Made by a program: the position numbers and the translations under genes | DNA from: an uncultured Bacilli bacterium | Lineage (GTDB): Bacteria > Bacillota_I > Bacilli_A > RF39 > UBA660 | Length of the DNA: 64,000 nucleotides | NCBI GenBank assembly: GCA_944329365.1 | Contig: CALVIC010000002.1 | Location: 5,062 to 69,061, forward strand | Reading direction: 5' to 3' | Part shown: piece by piece, positions 1 to 64,000 of the stretch | Layout: the number at the start of each line of letters is the position of its first letter | How positions within the stretch are numbered: position 1 is the first letter of the stretch | Notes under the pieces: model-generated | The model's database searches: none | Seen by the model: only the letters and a program-made list of their open reading frames with translations | What the model was told of the DNA's origin: nothing

Positions 1-843
1 TATAAAGTAAATAGCACAAGCTCAGTAATCACCTACGTTAAAGACGGAATACCTCATACGATTAATCAAACAAACCCAAATACCAATATCTACGAAATCA
101 TCCTTCAAAGCATAAAGTTTGATAAAATGAATAATCGCGAAGAAATCGATAAAAGTATTAAAGATGCCATGGAAACTCAAAGAAACACCGCCTTAAGAGA
201 AAACGACACTGTAACCATCGATAAAGCTGAATATCCAATTGATCAAATAGCTGATTATCTAAAAGAAAATTATCACATCAAAAACATCTATGGTATAAGA
301 CAAACCGACAAAACTATAACGGATGGAATGCTTATGGTCGACTTCGGTAAAGGTTTCCAGCCAATATTTGTCAAATTAGAAGAAAATGGTCAAACTAAAA
401 TATCATTTGGCGAAGAAAAGCAAATCGACAATACCAAAAGTGTTACTGAAACTAAAGTTAATATGGAAGACGAGAAAAAAGAAGACGATTTAAATCAAAA
501 CATCGATAATTACTTAGTAGACAATACATTTGATAAAATTCATGAAAAATTAAAAACAAACACTCCTTTAACAGACGAAGAAAAAAAACTTCTAAAAGAA
601 TACGAAGATTCAAAAGAACGTACAGAATTACCAGATGAGACTAAAGAAACTGCCGAAGAAGTATATGAAGAAGTTAAAAACTCAGATAATCTTCAAAAAA
701 ATAGCGCAAAAGTTAAAGTAAAAAGATTAACTCCACCAAAATTTACCCAAGCCGCCTTTGCAAACCCATTATTTTTAACATTTATAAGTGGAGCTGCTTT
801 CGGACTTGGCATAATTACAATTGTTGAAACAATACTAAATTAA
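1..843 (+). CDS. hypothetical protein with charged middle region and C-terminal transmembrane anchor; probably 5'-truncated by the window edge
   Basis: Track ORF 127..843. Frame 1 has no stop between nt 1 and 126 and there is no Shine-Dalgarno before ATG127, so the gene probably starts upstream of the window. Hydrophobic C-terminus FANPLFLTFISGAAFGLGIITIV. No family recognised. Confidence 0.5.
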   Translation, partial: YKVNSTSSVITYVKDGIPHTINQTNPNTNIYEIILQSIKFDKMNNREEIDKSIKDAMETQRNTALRENDTVTIDKAEYPIDQIADYLKENYHIKNIYGIRQTDKTITDGMLMVDFGKGFQPIFVKLEENGQTKISFGEEKQIDNTKSVTETKVNMEDEKKEDDLNQNIDNYLVDNTFDKIHEKLKTNTPLTDEEKKLLKEYEDSKERTELPDETKETAEEVYEEVKNSDNLQKNSAKVKVKRLTPPKFTQAAFANPLFLTFISGAAFGLGIITIVETILN

Positions 844-849
844 AGTTAT

Positions 850-878
850 AAGCACAAAAAAATAATTGTGCTTTTTTT
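850..878 (+). terminator. rho-independent terminator after first CDS
   Basis: Stem aagcacaa / ttgtgctt with an 8-nt loop, followed by a T6-7 run directly after the stop at 843. Confidence 0.6.
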
Positions 879-981
879 CATAAAATATTAATGCGAAATG
901 TATCTACCCACAATCGTTAAAGAAATAAAAGAAGTAAAACTCAATATAAAAAATTTATCCTTTAAAAAATAAACCTTTTCC

Positions 982-1000
982 TGTATAATGGAAGAGGTGA
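982..1000 (+). promoter_or_regulatory. extended -10 promoter (TGTATAAT) plus GAGGTGA Shine-Dalgarno for the ABC-F gene
   Basis: tgtataat at 982-989, gaggtga at 994-1000, ATG at 1008. This implies a very short leader. Confidence 0.45.
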
Positions 1001-1007
1001 TTTTTTT

Positions 1008-2603
1008 ATGTTACAAGTTAAAAATTTAAGTTTAAGATTTGGCAAAAGAGTATTATTCGAAAACGTAAATCTCGAATTTAAACCCCATGAATGTTATGGT
1101 GTCATTGGTGCAAACGGTGCTGGGAAAAGTACATTTCTAAAAATATTAACTGGTGAAATTGAATCATCTACCGGTGAAATTATCAAAGACAAATACGAAA
1201 GAATATCTGTTTTAAAGCAAAATCATAATGCCTACGACGAATATACGGTTATCGATACCGTTATTATGGGTAACGACAGATTATATCAAATCATGAAAGA
1301 AAAAGAAGCATTATATATGAAACCTGATTTCACCGATGAAGATGGTATAACAGTAGCAAAATTAGAAGATGAATTCGAAAGTTTAAACGGCTGGGAAGCT
1401 GAAAGTAACGCTGCAATATTATTATCAGGACTAGGCCTAGATAATTCATATTATGATAAAAATATGAAAGAACTAACTGACAAAGATAAAGTCAAAGTTT
1501 TACTCGCTCAAGCTCTATTTGGTGAGCCAGATATCCTATTGTTAGACGAACCAACAAACGGTTTAGATTTAAAAAGTAAAATTTGGCTCGAAAACTTCCT
1601 ATTAGACTTTAAAGGAACCATAATCCTAGTGTCTCACGACCGCCATTTTCTAAATAAAATTTGTACCTATATGGTCGATATCGACAGACAAAGAATTAAA
1701 ATGACCGTTGGAAACTATGATTTCTGGTATCAAACTAATGAACTTATTCAAAAACAAATAAAAGAAGCCAACAAGAAAAAAGAAGCCAAAATAAAAGAAC
1801 TCGAAAACTTTATTGCTCGTTTCTCGGCAAATGCTTCAAAATCAAAACAAGCTACATCTCGTAAAAAATTATTAGATAAAATAACCTTGGAAGAAATAGT
1901 TCCATCTTCTAGAAAATATCCATACATAAACTTTGAATATGAAAAAAGACTAGGGAAGGAAGTAATAACCCTAAGCAAAATTAATGTAACCATAAATGGT
2001 AAACAAATTTTAAAAAACTTTACCTTAAACATCAAACCTGACGATAAAATTGCTCTAATCGGGGAAAATGAAATAGCTAAAACAACCTTATTTAAAGTAA
2101 TTACCGGTGAAATAACCCCCGACAGTGGCGAAATAAAAATCGGTTCTACCGTTATAATCTCATATTTCCCTAAAAACCATGATGAATATTTTACTGAAGA
2201 CGAAAATCTTATCGAATGGTTACGTAAATATTCAGAAAACAAAGACGATAGCTTTGTCCGTGGCTTCCTAGGTCGAATGCTATTTTCTGGAGAAGAATCA
2301 CTAAAAAGTGTCAAAGTCTTGTCCGGTGGCGAAAAAGTTAGATGTATGTTTTCTAAAATGATGCTTAATAAAGGAAATGTTTTACTATTAGATGAACCTA
2401 CCAACCACCTTGATATCGAATCTATAACCTCCTTAAATAACGGATTAACAAAATTTAATGGACCAATTGTTATTGCAAGTTTTGATACTGAACTTATTAG
2501 AACCCTAGCCAACCGGTTAATCGATATCCACGATGATGGAACATACACCGACAAACAAATGACATATGATGAATATCTAGATTACTTAGAAAAAAACAAA
2601 TAA
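1008..2603 (+). CDS. ABC-F family ATPase (two tandem ABC domains, no membrane domain) with one degenerate ATP site
   Basis: NBD1 has Walker A GANGAGKST, Walker B ILLLDEPTNGLD and H-loop VSHDRHF. A charged linker KQIKEANKKKEAKIKELENF follows. NBD2 has signature LSGGEKVR and Walker B VLLLDEPTNHLD. The NBD2 Walker A reads GENEIAKTT and the NBD1 signature reads LTDKDK. Confidence 0.9.
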   Translation: MLQVKNLSLRFGKRVLFENVNLEFKPHECYGVIGANGAGKSTFLKILTGEIESSTGEIIKDKYERISVLKQNHNAYDEYTVIDTVIMGNDRLYQIMKEKEALYMKPDFTDEDGITVAKLEDEFESLNGWEAESNAAILLSGLGLDNSYYDKNMKELTDKDKVKVLLAQALFGEPDILLLDEPTNGLDLKSKIWLENFLLDFKGTIILVSHDRHFLNKICTYMVDIDRQRIKMTVGNYDFWYQTNELIQKQIKEANKKKEAKIKELENFIARFSANASKSKQATSRKKLLDKITLEEIVPSSRKYPYINFEYEKRLGKEVITLSKINVTINGKQILKNFTLNIKPDDKIALIGENEIAKTTLFKVITGEITPDSGEIKIGSTVIISYFPKNHDEYFTEDENLIEWLRKYSENKDDSFVRGFLGRMLFSGEESLKSVKVLSGGEKVRCMFSKMMLNKGNVLLLDEPTNHLDIESITSLNNGLTKFNGPIVIASFDTELIRTLANRLIDIHDDGTYTDKQMTYDEYLDYLEKNK

Positions 2604-2608
2604 AAGAA

Positions 2609-2634
2609 GTTACTCAAAAGTAACATCTTTTTTA
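2609..2634. terminator. bidirectional stem-loop between convergent genes
   Basis: gttact-caaa-agtaac followed by atctttttt. It lies between the stop at 2603 (+) and the stop at 2632 (-). Confidence 0.5.
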
Positions 2635-4341
2635 ATAGAATATAACATATTTATTAAGTTTATAAATTGTTCCATTTATTCTTATAAATATATAATATTT
2701 ACCTTTAATTTCATCCTCATTGACATATTTTGAAGTAACAATTTTTTCTTCATCACTATCAGGAATCTGAATATCATATGTTTTCTTACTTAAAACATTA
2801 TCTAAAATAAGTTGAACATCGTCATCTTTACTAAATGTTCCTGCAAATCTAAGACCATAAACATCTTTATAAAAATTCAAATTATATTTATCGATAATAC
2901 TTTCGTCTTCCTTTGCCCATATAAGCAAGTGATTAGAAGTAGTCGGTGTCTCACCTAAAACACCAAGCCGCGTACCTTGAACCCCAGTATATATATCATT
3001 CGCATAAAGTGGCATCAACTTAGTATTATAAAGAGTAGAATTAATAGAAAGCAATCTCTCAGCCGAATCATTAACCCTCAAAATATTATTACCTTGAGTC
3101 ACCAAATAACCCTCATCAGTCTTATCGATATAAGCATTTTCATTATCATCTAGTGTAATTTTATTTGTTATGTCAAACGTTTTATTCACTCTATCTAACT
3201 TGTAAGTAAGTAAAGCTCTTTTATTCCCATCTAAACTAGTAACTACAAACTCATCAGAATTAATAAGCGTTACTGTCTCGGGTGAATCAGGTAAATTATC
3301 GCCATCTAACTTGTACTTATTAAACTTACCTAAATCATGTTTACTGATAATCCAGTTTATTTCTGTTGAAGCATAGTCAATATTGATAATCATGTCATTA
3401 TGATAACCGGAAACCGTTAACGAATTCGTTGGAGCATCATAGGCTAGAGAAGTAATGCCAAACCAGTTTCCCTCATGATTACCACCTAAAATCTTATTCA
3501 AATCGATTTCCTTCACAATATTACCAGTTGCCCGGTCAATTTCAACTATATAATCTTCACGTGTATTATTATTACCATTTGAAGCAATAAGTAAATTTCC
3601 ATTATCAAACTCGATCATATTATGATGATATCCTCCTGGAATGTTATACTCGTAGTAAATTTTTCCAAGCAAATCCATCTCCACAAGACCAATACTATAA
3701 TAAGGCTGACTTACGAGCTTATCACTTCCGATTATAATATGCCCGTTATTTAATCTTTGAATATCCCATTTATAATCACCAGTTAAATACCACCTAACTT
3801 CACCATTTTCATCATAAGCCGCTGTATATCCTTTATCTTCTGGAGTTGTAAAATAAAATTTTCCATCCTCAAGTTCCATATCTGAAACATAAGTTGCCTT
3901 TGTAAAATCATCAGGTAAAGCACCTGTTTTAATCGTAATTTCCTTCGATGTTCCACTAGCTGTAATAACCACCTTATTATCATAATCTGGATAAAGACCA
4001 TAAATTGGTAAAATATGAACCTTATTCGGCACAAAAGTGTGTGTAATATCTGCCGCACCATCCTTACCCTTAACCGTTAATGTAACTGAAGTTAAATCTT
4101 TAGTCTCAAAAACGACCAAAGCAGTTAAAGGCGAATTACCATAAAAATTCAAAAGAACATTTGGATTATCCAAAGTATAATTAGTATTTGCCAAATGTTG
4201 ATTTTCTAAATCCTTCTGATACGATAAAACATCGTATTCCGTATCGACCGCTGTAGATTTTTGAATATACTCGTAAATAAAAATTGAAGCCGCAAAAGTA
4301 ACCACAATTAATAAAACATATTTAAAAATTATCTTTTTCAT
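2632..4341 (-). CDS. aryl-sulfate sulfotransferase (ASST) family protein, N-terminally membrane/signal anchored
   Basis: 569 aa with N-terminal hydrophobic helix KKIIFKYVLLIVVTFAASIFIY. The segment NFYGNSPLTALVVFETKD...TLTVKGKDG...HILPIYGLYPDYDNKVVI matches my memory of the Arylsulfotran_N domain and is followed by a propeller-sized region. GAGGTG Shine-Dalgarno. Confidence 0.6.
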   Translation of the reverse strand: MKKIIFKYVLLIVVTFAASIFIYEYIQKSTAVDTEYDVLSYQKDLENQHLANTNYTLDNPNVLLNFYGNSPLTALVVFETKDLTSVTLTVKGKDGAADITHTFVPNKVHILPIYGLYPDYDNKVVITASGTSKEITIKTGALPDDFTKATYVSDMELEDGKFYFTTPEDKGYTAAYDENGEVRWYLTGDYKWDIQRLNNGHIIIGSDKLVSQPYYSIGLVEMDLLGKIYYEYNIPGGYHHNMIEFDNGNLLIASNGNNNTREDYIVEIDRATGNIVKEIDLNKILGGNHEGNWFGITSLAYDAPTNSLTVSGYHNDMIINIDYASTEINWIISKHDLGKFNKYKLDGDNLPDSPETVTLINSDEFVVTSLDGNKRALLTYKLDRVNKTFDITNKITLDDNENAYIDKTDEGYLVTQGNNILRVNDSAERLLSINSTLYNTKLMPLYANDIYTGVQGTRLGVLGETPTTSNHLLIWAKEDESIIDKYNLNFYKDVYGLRFAGTFSKDDDVQLILDNVLSKKTYDIQIPDSDEEKIVTSKYVNEDEIKGKYYIFIRINGTIYKLNKYVIFY

Positions 4342-4350
4342 AAAGCACCT

Positions 4351-4899
4351 CTAAATCAAACGCATCTCACTATCTGTATAGAAAGGTCTTTTTTTATTTA
4401 TATGATCGTAAAAAAGCATTCCGTTAAGGTGATCAATCTCATGTTGGAAAATAATTGCCAAATACTCTCTAGCTCTAATTGTCATTTTGTTTCCATCCTC
4501 GTCATAACCAGTAACCGTAATTCTCGCATACCTTGGAACATGACCTTCGACATCTCTATTTACACTAAGACATCCTTCCCCCTCTTCTAAAGCAACCATT
4601 TCCTCAGAATGGCTAATTATCTTTGGATTAACCATCACATAATTTTTAAACTTACCTTTCTCATATTCGTAAACGATGATGATTATTCTGGCATTGATTC
4701 CAATTTGTGGAAAAGCTAAAGCCGTTCCTGGCCTAATATCATACTTATTTGCATATTCTTCAATTTGACTGTAAGTTAAATGCTTAATGGACCTATCGAT
4801 TAAATCCTTATACTCCTTTGAAAGTGGAAATTTTACCTCTTTGCACGTTGTTCTAATAATTTTCTGCTTCTCATCAACCATTTTTAGTGGTTTAAACAT
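4351..4899 (-). CDS. def: peptide deformylase
   Basis: Literal motifs EGCLS and HEIDHLNG, plus the motif-1-like ALAFPQIG. 182 aa. GGAGA Shine-Dalgarno 7 nt upstream. Confidence 0.93.
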   Translation of the reverse strand: MFKPLKMVDEKQKIIRTTCKEVKFPLSKEYKDLIDRSIKHLTYSQIEEYANKYDIRPGTALAFPQIGINARIIIIVYEYEKGKFKNYVMVNPKIISHSEEMVALEEGEGCLSVNRDVEGHVPRYARITVTGYDEDGNKMTIRAREYLAIIFQHEIDHLNGMLFYDHINKKRPFYTDSEMRLI

Positions 4900-5074
4900 A
4901 ATATCATCTCCATATATCTATTTTATCATATTTTTCTTTAAAAATATTAATGGATTTCATCTGCTTTACACACATCCATAAACTCTTCGTATTATATAAT
5001 TTTGCGGGTGCATTGTCAAACCAAAATCATAAATAAATAAAAGTTTAATATCCTTATATAGAAAGGAGAAAAAA

Positions 5075-5998
5075 ATGAATTATATCGATAAAAACTTTTA
5101 CGATTTAATAAAGCAATTCAAAACCTCAAGTACCCAAGAAATCTTCAATCATATCAAAAATCTTTACGTAAACCTAAACCCCGAAACTAAAAAAGGAATC
5201 GAAAAATTTCTAAACGACTTTAACTATTGGGGCCTTTTAAAAGAAGAGGAGGACAACTTCGAAGAAATCGAAAAAAAGGCCAAAGCCTTAAAAGAAAACT
5301 ACAAAGAATACCAAAAATTGTATGAATCACTAGAAGACTATCGTTCAAAACTAGTCTTGCTTGCCACCATCAATAATTGGTATAACTACGACTTTAAAAC
5401 ACTCTCTAAAGTAATTGAAAATACCTATGACGACTATTTCGATCTAGACCTAATCAAACCAAACAAAGAAGAAGTATTAGTGGACCTAGGTGCCTATATC
5501 GGCGACACCGCTATATCATTTGCTCAAAATTATGGAGACAACTATAAAAAAATATACTGCTTTGAAATAAGTCCGGAAACAATCGAATATCTAAAAGCCA
5601 ATACAGCTTCGATTCCAAACCTTGAAATCATCGAAAAAGGTGTGAGTGATAAACAAGGTGAAGAATATTTAAAAATAAACCCATCTGGTATCTCCGCCAA
5701 CACCTTATCCGAAGAAGGAGAAATTAAAGTTCAAATAACCACACTGGATGACGAAATAAAAGAAAAAATAACAATCATTAAAAGCGACATCGAAGGCATG
5801 GAGCAAAAAGCCCTAAAAGGTGCCCAAAATCATATTAAGACCTCCCATCCTAAACTACTGATATCGATCTATCACAGTAACGAAGACATCTGGCAAATAC
5901 CTAAAATGATCAAAGAAATGGATAATACTTATAAATTTTATCTAAGATATCACGGCGGTCCAATATACCCAACCGAAATAACTTTAATCGCAATTTAA
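5075..5998 (+). CDS. FkbM-family SAM-dependent methyltransferase with about 130-aa N-terminal extension
   Basis: SAM-binding-like VLVDLGAYIGDTAISFA; the C-terminal IIKSDIEGMEQKALKGA pattern is typical of the Methyltransf_21/FkbM family. AAAGGAG Shine-Dalgarno. Confidence 0.7.
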   Translation: MNYIDKNFYDLIKQFKTSSTQEIFNHIKNLYVNLNPETKKGIEKFLNDFNYWGLLKEEEDNFEEIEKKAKALKENYKEYQKLYESLEDYRSKLVLLATINNWYNYDFKTLSKVIENTYDDYFDLDLIKPNKEEVLVDLGAYIGDTAISFAQNYGDNYKKIYCFEISPETIEYLKANTASIPNLEIIEKGVSDKQGEEYLKINPSGISANTLSEEGEIKVQITTLDDEIKEKITIIKSDIEGMEQKALKGAQNHIKTSHPKLLISIYHSNEDIWQIPKMIKEMDNTYKFYLRYHGGPIYPTEITLIAI

Positions 5999-6018
5999 TT
6001 TACTAATTAAAATTTATC

Positions 6019-6039
6019 TGTTATAATGAAAACAGGTGA
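6019..6039 (+). promoter_or_regulatory. extended -10 promoter (TGTTATAAT) plus AGGTGA Shine-Dalgarno
   Basis: tgttataat at 6019-6027, aggtga at 6034-6039, ATG at 6045. Confidence 0.45.
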
Positions 6040-6044
6040 TTTTC

Positions 6045-6551
6045 ATGGAATTAGTTGATTTATATAACGATAGACACGAACCAACCGGTTTAGTATCAGA
6101 TAAACACAGCGTCCCTAAAGGTTACTTTAGGGTTTCTGTTCATGTCTGGATTATAGATAAAAATGGAAACCTGCTTCTTCAACAAAGAGTCAGCTCATCC
6201 CATAAATTTCCAAATATGTGGGCCAATATTAGTGGGGTAGTTGCGGCTGGAGAAACCCCAATTGCCGCAGCCATTAGAGAAATCAAAGAAAAACTTGGAC
6301 TAAGTATTTCCAAAGATGAGCTTAAATATATTGCCACATATAAAAGATTGATTGATTATGCCGAAGTATACCTTCTTGAAAAAAACATCAATCTAAAAGA
6401 ACTAACACTCGGCCCTAAAAAAGTTAATGCCGTCAAATACGTAACCCAAAACGAATTTAGAGAAATGATTAAAAAAGGCGAAGGAGTTAAATCGTCTTTT
6501 GCCTACTTTGAAAATTATTTTTACGAAATGAATAGAGAGGTCAAACTATAA
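6045..6551 (+). CDS. NUDIX hydrolase
   Basis: Nudix box GVVAAGETPIAAAIREIKEKLGL (Gx5Ex7REUxEExGU pattern). The track start GTG6036 lies inside the Shine-Dalgarno, so ATG6045 is preferred. Confidence 0.8.
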   Translation: MELVDLYNDRHEPTGLVSDKHSVPKGYFRVSVHVWIIDKNGNLLLQQRVSSSHKFPNMWANISGVVAAGETPIAAAIREIKEKLGLSISKDELKYIATYKRLIDYAEVYLLEKNINLKELTLGPKKVNAVKYVTQNEFREMIKKGEGVKSSFAYFENYFYEMNREVKL

Positions 6552-6552
6552 T

Positions 6553-7152
6553 ATGAAACTAGGCAGTAAAATATCATACATTTATAATTTATTATGGGAC
6601 GAACCAATTATCCAAAATTATCTTGTTGAAAGTTTCAAATATTCAAATCCCAAAGAAGATGGCACAAGATTAATTCCATGGGTCAAAGACAATATCCCAC
6701 TAATTCCAAATAATGAAAAATGTGTAAAAATTTATGCCATTACCTTTGAAAAGGATGAAGATGAAATAAAAAGAGAAATGGAAGAAAAAATAAAAAATCC
6801 GAAAATAACCGTTAAAAACCATCAATCGCTTCAAAACAAATATGGGTTTATCTTTAAAAGAAAAATTTGGAATACGACTTACGAACAAATAATCATAAGT
6901 GATGGAATAGGTAAATTTATAAACATCGGTAAATACATCATCATCGATTTTCAAAGTACAGCAAGTTACGTTATACGTGAATTATGGCAAAACGGAAAAT
7001 TACTCGAAAGAGAAATCTTGTCACAAAACAAATGGCAAGAACTTCCTTTATATCACAATACATATAAAGTAGACAATATCGACCCAAAAGAAATAGACTT
7101 TACCTTAAAAGGTCAGAAAAAATTACAGAAAAAAAGAAAAGGGATGATATAA
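6553..7152 (+). CDS. hypothetical protein (199 aa)
   Basis: Long ORF tightly packed between the NUDIX gene and trpS, whose ATG overlaps this ORF's stop. No family recognised. Confidence 0.5.
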   Translation: MKLGSKISYIYNLLWDEPIIQNYLVESFKYSNPKEDGTRLIPWVKDNIPLIPNNEKCVKIYAITFEKDEDEIKREMEEKIKNPKITVKNHQSLQNKYGFIFKRKIWNTTYEQIIISDGIGKFINIGKYIIIDFQSTASYVIRELWQNGKLLEREILSQNKWQELPLYHNTYKVDNIDPKEIDFTLKGQKKLQKKRKGMI

Positions 7153-8234
7153 TGCAGAAAATAATATTAACTGGAGATCGTCCAACTGGAAAACTTCACA
7201 TCGGTCACTACGCCGGATCTCTTAAAAACCGTGTAGAACTTCAAAACTCTGGAAACTTTGACGAAATATACATCGAAATAGCTGACGCCCAAGCGCTAAC
7301 TGATAATGCCGACAATCCAGAAAAAATAAGACAAAACGTTATCGAAGTTGTTTTAGATTATCTTGCTTGTGGCATTGACCCTAAAAAAACGTCTATCTTT
7401 ATTCAATCAGCAGTTCCTGAACTGTGTGAACTTACTTTTTACTATTTAAACCTTGTAACCGTCTCAAGGCTCGAGCGCAACCCAACCATTAAAGATGAAA
7501 TCAAATTAAGAGGTTTTAAAACATCGATCCCGGCAGGCTTCCTAGCTTATCCAGTATCACAGGCTGCTGATATAACTGCCTTTAAAGCAACCCTAGTTCC
7601 CGTTGGTGAAGACCAACTTCCAATGCTTGAACAAACCAAAGAAATTGTCAGAAGCTTTAACAATATCTATGGTAAAACCTTAGTTGAGCCAGAAATCCTG
7701 CTTCCAAAAAATAAACTTTGTTCAAGATTACCAGGACTAGATGGTAATGCCAAAATGAGCAAATCATTAGGTAACTGTATATACTTATCAGACTCAGAAG
7801 AAGAAGTAAAAAAGAAAATCATGAGTATGTACACAGATCCTACTCATTTAAAAGTTGACGACCCTGGGCACACCGAAAACAATCCTGTGTTTATCTATCT
7901 TGAAGCCTTTGCAAACGACTCTCACTTCGCTAAATATTGGCCAGAGTTTCAAAATCTAGAAGAACTTAAAAAAGCCTACGAAAAAGGTGGAATAGGGGAT
8001 ATGAAAGTTAAAAAATTCCTAAATAACGTTATGGAAGAAACCTTAAAACCGATAAGAGAAAGAAGAAAATATTGGGAAAATCATATTATGGAGGTTTATC
8101 AAATACTAAAAGATGGAACTGAAAAGGCAAGACAAAAAGCTATTGAAACAACCAAAGAAGTCAAAGCCGCCATGGGAATAAATTACTTCGAAAATGATAG
8201 TTGGATCAAAGAACAAGAAAATAAATTCAATTAA
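7152..8234 (+). CDS. trpS: tryptophan--tRNA ligase
   Basis: Class I motifs LHIGHY (HIGH) and KMSKS are both literal. VPVGEDQ and AADI motifs are characteristic of TrpRS. 360 aa. Confidence 0.9.
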   Translation: MQKIILTGDRPTGKLHIGHYAGSLKNRVELQNSGNFDEIYIEIADAQALTDNADNPEKIRQNVIEVVLDYLACGIDPKKTSIFIQSAVPELCELTFYYLNLVTVSRLERNPTIKDEIKLRGFKTSIPAGFLAYPVSQAADITAFKATLVPVGEDQLPMLEQTKEIVRSFNNIYGKTLVEPEILLPKNKLCSRLPGLDGNAKMSKSLGNCIYLSDSEEEVKKKIMSMYTDPTHLKVDDPGHTENNPVFIYLEAFANDSHFAKYWPEFQNLEELKKAYEKGGIGDMKVKKFLNNVMEETLKPIRERRKYWENHIMEVYQILKDGTEKARQKAIETTKEVKAAMGINYFENDSWIKEQENKFN

Positions 8235-8259
8235 AATGACCGTTAAAGTCATTTTTTTC
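8234..8259 (+). terminator. rho-independent terminator after trpS
   Basis: aaatgac-cgttaaa-gtcattt followed by a T-run. Confidence 0.55.
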
Positions 8260-8360
8260 ATAAAAATAATATAAATATATATTTAAGCGAATGTGAAAAA
8301 ATGACAAACATAAAAAAAATAAAAAAACATAATAAAAGAAGTTTCTAGAGAAACCTCTTT

Positions 8361-8525
8361 TTATCGATTATTACCGTAAGCTCTTGCGCCTATAATTATT
8401 ACAAGTAAAATGAAAAGCACTAAAACAATTGCTGCTCCATATCCTGTTCCATATCCGCCGCCATAGCCGTAACCACCACAAGGATTGCCACAACCATAGC
8501 CTTGATAACCACCATAGTAATACAT
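8361..8525 (-). CDS. YjcZ-like Gly/Tyr-rich tiny membrane (sporulation-associated) protein, 54 aa; absent from the ORF track
   Basis: Hand translation: MYYYGGYQGYGCGNPCGGYGYGGGYGTGYGAAIVLVLFILLVIIIGARAYGNNR*. AGGAGGT Shine-Dalgarno at 8531-8537; stem-loop gtttc/gaaac plus T-run downstream. The Gly-Tyr N-terminus with a single C-terminal TM matches the YjcZ tiny-protein family of spore formers, from memory. Confidence 0.7.
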   Translation of the reverse strand: MYYYGGYQGYGCGNPCGGYGYGGGYGTGYGAAIVLVLFILLVIIIGARAYGNNR

Positions 8526-8658
8526 ATAATACCTCCTATCTTTTCTAATATAGTGTATGTTTATATCAAATAACGTATATTAGAAACACCTAATTTTATT
8601 TTTTATCTTTCAAAAAAACTTAGAATATGCTATCATTATATAAGATAGGAGTAGGGAA

Positions 8659-9843
8659 ATGCAGGATAAAAGATCATTACGAAAAATATTTCATGATTTA
8701 GATAAGCCACTTCTCTTTGTTAGTATGGCTTTATTTATCTTTGGACTGTTAAACATTGTTACAGCCTCTTCAAGAGCCGCCGTAGTCAATTATGACGTAT
8801 CAATTTACTATTATTTTTATAGACAGCTTCTTTTTATCATGATTGGTCTTATTATGAGCCTAATAATAATAAAAATAGATACCAAATCCTATAAAATAAT
8901 CATTCCCGTGCTCTTCGTCGTCGTTATTGTTTTAAACCTAGTTGCCCTAACCGGAGAAGAACTCAGCGGTTCCAAAAACTGGATTGATTTAGGCTTTATC
9001 AAACTCCAACCAAGTGAATTTTCAAAACCGATAATCATCGTTCTAATGTCTATTATGTTTGAAAAATATTATCGAAAATTAAGAACTTTAGACAGTAAAA
9101 GATATAACGCCATTGGAATTATCCTCTTCCTATCTATGATAATTCCCACTCTTATCTTCCTGCAAAAAGATTTCGGAACCTTACTTATCACTTTGTTTAT
9201 CGTCGGTATGATGTTACTCGCAAGTCCAATTCTGAAAATTGATAAATTAAAATCATTTTTACTATTAATTGCCGTCATTGCACTTGCTGGTCTCATAATT
9301 TATAATGTTCAAGGATACATTTTAAACGATCAGAGAATCAGTCGTTTTAAAAGTTATTTAGATCCATGTGGCAACTACGAAAACGGAGGATATCAAGTTT
9401 GTAACAGTTATATTGCCATAAATAATGGTGGCTTATTTGGACTAGGAATCGGTAAAAGCAAACAAAAATATTCATATATTCCAGAACCTCACACCGACTC
9501 GGCATTTGCCATCATCGCCGAAGAATACGGAATATATCGCTGTATATTTATCTTTATCGGTTATATAATTGTTCTATGGCGAATCCTCGTTATCAGTTCC
9601 AAATCAAACACCCTACGTGGACGCTACATGTGTTTAGGCATCGCCTCCTACATCTTTGTGCATATATTTGTAAACTTAGGTGGAATGCTTGGATTAATAC
9701 CTCTAACAGGAGTTCCACTTCCATTCTTAAGTTATGGTGGTAGCTTCGTTATGTCCCTAATCGCCTCCCTTGCTATCGTTCAACGTATTAGTGTTGAATC
9801 AAAAAATCAAAAAGAAAAAATAAAAATTAAGCAAACTGCATAA
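8659..9843 (+). CDS. FtsW/RodA/SpoVE family peptidoglycan glycosyltransferase (SEDS)
   Basis: About 10 TM segments. Family motifs EPHTDSAFAIIAEEYG and PLTGVPLPFLSYGGS. Confidence 0.9.
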   Translation: MQDKRSLRKIFHDLDKPLLFVSMALFIFGLLNIVTASSRAAVVNYDVSIYYYFYRQLLFIMIGLIMSLIIIKIDTKSYKIIIPVLFVVVIVLNLVALTGEELSGSKNWIDLGFIKLQPSEFSKPIIIVLMSIMFEKYYRKLRTLDSKRYNAIGIILFLSMIIPTLIFLQKDFGTLLITLFIVGMMLLASPILKIDKLKSFLLLIAVIALAGLIIYNVQGYILNDQRISRFKSYLDPCGNYENGGYQVCNSYIAINNGGLFGLGIGKSKQKYSYIPEPHTDSAFAIIAEEYGIYRCIFIFIGYIIVLWRILVISSKSNTLRGRYMCLGIASYIFVHIFVNLGGMLGLIPLTGVPLPFLSYGGSFVMSLIASLAIVQRISVESKNQKEKIKIKQTA

Positions 9844-9857
9844 AAGTTTGTTTTTTT
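9832..9857 (+). terminator. rho-independent terminator after SEDS gene
   Basis: caaact / agtttg stem followed by T7. Confidence 0.5.
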
Positions 9858-9921
9858 ATTCTTTTTAAAAGGAAATCGGCCTTCGATGTACTATATATAT
9901 CTATGAAGGCAGGTGAAAATC

Positions 9922-10599
9922 ATGAATTTTTTAAAAAAACATAAAACTAAAATATTTATTTTAATCTTTATTTGCTTCACATTTTATTCGGTTTCCTCCG
10001 TAGTTACCGTCGAAGACGAAAAAGAAACAACCTCAAACGAAACCATAACAAAAAAAGAAGAAACAAAAAAAATACCTGAAGAAATTAAAGAAGAAAAAGT
10101 AATTGTTGATGTTAAAGGAGAAGTAACTACTCCTGGTGTCTATGAACTTTTATCCACTAATACTGTTATGGACGCCATAAATATGGCGGGCGGTCTTACC
10201 AAACAAAGCGATACCAGCAACATCAACCTAAGCAAAAAACTATCCGATGAAATGGTTATTATTATCTATAACTCAAGTGAAATCAAAGAAATGAAAAAAG
10301 CCAAAGAAGTAGTATGTCCACCATGCAATAACGCTTGTATAACCGAAGAAGATAAAACCGCAGAATTAAAAGATGAAAAAATAGAAACCGAAAACACTCA
10401 AACGACAAGTAAAATAAACATCAATACTGCGACTACAGAAGAACTTCAAGCACTAAGTGGAATAGGAGAGACCAAAGCTCAAGCTATCGTTGACTATCGC
10501 ACCCAAAACGGTAAATTTGAAGCAATTGAAGATTTAAAAAATGTCTCAGGCATCGGAGATAGCACATTTGAAAAAATTAAAGAAAACATCACCGTTTAA
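9922..10599 (+). CDS. comEA: competence protein ComEA (membrane-anchored DNA receptor, SLBB + helix-hairpin-helix)
   Basis: N-terminal TM; SLBB-like VDVKGEVTTPGVYEL; C-terminal HhH pair INTATTEELQALSGIGETKAQAIVDYR...LKNVSGIGDSTFEKIK. The track GTG9913 sits inside the AGGTGA Shine-Dalgarno, so ATG9922 is preferred. Confidence 0.85.
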   Translation: MNFLKKHKTKIFILIFICFTFYSVSSVVTVEDEKETTSNETITKKEETKKIPEEIKEEKVIVDVKGEVTTPGVYELLSTNTVMDAINMAGGLTKQSDTSNINLSKKLSDEMVIIIYNSSEIKEMKKAKEVVCPPCNNACITEEDKTAELKDEKIETENTQTTSKININTATTEELQALSGIGETKAQAIVDYRTQNGKFEAIEDLKNVSGIGDSTFEKIKENITV

Positions 10600-12628
10600 C
10601 ATCTTGTGTCTATCTCTTCTAGTTTTAAGCCTAATTTATTCAGTAATTAAAATTCAAACATACCCCTCAAGTAAATACGATAAAAACTCAAATACTGTAA
10701 GTGGCACCATAACCTCTTATCAAATAAAAGATGGGTATACCCAGATTCAAATAACGGGCACTGAGCCCCTAATCATTAACTATTCAGAGGAAAAGAAATT
10801 TAAATTAGGCCAGAAAATCAAAGCCCAAGGTGAATTTAAGATTCCAAAAGAAAATACTACCTGGAATCTTTTTAACTATCGAAAATACCTTTTAAGTTTA
10901 AATATCAAATATACTTTTAGCGCGGACAAAATAACCATTTTAAATAAAAAAATATCTTTACCATACCAAATCAAAAATAAAATAATATCCTATATAAACA
11001 CTTTTAAATCAAGCTCGCACCTTCACGCCTTAATCCTCGGAAACGACGATTATCTAGATGAAGCAACCAAAAACAGCTATCAAAAAAACGGAATTACTCA
11101 TTTGCTAGCTATATCCGGTATGAATATCACATTAATATCGACAATTATCCTAAAAATTATCAATTTCTTTATTAAAGATAAAACTGAATCTTATTTAATA
11201 GTCTTTCTCTTCTTGATATTTTATCTCTTTTTAACTGGACCTGTTCCCTCGATATTAAGAGCTATTTTTCTTTTTATTATTTTAACCGTCAATAAACAAT
11301 TAAATTTAAAAATAAAAACCATCTACTTACTAATATTACTCTTTAGTCTCTTTCTCTTTGTAAACCCGTATTATCTTTATAACCTAGGTTTTCTTCTCTC
11401 GTTTATCATCTCTTTTTATCTAATTATCTTTTCCAAATTAATATCTAAATTCCAAAACTTTCCAAAAGAATTATTTATTATAAATATTATTGCCTTTTTA
11501 GTAAGTATGCCTTTATTAATCAAAAACTTCTTCGAAATAAATCTTCTATCGCCTGTCATAAATTGTTTATTTACCCCGTTTGTATCTCTAATAATCTATC
11601 CGCTATCTCTTCTTACCTTGATTTTAAAACCTCTCGATAACACCTTATTTTACCTAATTGAGATAATGGAAAAATCATCTTTATTCTTCTCCAAAATAAA
11701 TAACCTTAACATAGTTTTATGTTCTCTTCCGATTATCTTTTATATTCTATACTATATTTTAATAACCTACATTTTAATTAAATGGAATAACGGAAAACCA
11801 CTATATACGCTTTTAGTAATCCCCATGCTTTTATTCCATCATAGCCTAAGTTATCTAAACCCTTATACAACGTTAACAATGATCGATGTTGGTCAAGGTG
11901 ACAGTATTTTGATCAAACTAAAACATAATAAAGGAAATATCTTAATCGATACTGGAGGCCAGTTAAATTATGATGATCAAAAACCATATGACCTTGCTTC
12001 AAACATCACTATTCCATATCTAAAATCAGAAGGAATATCAAAATTAGATTATCTTATCATTACTCACGGTGACTTTGACCACGCCGGAATGGCCGAAAAT
12101 CTTATAAATAATTTTAAAGTCAAAAGTGTCATAACAAGCACTTATTCAAATGAACTGATCAAAAACATCCAAAAACTTGCAAAAAGAAAAACAATCAAAT
12201 TTACGCAAACAAACACTAAAGTCATAACTATTTCTCAAAATAAGTTTACTTTCCTGAATGATTATCAAGCCAAAGACATTAACGATTCTAGTTTAATCAT
12301 ATATACAAACTTAGAAGGGGAGAATATATTATTAATGGGAGACGCCTCCCAAAACGTCGAAAACTATCTCCTTCGTACATATAATTTGCCAAAGATGAAT
12401 ATACTAAAAGTAGGTCATCATGGTTCCCGCACAAGTACAAGCTCAAAATTTGTAAATCAAATAAAACCCCAAATCAGTTTAATTTCGGCTGGTCAAAATA
12501 ATATTTATTCCCACCCTCATAAAGAGACACTTAAAACTTTAAAAGACAGTAAAGTTTTGATGACTAAAGATGATGGCTCGGTTAAAATAAACTTAACAAC
12601 CAAGGCCATCATTACATCCGTCCGCTAA
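10568..12628 (+). CDS. comEC: DNA internalisation competence protein ComEC/Rec2 (competence channel + metallo-beta-lactamase domain)
   Basis: Polytopic membrane core followed by MBL motifs MIDVGQGDSILI, THGDFDHAG and VGHHGS. The track start is ATG10541. I prefer TTG10568, which has GGAGA 7 nt upstream and gives MKKLKKTSPF; either start overlaps the comEA end. Confidence 0.88.
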   Translation: MKKLKKTSPFNILCLSLLVLSLIYSVIKIQTYPSSKYDKNSNTVSGTITSYQIKDGYTQIQITGTEPLIINYSEEKKFKLGQKIKAQGEFKIPKENTTWNLFNYRKYLLSLNIKYTFSADKITILNKKISLPYQIKNKIISYINTFKSSSHLHALILGNDDYLDEATKNSYQKNGITHLLAISGMNITLISTIILKIINFFIKDKTESYLIVFLFLIFYLFLTGPVPSILRAIFLFIILTVNKQLNLKIKTIYLLILLFSLFLFVNPYYLYNLGFLLSFIISFYLIIFSKLISKFQNFPKELFIINIIAFLVSMPLLIKNFFEINLLSPVINCLFTPFVSLIIYPLSLLTLILKPLDNTLFYLIEIMEKSSLFFSKINNLNIVLCSLPIIFYILYYILITYILIKWNNGKPLYTLLVIPMLLFHHSLSYLNPYTTLTMIDVGQGDSILIKLKHNKGNILIDTGGQLNYDDQKPYDLASNITIPYLKSEGISKLDYLIITHGDFDHAGMAENLINNFKVKSVITSTYSNELIKNIQKLAKRKTIKFTQTNTKVITISQNKFTFLNDYQAKDINDSSLIIYTNLEGENILLMGDASQNVENYLLRTYNLPKMNILKVGHHGSRTSTSSKFVNQIKPQISLISAGQNNIYSHPHKETLKTLKDSKVLMTKDDGSVKINLTTKAIITSVR

Positions 12629-12651
12629 TGCATTAGCGTTTTATATAGATG

Positions 12652-12672
12652 CCCACCATTTTGGTGGGTTTT
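12652..12672 (+). terminator. rho-independent terminator after comEC
   Basis: GC-rich stem cccacca-ttt-tggtggg followed by tttt. Confidence 0.75.
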
Positions 12673-12702
12673 AAATTTATTATGAAATATTTAAAAAAGT
12701 AA

Positions 12703-12731
12703 TTGACGAAACAAAAACAGAAGTCTATAAT
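12703..12731 (+). promoter_or_regulatory. sigma-A type promoter (TTGACG, 17-nt spacer, TATAAT)
   Basis: ttgacg at 12703-12708, tataat at 12726-12731, spacer exactly 17 nt. GGAGGA Shine-Dalgarno at 12745-12750 and ATG at 12757. Confidence 0.55.
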
Positions 12732-12756
12732 AGCCTGCAAGAACGGAGGAATCTAG

Positions 12757-13110
12757 ATGATGAAGCAAGATAATTTCCAATACGCTCTAATCCCAGTAAA
12801 TTTTTTAGAAATTAAAAAGCCAACAAAATATAAAGCTTTTTCCCTAAAAGCCAAAATTCTATTTAAATTATTTAAAAAATTTTCTTTTAAAAGTCTAAAA
12901 ATAAATAGTATTGCCGTCAAAATAGCTGAAGCAGATAAGCCTTACATCGAAGAAGTTCTAACTCAAAATAAAATAGGTCTTAATAAAAAATCAGGTTACA
13001 AAGTATATCTAACAAATGAAACAATATACCATCTTTGTACCCGCGAAGAAATATACAATGTCATAACCAATTTAAATTACCGAAGACAAATAAACGCTCT
13101 ATTTAATTAA
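12757..13110 (+). CDS. hypothetical protein (117 aa)
   Basis: ORF with its own near-consensus promoter and GGAGGA Shine-Dalgarno. No family recognised. Confidence 0.5.
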   Translation: MMKQDNFQYALIPVNFLEIKKPTKYKAFSLKAKILFKLFKKFSFKSLKINSIAVKIAEADKPYIEEVLTQNKIGLNKKSGYKVYLTNETIYHLCTREEIYNVITNLNYRRQINALFN

Positions 13111-13643
13111 ATAATATAAGTATTTATTCCAAACTTATGCTCATTTTTATCGAAAAACGCATCATTTATAAGTGGATAGTATGTTAAAAGCCCCGAAATA
13201 ATATAAATTATAATTATTCCTGATAAAGCTAAATAATTAAGCTTACCAAAATCTTTTATAAATATAAAATAATAGAATATAAATTGATTAAAAATGGAAA
13301 TCATAATTAAAAAAGCCAAAGTAAAAAATAAACTTGTACCAAATCCTAACATAATTGGCAAATAAAATATAACAAACAAGCAAACATCAATAAAAATAGT
13401 TATAAAAATACCTAAACATAAATTTTTGACATTTATCAAATTCTTCTCTAAAATAAAACACTGGATTAATAAACTTATTACAGTTCCGCTTATAATCATT
13501 TTTAGGCATTCAAATAAACTTGTACTTACTGGGAAGAAAACACTTGTTAAAAAACATGGAAAAGCATCATAAAGAAGAAAAGCCAAAGCAAAGCATAAAA
13601 AGAATATAAAAATTCCGATAGTCTTAATACTTCTTGACTTCAT
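13107..13643 (-). CDS. hypothetical polytopic membrane protein (178 aa, about 5 TM)
   Basis: Hydrophobic ORF convergent with the previous gene, with a 4-nt stop overlap. No family recognised. Confidence 0.5.
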   Translation of the reverse strand: MKSRSIKTIGIFIFFLCFALAFLLYDAFPCFLTSVFFPVSTSLFECLKMIISGTVISLLIQCFILEKNLINVKNLCLGIFITIFIDVCLFVIFYLPIMLGFGTSLFFTLAFLIMISIFNQFIFYYFIFIKDFGKLNYLALSGIIIIYIISGLLTYYPLINDAFFDKNEHKFGINTYII

Positions 13644-13773
13644 AAAATCACCTTTTTCTAACTATAATATTGGTAAAAATTCAAAAAAATATAATTTTTT
13701 TAATTTTTTTTCGAAAAAAAAAGGAAATTCGACTCGAATATTGTATATTTATATATAGAGGGGTATGGTATTC

Positions 13774-15495
13774 ATGAACACACTAACTCAAGAACAAATA
13801 AACGAAATTAGAAACAGCGTCAATATCGTCGACGTTATTTCATCGTATGTATCTCTCACTCCTAAAGGTAAAAACTATTTTGGTATTTGTCCATTCCATG
13901 ATGACAGTAACCCAAGTATGAGTGTTAGTCCAGAAAGACAAATATATAAGTGCTTCTCCTGTGGAGCAACGGGAACCGTTTTCAAATTCATTATGGACTT
14001 TGAAAATGTATCCTTCAAAGAAGCTGTCCAAAAAGTTGCCAATCTAGGTGGAATTAAAGTTAATTTAGGTAAAGTTAGAAGAGCTAAAACTTACCCAAAC
14101 CTTCATCAAATATACGACTTGAGTTTAAAATTTTACACCAACAATATTAATACCCCGCAAGGCAAAAAAGCTAAAGAATATCTCAAAAATAGAGATGTCG
14201 ATGAAAGTATCATCAAAGAATTCCAAATCGGCCTATCTCTCGAAAATGACCGTGACTTAGCAAAAATTCTTTTAAGTAAATTTAAACCCGAAGATGTTTT
14301 AGAAAGTGGACTCGTTAAAAAAAATGAATATGGCTATTTTGATTTGTTCTATAATCGTATAATGTTCCCCTTATATGATTTAAATGGTGAAGTTGTCGCT
14401 TATAGTGGGCGTATCTATGACCGTAAAGACAACTCAAAATACATTAACACCAGAGAAACCCCCATATTCAAAAAAGGTGAACTTCTATATAATTATCACC
14501 GGGCCAAAGAACCTGCAAGGCAAAAAAACCAAATCATCGTCGTCGAAGGATTTATGGCTGCCATTCGAACTTACATTAATGGTCTTCCAAATGTCGTTGC
14601 CACTATGGGAACGGCCGTTACTAATACCCAAGCCCATTTAATTAAAAGATTGGCCAAAGATGTAATAATTTGTTTTGATGGTGATGAAGCCGGAGCCAAA
14701 GGAACTCTATCATTTATCGATGAATTAACAGCACTTGGTGTAAATCCTAAAGTTGTAAGGCTTGAAGATGGTCTCGACCCCGATGATTACATCAGACAAA
14801 AAGGCAAGAATGCCTTTATAAACAAAATAAACCATCCACAAAGTTCCTTAGAATTCAAACTTTCGTATTTAAAAAAAGACAAAAATCTTGAAACCAGTGT
14901 CGATAAAGCCAGTTACATCAAAGAGGTAATTGCCGAAATAAATAAAATTGACGACGACATCTTAAGAGAAATAACCATTTCTAAAATAGCAGATGAAGCT
15001 AATATTGATAAAGATTTTCTAAAAAGTCATCTTACTGAAAAGCCTAAAAAACAAATAGAAACAAAAGTCACTCAAAACATCATCAAAAACAAATACGAAA
15101 AAGCTGAAGCGGCTTTGGTTTATCACATGTTAAAAAGTTCTGAGGTTATTAAAATGTATGATCGCAAAGTCACTTATATACCAAAAGCCGAATACCGTCT
15201 TCTAGCCAGAGAAATAAGTGAATTCTACAAGAAAAACGGTTATATAAATGAAGCAGACTTTCTCGACTATATCGAATATGACCCCGATATTATGGAAACA
15301 ATCAAAAAAATAAATCAAAACAATTATTCTGAAAAATACACAAATGAAGAAATCGAAGATTATATAAATGTCATTAAAGATTATAATATAAATAGCGAAG
15401 TAAAACGTTTAACTAAAAAAATGGATGCCGAAACAGATCCACTAAAACAAGCAGCCATTGCTCAAAAAATAATTGATTTAAGAAAAGGAGAGTAA
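13774..15495 (+). CDS. dnaG: DNA primase
   Basis: Zinc ribbon [13 protein letters not shown]...CFSCGATG; RNA polymerase core; [14 protein letters not shown]...[14 protein letters not shown]13774 is preferred over ATG13765 on Shine-Dalgarno spacing (AGAGGGG). Confidence 0.93.
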
Positions 15496-15499
15496 AAAT

Positions 15500-16576
15500 A
15501 TGTTTGAAGAAATAAAAACATTTGAAGACAGAAAAAAAGAACTAATCGCTGAAGGTAAAAAAACCGGAACTATTACTTATGAAAAATTAGCCGAAAAATT
15601 AAAAGGATTAGATTTAGATGCGGATTCCTTAGACGATTTATACAACGCTCTAAGTGAAAATCACATCAAAGTCATCTCTGAAAACCCCGATGATGACGAA
15701 ACCGATACTACAAGTACAGATGCAGAACTTTTAAGCAAAGATTTAACAATCAACGATCCAGTTAGAATGTATCTAAAAGAAATCGGTCAAATTAAACTTT
15801 TAACAACCGAAGAAGAACTAGAATTAGCTGATCGTATCCAAGAAGGTGACGAGCAAGCTAAAGCTACTTTAGCTGAAGCTAACTTAAGACTAGTTGTTAG
15901 TATCGCCAAAAGATATGTTGGACGTGGAATGTTATTCTTAGACCTTATCCAAGAAGGAAACATTGGCTTAATGAAAGCCGTTGAAAAATTCGACGTTAGT
16001 AAAGGTTATAAATTTTCGACATATGCAACATGGTGGATAAGACAAGCCATCACTAGAGCTATTGCCGATCAAGCTCGTACAATTCGTGTTCCTGTACACA
16101 TGGTTGAAACAATCAATAAGTTAGCTCGTGTTGAAAGACAATTAACTCTTGAATTAAATAGAGAACCAACCGAAGAAGAATTATCTAAAAAAATGGGAAT
16201 CAGTGTCGATAAAATCAGAGATATTTACAAAATAAGTCAAGAACCAGTTAGTCTTGAAATCCCAATTGGTGAAGAAGATGATTCACACCTAGGCGACTTC
16301 ATTCCAGATGAAACAAACATGTCACCAGAAGACTTTGCTATCAATGAACTATTAAAAGATGAAATATCAGAAGTACTACTTACATTAACCGAAAGAGAAG
16401 AAAAAGTTATTAGATTAAGATTTGGCCTAGAAGATGGTCGTCCAAGAACTTTAGAAGAAGTTGGCCAACTATTTGGTGTAACACGTGAACGCATAAGACA
16501 AATTGAAGCCAAAGCCCTAAGAAAACTTCGTCATCCATCACGTAGTCGTAAATTAAAAGATTACTTAGGAGACTAA
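15500..16576 (+). CDS. sigA: primary RNA polymerase sigma factor (sigma-70/SigA)
   Basis: Region 2 [27 protein letters not shown] and region 4.2 [30 protein letters not shown]. Sits immediately after dnaG, as in the classical operon. Confidence 0.95.
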
Positions 16577-17026
16577 ATGAAATTAAGTAAAAGATTAAAA
16601 GCTATAAGCGATTTAATTCCAAACGACTCAAAAGTAATCGATGTCGGAGCTGATCACGCTTTACTAGATATTTACTTAAACAAATATAAAAATTGCTCAT
16701 GCCTAGCTACTGACATATCACCATATTGTACTGAAAAAGCCAAAGAAAACGCTATTAAGTACCAAGCCAATATAGAAACTTTGACAAACGATGGTCTAAC
16801 CGGTTTAAATCTAAATAACGAAATCATCGTTATCTCCGGCATGGGAACTAAAAATATAATAAAAATACTAAATTTTGATATTCATAATGACTTAATCATT
16901 TCAAGTCATACCAATATTGAAGATTTAAAAGAGTTTTTGTTAAACAAAAATTATAAAATCGAAAAAGAAATAACAGTAAATGATAAAAAAGACTATACTA
17001 TAATATATGCAAAAGCTAAGGGTTAA
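16577..17026 (+). CDS. trmK: tRNA (adenine22-N1)-methyltransferase TrmK-like, catalytic domain only (149 aa)
   Basis: N-terminus KLSKRLKAISDLIPNDSKVIDVGADHALLDIYL resembles B. subtilis YqfN/TrmK (KLSKRLQTVAEYIP...ADIGSDHAYLP, from memory). Same position after sigA. Lacks the roughly 70-aa C-terminal domain. Confidence 0.7.
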   Translation: MKLSKRLKAISDLIPNDSKVIDVGADHALLDIYLNKYKNCSCLATDISPYCTEKAKENAIKYQANIETLTNDGLTGLNLNNEIIVISGMGTKNIIKILNFDIHNDLIISSHTNIEDLKEFLLNKNYKIEKEITVNDKKDYTIIYAKAKG

Positions 17027-17039
17027 ACTCCTTGGCTTT

Positions 17040-17381
17040 TTATATAAAGAAAGTCGGACCAGAACTATTCACACTACTTGTTTGAATATAATCGTTTTGA
17101 GTATTATTATCGGGGCTACTTTCTACAATTCGATTACTTACATTCTCTTGCGTAGTCTCGGCCCGTTTAAATTCGTTCATCACTTGAAACATCGTTTTGG
17201 CATTTCTTACCATCGGTGCTGCTTGCTTAATAAGTGGAATAGCTTGATTTACTAAACCCAAAGTCCTTTGAGCTCCATTAAGTAAATTTCCCAAATTAAA
17301 GCCACCTCGTCCAAATAATCCCATAAGTCCACGTCCTGTGTTTACTGGCATAGTCATATAATAAGGATTATAAAAATTCAT
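17040..17381 (-). CDS. VrrA/YqfQ-like protein
   Basis: 113 aa. The Gly-rich GLMGLFGRGGFNLGNLLNGAQRTLGLVNQAIPLIKQAAPMVRN resembles B. subtilis YqfQ from memory, and the gene sits in the same sigA neighbourhood. Confidence 0.55.
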   Translation of the reverse strand: MNFYNPYYMTMPVNTGRGLMGLFGRGGFNLGNLLNGAQRTLGLVNQAIPLIKQAAPMVRNAKTMFQVMNEFKRAETTQENVSNRIVESSPDNNTQNDYIQTSSVNSSGPTFFI

Positions 17382-17492
17382 ATTAATGCCCCCTTCTAAA
17401 ATATTATATGTTTTTGTCCTAAAAAAGTTTTAAAATAATTATAAAATTATGTTATAATAAAAATAGTGTAAAAGAATAGGAAGGTGTCTATA

Positions 17493-18983
17493 ATGTTTCT
17501 AAAAATTTTAGTAACTCCATGTGTCTGGGTATATCATTTCTTTTTAGCATTAACAAAACCATTTAATAAAAAACACAAAATAGAAAAAATATCTGTCACT
17601 GACAGTCTAAACAATTTAGGGGAAAATATCATAAACGCTCCTGAAAAAGTCAAAAAAGTAAAAGAAAAAAAACGTAAAGATAACGTTTATAAAGGAAAAA
17701 TTCCACTTGAACCTTTAAAACTCAATTTCGACGGTGAAGACGCCAAAAAAAGTGACAAAAAATTAACTTATCAATATATAGCTAAAAATAGTGAAGGAAA
17801 AATGATCAAAGGTTACTTTGACGCCTTTTCCAAAGTCGAAGTTAATTCTTATTTAATCAACGAAGGTTATACCGTTTATGACATTCAAACTAATAAATGG
17901 ATTCAAATTATGTATGGTCAGCACGGAACAAGCAACATCAAAATAAAAACTAAAGACTTAATTTTCATGCTTGCCCAGTTATCTACTTACCTAAAAGCTG
18001 GAATACCATTAGCTGATTCCATTAAAATTTTAGTAAAACAATTTGAAAAGAAAAGTTATAAACTAGTTTTAAATAGTATAGCTTATGACCTAACAACCGG
18101 AAAAAATTTTAGTGAAGCCTTAGAAAAACAAGGAAAAGCCTTTCCATCAATTTTAATCAACATGATAAAAGCTTCCGAAATGACTGGTGAACTACCAGAA
18201 ACCTTAGATGACATGGAAGAATACTTTGCCGAAACTGAAGCAACACGTAAAGCCATGATTACAGCTATGATTTATCCAGTTATAATCTTAATAATCGCCC
18301 TAGGTGTTGGAACATTCATCATGTTATTCGTCGTCCCAAGATTCGTCGACATCTACAAAACAATGGATGGGGCAGATATTCCAGGAATTACTTTAGGCGT
18401 CCTCGCCCTAAGTGACTTCCTTCAAAAATATATTCTTTGGATATTACTTGGAATCGTTGTCATCTTATTAATATTTCTTTATTTATACAAAAATGTTAAA
18501 TCATTCAAAACAGGCGTTCAATGGTTAGTTATGCACACACCAGTCTTTGGTAACGTTGTTATCTATAACGAAGTTACAATGTTCTCCAAAACCTTCGCCT
18601 CATTACTTGCTCACAACGTTTTCATTACTGATAGTATGGAAATTTTAGATAAAGTAAGTAATAACGAAATATATAAACAACTAATCCATAATGCCATCAA
18701 TAACATAGCAAAAGGAAAATCAATATCAACCGCCTTCAAAGATCAATGGGCCTTCCCAATTCCAGCTTACGAAATGATTGTAACAGGTGAAAAAACAGGA
18801 CAATTACCAGAAATGATGAATAAAGTTGCTGCTTATTATCAAGATCTTCATAAAAACGCGGTTGCCAGAATCAAAACATTTATCGAACCAATCCTAATCA
18901 TTCTCTTAACAGTTATGGTTGGTGTCATCGTATTATCTATCGTTGTTCCAATGTTCAACATGTATAGTGCAATTCAAGCTTAG
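17493..18983 (+). CDS. type IV pilus/type II secretion platform protein (GspF/PilC family)
   Basis: Duplicated GspF modules (AGIPLADSIKIL...MIKASEMTGELPETLD and MIVTGEKTGQLPEMMNKVAAYY), 3 TM, and the PilC-type N-terminal YQYIAKNSEGKMIKGYFDA. ATG17493 is preferred (AGGAAGG Shine-Dalgarno). Confidence 0.85.
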   Translation: MFLKILVTPCVWVYHFFLALTKPFNKKHKIEKISVTDSLNNLGENIINAPEKVKKVKEKKRKDNVYKGKIPLEPLKLNFDGEDAKKSDKKLTYQYIAKNSEGKMIKGYFDAFSKVEVNSYLINEGYTVYDIQTNKWIQIMYGQHGTSNIKIKTKDLIFMLAQLSTYLKAGIPLADSIKILVKQFEKKSYKLVLNSIAYDLTTGKNFSEALEKQGKAFPSILINMIKASEMTGELPETLDDMEEYFAETEATRKAMITAMIYPVIILIIALGVGTFIMLFVVPRFVDIYKTMDGADIPGITLGVLALSDFLQKYILWILLGIVVILLIFLYLYKNVKSFKTGVQWLVMHTPVFGNVVIYNEVTMFSKTFASLLAHNVFITDSMEILDKVSNNEIYKQLIHNAINNIAKGKSISTAFKDQWAFPIPAYEMIVTGEKTGQLPEMMNKVAAYYQDLHKNAVARIKTFIEPILIILLTVMVGVIVLSIVVPMFNMYSAIQA

Positions 18984-18994
18984 GGGGGGTAAAT

Positions 18995-19750
18995 ATGGAA
19001 GTGTTTGTTGTAATATTTATATTCATCGTAGGAACCTTACTTGGCTCCTTCTATAACGTCGTTGGCTATCGGCTTCCAAAAGGGGAGTCGATAGTTTTTC
19101 CGCCGAGTCACTGTCCAAATTGTAATCATCGACTAGGAGCATCGGAACTAATTCCAATCTTCTCATTTCTATTTCAAAAAGGGAAATGTAAACACTGCAA
19201 ACAAAAGATATCTGGATTTTATCCTGTTTTTGAATTCTTAACAGGACTTCTATTTGTTATCTCATATCTCATATTCGGGCCGACCAAAGAGTTCATTCTG
19301 TCGATAACTTTCATATCTATGCTTATAATTATCGTTGTAAGCGACTATGAATTCATGATAATATCCGACGAAGTTCTAATCTTCTTTGGAATCCTTTTAT
19401 TCGGTGAAATTTGGTGGATAAACAGCTTAGAAGAAGCCTTATATTCCCTTTTAAATGGAATACTTGCTTTCTTTACGATGTGGGCCCTGAAAAAATTTGG
19501 CGATTTTCTATTCAAAAAAGAATCGATGGGTGGGGGAGACATTAAACTACTTTTCATCTTTGGTATGGTTTTAAGCTATCCAATTGCCATCCTTTCTATC
19601 TTTTTAGGCTCACTCATTGGTCTTCCAATATCTTTAATCATTATGGCCCGAAAATCAACTCATATAATTCCTTTTGGACCATTTCTAGCTGCTGGTGCCA
19701 TTATTCTATTTTTAACCCAAATTGACATTCAAGCAATATTTAACTTCTAA
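18995..19750 (+). CDS. prepilin peptidase (A24 family)
   Basis: Zinc-binding CPNCNHRL...CKHCKQKI, catalytic Asp motifs VVSDYEF and GGGDIKLL, polytopic. Confidence 0.88.
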   Translation: MEVFVVIFIFIVGTLLGSFYNVVGYRLPKGESIVFPPSHCPNCNHRLGASELIPIFSFLFQKGKCKHCKQKISGFYPVFEFLTGLLFVISYLIFGPTKEFILSITFISMLIIIVVSDYEFMIISDEVLIFFGILLFGEIWWINSLEEALYSLLNGILAFFTMWALKKFGDFLFKKESMGGGDIKLLFIFGMVLSYPIAILSIFLGSLIGLPISLIIMARKSTHIIPFGPFLAAGAIILFLTQIDIQAIFNF

Positions 19751-19752
19751 AA

Positions 19753-19780
19753 AAATACTATTTTGGGTAGTATTTTTTTT
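19753..19780 (+). terminator. rho-independent terminator
   Basis: aaatacta-ttttggg-tagtattt followed by a T-run. Confidence 0.65.
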
Positions 19781-19858
19781 AAAGAAAAAATGATATAATG
19801 GAGATAATCAAAAAATAGAGAATAAAAATCTCTAACAAGTAAATAAGAGGTAAGTTTT

Positions 19859-21241
19859 ATGCATAAAAAAATAGTTATAATTGTCATAATTTCCGTATTT
19901 TTTTTAAGTCTTATATCTATATATCAGTTCTACCCACCGACATTTAATCTTAAAAAAGGCAATATAAAATTAGAATATGGTAAAAAATATAAAGAACCCG
20001 GATTTGAGGTAACTAGGTTTGGACGCGATTACACAGCAAAAGTTAAAGTACAAAACCACATCAACTATAAAAAAATCGGTAACTATGACATTGATTACAA
20101 GATAAAAATCGGTTTTATGACCTTTAAAAAGACAAGAAAAGTAAAAATAGTCGATGACGAAAAGCCAATAATTACCTTAAACGGTGACCTAACAAAGACA
20201 ATATGTCCTAATGCCGAATATCAAGAAGAAGGATATAAAGCCACCGACAATTATGACGGCAATTTAACAAAAAAAGTAAAAGTCAAAAACAAAGACGGTT
20301 TAATTTATTATAGCGTAGTTGACTCATCTAAAAATAAAACCGAAATAACAAGACAAATTATCAAAGAAGATAAAACTCCGCCACAGATTACCCTAAATGG
20401 TAAAAATGAAACTATTTATAAAGGAACAAGTTACCAAGACAAAGGCGCATCCGTTACTGATAACTGTGATAATAATTTAACCATAAAAACCAGTGGAACC
20501 GTTGACACAAATAAAATTGGAACTTATACTATAACATACGAAGTTACCGATTTATCAGGTAACGTGTCTTCTGTAAAAAGAACAGTTAAAGTTATCGAAA
20601 AACCAAATCAGTCATCTAAAACTGGTGTAATCTATTTAACATTTGACGATGGACCAAACGAAGGAACAACCAATATAATCTTAGATATATTAAAAGAAGA
20701 AAACGTCAAAGCAACATTTTTCGTAACCGGCAAAGGGCCAGATTATTTAATTCAAAGAGAATATAACGAAGGACATACCGTTGGGCTTCACACATACTCT
20801 CATAACTATCAAAGCGTTTATAGTTCATCTAACAATTATTATCAAGATCTTTACAAAATTCAAAACAGGGTGAAAAAACTAACTGGTTATGAGTCTAAAA
20901 TCATCAGATTTCCTGGAGGCTCATCAAACACTGTCAGTAAAAAATACTCATCAGGAATAATGACATATCTAACTAAAGATGTTGTGAATAAAGGGTTTAA
21001 ATATTATGACTGGAATATAAGTTCCGGTGATGCCGGGGAAACCACATCTTCGTCCGGTGTCTACAATAACGTTATAAAATCTTTAAGTAAAAACCGCAGC
21101 AATATTATTCTCATGCATGATATCAAACCATATACTCGCGATGCCTTAAGAAATATTATTAAATACGGTAAAAATAACGGCTATACCTTTGAAAAAATAA
21201 CCATGAATACTCCTATGGTTACCCATAAAGTAAACAACTAG
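19859..21241 (+). CDS. polysaccharide deacetylase (NodB/CE4) with N-terminal TM and two Ig-like (DUF5011-type) repeats
   Basis: Repeats begin DDEKPIITLNGD and DKTPPQITLNGK. CE4 motifs YLTFDDGP, GLHTYSHNY, RFPGGS and ILMHD. Confidence 0.85.
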   Translation: MHKKIVIIVIISVFFLSLISIYQFYPPTFNLKKGNIKLEYGKKYKEPGFEVTRFGRDYTAKVKVQNHINYKKIGNYDIDYKIKIGFMTFKKTRKVKIVDDEKPIITLNGDLTKTICPNAEYQEEGYKATDNYDGNLTKKVKVKNKDGLIYYSVVDSSKNKTEITRQIIKEDKTPPQITLNGKNETIYKGTSYQDKGASVTDNCDNNLTIKTSGTVDTNKIGTYTITYEVTDLSGNVSSVKRTVKVIEKPNQSSKTGVIYLTFDDGPNEGTTNIILDILKEENVKATFFVTGKGPDYLIQREYNEGHTVGLHTYSHNYQSVYSSSNNYYQDLYKIQNRVKKLTGYESKIIRFPGGSSNTVSKKYSSGIMTYLTKDVVNKGFKYYDWNISSGDAGETTSSSGVYNNVIKSLSKNRSNIILMHDIKPYTRDALRNIIKYGKNNGYTFEKITMNTPMVTHKVNN

Positions 21242-21257
21242 AAAAGAAGTGATGTAA

Positions 21258-22085
21258 ATGGAAAATCAAAAACAGATAAAAATATTCGGGATTATTATAG
21301 TTCTGGATATTCTTTTATTAATAATCTGTACTTTGTCATATACAAAACCAGATGGCCAACTCAAAAAAATACCAAAAAAAACTTTTACCAAACAAATCAC
21401 CTTAAAAAAAGCATCTAAAATCAAAGTTCAAAATATAAATCCTTCTATCATCTCAGACAAAACCATTTACTTAACCTTCGACGATGGACCAAGCTATTTA
21501 ACCCATGAAATATTAGATATATTAAAAGAAGAAAATGTTCCGGCTACCTTTTTTGTCACCTCCCAACAAATAGACAAATATCAAAATATCATCAAAAGAG
21601 AATATACTGAAAATCATACAGTTGCCGTTCACACCGCAACCCATAACTACAGTTACATATATTCAAGCGAGCAAAATTATTTTAACGATTTAACTGAAAT
21701 CAGAAACAAAGTATTTACTATCATCGGAGAAAAGCCTAGAATAATCAGGCTTCCAGGCGGCTCTTCAAACACAATTAGTAGGAAATACTCACCAGGCATC
21801 ATAACAAGAATCACAGAAATCCTAACGCATAACGACTTTTATTACTACGACTGGAACATCGATTCGATGGATGCCTCAGGATATATCGATGAAAACCAAA
21901 TATATAATAATGTCATTACCCATCTAAAAAGCGGAACTAATATCATTTTAATGCACGACTCACCAACCAAAATGACTACAGTAGGCGCCCTAAGAAATAT
22001 AATAAAATATGGTAAAGAGAGTGGATATACGTTTGCTAAAATAACCAAAAAAACTCCACAAATTCATCATCATATAAACAATTAA
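21258..22085 (+). CDS. polysaccharide deacetylase (NodB/CE4), membrane anchored
   Basis: Motifs YLTFDDGP, AVHTATHNY, RLPGGS and ILMHD. Paralogue of the catalytic domain of the preceding gene. Confidence 0.88.
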   Translation: MENQKQIKIFGIIIVLDILLLIICTLSYTKPDGQLKKIPKKTFTKQITLKKASKIKVQNINPSIISDKTIYLTFDDGPSYLTHEILDILKEENVPATFFVTSQQIDKYQNIIKREYTENHTVAVHTATHNYSYIYSSEQNYFNDLTEIRNKVFTIIGEKPRIIRLPGGSSNTISRKYSPGIITRITEILTHNDFYYYDWNIDSMDASGYIDENQIYNNVITHLKSGTNIILMHDSPTKMTTVGALRNIIKYGKESGYTFAKITKKTPQIHHHINN

Positions 22086-22139
22086 AAAAACTTGACTTTC
22101 TCTAAATAAATATAACAAATTAAAGAAAGGAGAGTTTTA

Positions 22140-23054
22140 ATGGATAAAAACGAACTATTATTTATGCTTCCAATTTTAATTGGAGGAATGTTAGTTAAAA
22201 CAAACCTCATCCTTGATCACAAAATTAAAATAAAAAGCAGAAAAAATACTAAAGACGAACATAAAAAAATTAAAAAACAATTCATTACCAAAGATAAAAA
22301 TTATCAAAAATATAACTTTCCTATAATAAAATACGCCATATTAAATAAAAAAGAAAACCAAAAATTATTAGATATATCCCAAAAACTAGAAAAAAAATCA
22401 AAAATATATCAATTTTATCAAACCATAAGTCAAGAAATTAAAATAGAGCATCTCACTAACTTTTTGACAAACGCACAGACCGTAACCATAAGTAATGAAA
22501 AATTAACTCTGATCAAACAAATAATTGAAATAGAAAAAGGCTTAATTAAATTTGCTGAATATGATTCAAATAAAAATGAGATTACAATTTATCACAATTT
22601 CGTAAAAAGTGCCATCAACCACGAACTTCTACATCTAGCATCATTTAATTCCTGCACTAAACAAGTTGGTTTTTCATATTATGACAACAAAAAAAATAAA
22701 ATTTTGATAGGTAAAGGAATTACCGAAGGATACACCGAACTTCTTAATAGACGATATTTTAATTCTAAAAGTCTCTCTTATTCAAAATTAAGGAAAATAG
22801 CCGAATTAATCGAACTCTTTTATGAAGATAAAAAAGACATGGAAACTGATTTCTTCCATGCAAATTTTTATAACCTTTTAGCTCATCTCACCCAAATTAT
22901 TTCTTATGACGAAGCTATCAATATGCTTATTAACATTGATTATATTCTTTATCATCCACACGATAATAAGTACTTTAAGAATCTTAAAGAAAACATATAT
23001 AGCTTATACTCACAAAACCATAGTAAAAGCAAAAACAAAGTTAAAATAATATAA
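22140..23054 (+). CDS. uncharacterised membrane-anchored HExxH (zincin-like) protein, paralogue 1
   Basis: 304 aa. N-terminal TM followed by a Lys-rich segment. HELLH at nt 22620-22634; conserved GITEGYTELLNRRYF and KKDMETDFF blocks shared with the next two genes. Confidence 0.6.
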   Translation: MDKNELLFMLPILIGGMLVKTNLILDHKIKIKSRKNTKDEHKKIKKQFITKDKNYQKYNFPIIKYAILNKKENQKLLDISQKLEKKSKIYQFYQTISQEIKIEHLTNFLTNAQTVTISNEKLTLIKQIIEIEKGLIKFAEYDSNKNEITIYHNFVKSAINHELLHLASFNSCTKQVGFSYYDNKKNKILIGKGITEGYTELLNRRYFNSKSLSYSKLRKIAELIELFYEDKKDMETDFFHANFYNLLAHLTQIISYDEAINMLINIDYILYHPHDNKYFKNLKENIYSLYSQNHSKSKNKVKII

Positions 23055-23069
23055 ATAGGGGAGGATTGT

Positions 23070-24002
23070 ATGGATTATCAAAATATAACTTTTTTATTTT
23101 GGCTGTTAACAGCCTTCAATGTAGAGTTTCAATATGCAAATTATGTTACGAAAAAAAACAGATATGAAATAAACAAATATAAAATTCAAAAATTTAAACG
23201 CGAAAACGATAAAATAAAATTTCAAAAATTTAAAAACGATTTTACAAATATCTTTACTTCTTTAAAAAAAATACCAAGAATAAAATACGCCATTTTATCA
23301 GCTGATGAAGTAGCAAAAATAACTAACCTTGAAAGTTCTATAGAAGATAAAGATGTCATTGAATTTTACCAAACACTAAAAAATAATGTCACACCAAATA
23401 ACTTGATGAATTTCTATAATAACATTCAAACATTAAAGATTGTCAAAAGCAATAATTCAAACATCAAAAAGTTAGAAGAAACAATGTTTTTTTGTCTTGG
23501 TAACTACGACACCGCCGAAAATATAATAAACTTTTTTTATAATCCTCAAAATAATAAAGACACTCTTCATCACGAATTATTTCACGTCTCTTCAACAGAC
23601 CGTAAAAGCAACGTTAGCGGCTTCGAATTAAACCTCGCATATGACCATCTTTTTATATCAATAGGTCGCGGCCTAAATGAAGGATACACCGAAAATTTAT
23701 GTAATCGCTACTTTAAAACAGGAAAAGAAAAAGCATATCCAAAACTACAAAATTTAAGTATATTAATAGAACAATTCTATGATAACCCCAAAGATATGGA
23801 AGCCGACTACTTTAATGCATGTTTAATAAATCTAATTACCGAACTATCTCAAAAAATGAAAGTTGAAGAAGCAGTAGACATTCTTGTGGATATAGATTAT
23901 ATTCATGAGCACCCAGATGATCAATTCTTTTATAAAAAAACATATTCAAAAATAAAAAAATTATATAATAAATCTCAAAGAAAAAATTTAAAGTCAAAAT
24001 AA
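23070..24002 (+). CDS. uncharacterised membrane-anchored HExxH (zincin-like) protein, paralogue 2
   Basis: 310 aa. HELFH at nt 23571-23585; GLNEGYTENLCNRYF and PKDMEADYF. Only 15 nt after paralogue 1 (GGGGAGG Shine-Dalgarno), so co-transcribed. Confidence 0.6.
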   Translation: MDYQNITFLFWLLTAFNVEFQYANYVTKKNRYEINKYKIQKFKRENDKIKFQKFKNDFTNIFTSLKKIPRIKYAILSADEVAKITNLESSIEDKDVIEFYQTLKNNVTPNNLMNFYNNIQTLKIVKSNNSNIKKLEETMFFCLGNYDTAENIINFFYNPQNNKDTLHHELFHVSSTDRKSNVSGFELNLAYDHLFISIGRGLNEGYTENLCNRYFKTGKEKAYPKLQNLSILIEQFYDNPKDMEADYFNACLINLITELSQKMKVEEAVDILVDIDYIHEHPDDQFFYKKTYSKIKKLYNKSQRKNLKSK

Positions 24003-24017
24003 AACAAATGTGTAGAT

Positions 24018-24045
24018 TTGACAAAAATTCAAAAAAGATTATAAT
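24018..24045 (+). promoter_or_regulatory. consensus sigma-A promoter (TTGACA, 16-nt spacer, TATAAT)
   Basis: ttgaca at 24018-24023 and tataat at 24040-24045, upstream of paralogue 3. Confidence 0.55.
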
Positions 24046-24080
24046 ATAACCCATAATTTAAGTAAGAGGAGGAATATTAT

Positions 24081-24980
24081 ATGAAAGAATGGCTTATATC
24101 TGGTGACATTTTAGCCTATGTATTTGTTGGAGGAGTAGTCTATTATCAGCACACCTGCAGAAAAAAAACAAAACTGGTTCTTAAAAAATATGAAGAGACA
24201 CTAAATGAAGCAGTAAAGGAAAACAAAAATACGCTTTTTATTAAAGAAAAATATGCAATTTTAAACAAAGAAGAAAAAGAAATATTTAAACAAGTTGAAA
24301 ACAAATTAAAGCAAAGCAATGAAGCAATCTATGAATTCTACCGTGAACTTACAAGACACACATCACCTGAAAACCTTCGTAATTTCGTTAGTAACATTCA
24401 ATTTGCAACCCTAGATATAAATGACAGCAAAAAGAAATGTGTTTTTCAGTCATTTTACGATCAAACAAAAAACAAAATAACCATTTATACCCAATTACCT
24501 AAAACCCTAACCCACGACCTTTTGCACCTTTCTTCAAATAATCAATCGGCCAAAACAAACGGTTTCCACGCTTATGGAACATTCAAAGAAGATTCATATG
24601 AAATTGGCAACGGATTAGATGAAGGATATACCGAAATTCTAAATCAACGCTATTTCCAGCAAGTGGCTATTAATTCTCCAAAATTAGTAAGATTATCTAG
24701 TCTTATTGAAAAATTCTATCAAAATCCTAAAGATATGGAAACAGACTATTTCAATGCTTGCTTAGAAAATCTCATTCTAGAGCTTACAAAATCTATGGAT
24801 ATTAAAGACGCAATCAACATCGTTTTAAAAATAGATTACGTAGCTATTCATCCAAATGATCATATATTTTATCACAAAGTAATAAACAAACTAATTGAAC
24901 TATATCGTCAAAGTCATAAAAGACAAGAGACCAAAGAATTCGTCAAAGAAGCAAAAAAACAAATTGTCAAGCAAAAATAA
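24081..24980 (+). CDS. uncharacterised membrane-anchored zincin-like protein, paralogue 3 (HDxxH variant)
   Basis: 299 aa. HDLLH at nt 24513-24527 where the paralogues have HExxH. GLDEGYTEILNQRYF and PKDMETDYF are conserved. Confidence 0.6.
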   Translation: MKEWLISGDILAYVFVGGVVYYQHTCRKKTKLVLKKYEETLNEAVKENKNTLFIKEKYAILNKEEKEIFKQVENKLKQSNEAIYEFYRELTRHTSPENLRNFVSNIQFATLDINDSKKKCVFQSFYDQTKNKITIYTQLPKTLTHDLLHLSSNNQSAKTNGFHAYGTFKEDSYEIGNGLDEGYTEILNQRYFQQVAINSPKLVRLSSLIEKFYQNPKDMETDYFNACLENLILELTKSMDIKDAINIVLKIDYVAIHPNDHIFYHKVINKLIELYRQSHKRQETKEFVKEAKKQIVKQK

Positions 24981-24995
24981 CTTTAGTACCTAAAT

Positions 24996-25024
24996 TTGAC
25001 AAAAGTTTACTTTAATATTATAAT
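24996..25024 (+). promoter_or_regulatory. consensus sigma-A promoter (TTGACA, 17-nt spacer, TATAAT)
   Basis: ttgaca at 24996-25001 and tataat at 25019-25024. AAGGAGG Shine-Dalgarno before ATG25051. Confidence 0.6.
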
Positions 25025-25050
25025 TAAATAGCCATGTAAGGAGGAAGAAT

Positions 25051-25428
25051 ATGAATATATTAGATACATTAAAAAACGTTAAAAAGGCTACAGAAAATTA
25101 CTTAAAAAGTGTTCAAACTCCTGATGAAAATTACATAAACAAAATCTATAATTATGTAATTAACATTGAAAACTTAGATAAAGAAGAGTTAAAACTCTTA
25201 AATAATTTTATCAATAAATATAACCCGGAAATAGTTACCATAACAGTTGCTGTTCCAAACTTAAGTATCTTAAAACATCAATTTAAAAAAATGAAACCAT
25301 ATGAAGTTTCTAAACCAGATGCGCCAATTAGAAGAATAACTAACAAAAAAACAGTCAAAGAAATCGGTGACCATCATGCTAAAGTTAAAGTTAGATTAAT
25401 CAAACCAGCACTTACTTTAGCTGCTTAA
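25051..25428 (+). CDS. hypothetical protein (125 aa) ending in ...PALTLAA
   Basis: ORF with a perfect promoter, AAGGAGG Shine-Dalgarno and its own terminator. No family recognised. Confidence 0.55.
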   Translation: MNILDTLKNVKKATENYLKSVQTPDENYINKIYNYVINIENLDKEELKLLNNFINKYNPEIVTITVAVPNLSILKHQFKKMKPYEVSKPDAPIRRITNKKTVKEIGDHHAKVKVRLIKPALTLAA

Positions 25429-25430
25429 AA

Positions 25431-25456
25431 AATACTAGAAAACCTAGTATTTTTTA
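25431..25456 (+). terminator. rho-independent terminator
   Basis: aatactag-aaaac-ctagtatt followed by ttttt. Confidence 0.7.
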
Positions 25457-25526
25457 TATCTAATAATCTCTTTATTTCACTTTTCTTACATATTTATGGT
25501 ATATTATTATTGAAGGAGGACTGCCT

Positions 25527-26192
25527 ATGAAAATATTAATTGTCGATGATGAAAAGCTAATTAGAGACGTTATCAAAACATATGCTGAAGAAGAAAATTA
25601 TGAATGTTTAGAAGCTGAAAACGGTCTAGAAGCTCTAAATATAATAAATAAACAAAACATTGATTTAATCGTCCTAGATATCATGATGCCTAAAATGGAT
25701 GGCATGACTTTTCTCGAATCATTAAAAAAAGAAAAAAACATTCCAGTTATTATCTTATCAGCCAGAACTGAAGAATACGATAAACTAAGAGGTTTCGACC
25801 TTGGAACAGACGATTATTTAACCAAACCATTTAGCCCAAAAGAATTAATCGCCCGTATCAAAGCCATTCTCAAAAGAACTAAAAATACCCCTGAAGATAT
25901 ATATCAATATCACGATTTAAAAGTTGACTTTAAAGCTCACGCCGTAACTATTGGCGACGAAGAAATAAAACTAACCCTAAAAGAATATGAGCTTCTAGTC
26001 TATATGCTTGAAAACCAAAACATCGCTCTATCGCGTAATCAACTGCTAAATAAAATTTGGGGATATGACTTTTACGGTGACGATCGAACAATTGATACCC
26101 ACGTTAAAATGCTTCGAAATAGTCTTGGTAAATATCGTGATTTAATAATCACCGTTAGAGGAGTAGGTTATAAATTTGTTCCAAAAGATTAA
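25527..26192 (+). CDS. OmpR/PhoB-family response regulator
   Basis: Receiver domain (DDE...LIVLDIMMPKMDG...TKPF) plus winged-helix output (TIDTHVKMLRNSLG...VRGVGYKF). Confidence 0.92.
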   Translation: MKILIVDDEKLIRDVIKTYAEEENYECLEAENGLEALNIINKQNIDLIVLDIMMPKMDGMTFLESLKKEKNIPVIILSARTEEYDKLRGFDLGTDDYLTKPFSPKELIARIKAILKRTKNTPEDIYQYHDLKVDFKAHAVTIGDEEIKLTLKEYELLVYMLENQNIALSRNQLLNKIWGYDFYGDDRTIDTHVKMLRNSLGKYRDLIITVRGVGYKFVPKD

Positions 26193-27630
26193 AAACGGAT
26201 TCAAAAAAATTCTATCAAATATTAAAAATACCAAGCCAAACGGCTTAACCACCAAAATTTGGTTATTTTTAATATCTTTTTCTATTATAATTCTTTTATC
26301 ATTATGGCTATTTCAAACACTATTTTTAGGAACCTATTATAAATATCGTAAAACAAATGATTTAAATAAGGCAGCAAACGAATTAAAAGAAAATAGCAAT
26401 TACTTAAGTTTCTCAGCCATCGAAGAAATCGCCAAAAAACGTGATATTTGCATTGAAATATATGGAGCAAATAGTTCATACGTTTCCAGCATTTATAATC
26501 AAGGGTGCATGGAATTTGGTAACAAAAATTTCAAAGTAAAAAAAGACTTTTTAAATAGTGGCCTTGAAGAACAGCACTATAGCTTAATTAACCAAGACTT
26601 TAAAAAGGAAACATTGATTTATGCCTTAAAATTAGATAGTACAACGTATGCCTTCATTAATGCATCCATTGAACCTCTAGATTCAACCATTCAAATTATA
26701 TCTAGTCAGTTTATCTATACAACCATCGGTGTTTTAATCCTGTCACTAATCGTCGGATATTTCATATCTAAAAGTATCTCTAAACCGATCATTCAAATAA
26801 GTAAAAACGCCCGTAAACTTGCAGATCGAAACTTTAGTACCGATTTCACAACAAACTCCAATATATACGAAATAAACGAATTAACTGATTCGTTAAACTA
26901 CGCTAAAGAAGAAATATCCAAAACGGAAAAACTTCAAAGAGACTTGATGGCCAATGTCGGTCACGACCTTAAAACCCCTCTTACAATGATCAAAGCATAT
27001 GCAGAATTAATTAGAGACATTAACTATAACAAAAAAGATAAGTGTGAAGAAAACTTAAATACCATCATCGAAGAAACTGACCGTTTAACCTTACTAGTTA
27101 ATGACATCCTAGATTTATCAGCCCTTCAAGCTAAAGCTACACCATTAAAAATCGAAAAAATAGATTTAAATGATTTAATCTATCAAATTATCGATAAATT
27201 TAACATATTGACCGTTAAAGAAAAATATAACTTTGTCTTCAACCACCCAGATAAAGTCATTGTCGAAGCAGATTATAAACGAATTTATCAAGTAATTTAT
27301 AACCTAGTCAACAATGCAATCAATTATACCGGCGAAAACAAAAAAATTACTATCGACATCAAAGAACAAAAAGATACATATTTAATTGAAATAATCGATA
27401 CCGGAAAAGGAATTAAAAAAGAAGAACTATCCCATATTTGGGACCGCTATTACCACAGTGATAAAAAACACAAACGAAACAGTTATGGAACTGGACTAGG
27501 ATTATCGATTGTTAAACAAATTCTTCAAAGTCACGGTAGCAATTATGGTGTTAAAACAAGCAAAAAAGGATCGACTTTCTACTTCGAAATAAAAAAAATT
27601 GAACAAACCAAAAAGAATTCTCATAATTAA
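26176..27630 (+). CDS. sensor histidine kinase (2 TM, HAMP, HisKA, HATPase_c)
   Basis: H-box ANVGHDLKTPLT, N-box NLVNNAINYT, G1 IDTGKGI, G2 GTGLGLSIV. TTG start overlaps the response-regulator stop. Confidence 0.9.
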   Translation: MFQKIKNGFKKILSNIKNTKPNGLTTKIWLFLISFSIIILLSLWLFQTLFLGTYYKYRKTNDLNKAANELKENSNYLSFSAIEEIAKKRDICIEIYGANSSYVSSIYNQGCMEFGNKNFKVKKDFLNSGLEEQHYSLINQDFKKETLIYALKLDSTTYAFINASIEPLDSTIQIISSQFIYTTIGVLILSLIVGYFISKSISKPIIQISKNARKLADRNFSTDFTTNSNIYEINELTDSLNYAKEEISKTEKLQRDLMANVGHDLKTPLTMIKAYAELIRDINYNKKDKCEENLNTIIEETDRLTLLVNDILDLSALQAKATPLKIEKIDLNDLIYQIIDKFNILTVKEKYNFVFNHPDKVIVEADYKRIYQVIYNLVNNAINYTGENKKITIDIKEQKDTYLIEIIDTGKGIKKEELSHIWDRYYHSDKKHKRNSYGTGLGLSIVKQILQSHGSNYGVKTSKKGSTFYFEIKKIEQTKKNSHN

Positions 27631-27692
27631 AAAAGACTCCTTTATTAGTTTATAAATCAAATACATTGTTCATTGTTATTCAAAACAAAATA

Positions 27693-27712
27693 TGTTACAA
27701 TGAAAAAGGTGA
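27693..27712 (+). promoter_or_regulatory. extended -10 promoter (TGTTACAAT) plus AGGTGA Shine-Dalgarno
   Basis: tgttacaat at 27693-27701, aggtga at 27707-27712, ATG at 27717. Confidence 0.4.
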
Positions 27713-27716
27713 TAGT

Positions 27717-28637
27717 ATGGTGTATCTACTTTATGGCATAAATGAATTTGCCATTCAAAAAGAAATAGAAAAAATAACTAAAGATTTCGATAAAATGAAT
27801 ATCAGCAAATATGATTTAGCTGAAGATGATATCAAAGACGTTATAAATGATGCCGAAACATTTTCGATGTTTGCCGATAAAAAAGTTGTCATTGCCGAAA
27901 ATGCCACAATATTTACATCTTCTGGCAGTGGAGATTTAGAAACACTTGAAAATTATTTAGCCCATATTAATACAAGTACCATATTGATATTTACCATTAA
28001 CGAAGAAAAAGTCGATGAACGCAAAAAAATAACAAAAAAAATCAAAAAAGATTACAAACTAATATCATTCAATCAAAATGAAACACCAAACAGCCTCGTT
28101 AAAAGCCTTCTAAACGGTTATAACATTACTTCATCAAACATAAACCTTTTAATCGATAGAGTAGGAACTAACTCTCTAATTTTAGAAAACGAAGTTAATA
28201 AAATAAAACTATACAAAGACGATAAAACCATCACCAAAGAAGACATCTTAAATTTAACCACTAAAAGACCAGAAATCGACATTTTCAAACTAATCGACGA
28301 CATTGTTATGAAAAACAAAGATGAAGCGCTAGAAATATATAATGAAATGCTTAAAGTAAACGAAGAACCCTTAAAAATTGTAATTCTACTTGCTAGTCAA
28401 TTTAGACTTATGTATCAAGCTAAAGAACTTGTCAAAAAAGGTTATAGTGAAAAAAATATTTCAGAACTTCTAAAAGTTCATCCATACCGGGTCAAATTAG
28501 CACTTCAAAAAGGAAAAAAATATAAAGCTGAAACTATACTTAACTATTTGAATACTTTAGCCGATATCGATATTGCCATTAAAACAGGTAAAACAGATAA
28601 AAACCTCGCACTTGAATTATTTCTATTAAACGAATAA
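27717..28637 (+). CDS. holA: DNA polymerase III delta subunit
   Basis: About 306 aa from MVYLLYG. Delta-subunit layout (N-terminal YLLYG...E, the C-terminal winged-helix region HPYRVKLALQ). Start chosen on Shine-Dalgarno position. Confidence 0.75.
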   Translation: MVYLLYGINEFAIQKEIEKITKDFDKMNISKYDLAEDDIKDVINDAETFSMFADKKVVIAENATIFTSSGSGDLETLENYLAHINTSTILIFTINEEKVDERKKITKKIKKDYKLISFNQNETPNSLVKSLLNGYNITSSNINLLIDRVGTNSLILENEVNKIKLYKDDKTITKEDILNLTTKRPEIDIFKLIDDIVMKNKDEALEIYNEMLKVNEEPLKIVILLASQFRLMYQAKELVKKGYSEKNISELLKVHPYRVKLALQKGKKYKAETILNYLNTLADIDIAIKTGKTDKNLALELFLLNE

Positions 28638-28662
28638 AGCTATGGAATTACTCCATAGCTTT
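28636..28662. terminator. bidirectional stem-loop between holA and rarA
   Basis: 11-bp stem aaagctatgga-attac-tccatagcttt. The right arm overlaps the last codons of rarA. Confidence 0.6.
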
Positions 28663-29853
28663 ATTTATTTTATCATATCTCACCTTTAAATTAGCTTCAT
28701 ACTTACTAGTCATCTTTGGATTATAATAGCGCCGGCCCTTAAGTTCATCAGGTAAATATTGCTGTTTTACAAAACTACCCTTATAATTGTGTGGATATTT
28801 ATAATCCTTTGAATTTGTTGTAATATGTTTCGGAACTTTTCCTATATTTCCCATTTTTACATCACTTATAGCCGCATCTAGGGCAACATGTGCGCTATTA
28901 GACTTAGGAGATAAAGCCATATCGATAACTATCTCCCCAAGCGGAATTCTAGCCTCAGGAAGACCAGTTCTCTCAGCTGCTTTAATTGCCGCTTCAAGTC
29001 TAGGTCCAATCGCTGGATTAGCAAGGCCAATATCTTCATAAGCAATCACTGAAAGCCTTCTAAAAATAATATCCAAATCTTCAGCTACGATAAGTCTAGC
29101 CAAATAATGCAAAGAAGCGTTGACATCACTCCCTCTGATTGATTTCTGAAGTGCACTTATCACATCATAATAACCATCATCATTCTTATCAATATATAAA
29201 CTAGGCTTATTGCTTATCTTCTTCAAAACATCCAAATCGACATTGTAATCATCAGAAGCATAATAAGCAACCTCTAATAAATTATATCCGTATCTCATGT
29301 CACCGCCGGATAAAAAAGCAATATAATCCAAAGCCTCATCACTAATTTTTATTTTATCAAGCGTCGGCAATGCTTTTTTCAAAGCAAAAACAATATCCTC
29401 AGTGCTCAAAGGTTTTAACTCAAAAAGTTGACATCTACTTCTAATCGCTGGATTAATTGCGTGATAAGGATTAGACGTTGTTAAACCTATTAAAGTAATT
29501 AAACCATTTTCCAAATAGGGGAGAAGTAAATCCTGCTTGTCTTTATTAAGCCGATGAATCTCATCCATTATCAAAACAAGCCCACCTTTTTCCTTAGCCT
29601 TCAAAATAACCATATCAAAATCTTTTTTACTATTAATTACTGCATTTAAAAATTCACATTCTAAATTAAGTTCATTAATCAAAACATAAGCTAAAGTTGT
29701 TTTACCAGTTCCTGGAGGCCCATACAAAATCATTGAAAATATCTTTTTATGATTAACCAAATTATAAAGAACTGAACCCTTACCAACTAAATGCTTCTGT
29801 CCGGCAACCTCTTCTAACTTCGCCGGCCGCACCATATCTGCAAGTGGTCTCAT
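28648..29853 (-). CDS. rarA: replication-associated recombination protein A (MgsA/RarA AAA+ ATPase)
   Basis: Walker A GPPGTGKTT, Walker B LIMDEIHRLNK, sensor TTSNP, and the MgsA C-terminal domain ISALQKSIRGSDVNASLHYLARL. Start set at MRPLADMVRP. Confidence 0.92.
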   Translation of the reverse strand: MRPLADMVRPAKLEEVAGQKHLVGKGSVLYNLVNHKKIFSMILYGPPGTGKTTLAYVLINELNLECEFLNAVINSKKDFDMVILKAKEKGGLVLIMDEIHRLNKDKQDLLLPYLENGLITLIGLTTSNPYHAINPAIRSRCQLFELKPLSTEDIVFALKKALPTLDKIKISDEALDYIAFLSGGDMRYGYNLLEVAYYASDDYNVDLDVLKKISNKPSLYIDKNDDGYYDVISALQKSIRGSDVNASLHYLARLIVAEDLDIIFRRLSVIAYEDIGLANPAIGPRLEAAIKAAERTGLPEARIPLGEIVIDMALSPKSNSAHVALDAAISDVKMGNIGKVPKHITTNSKDYKYPHNYKGSFVKQQYLPDELKGRRYYNPKMTSKYEANLKVRYDKINKAME

Positions 29854-29937
29854 AAACATCACCACCAAATATTATAACATCAAATCAAGCTATAACAAAA
29901 CAAGAATCTGTGTTAAAATAAATATAAGGTGACCAAT

Positions 29938-30825
29938 ATGAAATCAGAAATAAACCAAACTCTTATAGACGAATTTGAAAGCTATCTAATGTTTGAAAAA
30001 AAATACAGTAAAAATACCATCTTATCATATAAAGAAGACCTAATTAAGTTAGACAAAGCCACAAAAAAAGACTTCACTAAATTAGAAAAAAAGGATATTC
30101 AAAAATACATTCAAAACAATCTTAAAAATTTAAATCCATCCAGTATATCCAGAACTATAAGCACTCTAAAAAGCTTTTACAAATACTTAAAAATAAATAA
30201 CCAGATAAAAATCAATCCTATGCAGGCCATTTCCAGCCCAAAAAAAGCTCAAAAATTACCCAAAGTTTTAAGTGAAGACGAAATAGAAAACCTACTAGAC
30301 ATCAATTTAAAAACCGATTATGATTTTCGCAATAAAGCCATGCTTGAACTTATGTACAGTAGTGGCCTAAGAGTAAGTGAACTCATAAACCTAACCTTAA
30401 ATGACGTCGACACCAAAAGTGCCCTTGTAAAAATATTCGGAAAAGGTTCCAAAGAAAGAATAATTCCCTTAACCGAATACGCCTGTGAAGCCTTAGATAA
30501 TTATATCTTATATCACCGGACAAACTTATTTAAACACGGTGAAAATAATTATCTATTTCTAAATAATCACGGTGAAAAAATGACAAGACAAGGATTTTTC
30601 AAAATACTCAAAAAACTTGCCCAAGAAAAAAAAATCAAAACCGATTTTTCACCACACACCTTAAGACATTCATTTGCCACACACCTTTTAAAACATGGAG
30701 CCGACCTCAGAAGCATTCAAGAACTCTTAGGTCATAGTGACATCTCTTCAACTCAGATATATACACATATTACAAACGAAAGGCTTCAAAATAATTATAA
30801 AGAATATCATCCTCATGGAAAGTAG
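29938..30825 (+). CDS. xerD: tyrosine site-specific recombinase XerD/XerC type
   Basis: Catalytic residues in context: SGLRVSEL (R), HTLRHSFATHLL (HxxR), LLGHSDISSTQIYTH (H, Y). N-terminal SAM-like domain. The XerD versus XerC assignment is not certain. Confidence 0.8.
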   Translation: MKSEINQTLIDEFESYLMFEKKYSKNTILSYKEDLIKLDKATKKDFTKLEKKDIQKYIQNNLKNLNPSSISRTISTLKSFYKYLKINNQIKINPMQAISSPKKAQKLPKVLSEDEIENLLDINLKTDYDFRNKAMLELMYSSGLRVSELINLTLNDVDTKSALVKIFGKGSKERIIPLTEYACEALDNYILYHRTNLFKHGENNYLFLNNHGEKMTRQGFFKILKKLAQEKKIKTDFSPHTLRHSFATHLLKHGADLRSIQELLGHSDISSTQIYTHITNERLQNNYKEYHPHGK

Positions 30826-30834
30826 GGAAGAATA

Positions 30835-31539
30835 ATGGATTTTCAAAACATAAAATGGAACAAACAAACTTATCAAAAATTTATTAAATATTTAAAAACG
30901 ATATCGGAAAAAAATTATCAAAAATTTCATCAAAAACTACTCAAAAACGAAAAAATTAAAGTTTTAGGAATCAGAACACCCAAATTAAAAGAAATAGCAC
31001 ATCAAATAAGTAAAACCGATTATTTAAAATTTATAAAATATAATACTCACACCTATTACGAAGAAAACATTATCCACGGTCTATTACTCGGATTCATCAA
31101 AGATGATAACATTCTAAACCTAATAGATGACTTCATACCCTATATCGATGACTGGGCCACTTGTGATATAACATGTGCCAATCTAAAAATATTCAAAAAA
31201 CTAAATATCAATCAAACTAAAAAATACCTTAAAAGCTCTAATCCTTGGGAAATAAGATTTGGATTAGTTATTCTTTTAGACCATTATATAGAAAAAGAAA
31301 ACATAAACTATATCTTTATCACTTGTAACATCGTTAAAAACGACCACTATTACGTCAAAATGGCCATTGCCTGGTTACTTTCCATTTGCTACATAAAATA
31401 CCCGGAAATCACCTTAAAATACCTAAAAAGCGGTGATTTAGATAACTTTACATACAACAAGACAATTAGTAAAATATGTGAATCACTGAGAGTGTCAAAA
31501 GAAACTAAAGAAAAATTAAAGAAACTTAAACGTAAATAA
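30835..31539 (+). CDS. DNA alkylation repair protein (AlkD/AlkC-like HEAT-repeat family)
   Basis: 234 aa with the family-typical DDWATCD and WEIRFGLV motifs. Confidence 0.75.
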   Translation: MDFQNIKWNKQTYQKFIKYLKTISEKNYQKFHQKLLKNEKIKVLGIRTPKLKEIAHQISKTDYLKFIKYNTHTYYEENIIHGLLLGFIKDDNILNLIDDFIPYIDDWATCDITCANLKIFKKLNINQTKKYLKSSNPWEIRFGLVILLDHYIEKENINYIFITCNIVKNDHYYVKMAIAWLLSICYIKYPEITLKYLKSGDLDNFTYNKTISKICESLRVSKETKEKLKKLKRK

Positions 31540-31550
31540 GTTTCTTTTTT
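31521..31550 (+). terminator. rho-independent terminator overlapping the CDS end
   Basis: gaaactta-aacgtaaa-taagtttc followed by T6. Confidence 0.6.
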
Positions 31551-31598
31551 ACATAAAAAATCCCTATTTTAATATATTTTAAAGTAGGGGAGAGGTCT

Positions 31599-32354
31599 AT
31601 GAACAATATAGCTATCAGTTTTATTTTAACCTTAATTGCTGGTTTATCGACGCTAATAGGCACAATATTTATCTTTATCAAATGTGATCAAGACAAATTA
31701 ACCAAATACGCCCTTAGTTTCGCCTCAGGAGTCATGATATGTGTTTCTTTAATTGATTTACTTCCAGAAAGTATCTCACTTTTAATAAATGAAAACAGTA
31801 AAAATAATACCTTTATCAATCTTTTTCTCTATATCGTCGTTGGATTTTTAATTCCAACAACTATAAACATATGCCTCAAAGAAGAAAAAAACACCTATAA
31901 TCCTAAATTATATAAAATAGGAATTTTATCGATGATTGCCATCATAATTCACAACATTCCGGAAGGTATTGCCACCTTTTTATCCTCAAGTACTAATCTA
32001 TCACTGGGAATATCGATAACTATCGCTATAGCGCTGCATAATATCCCAGAAGGTATAAGTATATCCGTTCCAATCTATAATGCAACCAAAAATAAAAAGA
32101 AGGCCATATTGTTGACCCTTATATCTGGCATGTCTGAACCATTGGGTGCAATCATCGCATACATTATAATTGGGCCCGTAACCAACAATATAATCATGGG
32201 AAATATTTTAGCTGTTGTTGTTGGAATAATGGTTAATATATCTGTTATTCAATTACTTCCAGAATCACTAAAATATCAAAATAAAAAGAAAACTATTGTC
32301 TTCTTTCTTATAGGAATTATCTTTATGTATATAAGTCTAGCATTAATGAGATAA
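31599..32354 (+). CDS. zupT: ZIP-family zinc transporter ZupT
   Basis: 8 TM with duplicated HNIPEGIA / HNIPEGIS metal-binding motifs. 251 aa. Confidence 0.88.
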   Translation: MNNIAISFILTLIAGLSTLIGTIFIFIKCDQDKLTKYALSFASGVMICVSLIDLLPESISLLINENSKNNTFINLFLYIVVGFLIPTTINICLKEEKNTYNPKLYKIGILSMIAIIIHNIPEGIATFLSSSTNLSLGISITIAIALHNIPEGISISVPIYNATKNKKKAILLTLISGMSEPLGAIIAYIIIGPVTNNIIMGNILAVVVGIMVNISVIQLLPESLKYQNKKKTIVFFLIGIIFMYISLALMR

Positions 32355-32417
32355 AACTCTATTTCGAATTTTCTTGCATTTGCAAATTTTTTCATAATAG
32401 AAATGTAAAACATATTA

Positions 32418-32936
32418 TTAAATAGGGGAGTTACTGTTTAAAATAGGTAATATCTCCTCTTTTATTCTATTTTGAACATAATTCTTTTCGTTAGAATATT
32501 TCGTATAAAATGTAATTAATTTAATACCCGCTTTATCACATATTTTTTTCACTTTCACATCTCGTTGTTTTCTTTTATAATCGTTATGACTATCATCATT
32601 TAACTCAATAAGTAGTAATACTTTACTATAATCAGCAGAGAATATTCCATAATCGACATTTCTAAATAATTCATTATGAAATCCACTGTCAGAAACCTTT
32701 TCAATAATCGAAGCTAAATTAACCTGAGGTACAATATTTACATGTAATTCATCTTCTAAATCGATAAATTTAGTTAAAAAATTATATTCTTTATTAGATA
32801 AAAATTTCTTAGGAATATAAGTAGTAGTATCTGAATAGTTATCTGTATCAGAATTATCATCAGATCCGCCAAAAACACGAATAATTGCCGCAAAAACAAA
32901 AATCATAAGAATAATTAATCCTAATATGTATATCAT
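32418..32936 (-). CDS. membrane-anchored DUF2726-like (restriction-endonuclease-fold) protein
   Basis: N-terminal TM MIYILGLIILMIFVFAAII and an acidic Ser/Asp linker. The core SNKEYNFLTKF...VDYGIF...LIELNDDSH...RDVKVKKICDKAGIKLI follows the DUF2726 / PD-(D/E)xK pattern from memory. ATG32936 has a GAGGGG Shine-Dalgarno. Confidence 0.6.
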   Translation of the reverse strand: MIYILGLIILMIFVFAAIIRVFGGSDDNSDTDNYSDTTTYIPKKFLSNKEYNFLTKFIDLEDELHVNIVPQVNLASIIEKVSDSGFHNELFRNVDYGIFSADYSKVLLLIELNDDSHNDYKRKQRDVKVKKICDKAGIKLITFYTKYSNEKNYVQNRIKEEILPILNSNSPI

Positions 32937-33046
32937 AAAACACCCCTCATTATTTTTAAATAAAAGAGTAGTACAACTAATTTTATCAATACTACTCAAA
33001 ACAATTTTATATACAAGTTAACATAATATATATTATCGGATTTTTA

Positions 33047-33826
33047 TTAGGAACGTTTTCTAGCTTGAATTTCATCTATTTTATATAATATTTCTGCAAC
33101 ATTTTCATCATTTACTTCAGTATAACCAAGCTCTTTCATTGCTTGAACCTTAGCTGAATTTATTTCCAAAGTTCTACTCATTTTATCTTCAAGTTTCTTC
33201 TCGATTTGCGCAACAAAACGTTTATGAGTCTCAGCAATTCTTGATTTACTTGCATTACCGCCATGATATAGATTTAATGCAGAAAATAAAATACTTTCGA
33301 ATATAAATTGTTCAGTTTCGTCAAACGCGAATTCATAAGGTTTAATATAACCGCCAACCTTAGAAAAATAAGCTAAAATGTATTTTAATTCTTTTGTACT
33401 ACCCATCATCTTAATATAATTAGATAAATATAAAATAGAATTATATCCATCTTCGTCTTTATCATCACTTAAACGTTCTTTTAAATCATCTATAATTGAA
33501 TGTAATAAATCTTTACGTTTTTCATCTAAACCACTAAAAATAATATTTCCTTCGTTAACTTCGCTTTTATTACCATTTTCAAATAAACTGTTAATTCTTG
33601 TTTCAACATCCATTATATAGTCTGTATCAACCTTAATTTTATTTATATCATCAGCTGATTTAACGCCCAAAATATTAAGTAAAATTACTTTTTTATCTTT
33701 TGGCCATTTATTAATATCATCAAGCTCCAAATAATTATAAATCATCTGTCTAGAAACGCCTAAACATTTAGCAAGTTTTACTTTAGAAATACCAAGTTCT
33801 CTTAAAATGTCATTTAATCTTTCCAT
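33047..33826 (-). CDS. XRE-family helix-turn-helix transcriptional regulator with about 190-aa uncharacterised C-terminal domain
   Basis: N-terminal HTH LGISKVKLAKCLGVSRQMIYNYLE. AGGAGGG Shine-Dalgarno. Confidence 0.8.
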   Translation of the reverse strand: MERLNDILRELGISKVKLAKCLGVSRQMIYNYLELDDINKWPKDKKVILLNILGVKSADDINKIKVDTDYIMDVETRINSLFENGNKSEVNEGNIIFSGLDEKRKDLLHSIIDDLKERLSDDKDEDGYNSILYLSNYIKMMGSTKELKYILAYFSKVGGYIKPYEFAFDETEQFIFESILFSALNLYHGGNASKSRIAETHKRFVAQIEKKLEDKMSRTLEINSAKVQAMKELGYTEVNDENVAEILYKIDEIQARKRS

Positions 33827-33849
33827 TTTCGTAACCCTCCTACTATTAC

Positions 33850-33878
33850 ATTTTAACCATTTTACATATACTTGTCAA
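33850..33878 (-). promoter_or_regulatory. sigma-A promoter of the XRE gene (TTGACA, 17-nt spacer, TAAAAT) overlapped by operator-like repeats
   Basis: Read on the minus strand: ttgaca at 33878-33873, a 17-nt spacer, then taaaat at 33855-33850. CATTTTA/TAAAATG repeats lie at 33849-55, 33858-64 and 33880-86. Confidence 0.6.
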
Positions 33879-33891
33879 GTAAAATGTAAAG

Positions 33892-33918
33892 AAAAAGTAG
33901 GGCACTACTCCCCTACTT
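33892..33918 (-). terminator. rho-independent terminator after the decayed acyltransferase
   Basis: Minus-strand aagtaggg-gagtagtg-ccctactt followed by tttt. Confidence 0.6.
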
Positions 33919-33953
33919 ATTTTAATCACTTCATATAAATATTTATTAACATA

Positions 33954-34555
33954 TTACAAAAAATTACGTATAAACTTTATTTTTCTCAAAACAAAAGTTA
34001 TTATACCCGCACATAGAAAAGTTAAAATTTCTAAAACGATGATTCCTATATATGGACAAAAGTCAAACATTACTTGAACAAAACCTAAATTATACAGTTT
34101 ATAATTAATAAAAGAATGAAATAAATAAATTCCAAAAGTTAATGAACTAATAGTTGAAATAATATATTTTGTTTTACTTTTAAATTTATGTTTTTCAAAA
34201 TAATATCTCACCAAATAGAATAAAGATAATGAAAGAGTAACAGTAGTTATATAATTAACAGTATCAAGCTTATATGATATTTCTGATGACTTAAAATAAG
34301 GAATAATCATAGAAGAAGCAAAGATAAGCAGAAAAATCAAACAAAATATAATTGCTAAATTTCTATAATGCTGTTGTAAAATTAGAATTAAAAGATAATG
34401 GTAAGTACGAAGATATAACAGGCAATATTGAAGGTACAACTACTTGTACCACTATATTGCAATAAATAACTTCCAGTATGATTAACAATAACTAAAAAAC
34501 AAGCAAATATTTTTAACAAATCGATCCAGTAATAACGTTTTTTCTCTTTCACCAT
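33954..34555 (-). pseudogene. acyltransferase-3 (AT3) family gene, frameshifted and internally shortened
   Basis: ATG34555 opens MVKEKKRYYWIDLLKIFACFLVIVNHTGS... (AT3 N-terminal signature) and stops at 34388. A second frame (track ORF 33954..34439) carries the AT3 C-terminal part (SSLTFGIYLFHSFI). The two parts total about 200 aa, against 350-380 aa for the intact paralogues in this window. Confidence 0.55.
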
Positions 34556-34574
34556 ATAAAACCCCTACTCTAAT

Positions 34575-36125
34575 TTACTCCTTACAATTTTTAAATGTAT
34601 CTTGAACTAAAATATCATCATAAAAAGTCGAATTATCGTGTAACTTCTCATCTAACACATCTGCCCCATATTTTTCAGTTAATGTTTTTTTGTTAGAAAA
34701 TAAATTAGTTCCAAGCCCAAGTCTATTGCCTTCTATCTTAAATCCCAAAGCTGATAATGTGGTTGGATAATAATCAAAAGAATTAAATTTCCTATTTTTT
34801 GACCGTTCAGTACTTTTGTCCGTATTTAAATAAACATTAAAAACATATCGTTCATTGTCATAATCAAACATATCTGTAATATTACTTTGCATCGTTAAAT
34901 GATCACCAGTAATTACAACAACTGTATCTTTATAAAAATCTTGTTTTTGAATCCATGAAACAAAATCACCAAGCATAGAATCCATACAATGATAAGCGTT
35001 TAAATAATGTTCATCATATGGCGTATCACAAGATTTATCAACATATCCATCAACAAAATGTGTATCTGCTGTAAGCATTGTAAAATTAAATAGCTCGCCA
35101 CTTTTTGATATTTCTTCTAGTTTTTCTTTTGCAAAATCATAAAGCTTGCTATCCTCATAACCCCACCAAGTATAATAATCTTTGTCTATCCATCCTTCTT
35201 CCTTAGCATATTTATAATCATATATTGTATAATTTCCATGCTCACTAAAATAAACATCCCGACCTGCAAAAGCAGAATCAGACCCAAGCATAAAATAATT
35301 ATTATACCCATTTTCATTTAAAACATCGCCAATACTATATACACCCGGTAAAAACTCATTATAAACAAGACAATTATTTGCAATATAATTACTACTTAAA
35401 GAAAACTTTAATGGAATACCAGAAGTAGAACCGACAAGTCCACCCATCGTCCAAGAAGTACCATACGACATATTAGACCCACCAAGTTTCTTAGACTCGC
35501 TAAAATTAATATTATTATTAGCTAATTTTTCTAAATTAGGTATAATAGATTTATTAAAATTACCACCATTATTGTACGATAACAAAGAAGTTTCCAAAGA
35601 CTCTACATAAATATATATTAAATTTTTCTTATGTTCTGGAGATTCAATCGAAACACTTCTTGCATCAACATAATTATCTCTAATAAAATTGCTTTTTTTA
35701 GTATTTAAATATGTATCAATTCCAAGAGTATAATAAGCATAAACTACAGTTATTAAAGCAAATATCAAAACCGCAATAAACTTTATAATAAAATGCACGG
35801 GAAATAATCTAAATTTAATCCTTTTATTTTTAAAAGAAATATTAATATATGTTTTTTTATCTTTAAGAATATTTTTATAAACTAAAAACATAATAAATAA
35901 AATTAAATCAACTAAAAACAATCGTAAAACAACATAAATAAAACCATCAACAATCACACTTGTACTAGTGCCTTCAGAAGTAACAAGTGTAAAAAGTAAT
36001 TGTTCAAAAGAAACACCGGAAAATTCTTGACTTTCATAAATAGTTAGAAATAATAAAATAAAAATAACATTTATAAATAATATCAAAAATATATTACTTA
36101 CTTTTCTTAATTTTCTTTTTGACAT
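34575..36125 (-). CDS. LTA synthase / OpgB-like phosphoglycerol transferase family protein (alkaline-phosphatase superfamily)
   Basis: 3 N-terminal TM segments, then the sulfatase-type domain YIYVESLE, SYGTSWTMGGLVGSTSGIPL (resembles OpgB GGTGWTIAGM, from memory) and VVITGDHL. Confidence 0.75.
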   Translation of the reverse strand: MSKRKLRKVSNIFLILFINVIFILLFLTIYESQEFSGVSFEQLLFTLVTSEGTSTSVIVDGFIYVVLRLFLVDLILFIMFLVYKNILKDKKTYINISFKNKRIKFRLFPVHFIIKFIAVLIFALITVVYAYYTLGIDTYLNTKKSNFIRDNYVDARSVSIESPEHKKNLIYIYVESLETSLLSYNNGGNFNKSIIPNLEKLANNNINFSESKKLGGSNMSYGTSWTMGGLVGSTSGIPLKFSLSSNYIANNCLVYNEFLPGVYSIGDVLNENGYNNYFMLGSDSAFAGRDVYFSEHGNYTIYDYKYAKEEGWIDKDYYTWWGYEDSKLYDFAKEKLEEISKSGELFNFTMLTADTHFVDGYVDKSCDTPYDEHYLNAYHCMDSMLGDFVSWIQKQDFYKDTVVVITGDHLTMQSNITDMFDYDNERYVFNVYLNTDKSTERSKNRKFNSFDYYPTTLSALGFKIEGNRLGLGTNLFSNKKTLTEKYGADVLDEKLHDNSTFYDDILVQDTFKNCKE

Positions 36126-36459
36126 CTTTTTTTACCTTATCAAGAACATTTTTTTCGGCAGAAATATTGAACGAAACATTCTTAATTATTATCTCAACTA
36201 ACAAAGCCAATATAATATTTACTAAAGTATTAAAACCCGCAAATTTTGCAAAAACAAAAGAATCGTTGCACATTTCATTAAACAAATTGCTGTCAGTACC
36301 AAAAATACTAACTCCAAGCGAAACTGAAATCATCCATGAAAGACCAAGAAAAATCAAATAGTAATATATTGTGTTTTTTAAAGATAAACCCTTTCTTAAG
36401 TAATCAAACAACTTAATTCCAATCACACTTGGAATAAAAACTGCAATCACGCCAAACAT
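36094..36459 (-). CDS. small integral membrane protein (3 TM, Lys-rich tail)
   Basis: 121-aa ORF overlapping the next gene's start by 32 nt. No family recognised. Confidence 0.45.
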   Translation of the reverse strand: MFGVIAVFIPSVIGIKLFDYLRKGLSLKNTIYYYLIFLGLSWMISVSLGVSIFGTDSNLFNEMCNDSFVFAKFAGFNTLVNIILALLVEIIIKNVSFNISAEKNVLDKVKKDVKKKIKKSK

Positions 36460-36485
36460 CTAACATCAAACCTCCTAAAATTAAA

Positions 36486-37562
36486 TTACAAAACTTCCTT
36501 TATAATTCCTCCGCCCAGACATTCATCGTCTTTGTAAAATACACATGCCTGTCCTGGAGTTACAGCTCTTACGCCTTCGGGATATTTAACAAGTAAATTC
36601 CCATCATCAAGCTTGGTAACAAAAACCTTATTATCTTTTTGTCTATATCTAAATTTCGCATTACACTCGTAAGGCAAATCATCAAGTAAATTAACGTCTT
36701 CGATTATCGCCGAATAACTTATCAAATATTTACTTTCATCACCAGAAGCAACATATAAAACATTTTTATTTAAATCCTTCTTAACGACAAATAGTCTGTC
36801 CTTAGTACCACCAATGTTAAGACCTCTTCTTTGACCTATAGTATAATACATCAATCCAACATGTCTACCTAAGACTTTTCCTGCTTCAATATCGACTATA
36901 TCACCAGGATTATTTGGTAAATAATTCTCCAAAAAATGTTTAAAATTGCGTTCACCAATAAAACAAATACCTGTTGAATCTTTTTTATCAGCCGTAATCA
37001 AATCATATTCGTGAGCAATCTTTCGAACTTCGCTCTTTTCAAGCTCCCCTACTGGGAATAAAACGTTTTTCAGCTGTTCTTTAGAAACTTGTGATAAAAA
37101 ATAAGTTTGATCTTTATTTAGATCTTTTCCCTTATAAAGTTTATCATCAATCATTCTTGCATAATGACCAGTCGCAATATAATCGGCTCCAAGTTCCCGT
37201 GCTTTTTTAGCAAACATATCAAATTTAATGTACTTATTACACATAACATCTGGATTTGGAGTTCTTCCTTTTTTTAACTCATCTAAAAAATAAGTAAATA
37301 CGTAATCCCAATATTCTTTTACAAAATCAATACGGTGTAAAGGAATACCGATTTTTTCACAAACCTTAACCGCATCATTATAATCCTCTTCCTGAGGACA
37401 AATATTATTATTTAAATTAGGATTACCCAAAAAATCATTGTTTAAAGTACTATCCCAATTTCTCATAAATAAACCTATAACATTATATCCTTGTTTTTTA
37501 AGTAAAATAGCAGCCACACTACTATCAACTCCACCACTTATTCCAACAACAACAGTTTTCAT
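36486..37562 (-). CDS. mnmA: tRNA 2-thiouridine(34) synthase
   Basis: PP-loop [17 protein letters not shown] and TGHYAR motifs. Start set at MKTVVVG, which removes the overlap with spoIIM. Confidence 0.93.
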
Positions 37563-37618
37563 AGGCAGTCCCTCATTTCTAACATATATTATAACAGAAA
37601 AAAGTGACTTTTCAGCCA

Positions 37619-38248
37619 CTAATTTACTAATTGAACTAAAAACTTCATCAAAATAGGCATACAATATACCTCATATAAACTGGTTAAAGTTAAAACAATT
37701 AAAGAAAAGCCCAAAACAAAACTATACCTATTTATAACATTTTTAAAATCAAGCTCTTTCTTTCCTGTAAAAGCCCTAATTATTCTAAATGAAACACATA
37801 AAGCATACGCACTGAGTAATATATAAATAAGCAAATTCACGATATGATGAGGAAATACATAACCAAGTGAAAATAATATCCCTTTTGCTTTAAAATTAAT
37901 AATTAAACTTCCAATTGAAAAGCCGACGATAAATGATTTTATAAAAAGTAAAACAATAATAAAAACAAAACCAATAACCGAAATTCCAAGAACCCATAAA
38001 ACAAGTGAAAAACCCAAAGTAAATATAAGCGTATTCACAAATGAAACATTATACTCCAAATTATCATTAAGCGAATTGTTAAAAAAATCATTTAAATAAT
38101 CTGTCACAAGTTGCTTGTCCTCAGTCCCTAAAACCGATGAGAAAAAAGCCCCAGCTGTAACTCCAACAATAACCATAACAACTAAAAAAACAAATAAATT
38201 TTTATTGACATGTAACCTAGTACGTAAATTATTAAGTATTTTCTTCAT
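37619..38248 (-). CDS. spoIIM: stage II sporulation protein M
   Basis: 209 aa, 5 [29 protein letters not shown] aligns with B. subtilis SpoIIM LGISIIGLPVILFMLFLKGVVVGFTVG (from memory), and the C-terminus YCMPILMKF resembles YLSPVLMKW. Confidence 0.85.
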
Positions 38249-38338
38249 ATCTTATCCCTCTATCAAATTATATTGATATCATCTAAAAATATTCCAAAAA
38301 AATCAAAAATGTAGTAAAATTAAAAATGAGGTGAAAGT

Positions 38339-38431
38339 ATGAATAGTAAAGTACAAAAAATAATAGTCTGGATAATGCTTATTGCCATAATCGCATTTTT
38401 TATTGTTTCATTATTTGTTACGCCATATTAA
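38339..38431 (+). CDS. possible 30-aa single-TM peptide; absent from the ORF track
   Basis: GAGGTGA Shine-Dalgarno 5 nt before ATG38339. Sequence MNSKVQKIIVWIMLIAIIAFFIVSLFVTPY*, followed by the hairpin agaaac-ctaa-gtttct. Confidence 0.4.
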   Translation: MNSKVQKIIVWIMLIAIIAFFIVSLFVTPY

Positions 38432-38449
38432 AAAAAGAAACCTAAGTTT

Positions 38450-39277
38450 CTAATATTTAATACAATCATCAGTAATATATTTGATGATTTTTTTGTTTGT
38501 CTCTCTCGTATAATGAAGTCCATCATCCGTATCAAAATCCAAATCATTATACGCATCACAATAATGTATATTTTTTTTATTATCATTTTTTATATTTTTA
38601 ATAATAGTCTTATTAAAATCTTCAATTTTTTCATTTGTTCTAACATTACCAGGCTCATTTCTTTCCAATAATTTATACCTTATAGGATTAATAGACATAA
38701 TATAAAAATTAATTTGCGGATATTTTTTAGCCAAAGCATCATATATATCATAATATTCATCTGCTCTGTTCTCAGGGTCTAATCCATAATTTAAATCATT
38801 AACACCCATATTAATAACAACATTATATTTGAAATTCTTATCTTTTACATTATTATTAAATTCTGGAAGGGCATTATCTCTAAACCATTCTAATGTTTTA
38901 CCACTTTTTGCAATAAAAACCATATTATAAGGCACTTGAATTTCTTTATCGTCAACAATAAATTCCATTCTAGAATCTCCGATTATAATATTTTTGGTAT
39001 CACTATGAACTTTATCAAAAGAATTCATACATCCATAAAAGTTATCTTTGTGAAGTAAAATTTCAAAATTTCCACCAAAAAAAATCAAAAAACATATAGA
39101 TGTTGTAAAGATTAAAAATTTTTTTAATTTTTTTAATCCAATAGAATTAAAAAATTGTTTATATTGTAATAAAATCAAAAAAATAATACACAAAAAAATT
39201 GCTATATAACATATAATATCTAATACAACACTATTAGAAAAGAAAAACAGAAAATTGTCTTTGCATATCTTTCCCAT
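38450..39277 (-). CDS. SGNH/GDSL-type hydrolase, membrane anchored
   Basis: Block I IIIGDSRMEF, block III GVNDL, block V DDGLHYT. Two N-terminal TM segments. Confidence 0.75.
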   Translation of the reverse strand: MGKICKDNFLFFFSNSVVLDIICYIAIFLCIIFLILLQYKQFFNSIGLKKLKKFLIFTTSICFLIFFGGNFEILLHKDNFYGCMNSFDKVHSDTKNIIIGDSRMEFIVDDKEIQVPYNMVFIAKSGKTLEWFRDNALPEFNNNVKDKNFKYNVVINMGVNDLNYGLDPENRADEYYDIYDALAKKYPQINFYIMSINPIRYKLLERNEPGNVRTNEKIEDFNKTIIKNIKNDNKKNIHYCDAYNDLDFDTDDGLHYTRETNKKIIKYITDDCIKY

Positions 39278-39417
39278 CTAAAATCACCATGAATATAATA
39301 TCACATAGTATCAACAAAATAAAGCTCAAAATCAAATTTTACCATTTTTTATCACTAATTATTTTAAAACATAATTACATAATAATAATGTAGTCTGAAT
39401 AAATAGGAGATGATTTT

Positions 39418-40401
39418 TTGTTTAAAAAAATTATCATCGCACTTCTTTTAATGTTTATTATTCCTATAAATGCCGTAGCTTATTCAGATAAAATTATCGC
39501 AGGTGGTGAAAACATTGGAATAACTTTAAATTTCAGAGGAGTATTAATAGTTGGATCTTACAATGTAAACGGTGAAAATTTAGCAAAAAAAGCAAATTTA
39601 AAAAACGGTGATATAATAACCAAAATAAATAATAATCAAATAAATAACATTGATGAAATGGCAGAACAAATCAATGAGGTAGCAGAAAATAATTTACCAA
39701 TTAAAATTACTTTTGTAAGAAATAATGAAGAAAAAAATACAACTTTAAATTTAACAAAAGATGAAAATGGAATATATAAAACTGGACTATATGTTAAAGA
39801 TAGCATCAGTGGAATTGGTACACTTACCTTTATTGACCCAATCACAAAAAATTTTGGAGCTTTAGGACACGAAATTGAAGAACAATCAACTGGAAAATTA
39901 TTAGAAATAAAAGATGGAAAAATCTTTGAATCAAAAGTAACTGGAATAATTCCAAGCACAGATGGTTCACCCGGCGAAAAAAAAGCAGAATATAATCCTA
40001 ACAAGATTGAAGGAACAGTTAAAGAAAATACAACTCAAGGTGTATTTGGAAAATATGAACGTGATATATCAAACAGAAAAACATATAAAGTAGCAAAAAA
40101 AGATGATGTTAAAACAGGAGAAGCTAAAATATTAACTGTTCTAAATGATAATGATATTAAAGAATATAATATCAAGATTATTCAAATAAATAACACTGAA
40201 TCAAAAAATAAAAATTTTATCTTTGAAATAACAGATAAAGTATTAAAAGATAAAACAAACGGAATAATTCAAGGAATGAGTGGTTCACCAATTATTCAAG
40301 GGGATTATATTGTGGGAGCAGTAACTCACGTTGTTGTAGATAACCCGTTAAAAGGCTATGGTATATTTATTACTAATATGTTAGAAGAAGCAGAAAATTA
40401 A
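39418..40401 (+). CDS. spoIVB: SpoIVB peptidase (S55 sporulation signalling protease)
   Basis: PDZ NLKNGDIITKINN, GTLTFIDP...GALGHEI (His) and GMSGSPIIQGDYIVGAVTHV (Ser). TTG start with AGGAGA Shine-Dalgarno. Confidence 0.9.
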   Translation: MFKKIIIALLLMFIIPINAVAYSDKIIAGGENIGITLNFRGVLIVGSYNVNGENLAKKANLKNGDIITKINNNQINNIDEMAEQINEVAENNLPIKITFVRNNEEKNTTLNLTKDENGIYKTGLYVKDSISGIGTLTFIDPITKNFGALGHEIEEQSTGKLLEIKDGKIFESKVTGIIPSTDGSPGEKKAEYNPNKIEGTVKENTTQGVFGKYERDISNRKTYKVAKKDDVKTGEAKILTVLNDNDIKEYNIKIIQINNTESKNKNFIFEITDKVLKDKTNGIIQGMSGSPIIQGDYIVGAVTHVVVDNPLKGYGIFITNMLEEAEN

Positions 40402-40434
40402 AAACTGTTAGGATTTATCTCTTAACAGTTTTTA
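40402..40434. terminator. bidirectional stem-loop between spoIVB and the glycan locus end
   Basis: aaactgtta ... taacagttt (9 bp) with flanking T/A runs. Confidence 0.55.
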
Positions 40435-41863
40435 TATATTTACGCTTCTTATTTTTCTTTTCAATATTCTCTACACATTTATTTAAAATAAACCTATTAT
40501 AAATATACCACATTCCATAACCAGCTAAAATAAATATAGCAACCCTTGGTGTATATGTATATCTATTCATAATCTCGATAAATAAATAAACAATAAAATA
40601 TCCACATAAAAGTATTATATATAAATTAGTTCTTTTATCAAACTTAGATTTAATTAATCTAAAAAGTCCAACCATCGCAAGACCAAATGTCAATAAATAA
40701 ACCTGGTTATTATATAAATTCATAATCTCATTAACTTTTGTACCATAAATTTCATGTGAAAATATCTTTAAATTTTGACTATATAAATAATTATTAGACC
40801 AATATAAATCATTGCCAAGCCAAAACATTCTAGCTTTACTTAAAAGTAAATGAGCAAATTGTCCGGGATTTTCAATAGTCCTCTCCTTAATCACCTCAAG
40901 TTCCTTCTTAGGATGATCAAGATAAGTTAAATCATCTTTTAAAGAATATTGTCCATTACTTTCATAATTAGTACCTAAAACAAACTTCCATAAAGGATCT
41001 TTATTTCCTAAGCCACTTTTACTTATTCCCGTAAGCTCAAAAGTTAAAGAAACACCTTTGGTAATTATCAAATAGCTAACTAAAACAAATAAAATTTTCT
41101 TCACTATATCTTTAAGTTTTTCATCTTTATAACACAAAAATATAAAATAACAAATTATTGCTAAAATAAATATAATACCTTCAGGTCTCATGATATTTCC
41201 AATTCCAATAAATATTCCTATCAATGAATACCTTAAAATAAAATTCATTTTATCAAATCTTGAAGAAATTATCATATAAAAAGCTAAGAAAAATAAAAAA
41301 GTAGGAATATGCTGATTAGTTAAAACCGTTGTAAGCATAACCGGCATTAAATAAAAACAATAAAGTAAACTACAAAATCTTGCAGTCTTTTCATTAATTA
41401 ATTCTTTAATTGTTAAATACATGATAACTGTTGTTCCCGTTAAAGCTAAACAATTAATAAATTTAAGTAAAAAAACACTATCACAAAGTTTTAAAATAAC
41501 AGCTTGATAAAATATATGGCCAGTTTGATAACCCCATCTTATAATATAATCCCAATTTGTATAATCAAAATTACCTGACGCTAACATTTTAGCTGCATCA
41601 TACATTGTTTTAAAATCTGACTCAATCGGTGGATTAAAAATTAAAATAACTCCAAGTTTTGAGATCAAAGAAAAACCTAATAAAAAATATACAAATTTAG
41701 GAATATTTACCTTGAAAGATAAAACATAAATCAAAATTAAAGTTAAAATAATATAAATATAACTATTTACACTCAAATAAACAAGTGTCGCAATACTTAA
41801 TAAAAATAATAAAATAAATTTAGGATAACTTGTTATTTTTAATTTATCAAAAAAATTTGTCAT
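40415..41863 (-). CDS. polytopic membrane protein, GT-C-like (PMT/ArnT-type) glycosyltransferase candidate
   Basis: About 12 TM. First loop PPIESDFKTMYDAAKMLASG (acidic motif after the early TMs). The track start at 41893 (ATGA overlap) is also possible; ATG41863 has the GAGAGGAGTAGGAGA Shine-Dalgarno. Confidence 0.5.
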   Translation of the reverse strand: MTNFFDKLKITSYPKFILLFLLSIATLVYLSVNSYIYIILTLILIYVLSFKVNIPKFVYFLLGFSLISKLGVILIFNPPIESDFKTMYDAAKMLASGNFDYTNWDYIIRWGYQTGHIFYQAVILKLCDSVFLLKFINCLALTGTTVIMYLTIKELINEKTARFCSLLYCFYLMPVMLTTVLTNQHIPTFLFFLAFYMIISSRFDKMNFILRYSLIGIFIGIGNIMRPEGIIFILAIICYFIFLCYKDEKLKDIVKKILFVLVSYLIITKGVSLTFELTGISKSGLGNKDPLWKFVLGTNYESNGQYSLKDDLTYLDHPKKELEVIKERTIENPGQFAHLLLSKARMFWLGNDLYWSNNYLYSQNLKIFSHEIYGTKVNEIMNLYNNQVYLLTFGLAMVGLFRLIKSKFDKRTNLYIILLCGYFIVYLFIEIMNRYTYTPRVAIFILAGYGMWYIYNRFILNKCVENIEKKNKKRKYIKTVKR

Positions 41864-41889
41864 AATTCTCCTACTCCTCTCTAAATAAA

Positions 41890-43215
41890 TCATTCACTTT
41901 TAAGTGTAATCTTATCCATTCCATAATAACCAGCAACATTAAAATTAGGCCAGTCTTCAGCATTCTTATTCAAATCGACTCCTCCATAACATGGATTATG
42001 TGGATCTTTGGCATAATAAGGTTCAACTTCCGCATCAAAAATTCCCTTATCTTTTAATTCATCAAAATAATTGATTCGGTTTATCCATGTATTTCTAAGT
42101 TCTTTAATATCATTAAATCCAACTAAATAACTAGAAACATATATTATTGAAGCAATTACAATAACATCACCCATTATAAACTTAAAAATTCTTTCCAAAT
42201 CAACTAACTGATAAAGCAAAATCATCGCAGCTATTATTGCAAATGTAATTACACCAAACCAAGCTCTAGCCGGAAAAGTTGGTGATAAGACCATCGCATA
42301 TACAGTTAAAATTGAACCAGCTAAAAATACAATTGACATTAAATCATATTTTTTCTTTTTATAAATATAAATACTAATTAAAATCACTATTCCAATAAGT
42401 AATGGCAAACAATAATCAACAAAACTAATAGTATCATCAATTATTCTTTTTAAAAGTTTAATCATTAACGATGACTCATCACTCATCGAAGACTCTCTCA
42501 CAAAATTTCCTGGTGCCACAATCAAAATAATAAAACCTAAAATCGTTCCAATAAGGCCACTAATTTTATAACCTAAAATTTTAATATGTTTTTGATATTT
42601 ATCGGTAAGCATAATACCAACCAAAATAACTATTAAACCAAAAGCCGTATTTTCGTTCGTCCAGCCTGCAATAATTCCGAATAAGAACATTAAAATCATT
42701 TTTAAAGCTGAATTTTTCTTTGAGTGTTTTCGGAAAAACCATAAAAATAACAAAATAAAGAACATTGTCCATAAATAATTACAAGAACCAACTAACCATA
42801 AACAAGTTTGTCCAAAAACCGGTTGTAAGAACCACAAACAAAAATGAATTGCAAGTAAAAAAAGTGGTTTATCTTTTTTGTTATCGCCTTTTACATTTAA
42901 ATAAATCAAATATACAACCAAAGTATAAACAATTGAATTAAAAACATTAAAAACATCCTTAGGAAAAATCAAAAAAGTTTGAGCAATCGCATGAGCAATA
43001 ACCCTACCACCCCAATTAAAATAATGCCATAATTGATAATTAAAAACATCAATTAAATTAACAATTCTCTCATTGTTTAATTTAAAAGAATATGAATAAT
43101 CATCTGCAATCAATGGAGTAAACATATTCAAAATTAACATCATCAAAAAAATTCCTAATAAAATTAAAATAATTTGATTTTTCTTAGACATTATAAAACT
43201 TTTTATTTTCTTCAT
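41890..43215 (-). CDS. polytopic membrane protein, GT-C-like (DUF6056-type) glycosyltransferase candidate
   Basis: 441 aa, about 11 TM. PLIADDYSYSF lies directly after TM1, matching the acidic first-loop motif of GT-C enzymes that use polyprenyl-P-sugars. Confidence 0.55.
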   Translation of the reverse strand: MKKIKSFIMSKKNQIILILLGIFLMMLILNMFTPLIADDYSYSFKLNNERIVNLIDVFNYQLWHYFNWGGRVIAHAIAQTFLIFPKDVFNVFNSIVYTLVVYLIYLNVKGDNKKDKPLFLLAIHFCLWFLQPVFGQTCLWLVGSCNYLWTMFFILLFLWFFRKHSKKNSALKMILMFLFGIIAGWTNENTAFGLIVILVGIMLTDKYQKHIKILGYKISGLIGTILGFIILIVAPGNFVRESSMSDESSLMIKLLKRIIDDTISFVDYCLPLLIGIVILISIYIYKKKKYDLMSIVFLAGSILTVYAMVLSPTFPARAWFGVITFAIIAAMILLYQLVDLERIFKFIMGDVIVIASIIYVSSYLVGFNDIKELRNTWINRINYFDELKDKGIFDAEVEPYYAKDPHNPCYGGVDLNKNAEDWPNFNVAGYYGMDKITLKSE

Positions 43216-43279
43216 AATCTAACATCCTTACTAAACTATACTTCATTATATCATATATTTAAAACAGAAAAAAACCTGT

Positions 43280-44332
43280 TTAAAAGATCTTTCTAAAAAT
43301 AGGAATTTTTCGTATTAAATAAAATACTATGGTTAAAATAAAAATAATTAATGATATCAAGCAAACAGTTCCTAAAAGTGGATTAAAATTAAATATATTC
43401 ATCATAAACGGAAGCTTATGAATTTCTTCCACAAGCGGAACATGAAACAAATAAATACCAAAACCAGACAAACTAATAGTAGTAATTAATTTTACTAATA
43501 ACTCATTTTTTATTCCTTTTGAAAAATAATATTTAAACGAAATAAATACACACATTGAAGCTATAGAAATTGGAAAATAAGAATATTCTAAAGGAAAATA
43601 TCCGGGGTCACCCATTCTCCTACTAAAAAATAGTAAATATAAAGTACAAAAAATCATTGAAACAAAATAAATAATTATACTTATCAAATTTTCTTTCCTC
43701 GAAATATCTTTTTTGCTAATGTAGTATCCAAAAACATAATACCCTACTCCAATAGAAAACAAAGAAGTAGTTAAATTACTATTAACCCCATCACTAGTTC
43801 CTAAAAAAGCCGAAGTAAAAGTAGGTAAACTGTTAAAAATGCTAACTAAAATTATGAATAAAAATATAAAAAACTTATAATCCTTATCTTTAAAAGATTT
43901 AATCATTTTCTGTAAAAAAGGAGTCATAATATAAAGAGCAATAAGTAAATATATATACCATCCCCAATAAGGAATATAATCATAATTTTTCCCGTCAACT
44001 TCACCTTCAAAAATTCTCAGAAAAACGCTTATTGGGTTATTTCCTTTATATAAACAGTAAATAATTGAGGCTATCAAAAAAGCAATTACAACTCTGGGAA
44101 TTCTTTTAGTAAAAATTTCCTTATAACTACTTTTCCGTCCAAGCATTAATGCCCCTGTTACCATTATAAAAATCGGTACAGCCGGCTTCACTATAGAAAA
44201 AAGTAAAAATCTTACTGTTATATAAAAATCATTACTTGCCGGAATAAACCAGTACATATGATTAAAAATAACTCCATCAACCGCAATAACTTTAAGTATA
44301 TCTAAATATAAAATTCTCTTATCTTTTGTCAT
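43280..44332 (-). CDS. acyltransferase family 3 (O-acyltransferase)
   Basis: 350 aa, 10 TM. N-terminal LDILKVIAVDGVIFNH and VPIFIMVTGALM motifs. Confidence 0.8.
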   Translation of the reverse strand: MTKDKRILYLDILKVIAVDGVIFNHMYWFIPASNDFYITVRFLLFSIVKPAVPIFIMVTGALMLGRKSSYKEIFTKRIPRVVIAFLIASIIYCLYKGNNPISVFLRIFEGEVDGKNYDYIPYWGWYIYLLIALYIMTPFLQKMIKSFKDKDYKFFIFLFIILVSIFNSLPTFTSAFLGTSDGVNSNLTTSLFSIGVGYYVFGYYISKKDISRKENLISIIIYFVSMIFCTLYLLFFSRRMGDPGYFPLEYSYFPISIASMCVFISFKYYFSKGIKNELLVKLITTISLSGFGIYLFHVPLVEEIHKLPFMMNIFNFNPLLGTVCLISLIIFILTIVFYLIRKIPIFRKIF

Positions 44333-44352
44333 AGCTTACCACAATCCTTAAA

Positions 44353-46923
44353 TCATAAGTTCTCTTTTAACATCTTATTCCAAATTTTAACAACTTCTTT
44401 TTTACTAAACTTCTCAGACGTTTTAACTGCTTCTTTTCCCATTTTTCTGCGAAGATCATCGTCCATTAATATCTTATCAACATCTTTTATAAACATCTTT
44501 GAATCTCTATTTTCTATAATAAAACCATTAATCCCATCTTTAACAATATCACCAGTCCCTGATGCAGTTTTATAAACTATACAAGGAACCCCATAACTCA
44601 TTGCTTCAAGCAAAACCATTGGAAGTCCTTCTGTAACTGAAGCCATCAAAAAGCACGAAGAATCAAGCATATGTTTTTTTATTTCATCTTGATTTAAATA
44701 ACCAAGCATATGTACTCTTTTCTCAAGCTTTAAATCAGCAATTTGCTTTTTTAAAGCTTCATACTCTGCCCCATCACCAATAATATAAAGTTGAGCCTTT
44801 TTATTTTTTATTTTAGAAAAATTATCGATAATTTCATTATTTCTTTTCCCATAATCTAATCTACTCACAGTTATTAAATTAGGTTTACTTAAAGAACTAT
44901 GTTCCAAAGAGAGTTCTGATAGCATATTGGGTAGTAAAACAACCTTAGTATGATTGTTAAACTTTAAAAATTTCTTGTAATCATCATAAAGTGTTGTTGT
45001 TAATGCACACAAATAATCAATTCCAAGATATTTTTCTTTAATCTTTCTAATATATTTTTTATTATTGTTGTGATAACAATGTTCTTGAGCAATATTTAAT
45101 GTTTCAACGTTTCCATACTTGCTAAGTAAAGTGCTTATTTCAACTCTAGTTGAAACAATCGCTCCTTTTTTAGTGTTTTTTATTTCTTTTATCATTAAAA
45201 TACGCTTTAAAATCAAAATTTTTAAAGCTTTAATGCCTTCTTTAAAAGCTTTAATAAATTTTTTATTATGCAAAAATTCCTTAAATTCTTTTCTATTTGG
45301 TTCACCACCATATAGGAATTTAACCTTAACATTCTTATTAAGCTTATTATCTTGACTGTTTTTTAATTTATAAAACGCCACAATTTCAACATTATAATCT
45401 TTAGAAAGCGCATTCGCACTATTTATAGTCGCACTCTCAATTCCGCCATATCCTAAATGAAGGGATAAAAATTTAACATCAGAAATTTTTTCTTTTTTTT
45501 CATTACTTATAGTATCCATCTTTAATAAAAGCATAGTCATAATTACCGCAAGGAATATAGAAAAATTAGTATAAATATAAGTGTAACCCGCATAAATACT
45601 AATGCAGAAGAATATTCCAAGACCCATAAATAACATTGCAAATTCTAAATCTAATTTCTTAAATTTTGTAAATATAAATTTAATACATTTTCCAAAAATC
45701 CATATTGGAATAATTAAGAATAATATAAATCCAAAAATTCCAAAATTAAATATAGCCATAAAGAAATCTCGTTCTAATGCAAATGAAGCATCTTGATTTA
45801 AAAAGCCTAAACCCAATAATTTATATTGAACATCAGCAATTTTATATTTATAGGCAGAATAAACAAGTTGCTTTGCTCTTGTATCTGATGGATGCACTTT
45901 ATGAGCATAAAATTGATTTTCTAAATATTTACTAGCTTCTTTCCCCCAATTACGATATTTTTTAACATATGACAAATTTTTATCAGGATTATCTTTTATA
46001 ATCTTATCATAATCAATATCTTTCTTTCCACTTTCTTTCGATAGGTCATACATCTCCGCTTCAATAGCCGCATTCTTATTATTAATATCTGTATTATAAG
46101 CAACTGGAGTATACTGGTAAGTAACTAACATAACAATAACACCTAAACAAGCAATAGCTATATTGAACCTACTTACCGCACCAATATTTTTATGGAAAAA
46201 TTTAAAGAATAAAAGCAATATAACATAACAAACAAGTACAATTAAAACAATAAAATATGGAACCTTAGTACCAAGAAGTGATACAAATAAAATGGCTAAA
46301 GCTAAATACAAAAATCTAATTATTCTAAATCTTGATGGTTTTAAAATAACATAAAGTATCACTGGAAAACAAGTAGAAAAAGCATGGCCTAATATTTGAC
46401 CAGAATCAAACCAGCCTTTAAATCCTTTTTTATATTTATCTGCATACTCATAAGTCCTTCCAGACGTGCCTGTAATAATAGATAAAAAATATAAAACTAA
46501 ATATATACCAAACGTAATTACTAAAGTATATTTAAGTTCTCTAAGCATTCTTTTCTTATCACTTGACCAATAATAAATAGTAAATAAATCAAAGCACATA
46601 GCAATCATGTAAGCAATATTTATAATAAATCTAAACTCATGTAAAATTATGTCTTTTCCAAGCAATAATTGATAAAGTAAATACAAATGACCCACTGTAA
46701 ATAAAGCAAACAGTACCACATAAATAATCCACTTTCGCTTAAATGGGGAATATTTAAATAACAAATAAGCTGCTAAGCCAAACACAAAAAGAGGTTTAAC
46801 ATAAGTTGAAATATTGGGGATAATATCTAAAATAGCAAGTCTTGACAAAACATCAAGTACTGGCTGAACTAAAATAAATATAAGCAAAATTCTTAAAATT
46901 ATTCGTTGTTTTTTTTCTGTCAT
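44353..46923 (-). CDS. fusion protein: O-antigen polymerase/ligase-like (Wzy-type) membrane domain + C-terminal GT4 glycosyltransferase
   Basis: 856 aa. Residues 1 to about 470 form 10+ TM segments with a large loop. Residues from about 480 onward are GT-B/GT4, with GGIESATIN at the domain start and the EX7E region TEGLPMVLLEAMSYGVPCIV. Confidence 0.7.
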   Translation of the reverse strand: MTEKKQRIILRILLIFILVQPVLDVLSRLAILDIIPNISTYVKPLFVFGLAAYLLFKYSPFKRKWIIYVVLFALFTVGHLYLLYQLLLGKDIILHEFRFIINIAYMIAMCFDLFTIYYWSSDKKRMLRELKYTLVITFGIYLVLYFLSIITGTSGRTYEYADKYKKGFKGWFDSGQILGHAFSTCFPVILYVILKPSRFRIIRFLYLALAILFVSLLGTKVPYFIVLIVLVCYVILLLFFKFFHKNIGAVSRFNIAIACLGVIVMLVTYQYTPVAYNTDINNKNAAIEAEMYDLSKESGKKDIDYDKIIKDNPDKNLSYVKKYRNWGKEASKYLENQFYAHKVHPSDTRAKQLVYSAYKYKIADVQYKLLGLGFLNQDASFALERDFFMAIFNFGIFGFILFLIIPIWIFGKCIKFIFTKFKKLDLEFAMLFMGLGIFFCISIYAGYTYIYTNFSIFLAVIMTMLLLKMDTISNEKKEKISDVKFLSLHLGYGGIESATINSANALSKDYNVEIVAFYKLKNSQDNKLNKNVKVKFLYGGEPNRKEFKEFLHNKKFIKAFKEGIKALKILILKRILMIKEIKNTKKGAIVSTRVEISTLLSKYGNVETLNIAQEHCYHNNNKKYIRKIKEKYLGIDYLCALTTTLYDDYKKFLKFNNHTKVVLLPNMLSELSLEHSSLSKPNLITVSRLDYGKRNNEIIDNFSKIKNKKAQLYIIGDGAEYEALKKQIADLKLEKRVHMLGYLNQDEIKKHMLDSSCFLMASVTEGLPMVLLEAMSYGVPCIVYKTASGTGDIVKDGINGFIIENRDSKMFIKDVDKILMDDDLRRKMGKEAVKTSEKFSKKEVVKIWNKMLKENL

Positions 46924-46997
46924 CTAACTACACCTTTCTCTATAATTCAAACATAACCAGTATACTCTATATTAAATTATTTTTCAAATAAAATATC

Positions 46998-48074
46998 TTA
47001 TAAATCAAGTAAATCTAAAATTTGTTTTTTTATATTCTCGTTAGAACCCTTATAATTTTTTAAATTTTCTTTAATATAATCATATTTATGAGGATTTTTT
47101 AAAACATCTTCCAACGCATATTTCATCGAATCATCATTATTAGGAATGATTACCCCATATTTATCTCCATCAAACATTTCTCGCATACCTGCAACATCTG
47201 TCGTTATTATTACTTTTTTTAATAATAAAGCTTCAAGTGCCGCTATACAGTAACCCTCCATATAACTTGATAGTACAAAAAAATCTGCATTTTTCATATA
47301 AGGATAAGGATTAGTTTTAAGTCCCATCATCGAAACAACATCAGAAACATCATATTCGTCAATCATTTTCTTAACCTCATCAAAAAGTGGACCTGTTCCA
47401 ATAAATTGAATTTCAAAATCATATCCTTTATCTTTTAAATATCTAGCCGCTTTTATAAGCCTATCATGCCTTTTTTGCTTTCTCATCGCCGCAACATTCA
47501 CAAAAGTCATTTTACTTTTTGAAAGTTTAATCTCATTAGCTTTTTTCAGTATCTCTTTTTCATTAATATAATTATAAATAACACTTACTTTTTCTGAATC
47601 TAAATTATATTTTTTGCACAAATTAACTTTATTATCATCAGAAACACAAATTATATAATCTATTTTTTTATAAGTATCTTTTGCCTCTTTATCAGAAATA
47701 CCAATGTCAAATTTAAAAACATCATTATGAACCCAAGCAATTTTTTTTATTTTCTTTTTTATATCAGCTACCCAAGTTCCACATCTGCCTTCGAGATAAC
47801 CAATTACAACATTATAATCTTTTTTATTTGCAATTCTATTAATAACACTCTTTCTATATAATGGGCAAAATCTAAATAAACTATACTGAAAGATGTTCTT
47901 TTTCATCGCATAAACATTAACGTTCTTAGGAATACGTCCTAATAAAGGTCCTTTTTTCTCAAGTAAATATAAATCAATTTCACATTTATCACTCAAAAAA
48001 TTAATGGTATCAACTAAAGCTTTCTCCGCTCCGCCCATTTCTAAAGTATAACCAAAAACAAGTATCTTTTTCAT
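46998..48074 (-). CDS. GT4 (group 1) glycosyltransferase
   Basis: MKKILVFGYTLEMGGAEKA N-terminus and EGYCIAALEALLLKKVIITTD (EX7E). Confidence 0.85.
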   Translation of the reverse strand: MKKILVFGYTLEMGGAEKALVDTINFLSDKCEIDLYLLEKKGPLLGRIPKNVNVYAMKKNIFQYSLFRFCPLYRKSVINRIANKKDYNVVIGYLEGRCGTWVADIKKKIKKIAWVHNDVFKFDIGISDKEAKDTYKKIDYIICVSDDNKVNLCKKYNLDSEKVSVIYNYINEKEILKKANEIKLSKSKMTFVNVAAMRKQKRHDRLIKAARYLKDKGYDFEIQFIGTGPLFDEVKKMIDEYDVSDVVSMMGLKTNPYPYMKNADFFVLSSYMEGYCIAALEALLLKKVIITTDVAGMREMFDGDKYGVIIPNNDDSMKYALEDVLKNPHKYDYIKENLKNYKGSNENIKKQILDLLDL

Positions 48075-48084
48075 AATCACGCCT

Positions 48085-48936
48085 CTATTTCCTAACCTTA
48101 GCTATTAAAAAAACCGGTAAATATAAAATAATAATTAAAAATTTAGCTTTATGATTAAGTAACTTTTTAAAACTAACTTTACCATATATTCCAAAAAGTA
48201 TATAACCATATACATTATAAATCGATTTTTCCAAATTATATAATTCTTTAAAATATAACATATTTCCTAAAGGATTCCTTTTAACTAAAGCAAAATAATT
48301 ATTGGAATATCCCTCATTTAAATATTCCTTTAATGAAGCCATATAATTAATACATTTAAAATCATATTTAAGACTTATTCTGTTAAAAATTAAAGCTTCA
48401 GGTACAAATTTCTCTCCATCAATAATTGGAAAATAAAATTCACGTGCTACTTTAGTTTTCAAAACAATAAGCTTATCTCCTGTAACATGAAGTTTATGAT
48501 AAATATTAAAATAATTTTCAATTAATTCATCATCCGGAAAATTGGTTCCAACAACTTTAGAAGGATTATCTATATATCCTTGTAAATACATAACGCCTCC
48601 AATTTTGTTAGGGAGATTTTCAAAATCTGAAGAAATCTTTTTCAAAACGTTTTCCTTAAATACATCATCTGAATCTATAGCTAAAAAAATATTACCAGAA
48701 GCCAAATCAAGACCTTTATTATATGCTGATGGTTTTCCTCCATTTTCTTTCTTAAAATATTTAATTTTAATTTTATTTTTTTTAATTAAACTATTAACAT
48801 ATTTCTCAGTATCATCTATTGAACCATCATCAACAATTAACCATTCAAAATCATCATAATCTTGATTTAATAAAGACTCATATAATCTTTCAAGTTCTTT
48901 CTTTCGGTTATATGTTGGAGTAAATATTGTAATCAT
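48085..48936 (-). CDS. GT2 glycosyltransferase
   Basis: ITIFTPTYNR...LIVDDGSIDDT...LAIDSDD (DxD). Confidence 0.85.
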   Translation of the reverse strand: MITIFTPTYNRKKELERLYESLLNQDYDDFEWLIVDDGSIDDTEKYVNSLIKKNKIKIKYFKKENGGKPSAYNKGLDLASGNIFLAIDSDDVFKENVLKKISSDFENLPNKIGGVMYLQGYIDNPSKVVGTNFPDDELIENYFNIYHKLHVTGDKLIVLKTKVAREFYFPIIDGEKFVPEALIFNRISLKYDFKCINYMASLKEYLNEGYSNNYFALVKRNPLGNMLYFKELYNLEKSIYNVYGYILFGIYGKVSFKKLLNHKAKFLIIILYLPVFLIAKVRK

Positions 48937-48948
48937 TCTGTCACCTCA

Positions 48949-49890
48949 TTAAAAAAACAATTTTATATATAATTTAGGACTTATTAATGCGACAATTTTC
49001 TTTATAAACTTTTTCAAATTATAAGGCTTGATTCTCGAAATAACATGATTTTTTTTAATTAAACTAAAATATTTCTTATAATCTTCATCATTAAGACCAC
49101 GAAGCTTTAAAATCAAACACTCACTCATATAACTAAGCAAAATATCTTTCATTAAACAGTCTTTTATCTTTTTAAAATTCTTTATTAAATCAAAATATTG
49201 AATATAAAAATCATTGCATTTTTTTAAAATTTTATCATATTCACTACTTTTAGTTATACTTCCAGCTCTTTGAACATAAAAGTATCCATAATAATTAATA
49301 CTGCTAATCGACCTCGCGTTAAGCAAAATTAGAGGAGTTAAGCCAAAATCTTCATGATACATTCCTTTTTTATATTTAAAATTATATTTTCGCCAAAATT
49401 TAACTTTATAACAGTAAAGCCAAGCTGGTTCAACAAACGGTCTTGTAATAAGCTCTTTTATAATTAAATTAATATCCTTGTTTACATATTCAGGTATATC
49501 TCTTTTATTTATAACTTTACCTGAATCATCACAAACAACTGAATTAAATGTAACTAAGTCTGTCTGAGCCTTGCTTAAAACATTATTTAATTTTAAAAGC
49601 AAATCTTCACCTATATAATCATCAGAATCGACAAATAATAAATAATCACCTGTCACATATTTTATGCCATAATTTCTCGCATCAGAAAGTCCACCATTTT
49701 GCTTCTTAAAAACCATAAATCTTTTATCTTTATTTACAAACTTATCAATTATTTTAAAACTTCCATCAGTTGACCCATCATCTACTATAATAACTTCAAA
49801 ATTTGAATAAGTTTGATTTAATATACTGGAAAGACATTTTTCTATATATTCTTCTACATTATAAACTGGCACCACAACACTGAATCTCAT
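48949..49890 (-). CDS. GT2 glycosyltransferase
   Basis: FSVVVPVYNVEEYI...IIVDDGSTDGS...LFVDSDDY. Confidence 0.88.
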   Translation of the reverse strand: MRFSVVVPVYNVEEYIEKCLSSILNQTYSNFEVIIVDDGSTDGSFKIIDKFVNKDKRFMVFKKQNGGLSDARNYGIKYVTGDYLLFVDSDDYIGEDLLLKLNNVLSKAQTDLVTFNSVVCDDSGKVINKRDIPEYVNKDINLIIKELITRPFVEPAWLYCYKVKFWRKYNFKYKKGMYHEDFGLTPLILLNARSISSINYYGYFYVQRAGSITKSSEYDKILKKCNDFYIQYFDLIKNFKKIKDCLMKDILLSYMSECLILKLRGLNDEDYKKYFSLIKKNHVISRIKPYNLKKFIKKIVALISPKLYIKLFF

Positions 49891-49898
49891 AAAATCAC

Positions 49899-50819
49899 CT
49901 AATCTAAATAATCTTTCAAAAATATAGTTTTTAAACCCTTTAGATATTTTCTGTTACGCTTAAAAACACGGTATTTATACAAAATTTTATCTTTTAAACT
50001 AAGTTTATTAATCATCCTTCGTTTAACTCTCATATGAGAAGCTCCGCATTCCTTAAAAATCATAAACCAATCATAAACCTTACAATTAAATATTTTCTTA
50101 TTTTTCCGGTAAGCCATTAAAAGCAAGGTCTGATCATCATCAATAAATCCCACATCGAGTAATGACCACATCGCCTCATATATTAAATCATAAAATTCCT
50201 TCATCAAATGAACTGGAACCATATATGGATTGCCTTGAATATATACTTCACCATTTTGAATAATTTCAAAAATTGGCTTATTATCATCTTCTTTTAGTGC
50301 TTGTAAGTAAATTTTGTCTTCGAAATCATACTTCCATAAAAAATCAAAATCTTCTTCATTTGAGTAAGTTTCCCCTCCATGATTAAAACCAAAATCAATC
50401 CAAGCAATAAAATCATTATTTACATATTCTTTTTCTACCGCATCCATCATACACCATGTTTTTAAAAACATTATATAATCATACTTAGCCATATTATCAG
50501 GACTATACTTAATATATCTATATTTTTTATAATAGTTATCATTTTCAACTTCTTGCATTCGCTTATACATATCAGGAAATAGCTCATATATATTATCAAT
50601 GGTTACAATTTTTGTTTTTGCTTTCAGCCCGAAACCTTCACGGATTTCCAAAATTTCATCTTTAAATTCTGGCTGAGTATATATAATCACATCATTTTTC
50701 ATTCGAGCCCAAAATTTAAAATAATCTATATATTTATTATTTCCTCTAGCGTAATTACCATCAAATTCACCTCTACCAATATCAAAATATGCTGTAATTA
50801 AAGTCAATTCCTTATCCAT
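49899..50819 (-). CDS. HtrL/WlaTC-like putative glycosyltransferase
   Basis: LITAYFDIGRGEF and FIAWIDFGFNHGG resemble the HtrL_YibB family pattern (TxFxDIGR...AWIDFG) from memory. Confidence 0.55.
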   Translation of the reverse strand: MDKELTLITAYFDIGRGEFDGNYARGNNKYIDYFKFWARMKNDVIIYTQPEFKDEILEIREGFGLKAKTKIVTIDNIYELFPDMYKRMQEVENDNYYKKYRYIKYSPDNMAKYDYIMFLKTWCMMDAVEKEYVNNDFIAWIDFGFNHGGETYSNEEDFDFLWKYDFEDKIYLQALKEDDNKPIFEIIQNGEVYIQGNPYMVPVHLMKEFYDLIYEAMWSLLDVGFIDDDQTLLLMAYRKNKKIFNCKVYDWFMIFKECGASHMRVKRRMINKLSLKDKILYKYRVFKRNRKYLKGLKTIFLKDYLD

Positions 50820-51996
50820 GTTTCTCCTCCTTAAAGTCTTCCAGTAATCTAATTAAATCAAAATAATAATTTTTTGAATTAAATTTCTTAGCATGTTCAT
50901 AAGCTTTTTTACCCATTTCATCAAGTTTATCTTTCTCATTATATAATGTTAAAATTCCTTTTTTTAAATTATTAACAACATTTCTATCTTTTTCAACTAC
51001 TAAAGAAGAATCTTTATTTAAATACTCTGGTGCTCCTCCAGTTCTCGTCGCTAACATAACTTTTTTTGAAATCATTGTTTCAATGCATGCCAAAGGTGCG
51101 GCATCTTCCCACAATGAAGGAAGACACACAATGTTTGTACAAGCATAATATTTATAAACGTCCCAGTTATTAACATATCCTGTAAAAATAATTTGACTTT
51201 CATAACCTTTCACTTCTTCTTTTAATTTTTCAGTGTATTCATCACCTTTGCCATCTAAAAAATTATTAGAACCAAGTATTAAAAGTTTAATATCCTTCTT
51301 TTTAGTTGCTTTAACCGCCTTTATAAGTTCCAAAACTCCCTTAACTTTAGTAAGTCTGCCACAATAAAGTACTAAAAAATCATCTTTTTTTATTCCACAT
51401 TTCTCACGAATCTTTAACTTTTCTGAATCGCTTACATATTTATCAAACTTACTTAAATCAATTCCATTATTTAAATATTTAGTTTCAATAACCTTTGTAC
51501 TTTTTGCAAAATCATCCGTCACAAACTTTGAAACGCCTATTAATTTCGAAAAAGTTTTATCGATAAACACATTACTTTTGCCTTGATGATGAAGATGTAA
51601 AATCATTTTATCACGGGAAAAATACTTCAAAAACTCATTAAAACTTTCGTAATGACCGCCTTCAGCAATTATATAATCAAAATTCATGTTTTTTATTTTC
51701 CTAAGAACTATATGGTTATAAGTATTTAAATTAGTTTTAAATAATCTATTTGAAATATTATAAATACACCCTAAAAAAATATAAAACAAATTCTTCTTAA
51801 TATATATAAACTTAGTTTTAGAATATCTTTTACTTTCCTCAAAAGCTTTTTTACTATAAATAGAAACAACTGTTAAATCAATTCTTCCTTCTTTTTCTTG
51901 CTCTCTAACGACATTCGTAACTAAATTTTCAATCGCTCCCCCATTAACACTAGGAACTGGAAGTAAATTTGGTGTAATTAAACAAATTTTAAGCAT
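50812..51996 (-). CDS. GT4 (group 1) glycosyltransferase
   Basis: GGAIENLV N-terminus and WEDAAPLACIETMISKKVMLATRTGG (EX7E-like). 8-nt overlaps with both neighbours. Confidence 0.85.
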   Translation of the reverse strand: MLKICLITPNLLPVPSVNGGAIENLVTNVVREQEKEGRIDLTVVSIYSKKAFEESKRYSKTKFIYIKKNLFYIFLGCIYNISNRLFKTNLNTYNHIVLRKIKNMNFDYIIAEGGHYESFNEFLKYFSRDKMILHLHHQGKSNVFIDKTFSKLIGVSKFVTDDFAKSTKVIETKYLNNGIDLSKFDKYVSDSEKLKIREKCGIKKDDFLVLYCGRLTKVKGVLELIKAVKATKKKDIKLLILGSNNFLDGKGDEYTEKLKEEVKGYESQIIFTGYVNNWDVYKYYACTNIVCLPSLWEDAAPLACIETMISKKVMLATRTGGAPEYLNKDSSLVVEKDRNVVNNLKKGILTLYNEKDKLDEMGKKAYEHAKKFNSKNYYFDLIRLLEDFKEEKHG

Positions 51997-53554
51997 TAAC
52001 TTTCCTCCTTAAAAACTTATTTTTAATAATTTCAAATAAAGACTTAAACTCTTTCGTTTTAAACGTTAAAATTATAAATAATCCCAAAGCAATAATTGAA
52101 AGTACAATTGCTTTTATAAACCAAGTTAAATAATTTGTTGTCACAAATAAACTTGACAAATACGTTACAAACGCCCCTACACCAAGGGTTATTAAAAGAT
52201 AAGCAAAATACTTAATGAAATATTTCTTTGTATTCTTATTTTTGAATAAATATTTATATAAAAGTACTGGATCAGTCCAAAAGAAAGTTAAAGCTTTAGC
52301 TAAAGTCGCTCCTAAAAATATTCCAGCAACCCCAAACCATTTTGCAAATAAAATAGATAAAACAACATTTAAAATAACTTCATATAACGGAACAAGTTTA
52401 GCCTTTTCAAATAAACCACTTGTCGTCCTAAAAGAATAACAAGCAAAATTAACCCCATTAACATAAACATTTAATAAAATTGCAAATACTATAAAAAGTG
52501 AAAATAAATATTCTTTGCCTATCCATATATTAATAAAATCGTTAATAAGAGCCATTAAAAGTACACATGCAAGTCCAAATATAAAGAAGCACATAAACAA
52601 AATCTTATAAAATGTTGTTTCTTTTTTATCTTCAGTTTCCACTGCATTCAAATTTCCTATACTAGGTTCTAAAGCATTTGTAACCTGATTTAAAAACATT
52701 GTTATATAACCTGTAATTAAATAATAATTTGAATAAATACCAACCAAAGCCACCCCTAAAACAGAAGACATAACCAAATTAGCTGTTCCGTTTAAAATTG
52801 AAGGATTTAACTTATAAAATATAAGTGCTTTAACTTTACTACTAACTTCTTTCCTTTCTTCTTTTGAAAGTGGAATCACATTTTTTTCTTTGATAAACGG
52901 AAACATTTTATTAGCTTTTCTACTAATTAAAATATTATTAAGTAAAGTACAAATAATTTGAATTACTAAATAAATTATATAGTTTTTTGTTACAATTAAG
53001 AAAATAGTCTGTAAAATAACCTGAATCCACTTAAAAGCTTGACTATAAACAGAAACAATATAATTTTTTTGGTACGCATTAATAACTGCTGTCTTATGTG
53101 AATAAAAATACCCAATACAAGTATTTACTAAAAACAAAACATAAATAAAATTTAAATCTTCAGGTATTTTTGGTGGATTTTTAATAATTATTCCCATAAA
53201 CGGAATAACTAAAAGACCAAGAATAAGCATCGTCAACCCAACAATCGTATAAACCCTTCGGTAATAATTTAAAACTGTTTTTATCTTTTCCTTATCATTT
53301 TCCGCAACCGGTTTATACATCATATATAAAAGAGCAGTTCCAAAACCAAGTTCCACAAACGAAAGTGTTGATAAAATATTTGAAAAAAGTCCGTTAATAC
53401 TTAAATAATCATTGGCGAGTATTTTAATAAAAATAGTTCTACTTGCAAAACTTAAAACTAAAGAGAATAGTTGCATAAGCATCCCAACTAAACTATTTCT
53501 CACAAAATTATTAGTTCTACTATCAGTTTTCACCATTTCCTCTTGCACTAACAA
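51989..53554 (-). CDS. Wzx-type oligosaccharide flippase (MOP superfamily)
   Basis: 521 aa, about 14 TM. N-terminal FVRNSLVGMLMQLFSLVLSFASRTIFIKIL is typical of polysaccharide biosynthesis flippases. Confidence 0.8.
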   Translation of the reverse strand: MLVQEEMVKTDSRTNNFVRNSLVGMLMQLFSLVLSFASRTIFIKILANDYLSINGLFSNILSTLSFVELGFGTALLYMMYKPVAENDKEKIKTVLNYYRRVYTIVGLTMLILGLLVIPFMGIIIKNPPKIPEDLNFIYVLFLVNTCIGYFYSHKTAVINAYQKNYIVSVYSQAFKWIQVILQTIFLIVTKNYIIYLVIQIICTLLNNILISRKANKMFPFIKEKNVIPLSKEERKEVSSKVKALIFYKLNPSILNGTANLVMSSVLGVALVGIYSNYYLITGYITMFLNQVTNALEPSIGNLNAVETEDKKETTFYKILFMCFFIFGLACVLLMALINDFINIWIGKEYLFSLFIVFAILLNVYVNGVNFACYSFRTTSGLFEKAKLVPLYEVILNVVLSILFAKWFGVAGIFLGATLAKALTFFWTDPVLLYKYLFKNKNTKKYFIKYFAYLLITLGVGAFVTYLSSLFVTTNYLTWFIKAIVLSIIALGLFIILTFKTKEFKSLFEIIKNKFLRRKVNA

Positions 53555-53558
53555 TCAC

Positions 53559-54035
53559 CTACAACTTTTCTATCTCTTCCATTAACCTATTACAAAAAAA
53601 TTTATTATTAAACTCATATTCTTTAGGTTTAAACTTTTTTGATTCATTTAAAACGTTATTAAAATCATCATTTAAATCACATTTTAAAATATATCCTTCT
53701 TCGGCAAACTTATTAACTATTTGTCTTTGATGATTATTTGTATGTTCACTAAGTTCAGCAAGTCTAGGCACAGCTATAATTTTTTTATTATACTTAAGAC
53801 CTGTCAAAATATTTCCGACTCCACCATGAGTTATTAATAAATCACATTTCTTTATATACTCTTCATATTCGTCTTGTGATAATAAATCATATATCTTCAT
53901 ATTATCACTTTTATACAAAGTACATCCAGCTTGAACTATTACATCATCAATGATTTTTTCATCTATTGCTTTTTGGACTAAATCAAGCAACCTTTTAAAC
54001 GGCTTATCTTGAGTTCCTACTGTAACAAAGACCAT
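53559..54035 (-). CDS. PssE/Cps14G-like glycosyltransferase catalytic subunit (Alg13-like, Glyco_tran_28_C)
   Basis: MVFVTVGTQDKPFKRLL and ITHGGVGNI motifs. 158 aa. Confidence 0.85.
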   Translation of the reverse strand: MVFVTVGTQDKPFKRLLDLVQKAIDEKIIDDVIVQAGCTLYKSDNMKIYDLLSQDEYEEYIKKCDLLITHGGVGNILTGLKYNKKIIAVPRLAELSEHTNNHQRQIVNKFAEEGYILKCDLNDDFNNVLNESKKFKPKEYEFNNKFFCNRLMEEIEKL

Positions 54036-54044
54036 ATATACCTC

Positions 54045-54518
54045 CTAAAAAATTCCACCAAAATATTTTGCTTTTGGATATAATTTAAGCATACTTTGCC
54101 ACTGTACAACAAATAAATCAGCAAATTTATAAACAAGTCTTCCTGTAATTGTCTTAGATTCTATGTTTGCAAACGTTTCAATAAATATTACTTTACTTCC
54201 AAAAAGCTTTCCTATAAGACAAATAGGCCCCGCAATATGCGCACCAGTTGTTATAATGTATTTTGGTCTAAACCTAATAAATAAAAATAAAGAAATAAAA
54301 CAATTAGCCAGCAATTTGAACGGATAAATTAATTTATGATCTTTTGTTCCATAAATTAAAAACTTTATTTTTTTACCAAATTTATCCTTAAGTTTTAAAT
54401 TATTTTTCGTTTTTTCAGTAACTATTTGATAATTAAAATTATCAAATATACGCTTAAGCTGCATAAGTTCATTTAAATGACCACCGGTACTAGCTACAAA
54501 CCAAGCTTTTTTCTTCAT
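54045..54518 (-). CDS. PssD/Cps14F-like glycosyltransferase membrane subunit (Alg14-like)
   Basis: VASTGGHLNELMQLK motif, internal TM, 157 aa. Located immediately upstream of the Alg13-like partner. Confidence 0.85.
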   Translation of the reverse strand: MKKKAWFVASTGGHLNELMQLKRIFDNFNYQIVTEKTKNNLKLKDKFGKKIKFLIYGTKDHKLIYPFKLLANCFISLFLFIRFRPKYIITTGAHIAGPICLIGKLFGSKVIFIETFANIESKTITGRLVYKFADLFVVQWQSMLKLYPKAKYFGGIF

Positions 54519-54538
54519 ATATTTCAGCTCCTATCTTC

Positions 54539-54546
54539 ATTATACA
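54539..54546 (-). promoter_or_regulatory. extended -10 promoter (TGTATAAT) for the downstream glycan transcription unit
   Basis: Minus strand reads tgtataatgaagataggagctgaaatatATG. It lies between the terminator at 54568-54597 and ATG54518. Confidence 0.45.
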
Positions 54547-54567
54547 CGAAAAAATGCTAATAATAAA

Positions 54568-54597
54568 GAAAAAAAGTTCAAGATAAAATCTCGAACT
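54568..54597 (-). terminator. rho-independent terminator closing the 4-gene UbiA operon
   Basis: Minus strand: agttcgaga-tttta-tcttgaact (9 bp including one G-U) followed by T7. The stem overlaps the TAG stop of the 1070-aa gene. Confidence 0.65.
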
Positions 54598-57500
54598 ATT
54601 TCAAATTCCCTGTTTCATCAAGCAAGAAAAGTAAAAGCTCTGAAGCCGTCCATGTATGAAGTGGAGAAATTTCGTTATTTACTAAATAACTATCAATTAC
54701 CTTCATCTTCTTATAATTAGCTTCACTACCCTTTTTCTCATAAGAAATTGGATATAAGTTTTTATTTAAATAAATCTTTCCCCTACCTGTTTTATGATAT
54801 TGAGCAATCGAAAGATAAGGATAATCTTCAGACAAATTATTTTCAAAATACGCTGTCGAACTTTTTCCATACCACCAAGTTAATCCATCATAACTATCTT
54901 CTGTATCATAATTAGCAAAAGAATTCTTAAAACCTAGAGACTTCATTCCAAAGTTATACCACTTATTTTGATAAGTATCATGATAACCACCGTCAGTAAA
55001 TCCGTGTAAATAAAAACCATTTTCATTATTTGAAGCATTTTTTAAAGCTTCCATTCGAATATCTTCAATCAAATCATTATGGTCGTTTTTAGAAATAGAA
55101 ACAATATATAAAAGTTCTCCTAAATTATCTGGCTCCGCATTATCTGCATTCTGCTTATCGTAAACATCATCAATTGAAGAAATCCAGTCATCTATTAATT
55201 CTACATTATCTGTTTGCTTCAAAACCATCGCCATCATTGCTGCATCACGATACCACGGCTTATCATAAACAAATATATTGGGATATGGCATTGAATTTTT
55301 TATATTAAATAATATCTCTCCATATAAAACCTTTTTCATATTTTTATATTTTTGATTATTAAAGCTTTCTAGATTAATATATTTATCTGTCCCTCTAATA
55401 ATTTCTTTATTATCATCAGTGCAAACAAATACGCCATCTTCATTTTCATATATTTTAACTTTTTTACCATCTTTTGTAATAAGCACAACCATATATTCAT
55501 TTGGAATAATTAAATATTTTGAAACATTCCATTTATATAAAACTTTACCCGTTGACGTATCAGTAATCATACCATCTTTATATAGTAGTTTTAATCTGTT
55601 TCCAAAGCCAAACAAATAATAATCATCTGGACCAACATCCACTAATTCTGTACTATAATTATTTATAAAATTATCATATTCATCGCAATAATCCAAATAA
55701 CTTTCATATTCCGAAGCAAAACTTCTTTTAATTTCATCATTATCTTTTTTTACAACTTCTTTTACTTCTCTTTGATTTATATTATCTAATTGAATTCCAA
55801 ATAACTTTTCATGAACTGGTGCTGTTTTTATTCCAATAAAAATCAGGCTTAATGTATAAAAGCAAACAACAATCGAAAACACATTTTGCACCTTCTTGTC
55901 TTTTTTTATTATATTTTTATAAATTAAATAAATCAAAATATAACAAGCAAAAGTAATCAATAAAATTAAAAATAACAAATCAAAGCCACTCATTACACTT
56001 CTAAAATAATTTGAATGCAAGATATTCCCTGCTACCGAAAGAATAAATCTAAAATCAATAAAATTAACAGTAAATTCAATTAAAAGTATCATTAACAAAA
56101 CATAATTTAATATTTTATTCTTTCTTTCATTTTTAAATGGTTTATAATTAATAAACAAAAGTAAAAAAGGTAAATATAAGAAATGACAAGAATACAAAAA
56201 CGGTTGCGAACCATATACTAAATGCAGACATGTATTAAAACTTAAAGCTAAAATCACACCGATATTTAACCATAAGTTTTTTCTAAAATTTCTTATAACA
56301 AAATATAAAACTAATCCATAAAATACAATAAAAGCAAATACCGATAGAACTCTTGTTTCCCCAAAAGTAATCATATAACTATTACTTTCTGAAGTTTCAA
56401 CTGACAATTTTGAAGCAACTAAAGAATTAATATAAACATCTTTAAATACATCTTTTATTTTATCCAAAGTAACATTATAATCAGTATATTTTTCTTCCTC
56501 TTTATAATTATCTTCTGACTCATAAATTAAAGTAGTATTAGACCAAACTAAGTTTTGAACATAAGAAAGTCCAATAGTTAAAACAACAACCAATATATTT
56601 ACAAATAATATCTTTTTTAAACTTATTTTCTTTGAAAACAATAAAATTAATGAAACAATTAAAAAGATAAAATAATTAGTAACCGTAAAAGCAACCGAAG
56701 ATATACCAAGTAAAACTAAAAAGAAAATATTCTTATTAGAAACATCTTTAGATTTAAATATTTTTATAGTTTGATACCAAAGTAAAATCAAAAAGAATGC
56801 TGCAACATTATAAACTTCTATTCCTGCCGTAAAAACAAAATAAGTAAAAGAAAATCCAAATAAAGAACATATTAAAATTTTAAATAATTTATTATCAGAA
56901 AATATTGAACCAATTAAATACAAAACAACTACAGATAAACTACTGATTAATGATGAAAAAATTATTAGTGATAACATACTATCATTAGTAATTCCATTAA
57001 AAAATAAAATAATAGGTTCAATAAAAATGACATACAAAGGATGAACTCTTATTCTATAATGATCTCCTAATATATTAGAAAAATCGCCAATAACTCTTGC
57101 TGTATCCGAATCAAAAAGTAAATCATAATTATTCTTAAAATCATAATTATATGAAAGAAAAACACCAATAATCAAATAAAAAGTCAAAAAGAATATAAAT
57201 AATCCAAACGCAACTTTACTATTTCTTTTTTTTATAATAATTTTATCATTCCAAATTGTAACCTTATCTTCACAAGCATAAAAAGATTCATTAGCCATAT
57301 TTACTAAGGGTAAATCTTCTTCAAGACAAGTGTAAATTTTGTCAATCTTTTTATTTTTAAGTCTTTTTAACTTTTCTTTTCCATCACAATATTTGCCATC
57401 AATATTGCCAGTTTTTAAATTATATTTATTCCCAATAACCATTACCTTATATTTTAACTCAAAAAACTCTTTGAACAAAAACTCTGGTACATCACTAGTA

Positions 57501-57808
57501 ACACATATTTTTTTGTTTTCACTATTAATAGTCGCTAAAAAATTATCATCTATTTTTTTTGAATACTTTTTCCAAAAATCTTCTACCAAAAAATTCTTGT
57601 CATCAAAAAAAAACATAAAAGAATAAAATTTTTCAATGTATCTTTTCTTATCAATAATTCTAAATAAACTTAAAAATTTGTAAAACAAAATTATTGGTAA
57701 ATAAAAAATTATACTAATTTTTTTACTTAAAGCAAAAAACAAAAAATCAAAATTAACATTCCCTTTATAAATAGTTTTATTAAAATTATAAACCCAAAGT
57801 TTCTGCAT
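54596..57808 (-). CDS. 1070-aa fusion: cytoplasmic HAD-IB-like domain (degenerate motifs) + about 14-TM GT-C-like membrane domain + about 400-aa extracytoplasmic C-terminal domain
   Basis: Start chosen at MQKLWVYNFNKT (GGAGGAG Shine-Dalgarno; 23-nt overlap with the UbiA gene). HAD-IB-like layout: YNFNKTI (motif I position), KICVTSD (II), CDGKEKLKRL (III), YTCLEEDLPLVNMA (IV). First loop after TM1 is LLFDSDTARVIGD. The C-terminal domain contains PWYRDAAMMAMVL. Confidence 0.6.
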   Translation of the reverse strand: MQKLWVYNFNKTIYKGNVNFDFLFFALSKKISIIFYLPIILFYKFLSLFRIIDKKRYIEKFYSFMFFFDDKNFLVEDFWKKYSKKIDDNFLATINSENKKICVTSDVPEFLFKEFFELKYKVMVIGNKYNLKTGNIDGKYCDGKEKLKRLKNKKIDKIYTCLEEDLPLVNMANESFYACEDKVTIWNDKIIIKKRNSKVAFGLFIFFLTFYLIIGVFLSYNYDFKNNYDLLFDSDTARVIGDFSNILGDHYRIRVHPLYVIFIEPIILFFNGITNDSMLSLIIFSSLISSLSVVVLYLIGSIFSDNKLFKILICSLFGFSFTYFVFTAGIEVYNVAAFFLILLWYQTIKIFKSKDVSNKNIFFLVLLGISSVAFTVTNYFIFLIVSLILLFSKKISLKKILFVNILVVVLTIGLSYVQNLVWSNTTLIYESEDNYKEEEKYTDYNVTLDKIKDVFKDVYINSLVASKLSVETSESNSYMITFGETRVLSVFAFIVFYGLVLYFVIRNFRKNLWLNIGVILALSFNTCLHLVYGSQPFLYSCHFLYLPFLLLFINYKPFKNERKNKILNYVLLMILLIEFTVNFIDFRFILSVAGNILHSNYFRSVMSGFDLLFLILLITFACYILIYLIYKNIIKKDKKVQNVFSIVVCFYTLSLIFIGIKTAPVHEKLFGIQLDNINQREVKEVVKKDNDEIKRSFASEYESYLDYCDEYDNFINNYSTELVDVGPDDYYLFGFGNRLKLLYKDGMITDTSTGKVLYKWNVSKYLIIPNEYMVVLITKDGKKVKIYENEDGVFVCTDDNKEIIRGTDKYINLESFNNQKYKNMKKVLYGEILFNIKNSMPYPNIFVYDKPWYRDAAMMAMVLKQTDNVELIDDWISSIDDVYDKQNADNAEPDNLGELLYIVSISKNDHNDLIEDIRMEALKNASNNENGFYLHGFTDGGYHDTYQNKWYNFGMKSLGFKNSFANYDTEDSYDGLTWWYGKSSTAYFENNLSEDYPYLSIAQYHKTGRGKIYLNKNLYPISYEKKGSEANYKKMKVIDSYLVNNEISPLHTWTASELLLFLLDETGNLK

Positions 57809-58676
57809 ACAATACTCCTCCGACATACACAATATAAATAATTGTTGCGATAATTAAAGTTTTATCATGTGTAAGTACGTCAACTGGATCACCAAGTGAA
57901 TCACTTTCAACAATTAAACTATATCTCATTACTATAAATACAACTATAATTATGCTATAAATAAGCAATTTACTAACATTATCAGATACTCCTAAAATAC
58001 ACCACAAAGAATAAAATACCAAAGTTAAAGCCAAAAAAACATACATAAATTTATCTAAAAATTCCTTACTATAGTATTTTAAAACTGGCCTACTATCTTT
58101 ACTTTTTATATATTCTCCCCTTCTCTTTCCAACAACCAAATAGAAAGACAAAGCTAATATAGTTAAATAAAGCCAATCAGAAACAGGTGTCTGTATCGCA
58201 TATCCACCAAAATAAACTCTAATTAAAAATCCGAAAGCAAGTATAAAAATATCCACTATTGGAATATGCTTTGCCCATTTACTATAAATTACGTTTAAAA
58301 TCAAATATAATAATAAGCATAATGTTGTTACAACAAACGCCTCAAAACTAAACAATAAATATTTATATAATAGAGTTTGGGTACCCAAACTCACTATCAA
58401 CATGATAGTGAATATTAAATATGCCTTTTTTATACTTATCTCTCCACTAGCAATAGGTCTATTCTTTTTAACCGGATGTTTTCTATCCTTTTCAACATCT
58501 TGTATATCATTAAAAACATACACAGCAGAAGCAATAAAAGAAAATGCTAAAAACTCTGTTAAAGTAATTAAAAATAATTTACCATTTAACAAGTTACCGC
58601 TAAAAACAAGTGGTAAAAAAATCAAAAAATTTTTAATATAATGTTTTATTCTAAGTAATCTTATATATTTCTTCAT
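57786..58676 (-). CDS. UbiA-superfamily polyprenyl-phosphate 5-phosphoribosyltransferase (Rv3806c/DPPR synthase-like)
   Basis: 296 aa, 8-9 TM. RIKHYIKNFLIFLPLVFSG, ASAVYVFNDIQDVEKDRKHPVKKNRPIASGE and LIRVYFGGYAIQTPVSDWLY...VVGKRRGEY align with M. tuberculosis Rv3806c ([30 protein letters not shown] ... GKRYAE), from memory. Confidence 0.75.
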   Translation of the reverse strand: MKKYIRLLRIKHYIKNFLIFLPLVFSGNLLNGKLFLITLTEFLAFSFIASAVYVFNDIQDVEKDRKHPVKKNRPIASGEISIKKAYLIFTIMLIVSLGTQTLLYKYLLFSFEAFVVTTLCLLLYLILNVIYSKWAKHIPIVDIFILAFGFLIRVYFGGYAIQTPVSDWLYLTILALSFYLVVGKRRGEYIKSKDSRPVLKYYSKEFLDKFMYVFLALTLVFYSLWCILGVSDNVSKLLIYSIIIVVFIVMRYSLIVESDSLGDPVDVLTHDKTLIIATIIYIVYVGGVLYAETLGL

Positions 58677-59812
58677 GAAACCACCTCATTAATTTTGTCA
58701 GTATAATAATTAATATACATTTTAATTTTTTTCAGCATTTTCATTTTTCCCAAAATTTTAAAAATAAATGCTCTTATTCTTTCTATTACAATACAAATGA
58801 TAAATATTAAAAACATCATTAAAAGCATATATAAAACATATTCTAAAGTATAATTAAAATAATTTGTATTTAAACGCAGAAATTCATAAACAAATTGTTT
58901 AACAAGTTTGTTTTCAGTTATTAAATAAACTCCTAAACAATATGGACTTATCATTAAAACAATCTTTGACAACAAATTATTTTTAATCTTTAAATTCCAA
59001 AAAATATAAAAATATGCTACAGTCTGTATTATTATAATAGGATTACTATAATTAAGACGATAAGAAACAAAATTATCACCGATTATATGTAAAAATGACC
59101 CATCAAATCGTTGCATTATAATTCCTAACTTATATAACGCTAAATTCAAAAAAGCACATAAAATAAATATAAAAATCGAAATAACAGTTCTCTTTTTTGA
59201 CGACATCTTTTTAATAAAACAATGGTCAAAAATACTATATTTTCCTAGATAAGCACCTATAAAATATAAAGTAATCATTTGAATTAATGAATGTCCATCA
59301 TTTAATATAATTGAATCGCCACTAAATAATGGTAAAACTGAAAAACAAATAAACAATAAGATAAGTAATACAAAATGCTGTTTTTTACCAATATTATTTA
59401 TTAAGGCGTTTAGAAATGGACATAAAGCATATAAAAGTACATATTTCATAATAAACCAATAATTGTCATTCATATCAATAGGCATTATATTCAAAGCTAA
59501 AATATCAGCTGCATATATGTAATGAAAACAAAATGCAAAAATTAAAACAAAAAATATTCGATAAAACCAAGAAACTCCAAGCAAATTCAGAATCTTATTA
59601 AATTTAAACTTCTTTTTATACTGAAAAAATCCCATTAAAATAACAAATGAATTAACATGTACAATTATTATGGCTAAAATAATGTCAAATAATCTTCCAT
59701 AATTATCAACAACATTATCAAATCCTCCATGAATTATAATATGCCACAAAACAATCATTAACATAGAAATAATTCTCATTAATTCAAAATTAACCATTAT
59801 TTTATTTTTCAT
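58673..59812 (-). CDS. acyltransferase family 3 (O-acyltransferase)
   Basis: 379 aa, 10-11 TM. N-terminal FELMRIISMLMIVLWHIIIHGG. 4-nt overlap with the UbiA gene. Confidence 0.7.
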   Translation of the reverse strand: MKNKIMVNFELMRIISMLMIVLWHIIIHGGFDNVVDNYGRLFDIILAIIIVHVNSFVILMGFFQYKKKFKFNKILNLLGVSWFYRIFFVLIFAFCFHYIYAADILALNIMPIDMNDNYWFIMKYVLLYALCPFLNALINNIGKKQHFVLLILLFICFSVLPLFSGDSIILNDGHSLIQMITLYFIGAYLGKYSIFDHCFIKKMSSKKRTVISIFIFILCAFLNLALYKLGIIMQRFDGSFLHIIGDNFVSYRLNYSNPIIIIQTVAYFYIFWNLKIKNNLLSKIVLMISPYCLGVYLITENKLVKQFVYEFLRLNTNYFNYTLEYVLYMLLMMFLIFIICIVIERIRAFIFKILGKMKMLKKIKMYINYYTDKINEVVS

Positions 59813-59824
59813 AAACTACATCAA

Positions 59825-60760
59825 CTACTTCTTGTCTTTTTCTGTTTCTGAAATTATATATATTGGGCGTCTTTTAACTTCTAAATACGCTTTTGACAAA
59901 TATTGTCCCATTATTCCAACGCAAAGAAGCTGAACACCACCAATAAAAAACATTATACATACCATACTTGGCCATCCACTAGTTGGATCACCAAACATTA
60001 TCGTTCTTACAATAATAAAGATTATAATAAGAAATGCTACAAAACAAAATAAAATTCCCATAACAGATGCGATAGACAAAGGTACTGTCGAAAAAGCTAC
60101 AATACTATCTAAAGAATATAAAAACAATTTCCAAAAAGACCATTTTGTTTCACCTGCAACTCTAGGAGTATTTTCATATTCAAGCCATTTTGTTCTATAA
60201 CCTACCCAAGAAAAAATTCCTTTTGAAAATCTATTATATTCTTTCAAAGATAAAACTGAATTAACCATTTGCCTTGTCATAAGTCTAAAATCCCTTGCGC
60301 CATCGACAATCTCAGTTTTAGATATTTTGTTAATAATTTTATAATAAAGCCTTGCAAAAAAGCTTCTTATAATAGGTTCTCCTTTTCTCGAAACTCTTCT
60401 TGTTGCCACACTATCATATTCTCCACTCTCTAAAATCTCATACATTTCATGAAGAAGAGCTGGCGGATCTTGTAAATCAGCATCCATAATTGCAACATAA
60501 TCACCAGTTGCCGCCTCAAGTCCTGCATACATTGCCGCTTCTTTTCCAAAGTTTCGTGAAAAAGAAATATATCTTACATCGTCTTTGCTAGAAAGCCTTC
60601 TGAGTATTTCTAATGTTTTATCACTTGAGCCATCGTTTACAAAAAGCATTTCAAAAGAAACACCTTTAAAATCACTTTTTATTTTTTGAATTTCATCATA
60701 AAACAAATTAACTGTTTCTTCCTCATTATAACATGGAACAACTAAAGATATTTTTTTCAT
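59825..60760 (-). CDS. GtrB/ArnC/CsbB-type GT2 polyprenyl-phosphate glycosyltransferase
   Basis: ISLVVPCYNEEETV, FVNDGSSDKT, AIMDADLQDPP and two C-terminal TM segments. This is the classic architecture of bactoprenol-P sugar synthases. Confidence 0.88.
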   Translation of the reverse strand: MKKISLVVPCYNEEETVNLFYDEIQKIKSDFKGVSFEMLFVNDGSSDKTLEILRRLSSKDDVRYISFSRNFGKEAAMYAGLEAATGDYVAIMDADLQDPPALLHEMYEILESGEYDSVATRRVSRKGEPIIRSFFARLYYKIINKISKTEIVDGARDFRLMTRQMVNSVLSLKEYNRFSKGIFSWVGYRTKWLEYENTPRVAGETKWSFWKLFLYSLDSIVAFSTVPLSIASVMGILFCFVAFLIIIFIIVRTIMFGDPTSGWPSMVCIMFFIGGVQLLCVGIMGQYLSKAYLEVKRRPIYIISETEKDKK

Positions 60761-61073
60761 TTATATCACCACCATCTTGTCCATGTAAATTATAGCATAT
60801 TTATAATAATAACAAAAGGCTTAATAATAAATATATATAGGAGAAATCTATATAGCCTGCATAAAGATACCAATAAAAAGCATTTCTAATATAAAATAAA
60901 GTACACATAAAACAAAATATTTAAAAATTTAATAAAATCTGAACAATTTTAAATACTAATTAAAATAATAAATGTCAAATCACAGTCAAACAAAAGCAAC
61001 AAAAAAAGAAAATTATTGTCAAAATATATGAAATAAATTGTATTTCCTGTATAATTATAATAGGGTGAGAAAT

Positions 61074-63068
61074 ATGGATAACAAAAAATATAAATCAAGA
61101 CAAGATAAAAGAAACTATGAAGAAAATTTAAAAGAAGAAAAAACAAAAACGGAAAAAGAAATGGCTAAAAACCGTGAAGAAATGAAAAAAATATTATTTA
61201 ATGATAACAGGTCAAATGAAAAAGAAAAAATAAAAAAACCAATATTTACTAACGTTTGGTTATCACTTACTTTAGTAGTCGCACTTGCATTCGCATTATA
61301 CCTAGCCTATCATTCACTAAATAGTGTTAACCAAATATATGAAATAACCAATGGTATATTAATCTTTTTAACAGTAATATTCTTCGTTATTTCATATAAC
61401 CAAACCTTAAAGAAAAACAAAACGTTTGGTGCTGTAATAACAGGAGCATTTTTTATGGGATTTATGGCATTTAACAGTCTTTATCTCTTAAATGTAATTG
61501 AGTTGCCAGTTCAAAGTAACATTCCAAACTTCACTGGTAAAGAATACACTGAAGCAATCTCATGGAGTGAAGACAATAATATAAAATATAATCAAACATT
61601 TGATTACAGTGATACCGTTGAAAAATATAGTGTTATAAGTCAAAGTGAAAAACCAGAAACACTAACTAAAAATATTAAAAAAGTAGATTTTAGTGTTTCT
61701 AATGGCCCTGATTATAATAAAAACGTTATAATTTCCGATATGACAGGATGGAATATAAAAGATGTTTTAAAAGTAATTGACGAAAATTTCTTAAACAACG
61801 TTAAAATAAATTATGAAGAAAATCCAGATGTTGGCAAAAACGTTGTTACATCTCAAAGTAAATCAGGAAACATTAAAAGAAACGATGAAATTGAATTTAC
61901 CGTTTCTCTAGGTGATAAAAGTAAATTAAAATCTATAAATCTTAAAGATTTAAAAAACGAAAAATTATTAAACGCTGAAGTTTATTTAGGCCAAAATGGA
62001 ATAACATATGAAATAAAATATGAGTTTTCAAATAAAATTAAAAAAGGAAATATTATTAGTACAAGTCCAAAACAAGGAACAAAATTAAATCCAGATGATC
62101 ACATCATTATAACAGTTTCCAAAGGAAAAGAAATAAAAGTTCCAAATCTTAGAAACAAAACAATGTTATACATTACAAAATGGATGATTGAAAACGATTT
62201 ACAAATAAACTACTCAGACAGATATGATAACGAAATAAAATCAGGAAGAGTTATCGAAGCAAATTATAAAGAAGGAGACATAATCGAAGAAGGAACAACC
62301 GTTGACATAACCTTTTCTAAAGGAAAATTAAAAATGCCAAAATTAACCACTATAGATGAATTTAAATCATGGGCTGATACAAATGGTGTTAAATACGAAA
62401 TAGTTGAAGAATTCAATAATGATATAGCTCAAGGAAATATAATCAAAACATCAGTTAACACAGGAAAAGCTATTAACTTAAACGAAACAATTACTGTTAC
62501 CGTTTCCAAAGGTCAAGCTATAAATGTTCCAAACTTTAATGGAAAAACAAGAAATGAAGCTCAAAAAGAATGTGACAATTTAGGATTAATATGTTCATTT
62601 GTTGAAGAAACATCAACTAAAAAAGAAGGAACAATTATTAATCAAAACATTTCATCTGGAACTGAGGTCGCTAAAGGCGAAAGTATAACACTTACCGTTG
62701 CTACAAGTAAAAAAGTAACTACAACATCAAACAAGAAAACATCTTCAAGTAGTTCAAACTCATATAGACCATCAAGTACAAATAGACCTTCTAATACACA
62801 ACAAAATCCAGGCGGTTCTAACCAACAATCTGGGAATACCGACACATGTGATAGAAGCAAAACCATAACTATTGTTAAACAATCATCACTAAATGGTGAT
62901 TCTGCAGCAGCTACATTAAAAAACTATCAAAATGCGTATCCAGGAATTAAATTTACATATACTGAAAAAGCATCGCAAAAAGGAAGTCCTGGCATGATAC
63001 ATCAAGATATGCCAAAATCTTTTACAGCAAATTATTGTGATACATATACACTAATAATTATTAAATAA
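61074..63068 (+). CDS. stand-alone PASTA-repeat membrane protein (charged cytoplasmic N-terminus, 3 TM, about 6 PASTA domains, S/T/N/Q-rich linker, about 90-aa C-terminal domain)
   Basis: Repeated modules of the form (V/M)P(N/K)(F/L)xGK...a...g(i/l).y......s......G.II.(T/Q)sp..G..v.....I.(I/L)tVSKG, for example VPNFNGKTRNEAQKECDNLGL...GESITLTVA. No kinase or transpeptidase domain. ATG61074 has a GGGTGAG Shine-Dalgarno. Confidence 0.8.
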   Translation: MDNKKYKSRQDKRNYEENLKEEKTKTEKEMAKNREEMKKILFNDNRSNEKEKIKKPIFTNVWLSLTLVVALAFALYLAYHSLNSVNQIYEITNGILIFLTVIFFVISYNQTLKKNKTFGAVITGAFFMGFMAFNSLYLLNVIELPVQSNIPNFTGKEYTEAISWSEDNNIKYNQTFDYSDTVEKYSVISQSEKPETLTKNIKKVDFSVSNGPDYNKNVIISDMTGWNIKDVLKVIDENFLNNVKINYEENPDVGKNVVTSQSKSGNIKRNDEIEFTVSLGDKSKLKSINLKDLKNEKLLNAEVYLGQNGITYEIKYEFSNKIKKGNIISTSPKQGTKLNPDDHIIITVSKGKEIKVPNLRNKTMLYITKWMIENDLQINYSDRYDNEIKSGRVIEANYKEGDIIEEGTTVDITFSKGKLKMPKLTTIDEFKSWADTNGVKYEIVEEFNNDIAQGNIIKTSVNTGKAINLNETITVTVSKGQAINVPNFNGKTRNEAQKECDNLGLICSFVEETSTKKEGTIINQNISSGTEVAKGESITLTVATSKKVTTTSNKKTSSSSSNSYRPSSTNRPSNTQQNPGGSNQQSGNTDTCDRSKTITIVKQSSLNGDSAAATLKNYQNAYPGIKFTYTEKASQKGSPGMIHQDMPKSFTANYCDTYTLIIIK

Positions 63069-63128
63069 ACTGAAATAGAATTAGATACACAAAAATATAA
63101 TAATTCTATGCAAATGAAAAAATTTCAC

Positions 63129-63160
63129 AAAAAGATAAGTACAAAACTTATCTTTTTATT
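63129..63160 (+). terminator. rho-independent terminator after the PASTA gene
   Basis: aaaaagataagt-acaaa-acttatcttttt (12-bp stem) followed by T-rich sequence. Confidence 0.7.
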
Positions 63161-63647
63161 TGCCTAAATAATAACATTAATTTATACATTTTCAAAGTAT
63201 TAAATTCTACAATCAAACATAATACTGTTTTGATAATATTAAGGATTTATTTCTATATGCATAAGCTATTTTAACAATATTTTTTACTTTTTTATATTTT
63301 AAATATCTCATATCCATTTAATATTCTACACTACTCACTCTTTGTACTGTAAGATTTCTTTTCTCTGTCATCTTATATAAAAATACCTTAATAAAATGCC
63401 CCATAGAGTAGACACTTAAATAAAAAAATTTTTATGATAAATTACACTTTCAAAAGGAGATGTTTTATCATTAAATTGCCTTGATGGCAAACCTCGAGGC
63501 ACAACGATGAAAAAAGTAACTTTTATTAATCTATATAGAGATAATTATAAGTTATAAAACATGTAGAAGATGTTCTATATATGATTAATTTATTAATTGA
63601 TAACAAATAAAAACAAACTTTATTTATAAAAGTATTATAATTATATA

Positions 63648-63698
63648 ATGAAAATCAAGGGCGAATGAAGCAAGTTCATCTAAACCCTTGATTTTCAT
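63648..63698. repeat. perfect 14-bp inverted repeat (atgaaaatcaaggg / cccttgattttcat) with 23-nt spacer
   Basis: Arms at 63648-63661 and 63685-63698. A 13/14 third copy (ctttgattttcat) lies at about 63847-63859. Confidence 0.6.
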
Positions 63699-63818
63699 TT
63701 TTAAAAATCTTTTTAATTAATGTTTCTAAAGCTGATTCACATCAATTAAGTCAGTCATTTTCTGATTTAAAATTTAATTTTTTAATTACATTTTCAAATG
63801 CTTCAAAGTAAAAATTAA

Positions 63819-63998
63819 CTAAGAAATCTTTAATTCCAATCTATATCTTTGATTTTCATTTAATAAGAATGAATATGTTTTAGAATCAAAATTTCCATTC
63901 ACATTATCAAAGCCATAAAAAGCTTGATCATTTAATTCACTTATGTCTGAAATATTAGATATTGTATTTATATATATAACATACCGACCTTTTGGTAA
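63819..63998 (-). CDS. 3' end (59 codons) of an unidentified gene entering from beyond the window
   Basis: The minus-strand frame is open from the window edge: LPKGRYVIYINTISNISDISELNDQAFYGFDNVNGNFDSKTYSFLLNENQRYRLELKIS*, with the TAG stop at 63819-63821. No family recognised. Confidence 0.3.
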   Translation of the reverse strand, partial: LPKGRYVIYINTISNISDISELNDQAFYGFDNVNGNFDSKTYSFLLNENQRYRLELKIS

Positions 63999-64000
63999 AT

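Follow-up and report, generated by a model that had tools for sequence, protein, structure and literature searches.

A gut Bacilli operon predicted to make and use a lipid-linked ribofuranose donor, with a degenerate phosphatase module fused to its transferase

The window analysed here is a 64-kb stretch of DNA from the MAG of an uncultured gut 'Bacilli bacterium'. Its minus strand carries four packed genes in the order GT2, AT3, UbiA-like gene and 1070-aa fusion gene (Table 1). Our check of the ORF coordinates agrees with the initial annotation, which had described four co-directional packed or overlapping genes: a 12-nt gap separates GT2 from AT3, AT3 overlaps the UbiA-like gene by 4 nt, and the latter overlaps the 1070-aa gene by 23 nt. 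All four ORFs are intact and tightly coupled, with good ribosome-binding sites; for the 1070-aa gene, GGAGGA lies 7 nt upstream of the ATG used, a start that agrees with homologue N-termini. Pfam scans covered the main ORFs of the window from 120 aa upward, all except 10541-12628 and 25051-25428. Within that set they found SpoIVB and SpoIIM genes, which support the earlier view of the host as a spore former, and no FAD_binding_4/DprE1-like protein, SDR or epimerase, PAP2 protein or second HAD protein, in line with the annotated absence of a DprE1-like oxidase and a DprE2-like SDR.

Table 1 Features of the predicted operon and its surroundings (positions within the window).
Feature	Position	Strand	Basis or remark
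Extended -10 promoter-like element TGCTATAAT	60789..60797	(-)	direct sequence reading, consensus match only
GtrB-type GT2, predicted polyprenyl-phosphate hexose or HexNAc synthase, 311 aa, two C-terminal TM helices	59825..60760	(-)	Pfam, NCBIfam, structure match
AT3-family membrane O-acyltransferase, 379 aa, no SGNH domain	58673..59812	(-)	PF01757, 58 bits (cut-off 31)
Predicted UbiA-fold polyprenyl-phosphate 5-phosphoribosyltransferase (PPPRS, Rv3806c type), 296 aa	57786..58676	(-)	NCBIfam models, Rv3806c structure match, residue mapping
Large ORF (fusion protein)	54596-57832	(-)	start used, ATG at 57808, giving 1070 aa
N-terminal HAD-fold (PRP-like) module, residues 1-185	57254..57808	(-)	weak HAD-IB matches; Foldseek; homologues match PF12710
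GT-C-fold polytopic membrane module, residues 188-666, ~13 TM helices	55811..57247	(-)	AlphaFold model, Foldseek, topology
C-terminal extracytoplasmic domain, residues 690-1070	54596..55741	(-)	beta-sandwich plus helical subdomain; domain-only model
Intrinsic-terminator-like hairpin plus U7	54568..54597	(-)	10-bp stem, 3-nt loop; overlaps stop codon of 1070-aa gene
MOP-superfamily transporter	51989..53554	(-)	next transcription unit; weak MatE match (20 bits, below cut-off)
Two further polytopic proteins, far end of locus: PMT_2 (40415-41893), DUF6056 (41890-43215)	40415..43215	(-)	Pfam scans

The predicted operon begins at a divergent promoter region and ends in a hairpin with seven T's behind it. 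At the upstream end, TGCTATAAT sits 28 nt before the GT2 start, within the 277 bp between this gene and a divergently oriented PASTA gene. At the downstream end, the stem-loop and T7 of the initial annotation were recovered as a stem at 54597-54575 and T's at 54574-54568, with a folding energy of -12.9 kcal/mol (z = -3.1 versus shuffles). Past this terminator, the next ATG is preceded at a distance of 20 nt by TGTATAAT (54546-54539). Since promoter-like consensus matches were no commoner than in shuffled sequence (55 found versus 60.6 expected), the promoters are plausible but not demonstrated, and separate ('autonomous') transcription, to which the hairpin and these elements point, is likewise plausible.

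Profile scores, structure matching and residue mapping indicate that the UbiA-like protein is a polyprenyl-phosphate phosphoribosyltransferase. It scored 189, 181 and 125 bits against the NCBIfam DPPR-synthase models and none of the models for quinone, heme, chlorophyll or further UbiA-family prenyltransferases gave more than 50 bits. The one additional high score, 149 bits, came from NF006088, a 482-position model matched in its C-terminal half alone. Its match to the Rv3806c structure (8j8j) had an E value of 4e-32, versus 2e-7 for the next UbiA structure, and the two proteins are 31% identical. The Rv3806c motifs recognised earlier are present, and 13 of the 16 functionally defined Rv3806c residues are identical (R22, K28, Y70, N73, D74, D77, D81, K87, R90, Y138, K143, R192 and E195). 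These include the 5-phosphate contacts K28 and Y70, while the Q135 position is Asn; according to the Rv3806c structure paper, ordinary UbiA enzymes do not share the phosphoribose-binding sites. Membership of Pfam UbiA, and a best score below the curated DPPRS equivalog cut-off (189 versus 234 bits), would suit an ordinary prenyltransferase of quinone, heme O or ether-lipid type whose link to glycan genes is coincidental. We consider this reading disfavoured and very improbable, given a lead of ~140 bits for the DPPRS models over any other UbiA-class model, the conservation of the phosphoribose-specific positions K28, Y70 and Q135 (Asn), and linkage across phyla to genes for PRPP synthetase, HAD-PRP and GT-C proteins.

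The 1070-aa protein was previously described as a fusion of HAD-like and GT-C-like parts, and both folds are borne out by modelling. The membrane module (AlphaFold pLDDT 86) had top Foldseek matches that were all GT-C enzymes (ALG12, ALG9, Pmt4, STT3, DPY19, AftB, AglB, ArnT, PglB and AftA), at modest strength (E 2.8e-4 to 1e-2; TM-score normalised to target 0.3-0.5). The GT-C assignment comes from the modelled fold: Pfam, PDB-sequence and profile-profile comparisons connected the module with none of the characterised GT-C families, relatives match DUF6080 only weakly, and the module forms its own uncharacterised family, separate from GT136. Its first outside loop carries the motif FDSDTARVxxD...HxRxxVHP with invariant D235, R238, D242, H250, R252 and H256, the first three directly after TM1, where GT-C catalytic Asp residues sit. 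Topology analysis places the HAD module in the cytoplasm and the C-terminal domain outside. The latter (domain-only model, pLDDT 94.5, pTM 0.94) has no PDB structure match below E 0.05 and no Pfam match, and is predicted to adopt a novel beta-plus-helical fold with no known fold relative; free-standing versions of this domain also exist and carry a signal peptide or a lipobox.

Gene neighbourhoods link these families. In 36 of 45 loci (Bacilli, Clostridia, Saccharibacteria) the GT-C gene has a UbiA homologue within ~5 kb, eight of the nine others being on truncated contigs, and UbiA, HAD and GT-C genes co-occur in 36/45 related loci (gut Bacilli, Saccharibacteria). The HAD is variously fused to GT-C, free-standing beside UbiA, or fused to a different GT-C-like protein, and in 15 Saccharibacteria loci UbiA has a PRPP synthetase gene as its direct neighbour. 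The trio is joined by GtrB-type GT2 genes in Bacilli loci only, which marks UbiA, not GtrB, as the conserved partner of the GT-C protein. Several related MAGs keep the module in synteny, at 55-99% identity. AT3 is present in L001, L002 and L047, and its absence from L048 suggests that it is optional.

The operon's GT2 (Pfam GT2, 1.5e-32) is a true GtrB homologue, which confirms the second lipid-sugar synthase proposed earlier: it matches the GtrB (sll0501) structure 5ekp over its full length (E 2.3e-79; ArnC ~1e-37), and differs from PgfS and ArnC in scoring under both NCBIfam equivalog cut-offs (320 and 152 bits). Firmicutes often have a GtrB-type GT2 gene paired with a GT-C gene, as in csbB-yfhO, gtlA-gtlB and pgfS-pgfM. 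By that pattern, and with GT2 first in the operon, its synteny kept in L047 and L048, and a GtrB-like GT2 flanking the GT-C gene in many Bacilli loci, the GT-C module might use the polyprenyl-P-hexose or -HexNAc made by GT2, leaving the UbiA product for another purpose. We regard this as unlikely: the Saccharibacteria loci keep GT-C, UbiA and HAD (plus Prs) without a GtrB-type GT2 (GT2 matches there reach 22-40 bits), the physical fusion with a HAD phosphatase module ties the GT-C family to the phosphoribosyl pathway, and the PMT_2 (33.6 bits, cut-off 26.1) and DUF6056 (442 bits) proteins are available as candidate users of the GtrB product.

The HAD module, whose Foldseek matches were 3fvv and phosphoserine phosphatases, departs from an active phosphatase. 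Its motif I reads NFNKT instead of DxDxT, both catalytic Asp residues being Asn, and the first Asp of motif IV (TCLEED) is replaced by Cys, whereas 30 of the 31 other HAD sequences recovered from related loci have DFDxT in motif I. The initial annotation did not mention these degenerate aspartates. With the motif I pair lost, the phosphatase is probably dead, so the HAD module cannot be taken for granted as the source of this activity. P0002 shares NFNKT, P0006 and P0007 have also lost the nucleophile, and motif I is unrecognisable in P0008; within the fused clade, erosion is stepwise (DFD, NFD, NFN, unrecognisable). When the window protein is compared with P0002, this module is nevertheless the best conserved of the three (76.5% identity, versus 66.7% and 70.8% for the other two), which argues for a retained non-catalytic role. 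Neither the window nor L002, L047 or L048 showed another phosphatase gene, so dephosphorylation has no assigned enzyme in the 64 kb.

A pentofuranose pathway of this type has been characterised biochemically in Citrobacter (Kelly et al. PNAS 2024, PMC11127046): polyprenyl-P-Ribf arises from PRPP through the action of a HAD-UbiA fusion, and a GT-C enzyme then transfers its Ribf in the periplasm. In the Citrobacter youngae O1/O2 prototype these are ORF15 (PRP-PPPRS) and ORF12 (GT-C/GT136), with ORF14 as MATE flippase (PMC11127046). The window operon resembles it in its UbiA-fold PPPRS predicted to use PRPP, its HAD-family PRP module, its GT-C-fold transferase carrying an additional C-terminal domain outside the membrane and its polysaccharide-locus setting, and, as in Citrobacter-type systems without an epimerase, the predicted sugar is Ribf. 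In contrast, its HAD is fused to GT-C and lacks the catalytic Asp, whereas the Citrobacter HAD is fused to PPPRS; its GT-C module has no Pfam EpsG match or other GT136 link; a novel fold stands where a CBM is described in ORF12; its operon has no MATE or SMR gene; and its host is a monoderm spore former, with GtrB-type GT2 and AT3 genes predicted to be co-transcribed.

The Citrobacter D18A variant bears on what the HAD change means: the 5-phosphorylated lipid accumulates in vitro alongside a little dephosphorylated product, and Ribf side chains persist in vivo (PMC11127046), so nucleophile loss need not abolish Ribf addition. Conceivably, polyprenyl-P-ribose-5-phosphate is flipped as such and the GT-C module transfers ribofuranose-5-phosphate, an anionic group on a wall polymer, with the pseudo-HAD as a substrate-binding or hand-off module; the shared motif losses, the strong conservation of the module, the lack of another phosphatase gene at these loci and the in vitro accumulation would all fit. 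We nevertheless give this little chance: we found no precedent for a pentofuranosyl lipid being flipped, or used by a GT-C enzyme, while still 5-phosphorylated, the in vivo D18A result runs the other way, an unlinked phosphatase may lie elsewhere in the genome, and the GT-C active-site loop is the same as in relatives with intact HAD, suggesting the same donor. The stepwise erosion could instead mark a decaying or silent pathway whose ORFs merely look intact, but this is quite improbable in view of the coupled, well-initiated ORFs, fully conserved PPPRS catalytic residues and GT-C loop, synteny among related MAGs and constraint on the HAD module itself.

Other known systems share parts of the predicted scheme. 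The mycobacterial decaprenyl-P-arabinose pathway (Rv3806c DPPRS, Rv3807c phosphatase, DprE1/DprE2, Emb/Aft GT-C enzymes) has the same type of first committed enzyme, with catalytic and PRPP-binding residues conserved, and a lipid-linked pentofuranose used by GT-C enzymes outside the membrane, as predicted here. The window, however, lacks DprE1/DprE2, implying no conversion to arabinose; its phosphatase module is HAD-type rather than PAP2-type, its GT-C module is unrelated in sequence to Emb/Aft, and its lipid is probably C55 rather than C50. GtrA/GtrB/GtrV and the CsbB-YfhO and PgfS-PgfM types likewise make a polyprenyl-P-sugar inside for a polytopic transferase outside, but here the conserved GT-C partner is the UbiA/HAD pair and there is no GtrA flippase. 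A compact PPPRS cassette on a fecal 'phage' scaffold (L046, MT837543.1) has the order UbiA PPPRS (34% identical to the window protein), HAD-PRP, polytopic membrane protein; its HAD is intact and free-standing, and it has a small transporter of SMR/EamA type, an NAD-dependent epimerase and a polytopic DUF6044 protein, whereas the window has neither such a transporter nor an epimerase and its polytopic family is different.

We consider it probable that the operon represents, in Gram-positive form, the 'three-component' extracytoplasmic pentofuranosylation pathway, in which a lipid-linked ribofuranose donor is used outside the membrane. On the cytoplasmic face, the UbiA-fold enzyme would move 5-phosphoribose from PRPP onto polyprenyl phosphate (presumably C55-P). 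The 5-phosphate would then be removed, by the associated HAD 'PRP' phosphatase in most relatives and, because the fused HAD has lost its catalytic aspartates, by another phosphatase in this lineage. The absence of an epimerase in the 64 kb suggests ribofuranose rather than arabino- or xylofuranose, and epimerase-less systems matched Ribf-containing glycans in the survey of Kelly et al. (PMC11127046). A transporter would flip polyprenyl-P-ribofuranose; the operon encodes no MATE, SMR or GtrA-type flippase, and the only candidate in the window, the MOP transporter, probably serves the backbone glycan as its Wzx (its syntenic counterpart in L048 matches Polysacc_synt). Outside, the GT-C module would add ribofuranose to an acceptor, most likely the wall or capsular polysaccharide of the adjacent Wzx/Wzy-type locus, with the Asp-rich first outside loop in catalysis and the C-terminal domain probably engaging the acceptor glycan. 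From GT2 would come another donor, polyprenyl-P-hexose or -HexNAc, which the PMT_2 and DUF6056 proteins probably use, and AT3 would add O-acyl groups.

Residue mapping, fold matches and gene-neighbourhood conservation thus favour the lipid-linked ribofuranose donor pathway of the initial annotation, though dephosphorylation by the HAD cannot be assumed. Its claim that such a pathway is uncharacterised in Bacillota is overstated as regards novelty, since the pathway type was already demonstrated in Citrobacter, with Gram-positive systems listed as candidates (PMC11127046). New relative to that work are the separate GT-C family, the HAD-GT-C fusion, the absence of a dedicated flippase gene and the motif I Asp-to-Asn changes. 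Our data suggest that this gut Bacilli lineage may carry a pathway type first described in 2024, with its parts arranged unusually and its phosphatase module apparently inactive.

The UbiA-like protein in the window scored 189, 181 and 125 bits against three NCBIfam DPPR-synthase models but no more than 50 bits against any model of a quinone, heme, chlorophyll or other prenyltransferase of the UbiA family, and it matched Rv3806c in the PDB at E 4e-32 (next UbiA structure, 2e-7). A further 149-bit match, to NF006088 ("UbiA family prenyltransferase", 482 positions), covered its C-terminal half at profile positions 193-378. When the 16 residues defined by the Rv3806c structures (PMC10994848) were mapped onto the protein, 13 were identical, among them the N-D-x-x-D-x-x-x-D motif for Mg2+ and ribose, the K/R cluster for pyrophosphate, and K28 and Y70, which contact the 5-phosphate; identical positions in the window protein include N56, D57, D60, D64, R9, K70, R73, K136, Y131, K15 and Y53. 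The other three are substituted (Q135 to Asn, Y157 to Phe, K208 to Pro), and Phe at Y157 is a natural mycobacterial variant (PMC10994848). The same structural study reports that ordinary UbiA enzymes do not share these conserved phosphoribose-binding sites (PMC10994848). That the protein is an ordinary prenyltransferase thus seems very improbable given the gap in model scores and the conserved residues, on which a quinone or heme enzyme was rejected. Since its scores fall below curated equivalog cut-offs (189.4 versus 234 bits for NF008977, 181 versus 207 for NF008978), the protein is, judged by its sequence, a divergent member of the polyprenyl-/decaprenyl-phosphate phosphoribosyltransferases (PPPRS/DPPRS), not an equivalog of the actinobacterial enzyme. 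This profile comparison, which the initial annotation had proposed, bears out its Rv3806c-type assignment, and "decaprenyl-phosphate phosphoribosyltransferase" is already the NCBI or JGI label of some gut Bacilli relatives. The protein is predicted to convert PRPP and polyprenyl-P to polyprenyl-P-ribose-5-P, a reaction for which the adjacency of PRPP synthetase genes in 15 Saccharibacteria loci gives supportive context.

The initial annotation was aware of no characterised pathway of this type in Bacillota. The kind is known, given both the characterisation of the Citrobacter youngae system and the candidates with unknown glycans listed in the same study, one of them from a Bacillus strain and another from a phage (Kelly et al., PNAS 2024, PMC11127046). 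In C. youngae, a fusion of a HAD-family phosphoribose phosphatase (PRP) and a UbiA protein synthesises polyprenyl-P-Ribf from PRPP, flipping is predicted to fall to a MATE protein, and the GT-C enzyme that founded GT136 places alpha-Ribf on the O antigen in the periplasm, with auxiliary epimerases turning the donor into Xylf or Araf (PMC11127046). The window shares the linkage of PPPRS, PRP and GT-C inside a glycan locus. However, its PRP is joined to the GT-C rather than to the synthase and has lost the catalytic residues present in C. youngae ORF15 (D18), its operon has neither a dedicated flippase nor an epimerase, and its host is a monoderm. GT136 (ORF12) belongs to the CDD EpsG family, and the 1070-aa protein of the window, compared with it indirectly by Pfam signature, had no EpsG match at E <= 0.01.

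Our reading of the ORFs placed the four operon genes where the initial annotation had them, all on the minus strand and with the overlaps of 4 and 23 nt that it described (see table). A GGAGGA Shine-Dalgarno sequence lies 7 nt 5′ of the large gene's ATG at 57808, and the N-terminus from this start agrees with those of homologues. The terminator described earlier was also recovered, as a 10-bp hairpin (54597-54575; dG = -12.9 kcal/mol, z = -3.1 versus shuffles) followed by seven T's and overlapping the stop codon of the large gene. Promoter-like sequences occur at 54546-54539 (TGTATAAT), 5′ of the gene following the operon, and at 60797-60789 (TGCTATAAT), within the 277-bp divergent intergenic region 5′ of GT2. 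Because such consensus matches are no more frequent in the window than in shuffled sequence, a separate transcription unit is only plausible. An Rfam scan of the whole window returned no match, and therefore no leader or riboswitch 5′ of the operon. The large gene also contains, in antisense, a low-complexity ORF of 95 aa with a high content of Phe, Leu and Ser; AT-rich sequence has most likely produced it spuriously.

Coordinates of the operon genes, the modules of the 1070-aa protein and other features of the window
Feature	Position	Strand	Detail
GT2 gene	59825-60760	minus	
AT3 gene	58673-59812	minus	
UbiA-like gene	57786-58676	minus	
Large ORF	54596-57832	minus	ATG at 57808, giving 1070 aa
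HAD-fold module	residues 1-185		Foldseek: 3fvv (TM-score normalised to target 0.61-0.64) and phosphoserine phosphatases
GT-C-fold membrane module	residues 188-666		top Foldseek matches all GT-C enzymes
C-terminal domain	residues 690-1070		domain-only model pLDDT 94.5
Antisense ORF in large gene	57339-57626	plus	95 aa
PASTA protein gene	61038-63068	plus	676 aa
Wzy-like/GT4 fusion gene	44353-46923	minus	856 aa
Three tandem paralogous ORFs	22140-24980	plus	~300 aa each
Arylsulfotransferase (ASST) homologue	2632-4341	minus	
Sulfatase-family protein gene	34575-36125	minus	516 aa

The 1070-aa protein had no Pfam match (E <= 0.01) and no PDB-sequence match, HAD-IB models matched it weakly, and its architecture was resolved by structure prediction alone. 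An AlphaFold model built from 21 homologues (pLDDT 86.4) comprises three modules. The first adopts a Rossmann-like HAD fold with cap by Foldseek, and its homologues match PF12710 at 52-111 bits. For the second, the Foldseek comparison suggested by the initial annotation agreed with its GT-C-like membrane domain, returning ALG12, ALG9, Pmt4, STT3, DPY19, AftB, AglB, ArnT, PglB and AftA (E 2.8e-4 for ALG12 to 1.2e-2, except AftA at 0.26). Model and matches together indicate the polytopic GT-C fold, defined by 7-13 TM helices and an extracytoplasmic domain after TM1. Approximately 13 TM helices, with the N-terminus in and the C-terminus out by the positive-inside rule and the model helices, give a predicted cytoplasmic HAD module and a C-terminal domain outside the membrane. 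Across 21 sequences, invariant residues, notably D235, R238 and D242, cluster in FDSDTARVxxD...HxRxxVHP directly after TM1, the site of GT-C catalytic aspartates (Kelly et al. 2024, PMC11127046), and we infer a catalytic role for these three.

Profile searches linked this GT-C family to no characterised GT-C family (Pfam and profile-profile comparison). Profile-profile comparisons with DUF6044 from a fecal "phage" scaffold (L046), a PMT_2-like neighbour in the related locus L010 and the window PMT_2 protein were not significant (E 0.29, 0.25 and 0.026), blastp of the module against the window PMT_2 and DUF6056 proteins gave no match at E <= 1e-3, and relatives reached 21-23 bits on the Pfam DUF6080 model, below its cut-off. 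A literature search on DUF6080, DUF6044 and DUF6056 returned no functional study. The GT-C appears to represent a separate uncharacterised family, comprising about 1,190 clusters at 50% identity (E <= 1e-10). The C-terminal domain, searched alone, likewise had no Pfam match and no significant Foldseek match (best E 0.055); alpha/alpha-barrel proteins (squalene-hopene cyclase, GH8, C3d) were weak matches (E >= 0.055) and were set aside. The domain is also joined to other N-terminal regions and forms stand-alone proteins of ~400 aa that bear either a signal peptide, a lipobox or a membrane anchor (P0190, P0203, P0226, P0229 and P0241), in agreement with its outside location in the 1070-aa protein. 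This distribution suggests an autonomous extracellular function, enzymatic or glycan-binding.

Although the HAD-like module of the initial annotation was confirmed at the level of fold, the absence of its catalytic Asp residues had been overlooked. Motif I reads YNFNKTIY (N8-F-N10-K-T) rather than the canonical YDFDxTIY, departing from DxDxT, and motif IV reads TCLEED in place of SDSxxD. Canonical DFDxT was present in 30 of the 31 other HAD sequences from related loci, the exception being L001, a near-identical copy of the window protein (YNLNKT). Within the fused clade, erosion is stepwise, from DFDGT (homologues P0003-P0005) through NFDGT (P0006, P0007) to NFNKT (window and P0002, the latter YNFNKT) and an unrecognisable motif in P0008. 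Replacement of the nucleophilic Asp inactivates HAD phosphatases. In Citrobacter ORF15 the nucleophile is D18, and a D18A mutant accumulates the 5-phosphorylated lipid (Kelly et al. 2024, PMC11127046). The HAD module is the part of the window protein best conserved relative to P0002 (76.5% identity, where the remaining two reach 66.7% and 70.8%) and the part most diverged from HAD-intact relatives (44%, versus 60-65% elsewhere), a pattern suggesting that catalysis was lost while some other role was kept.

With these residues lost, one must ask how the 5-phosphate comes off and how the donor is flipped. One unlikely answer is that the HAD is a selected pseudo-phosphatase, so that the lipid donor would remain 5-phosphorylated and the GT-C would add ribofuranose-5-phosphate to the wall polymer outside; if true, such transfer would open a route to anionic, teichoic-acid-like decoration that has not been described before. 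A variant of this reading has the inactive HAD pick up the lipid-linked donor at the cytoplasmic face of the membrane and couple it to a translocation step performed by the GT-C, which would account for the missing flippase gene. The operon contains no dedicated MATE or SMR flippase, and the next transcription unit has only a Wzx-like MOP protein. It is also quite unlikely that the eroded motifs mark a decaying pathway. Pfam scans of all but two of the window's main ORFs of at least 120 aa found no DprE1-like, SDR/epimerase, PAP2, second HAD or GtrA/SMR protein, upholding the earlier statement that DprE1-like oxidases and DprE2-like SDRs are absent from these 64 kb.

We recovered 45 loci that encode relatives of the large protein; they come from Bacilli of gut and rumen, from many Saccharibacteria and from a small number of Clostridia. 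In 36 of them the GT-C gene has a UbiA homologue no more than about 5 kb away, and truncated contigs account for eight of the nine exceptions. The HAD occurs fused to the GT-C N-terminus (as in the window), as a free-standing ~190-aa gene beside UbiA, or fused to a PMT_2-like polytopic protein. This last protein, different from the large GT-C and only weakly PMT_2-like (~715-765 aa), is found in some Bacilli loci (L008 5209-15364, L012 10550-12718, L026 4671-6812), indicating that HAD-GT-C fusion arose with more than one GT-C partner; in L008 the large GT-C is also present as two tandem paralogues. A PRPP synthetase gene is immediately beside UbiA in 15 Saccharibacteria loci, which supports PRPP as donor independently of homology. 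In these loci (among L018-L043, e.g. L040 12643-14991, minus strand), PRPP synthetase, UbiA-PPPRS and a free-standing HAD form a string near the GT-C, accompanied by TagG/TagH-like ABC transporter, GalE and UDP-galactopyranose mutase genes, an arrangement from which we predict that TM7 epibionts have an envelope glycan decorated with pentofuranose. Small ORFs (106-137 aa) recurrent in Saccharibacteria loci were checked as flippases and had no Pfam matches; none was found in the window. A compact cassette, complete and in textbook order (UbiA-PPPRS, HAD, SMR/EamA transporter, NAD-dependent epimerase, DUF6044), lies at 898-5419 of L046 (MT837543.1), a human-fecal scaffold deposited as "Bacteriophage sp."; unlike it, the window operon lacks the transporter and epimerase. 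This may be a phage seroconversion module or a misclassified scaffold, and its use of DUF6044 shows that PPPRS/PRP pairs combine with several polytopic families.

The operon's GT2 matched the Synechocystis GtrB structure 5ekp (sll0501) over its full length (residues 3-305, E 2.3e-79), including the C-terminal TM hairpin, and ArnC at E about 1e-37; on the PgfS model it scored 320 bits, under the equivalog cut-off of 500. Its sequence thus identifies it as a genuine GtrB-type polyprenyl-phosphate glycosyltransferase, as initially annotated. The large GT-C might use the GtrB product instead of the PPPRS product, but we consider this improbable: GtrB-type GT2 genes join the UbiA/HAD/GT-C trio in Bacilli loci only, and the conserved partner of the large GT-C is therefore the UbiA/HAD pair. 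AT3 scored 58.2 bits on PF01757 (gathering score 31; residues 8-343).

In the window, the glycan locus (40.4-60.8 kb) contains Alg14/Alg13-like proteins, an MOP transporter, GT2 and GT4 enzymes, a Wzy-like/GT4 fusion, a second AT3, DUF6056 and PMT_2. The fusion, in which a GT4 follows C-terminally on an O-antigen-ligase/Wzy-like membrane domain, keeps its relative position in related loci (cluster 16; L048 22372 onward). The head of the locus, a PASTA gene followed by divergent GT2-(AT3)-UbiA-GT-C, is kept in the close Bacilli relatives L047 and L048 while the glycan genes downstream differ, typical of a modification module on a variable polysaccharide locus. The PASTA membrane protein has six PASTA repeats and neither kinase nor transpeptidase domain; its adjacency to the operon is kept in at least L047 (4087-6141) and L048 (5945-7999), and its family occurs in seven related Bacilli loci (cluster 18). 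Outside the glycan locus, the ASST homologue and the sulfatase-family protein, which may be LtaS-like, are potentially relevant to envelope chemistry. Three tandem paralogues (mutually 35-40% identical, no Pfam match), 3′ of two polysaccharide deacetylase genes, carry a hydrophobic segment at the N-terminus together with an HExxH-like motif (HELLH, HELFH, HDLLH) and may be membrane-anchored metalloprotease-like proteins. SpoIVB and SpoIIM genes in the window support the earlier description of the host as a spore former. A contig from the MAG of an uncultured gut "Bacilli bacterium" matched the window at 99% identity, and "Clostridium" was rejected as the source on this evidence.

Taken as a whole, the mechanism we consider probable is lipid-linked ribofuranosylation of the locus's polysaccharide. 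PPPRS would make C55-P-Rib-5-P from PRPP, an enzyme encoded outside the window would remove the 5-phosphate, and a transporter not among the operon's genes would flip the donor. The GT-C module would then move ribofuranose onto the polysaccharide on the outer side of the membrane, where the novel C-terminal domain would engage the acceptor. Another lipid-linked donor would come from the GtrB-type enzyme and would probably serve the PMT_2 or DUF6056 proteins, and AT3 would attach O-acyl groups.

The main interest of this operon lies in its GT-C, which belongs to an uncharacterised family, in the fusion of HAD and GT-C, and in the probable pseudo-phosphatase. Because HAD catalytic residues are lost stepwise while the fold is retained, the evolution of a pseudoenzyme within a glycan pathway can be put to the test here. 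If the proposed mechanism is true, the 2024 pentofuranosylation paradigm would extend beyond the O antigens of Gram-negatives and take in monoderm gut Bacilli as well as Saccharibacteria, and a sizeable membrane-protein family, together with its novel extracellular domain, would gain a function. Ribofuranose side chains are predicted on the surface glycans of uncultured gut spore formers, where such epitopes would be relevant to immune recognition and phage adsorption.
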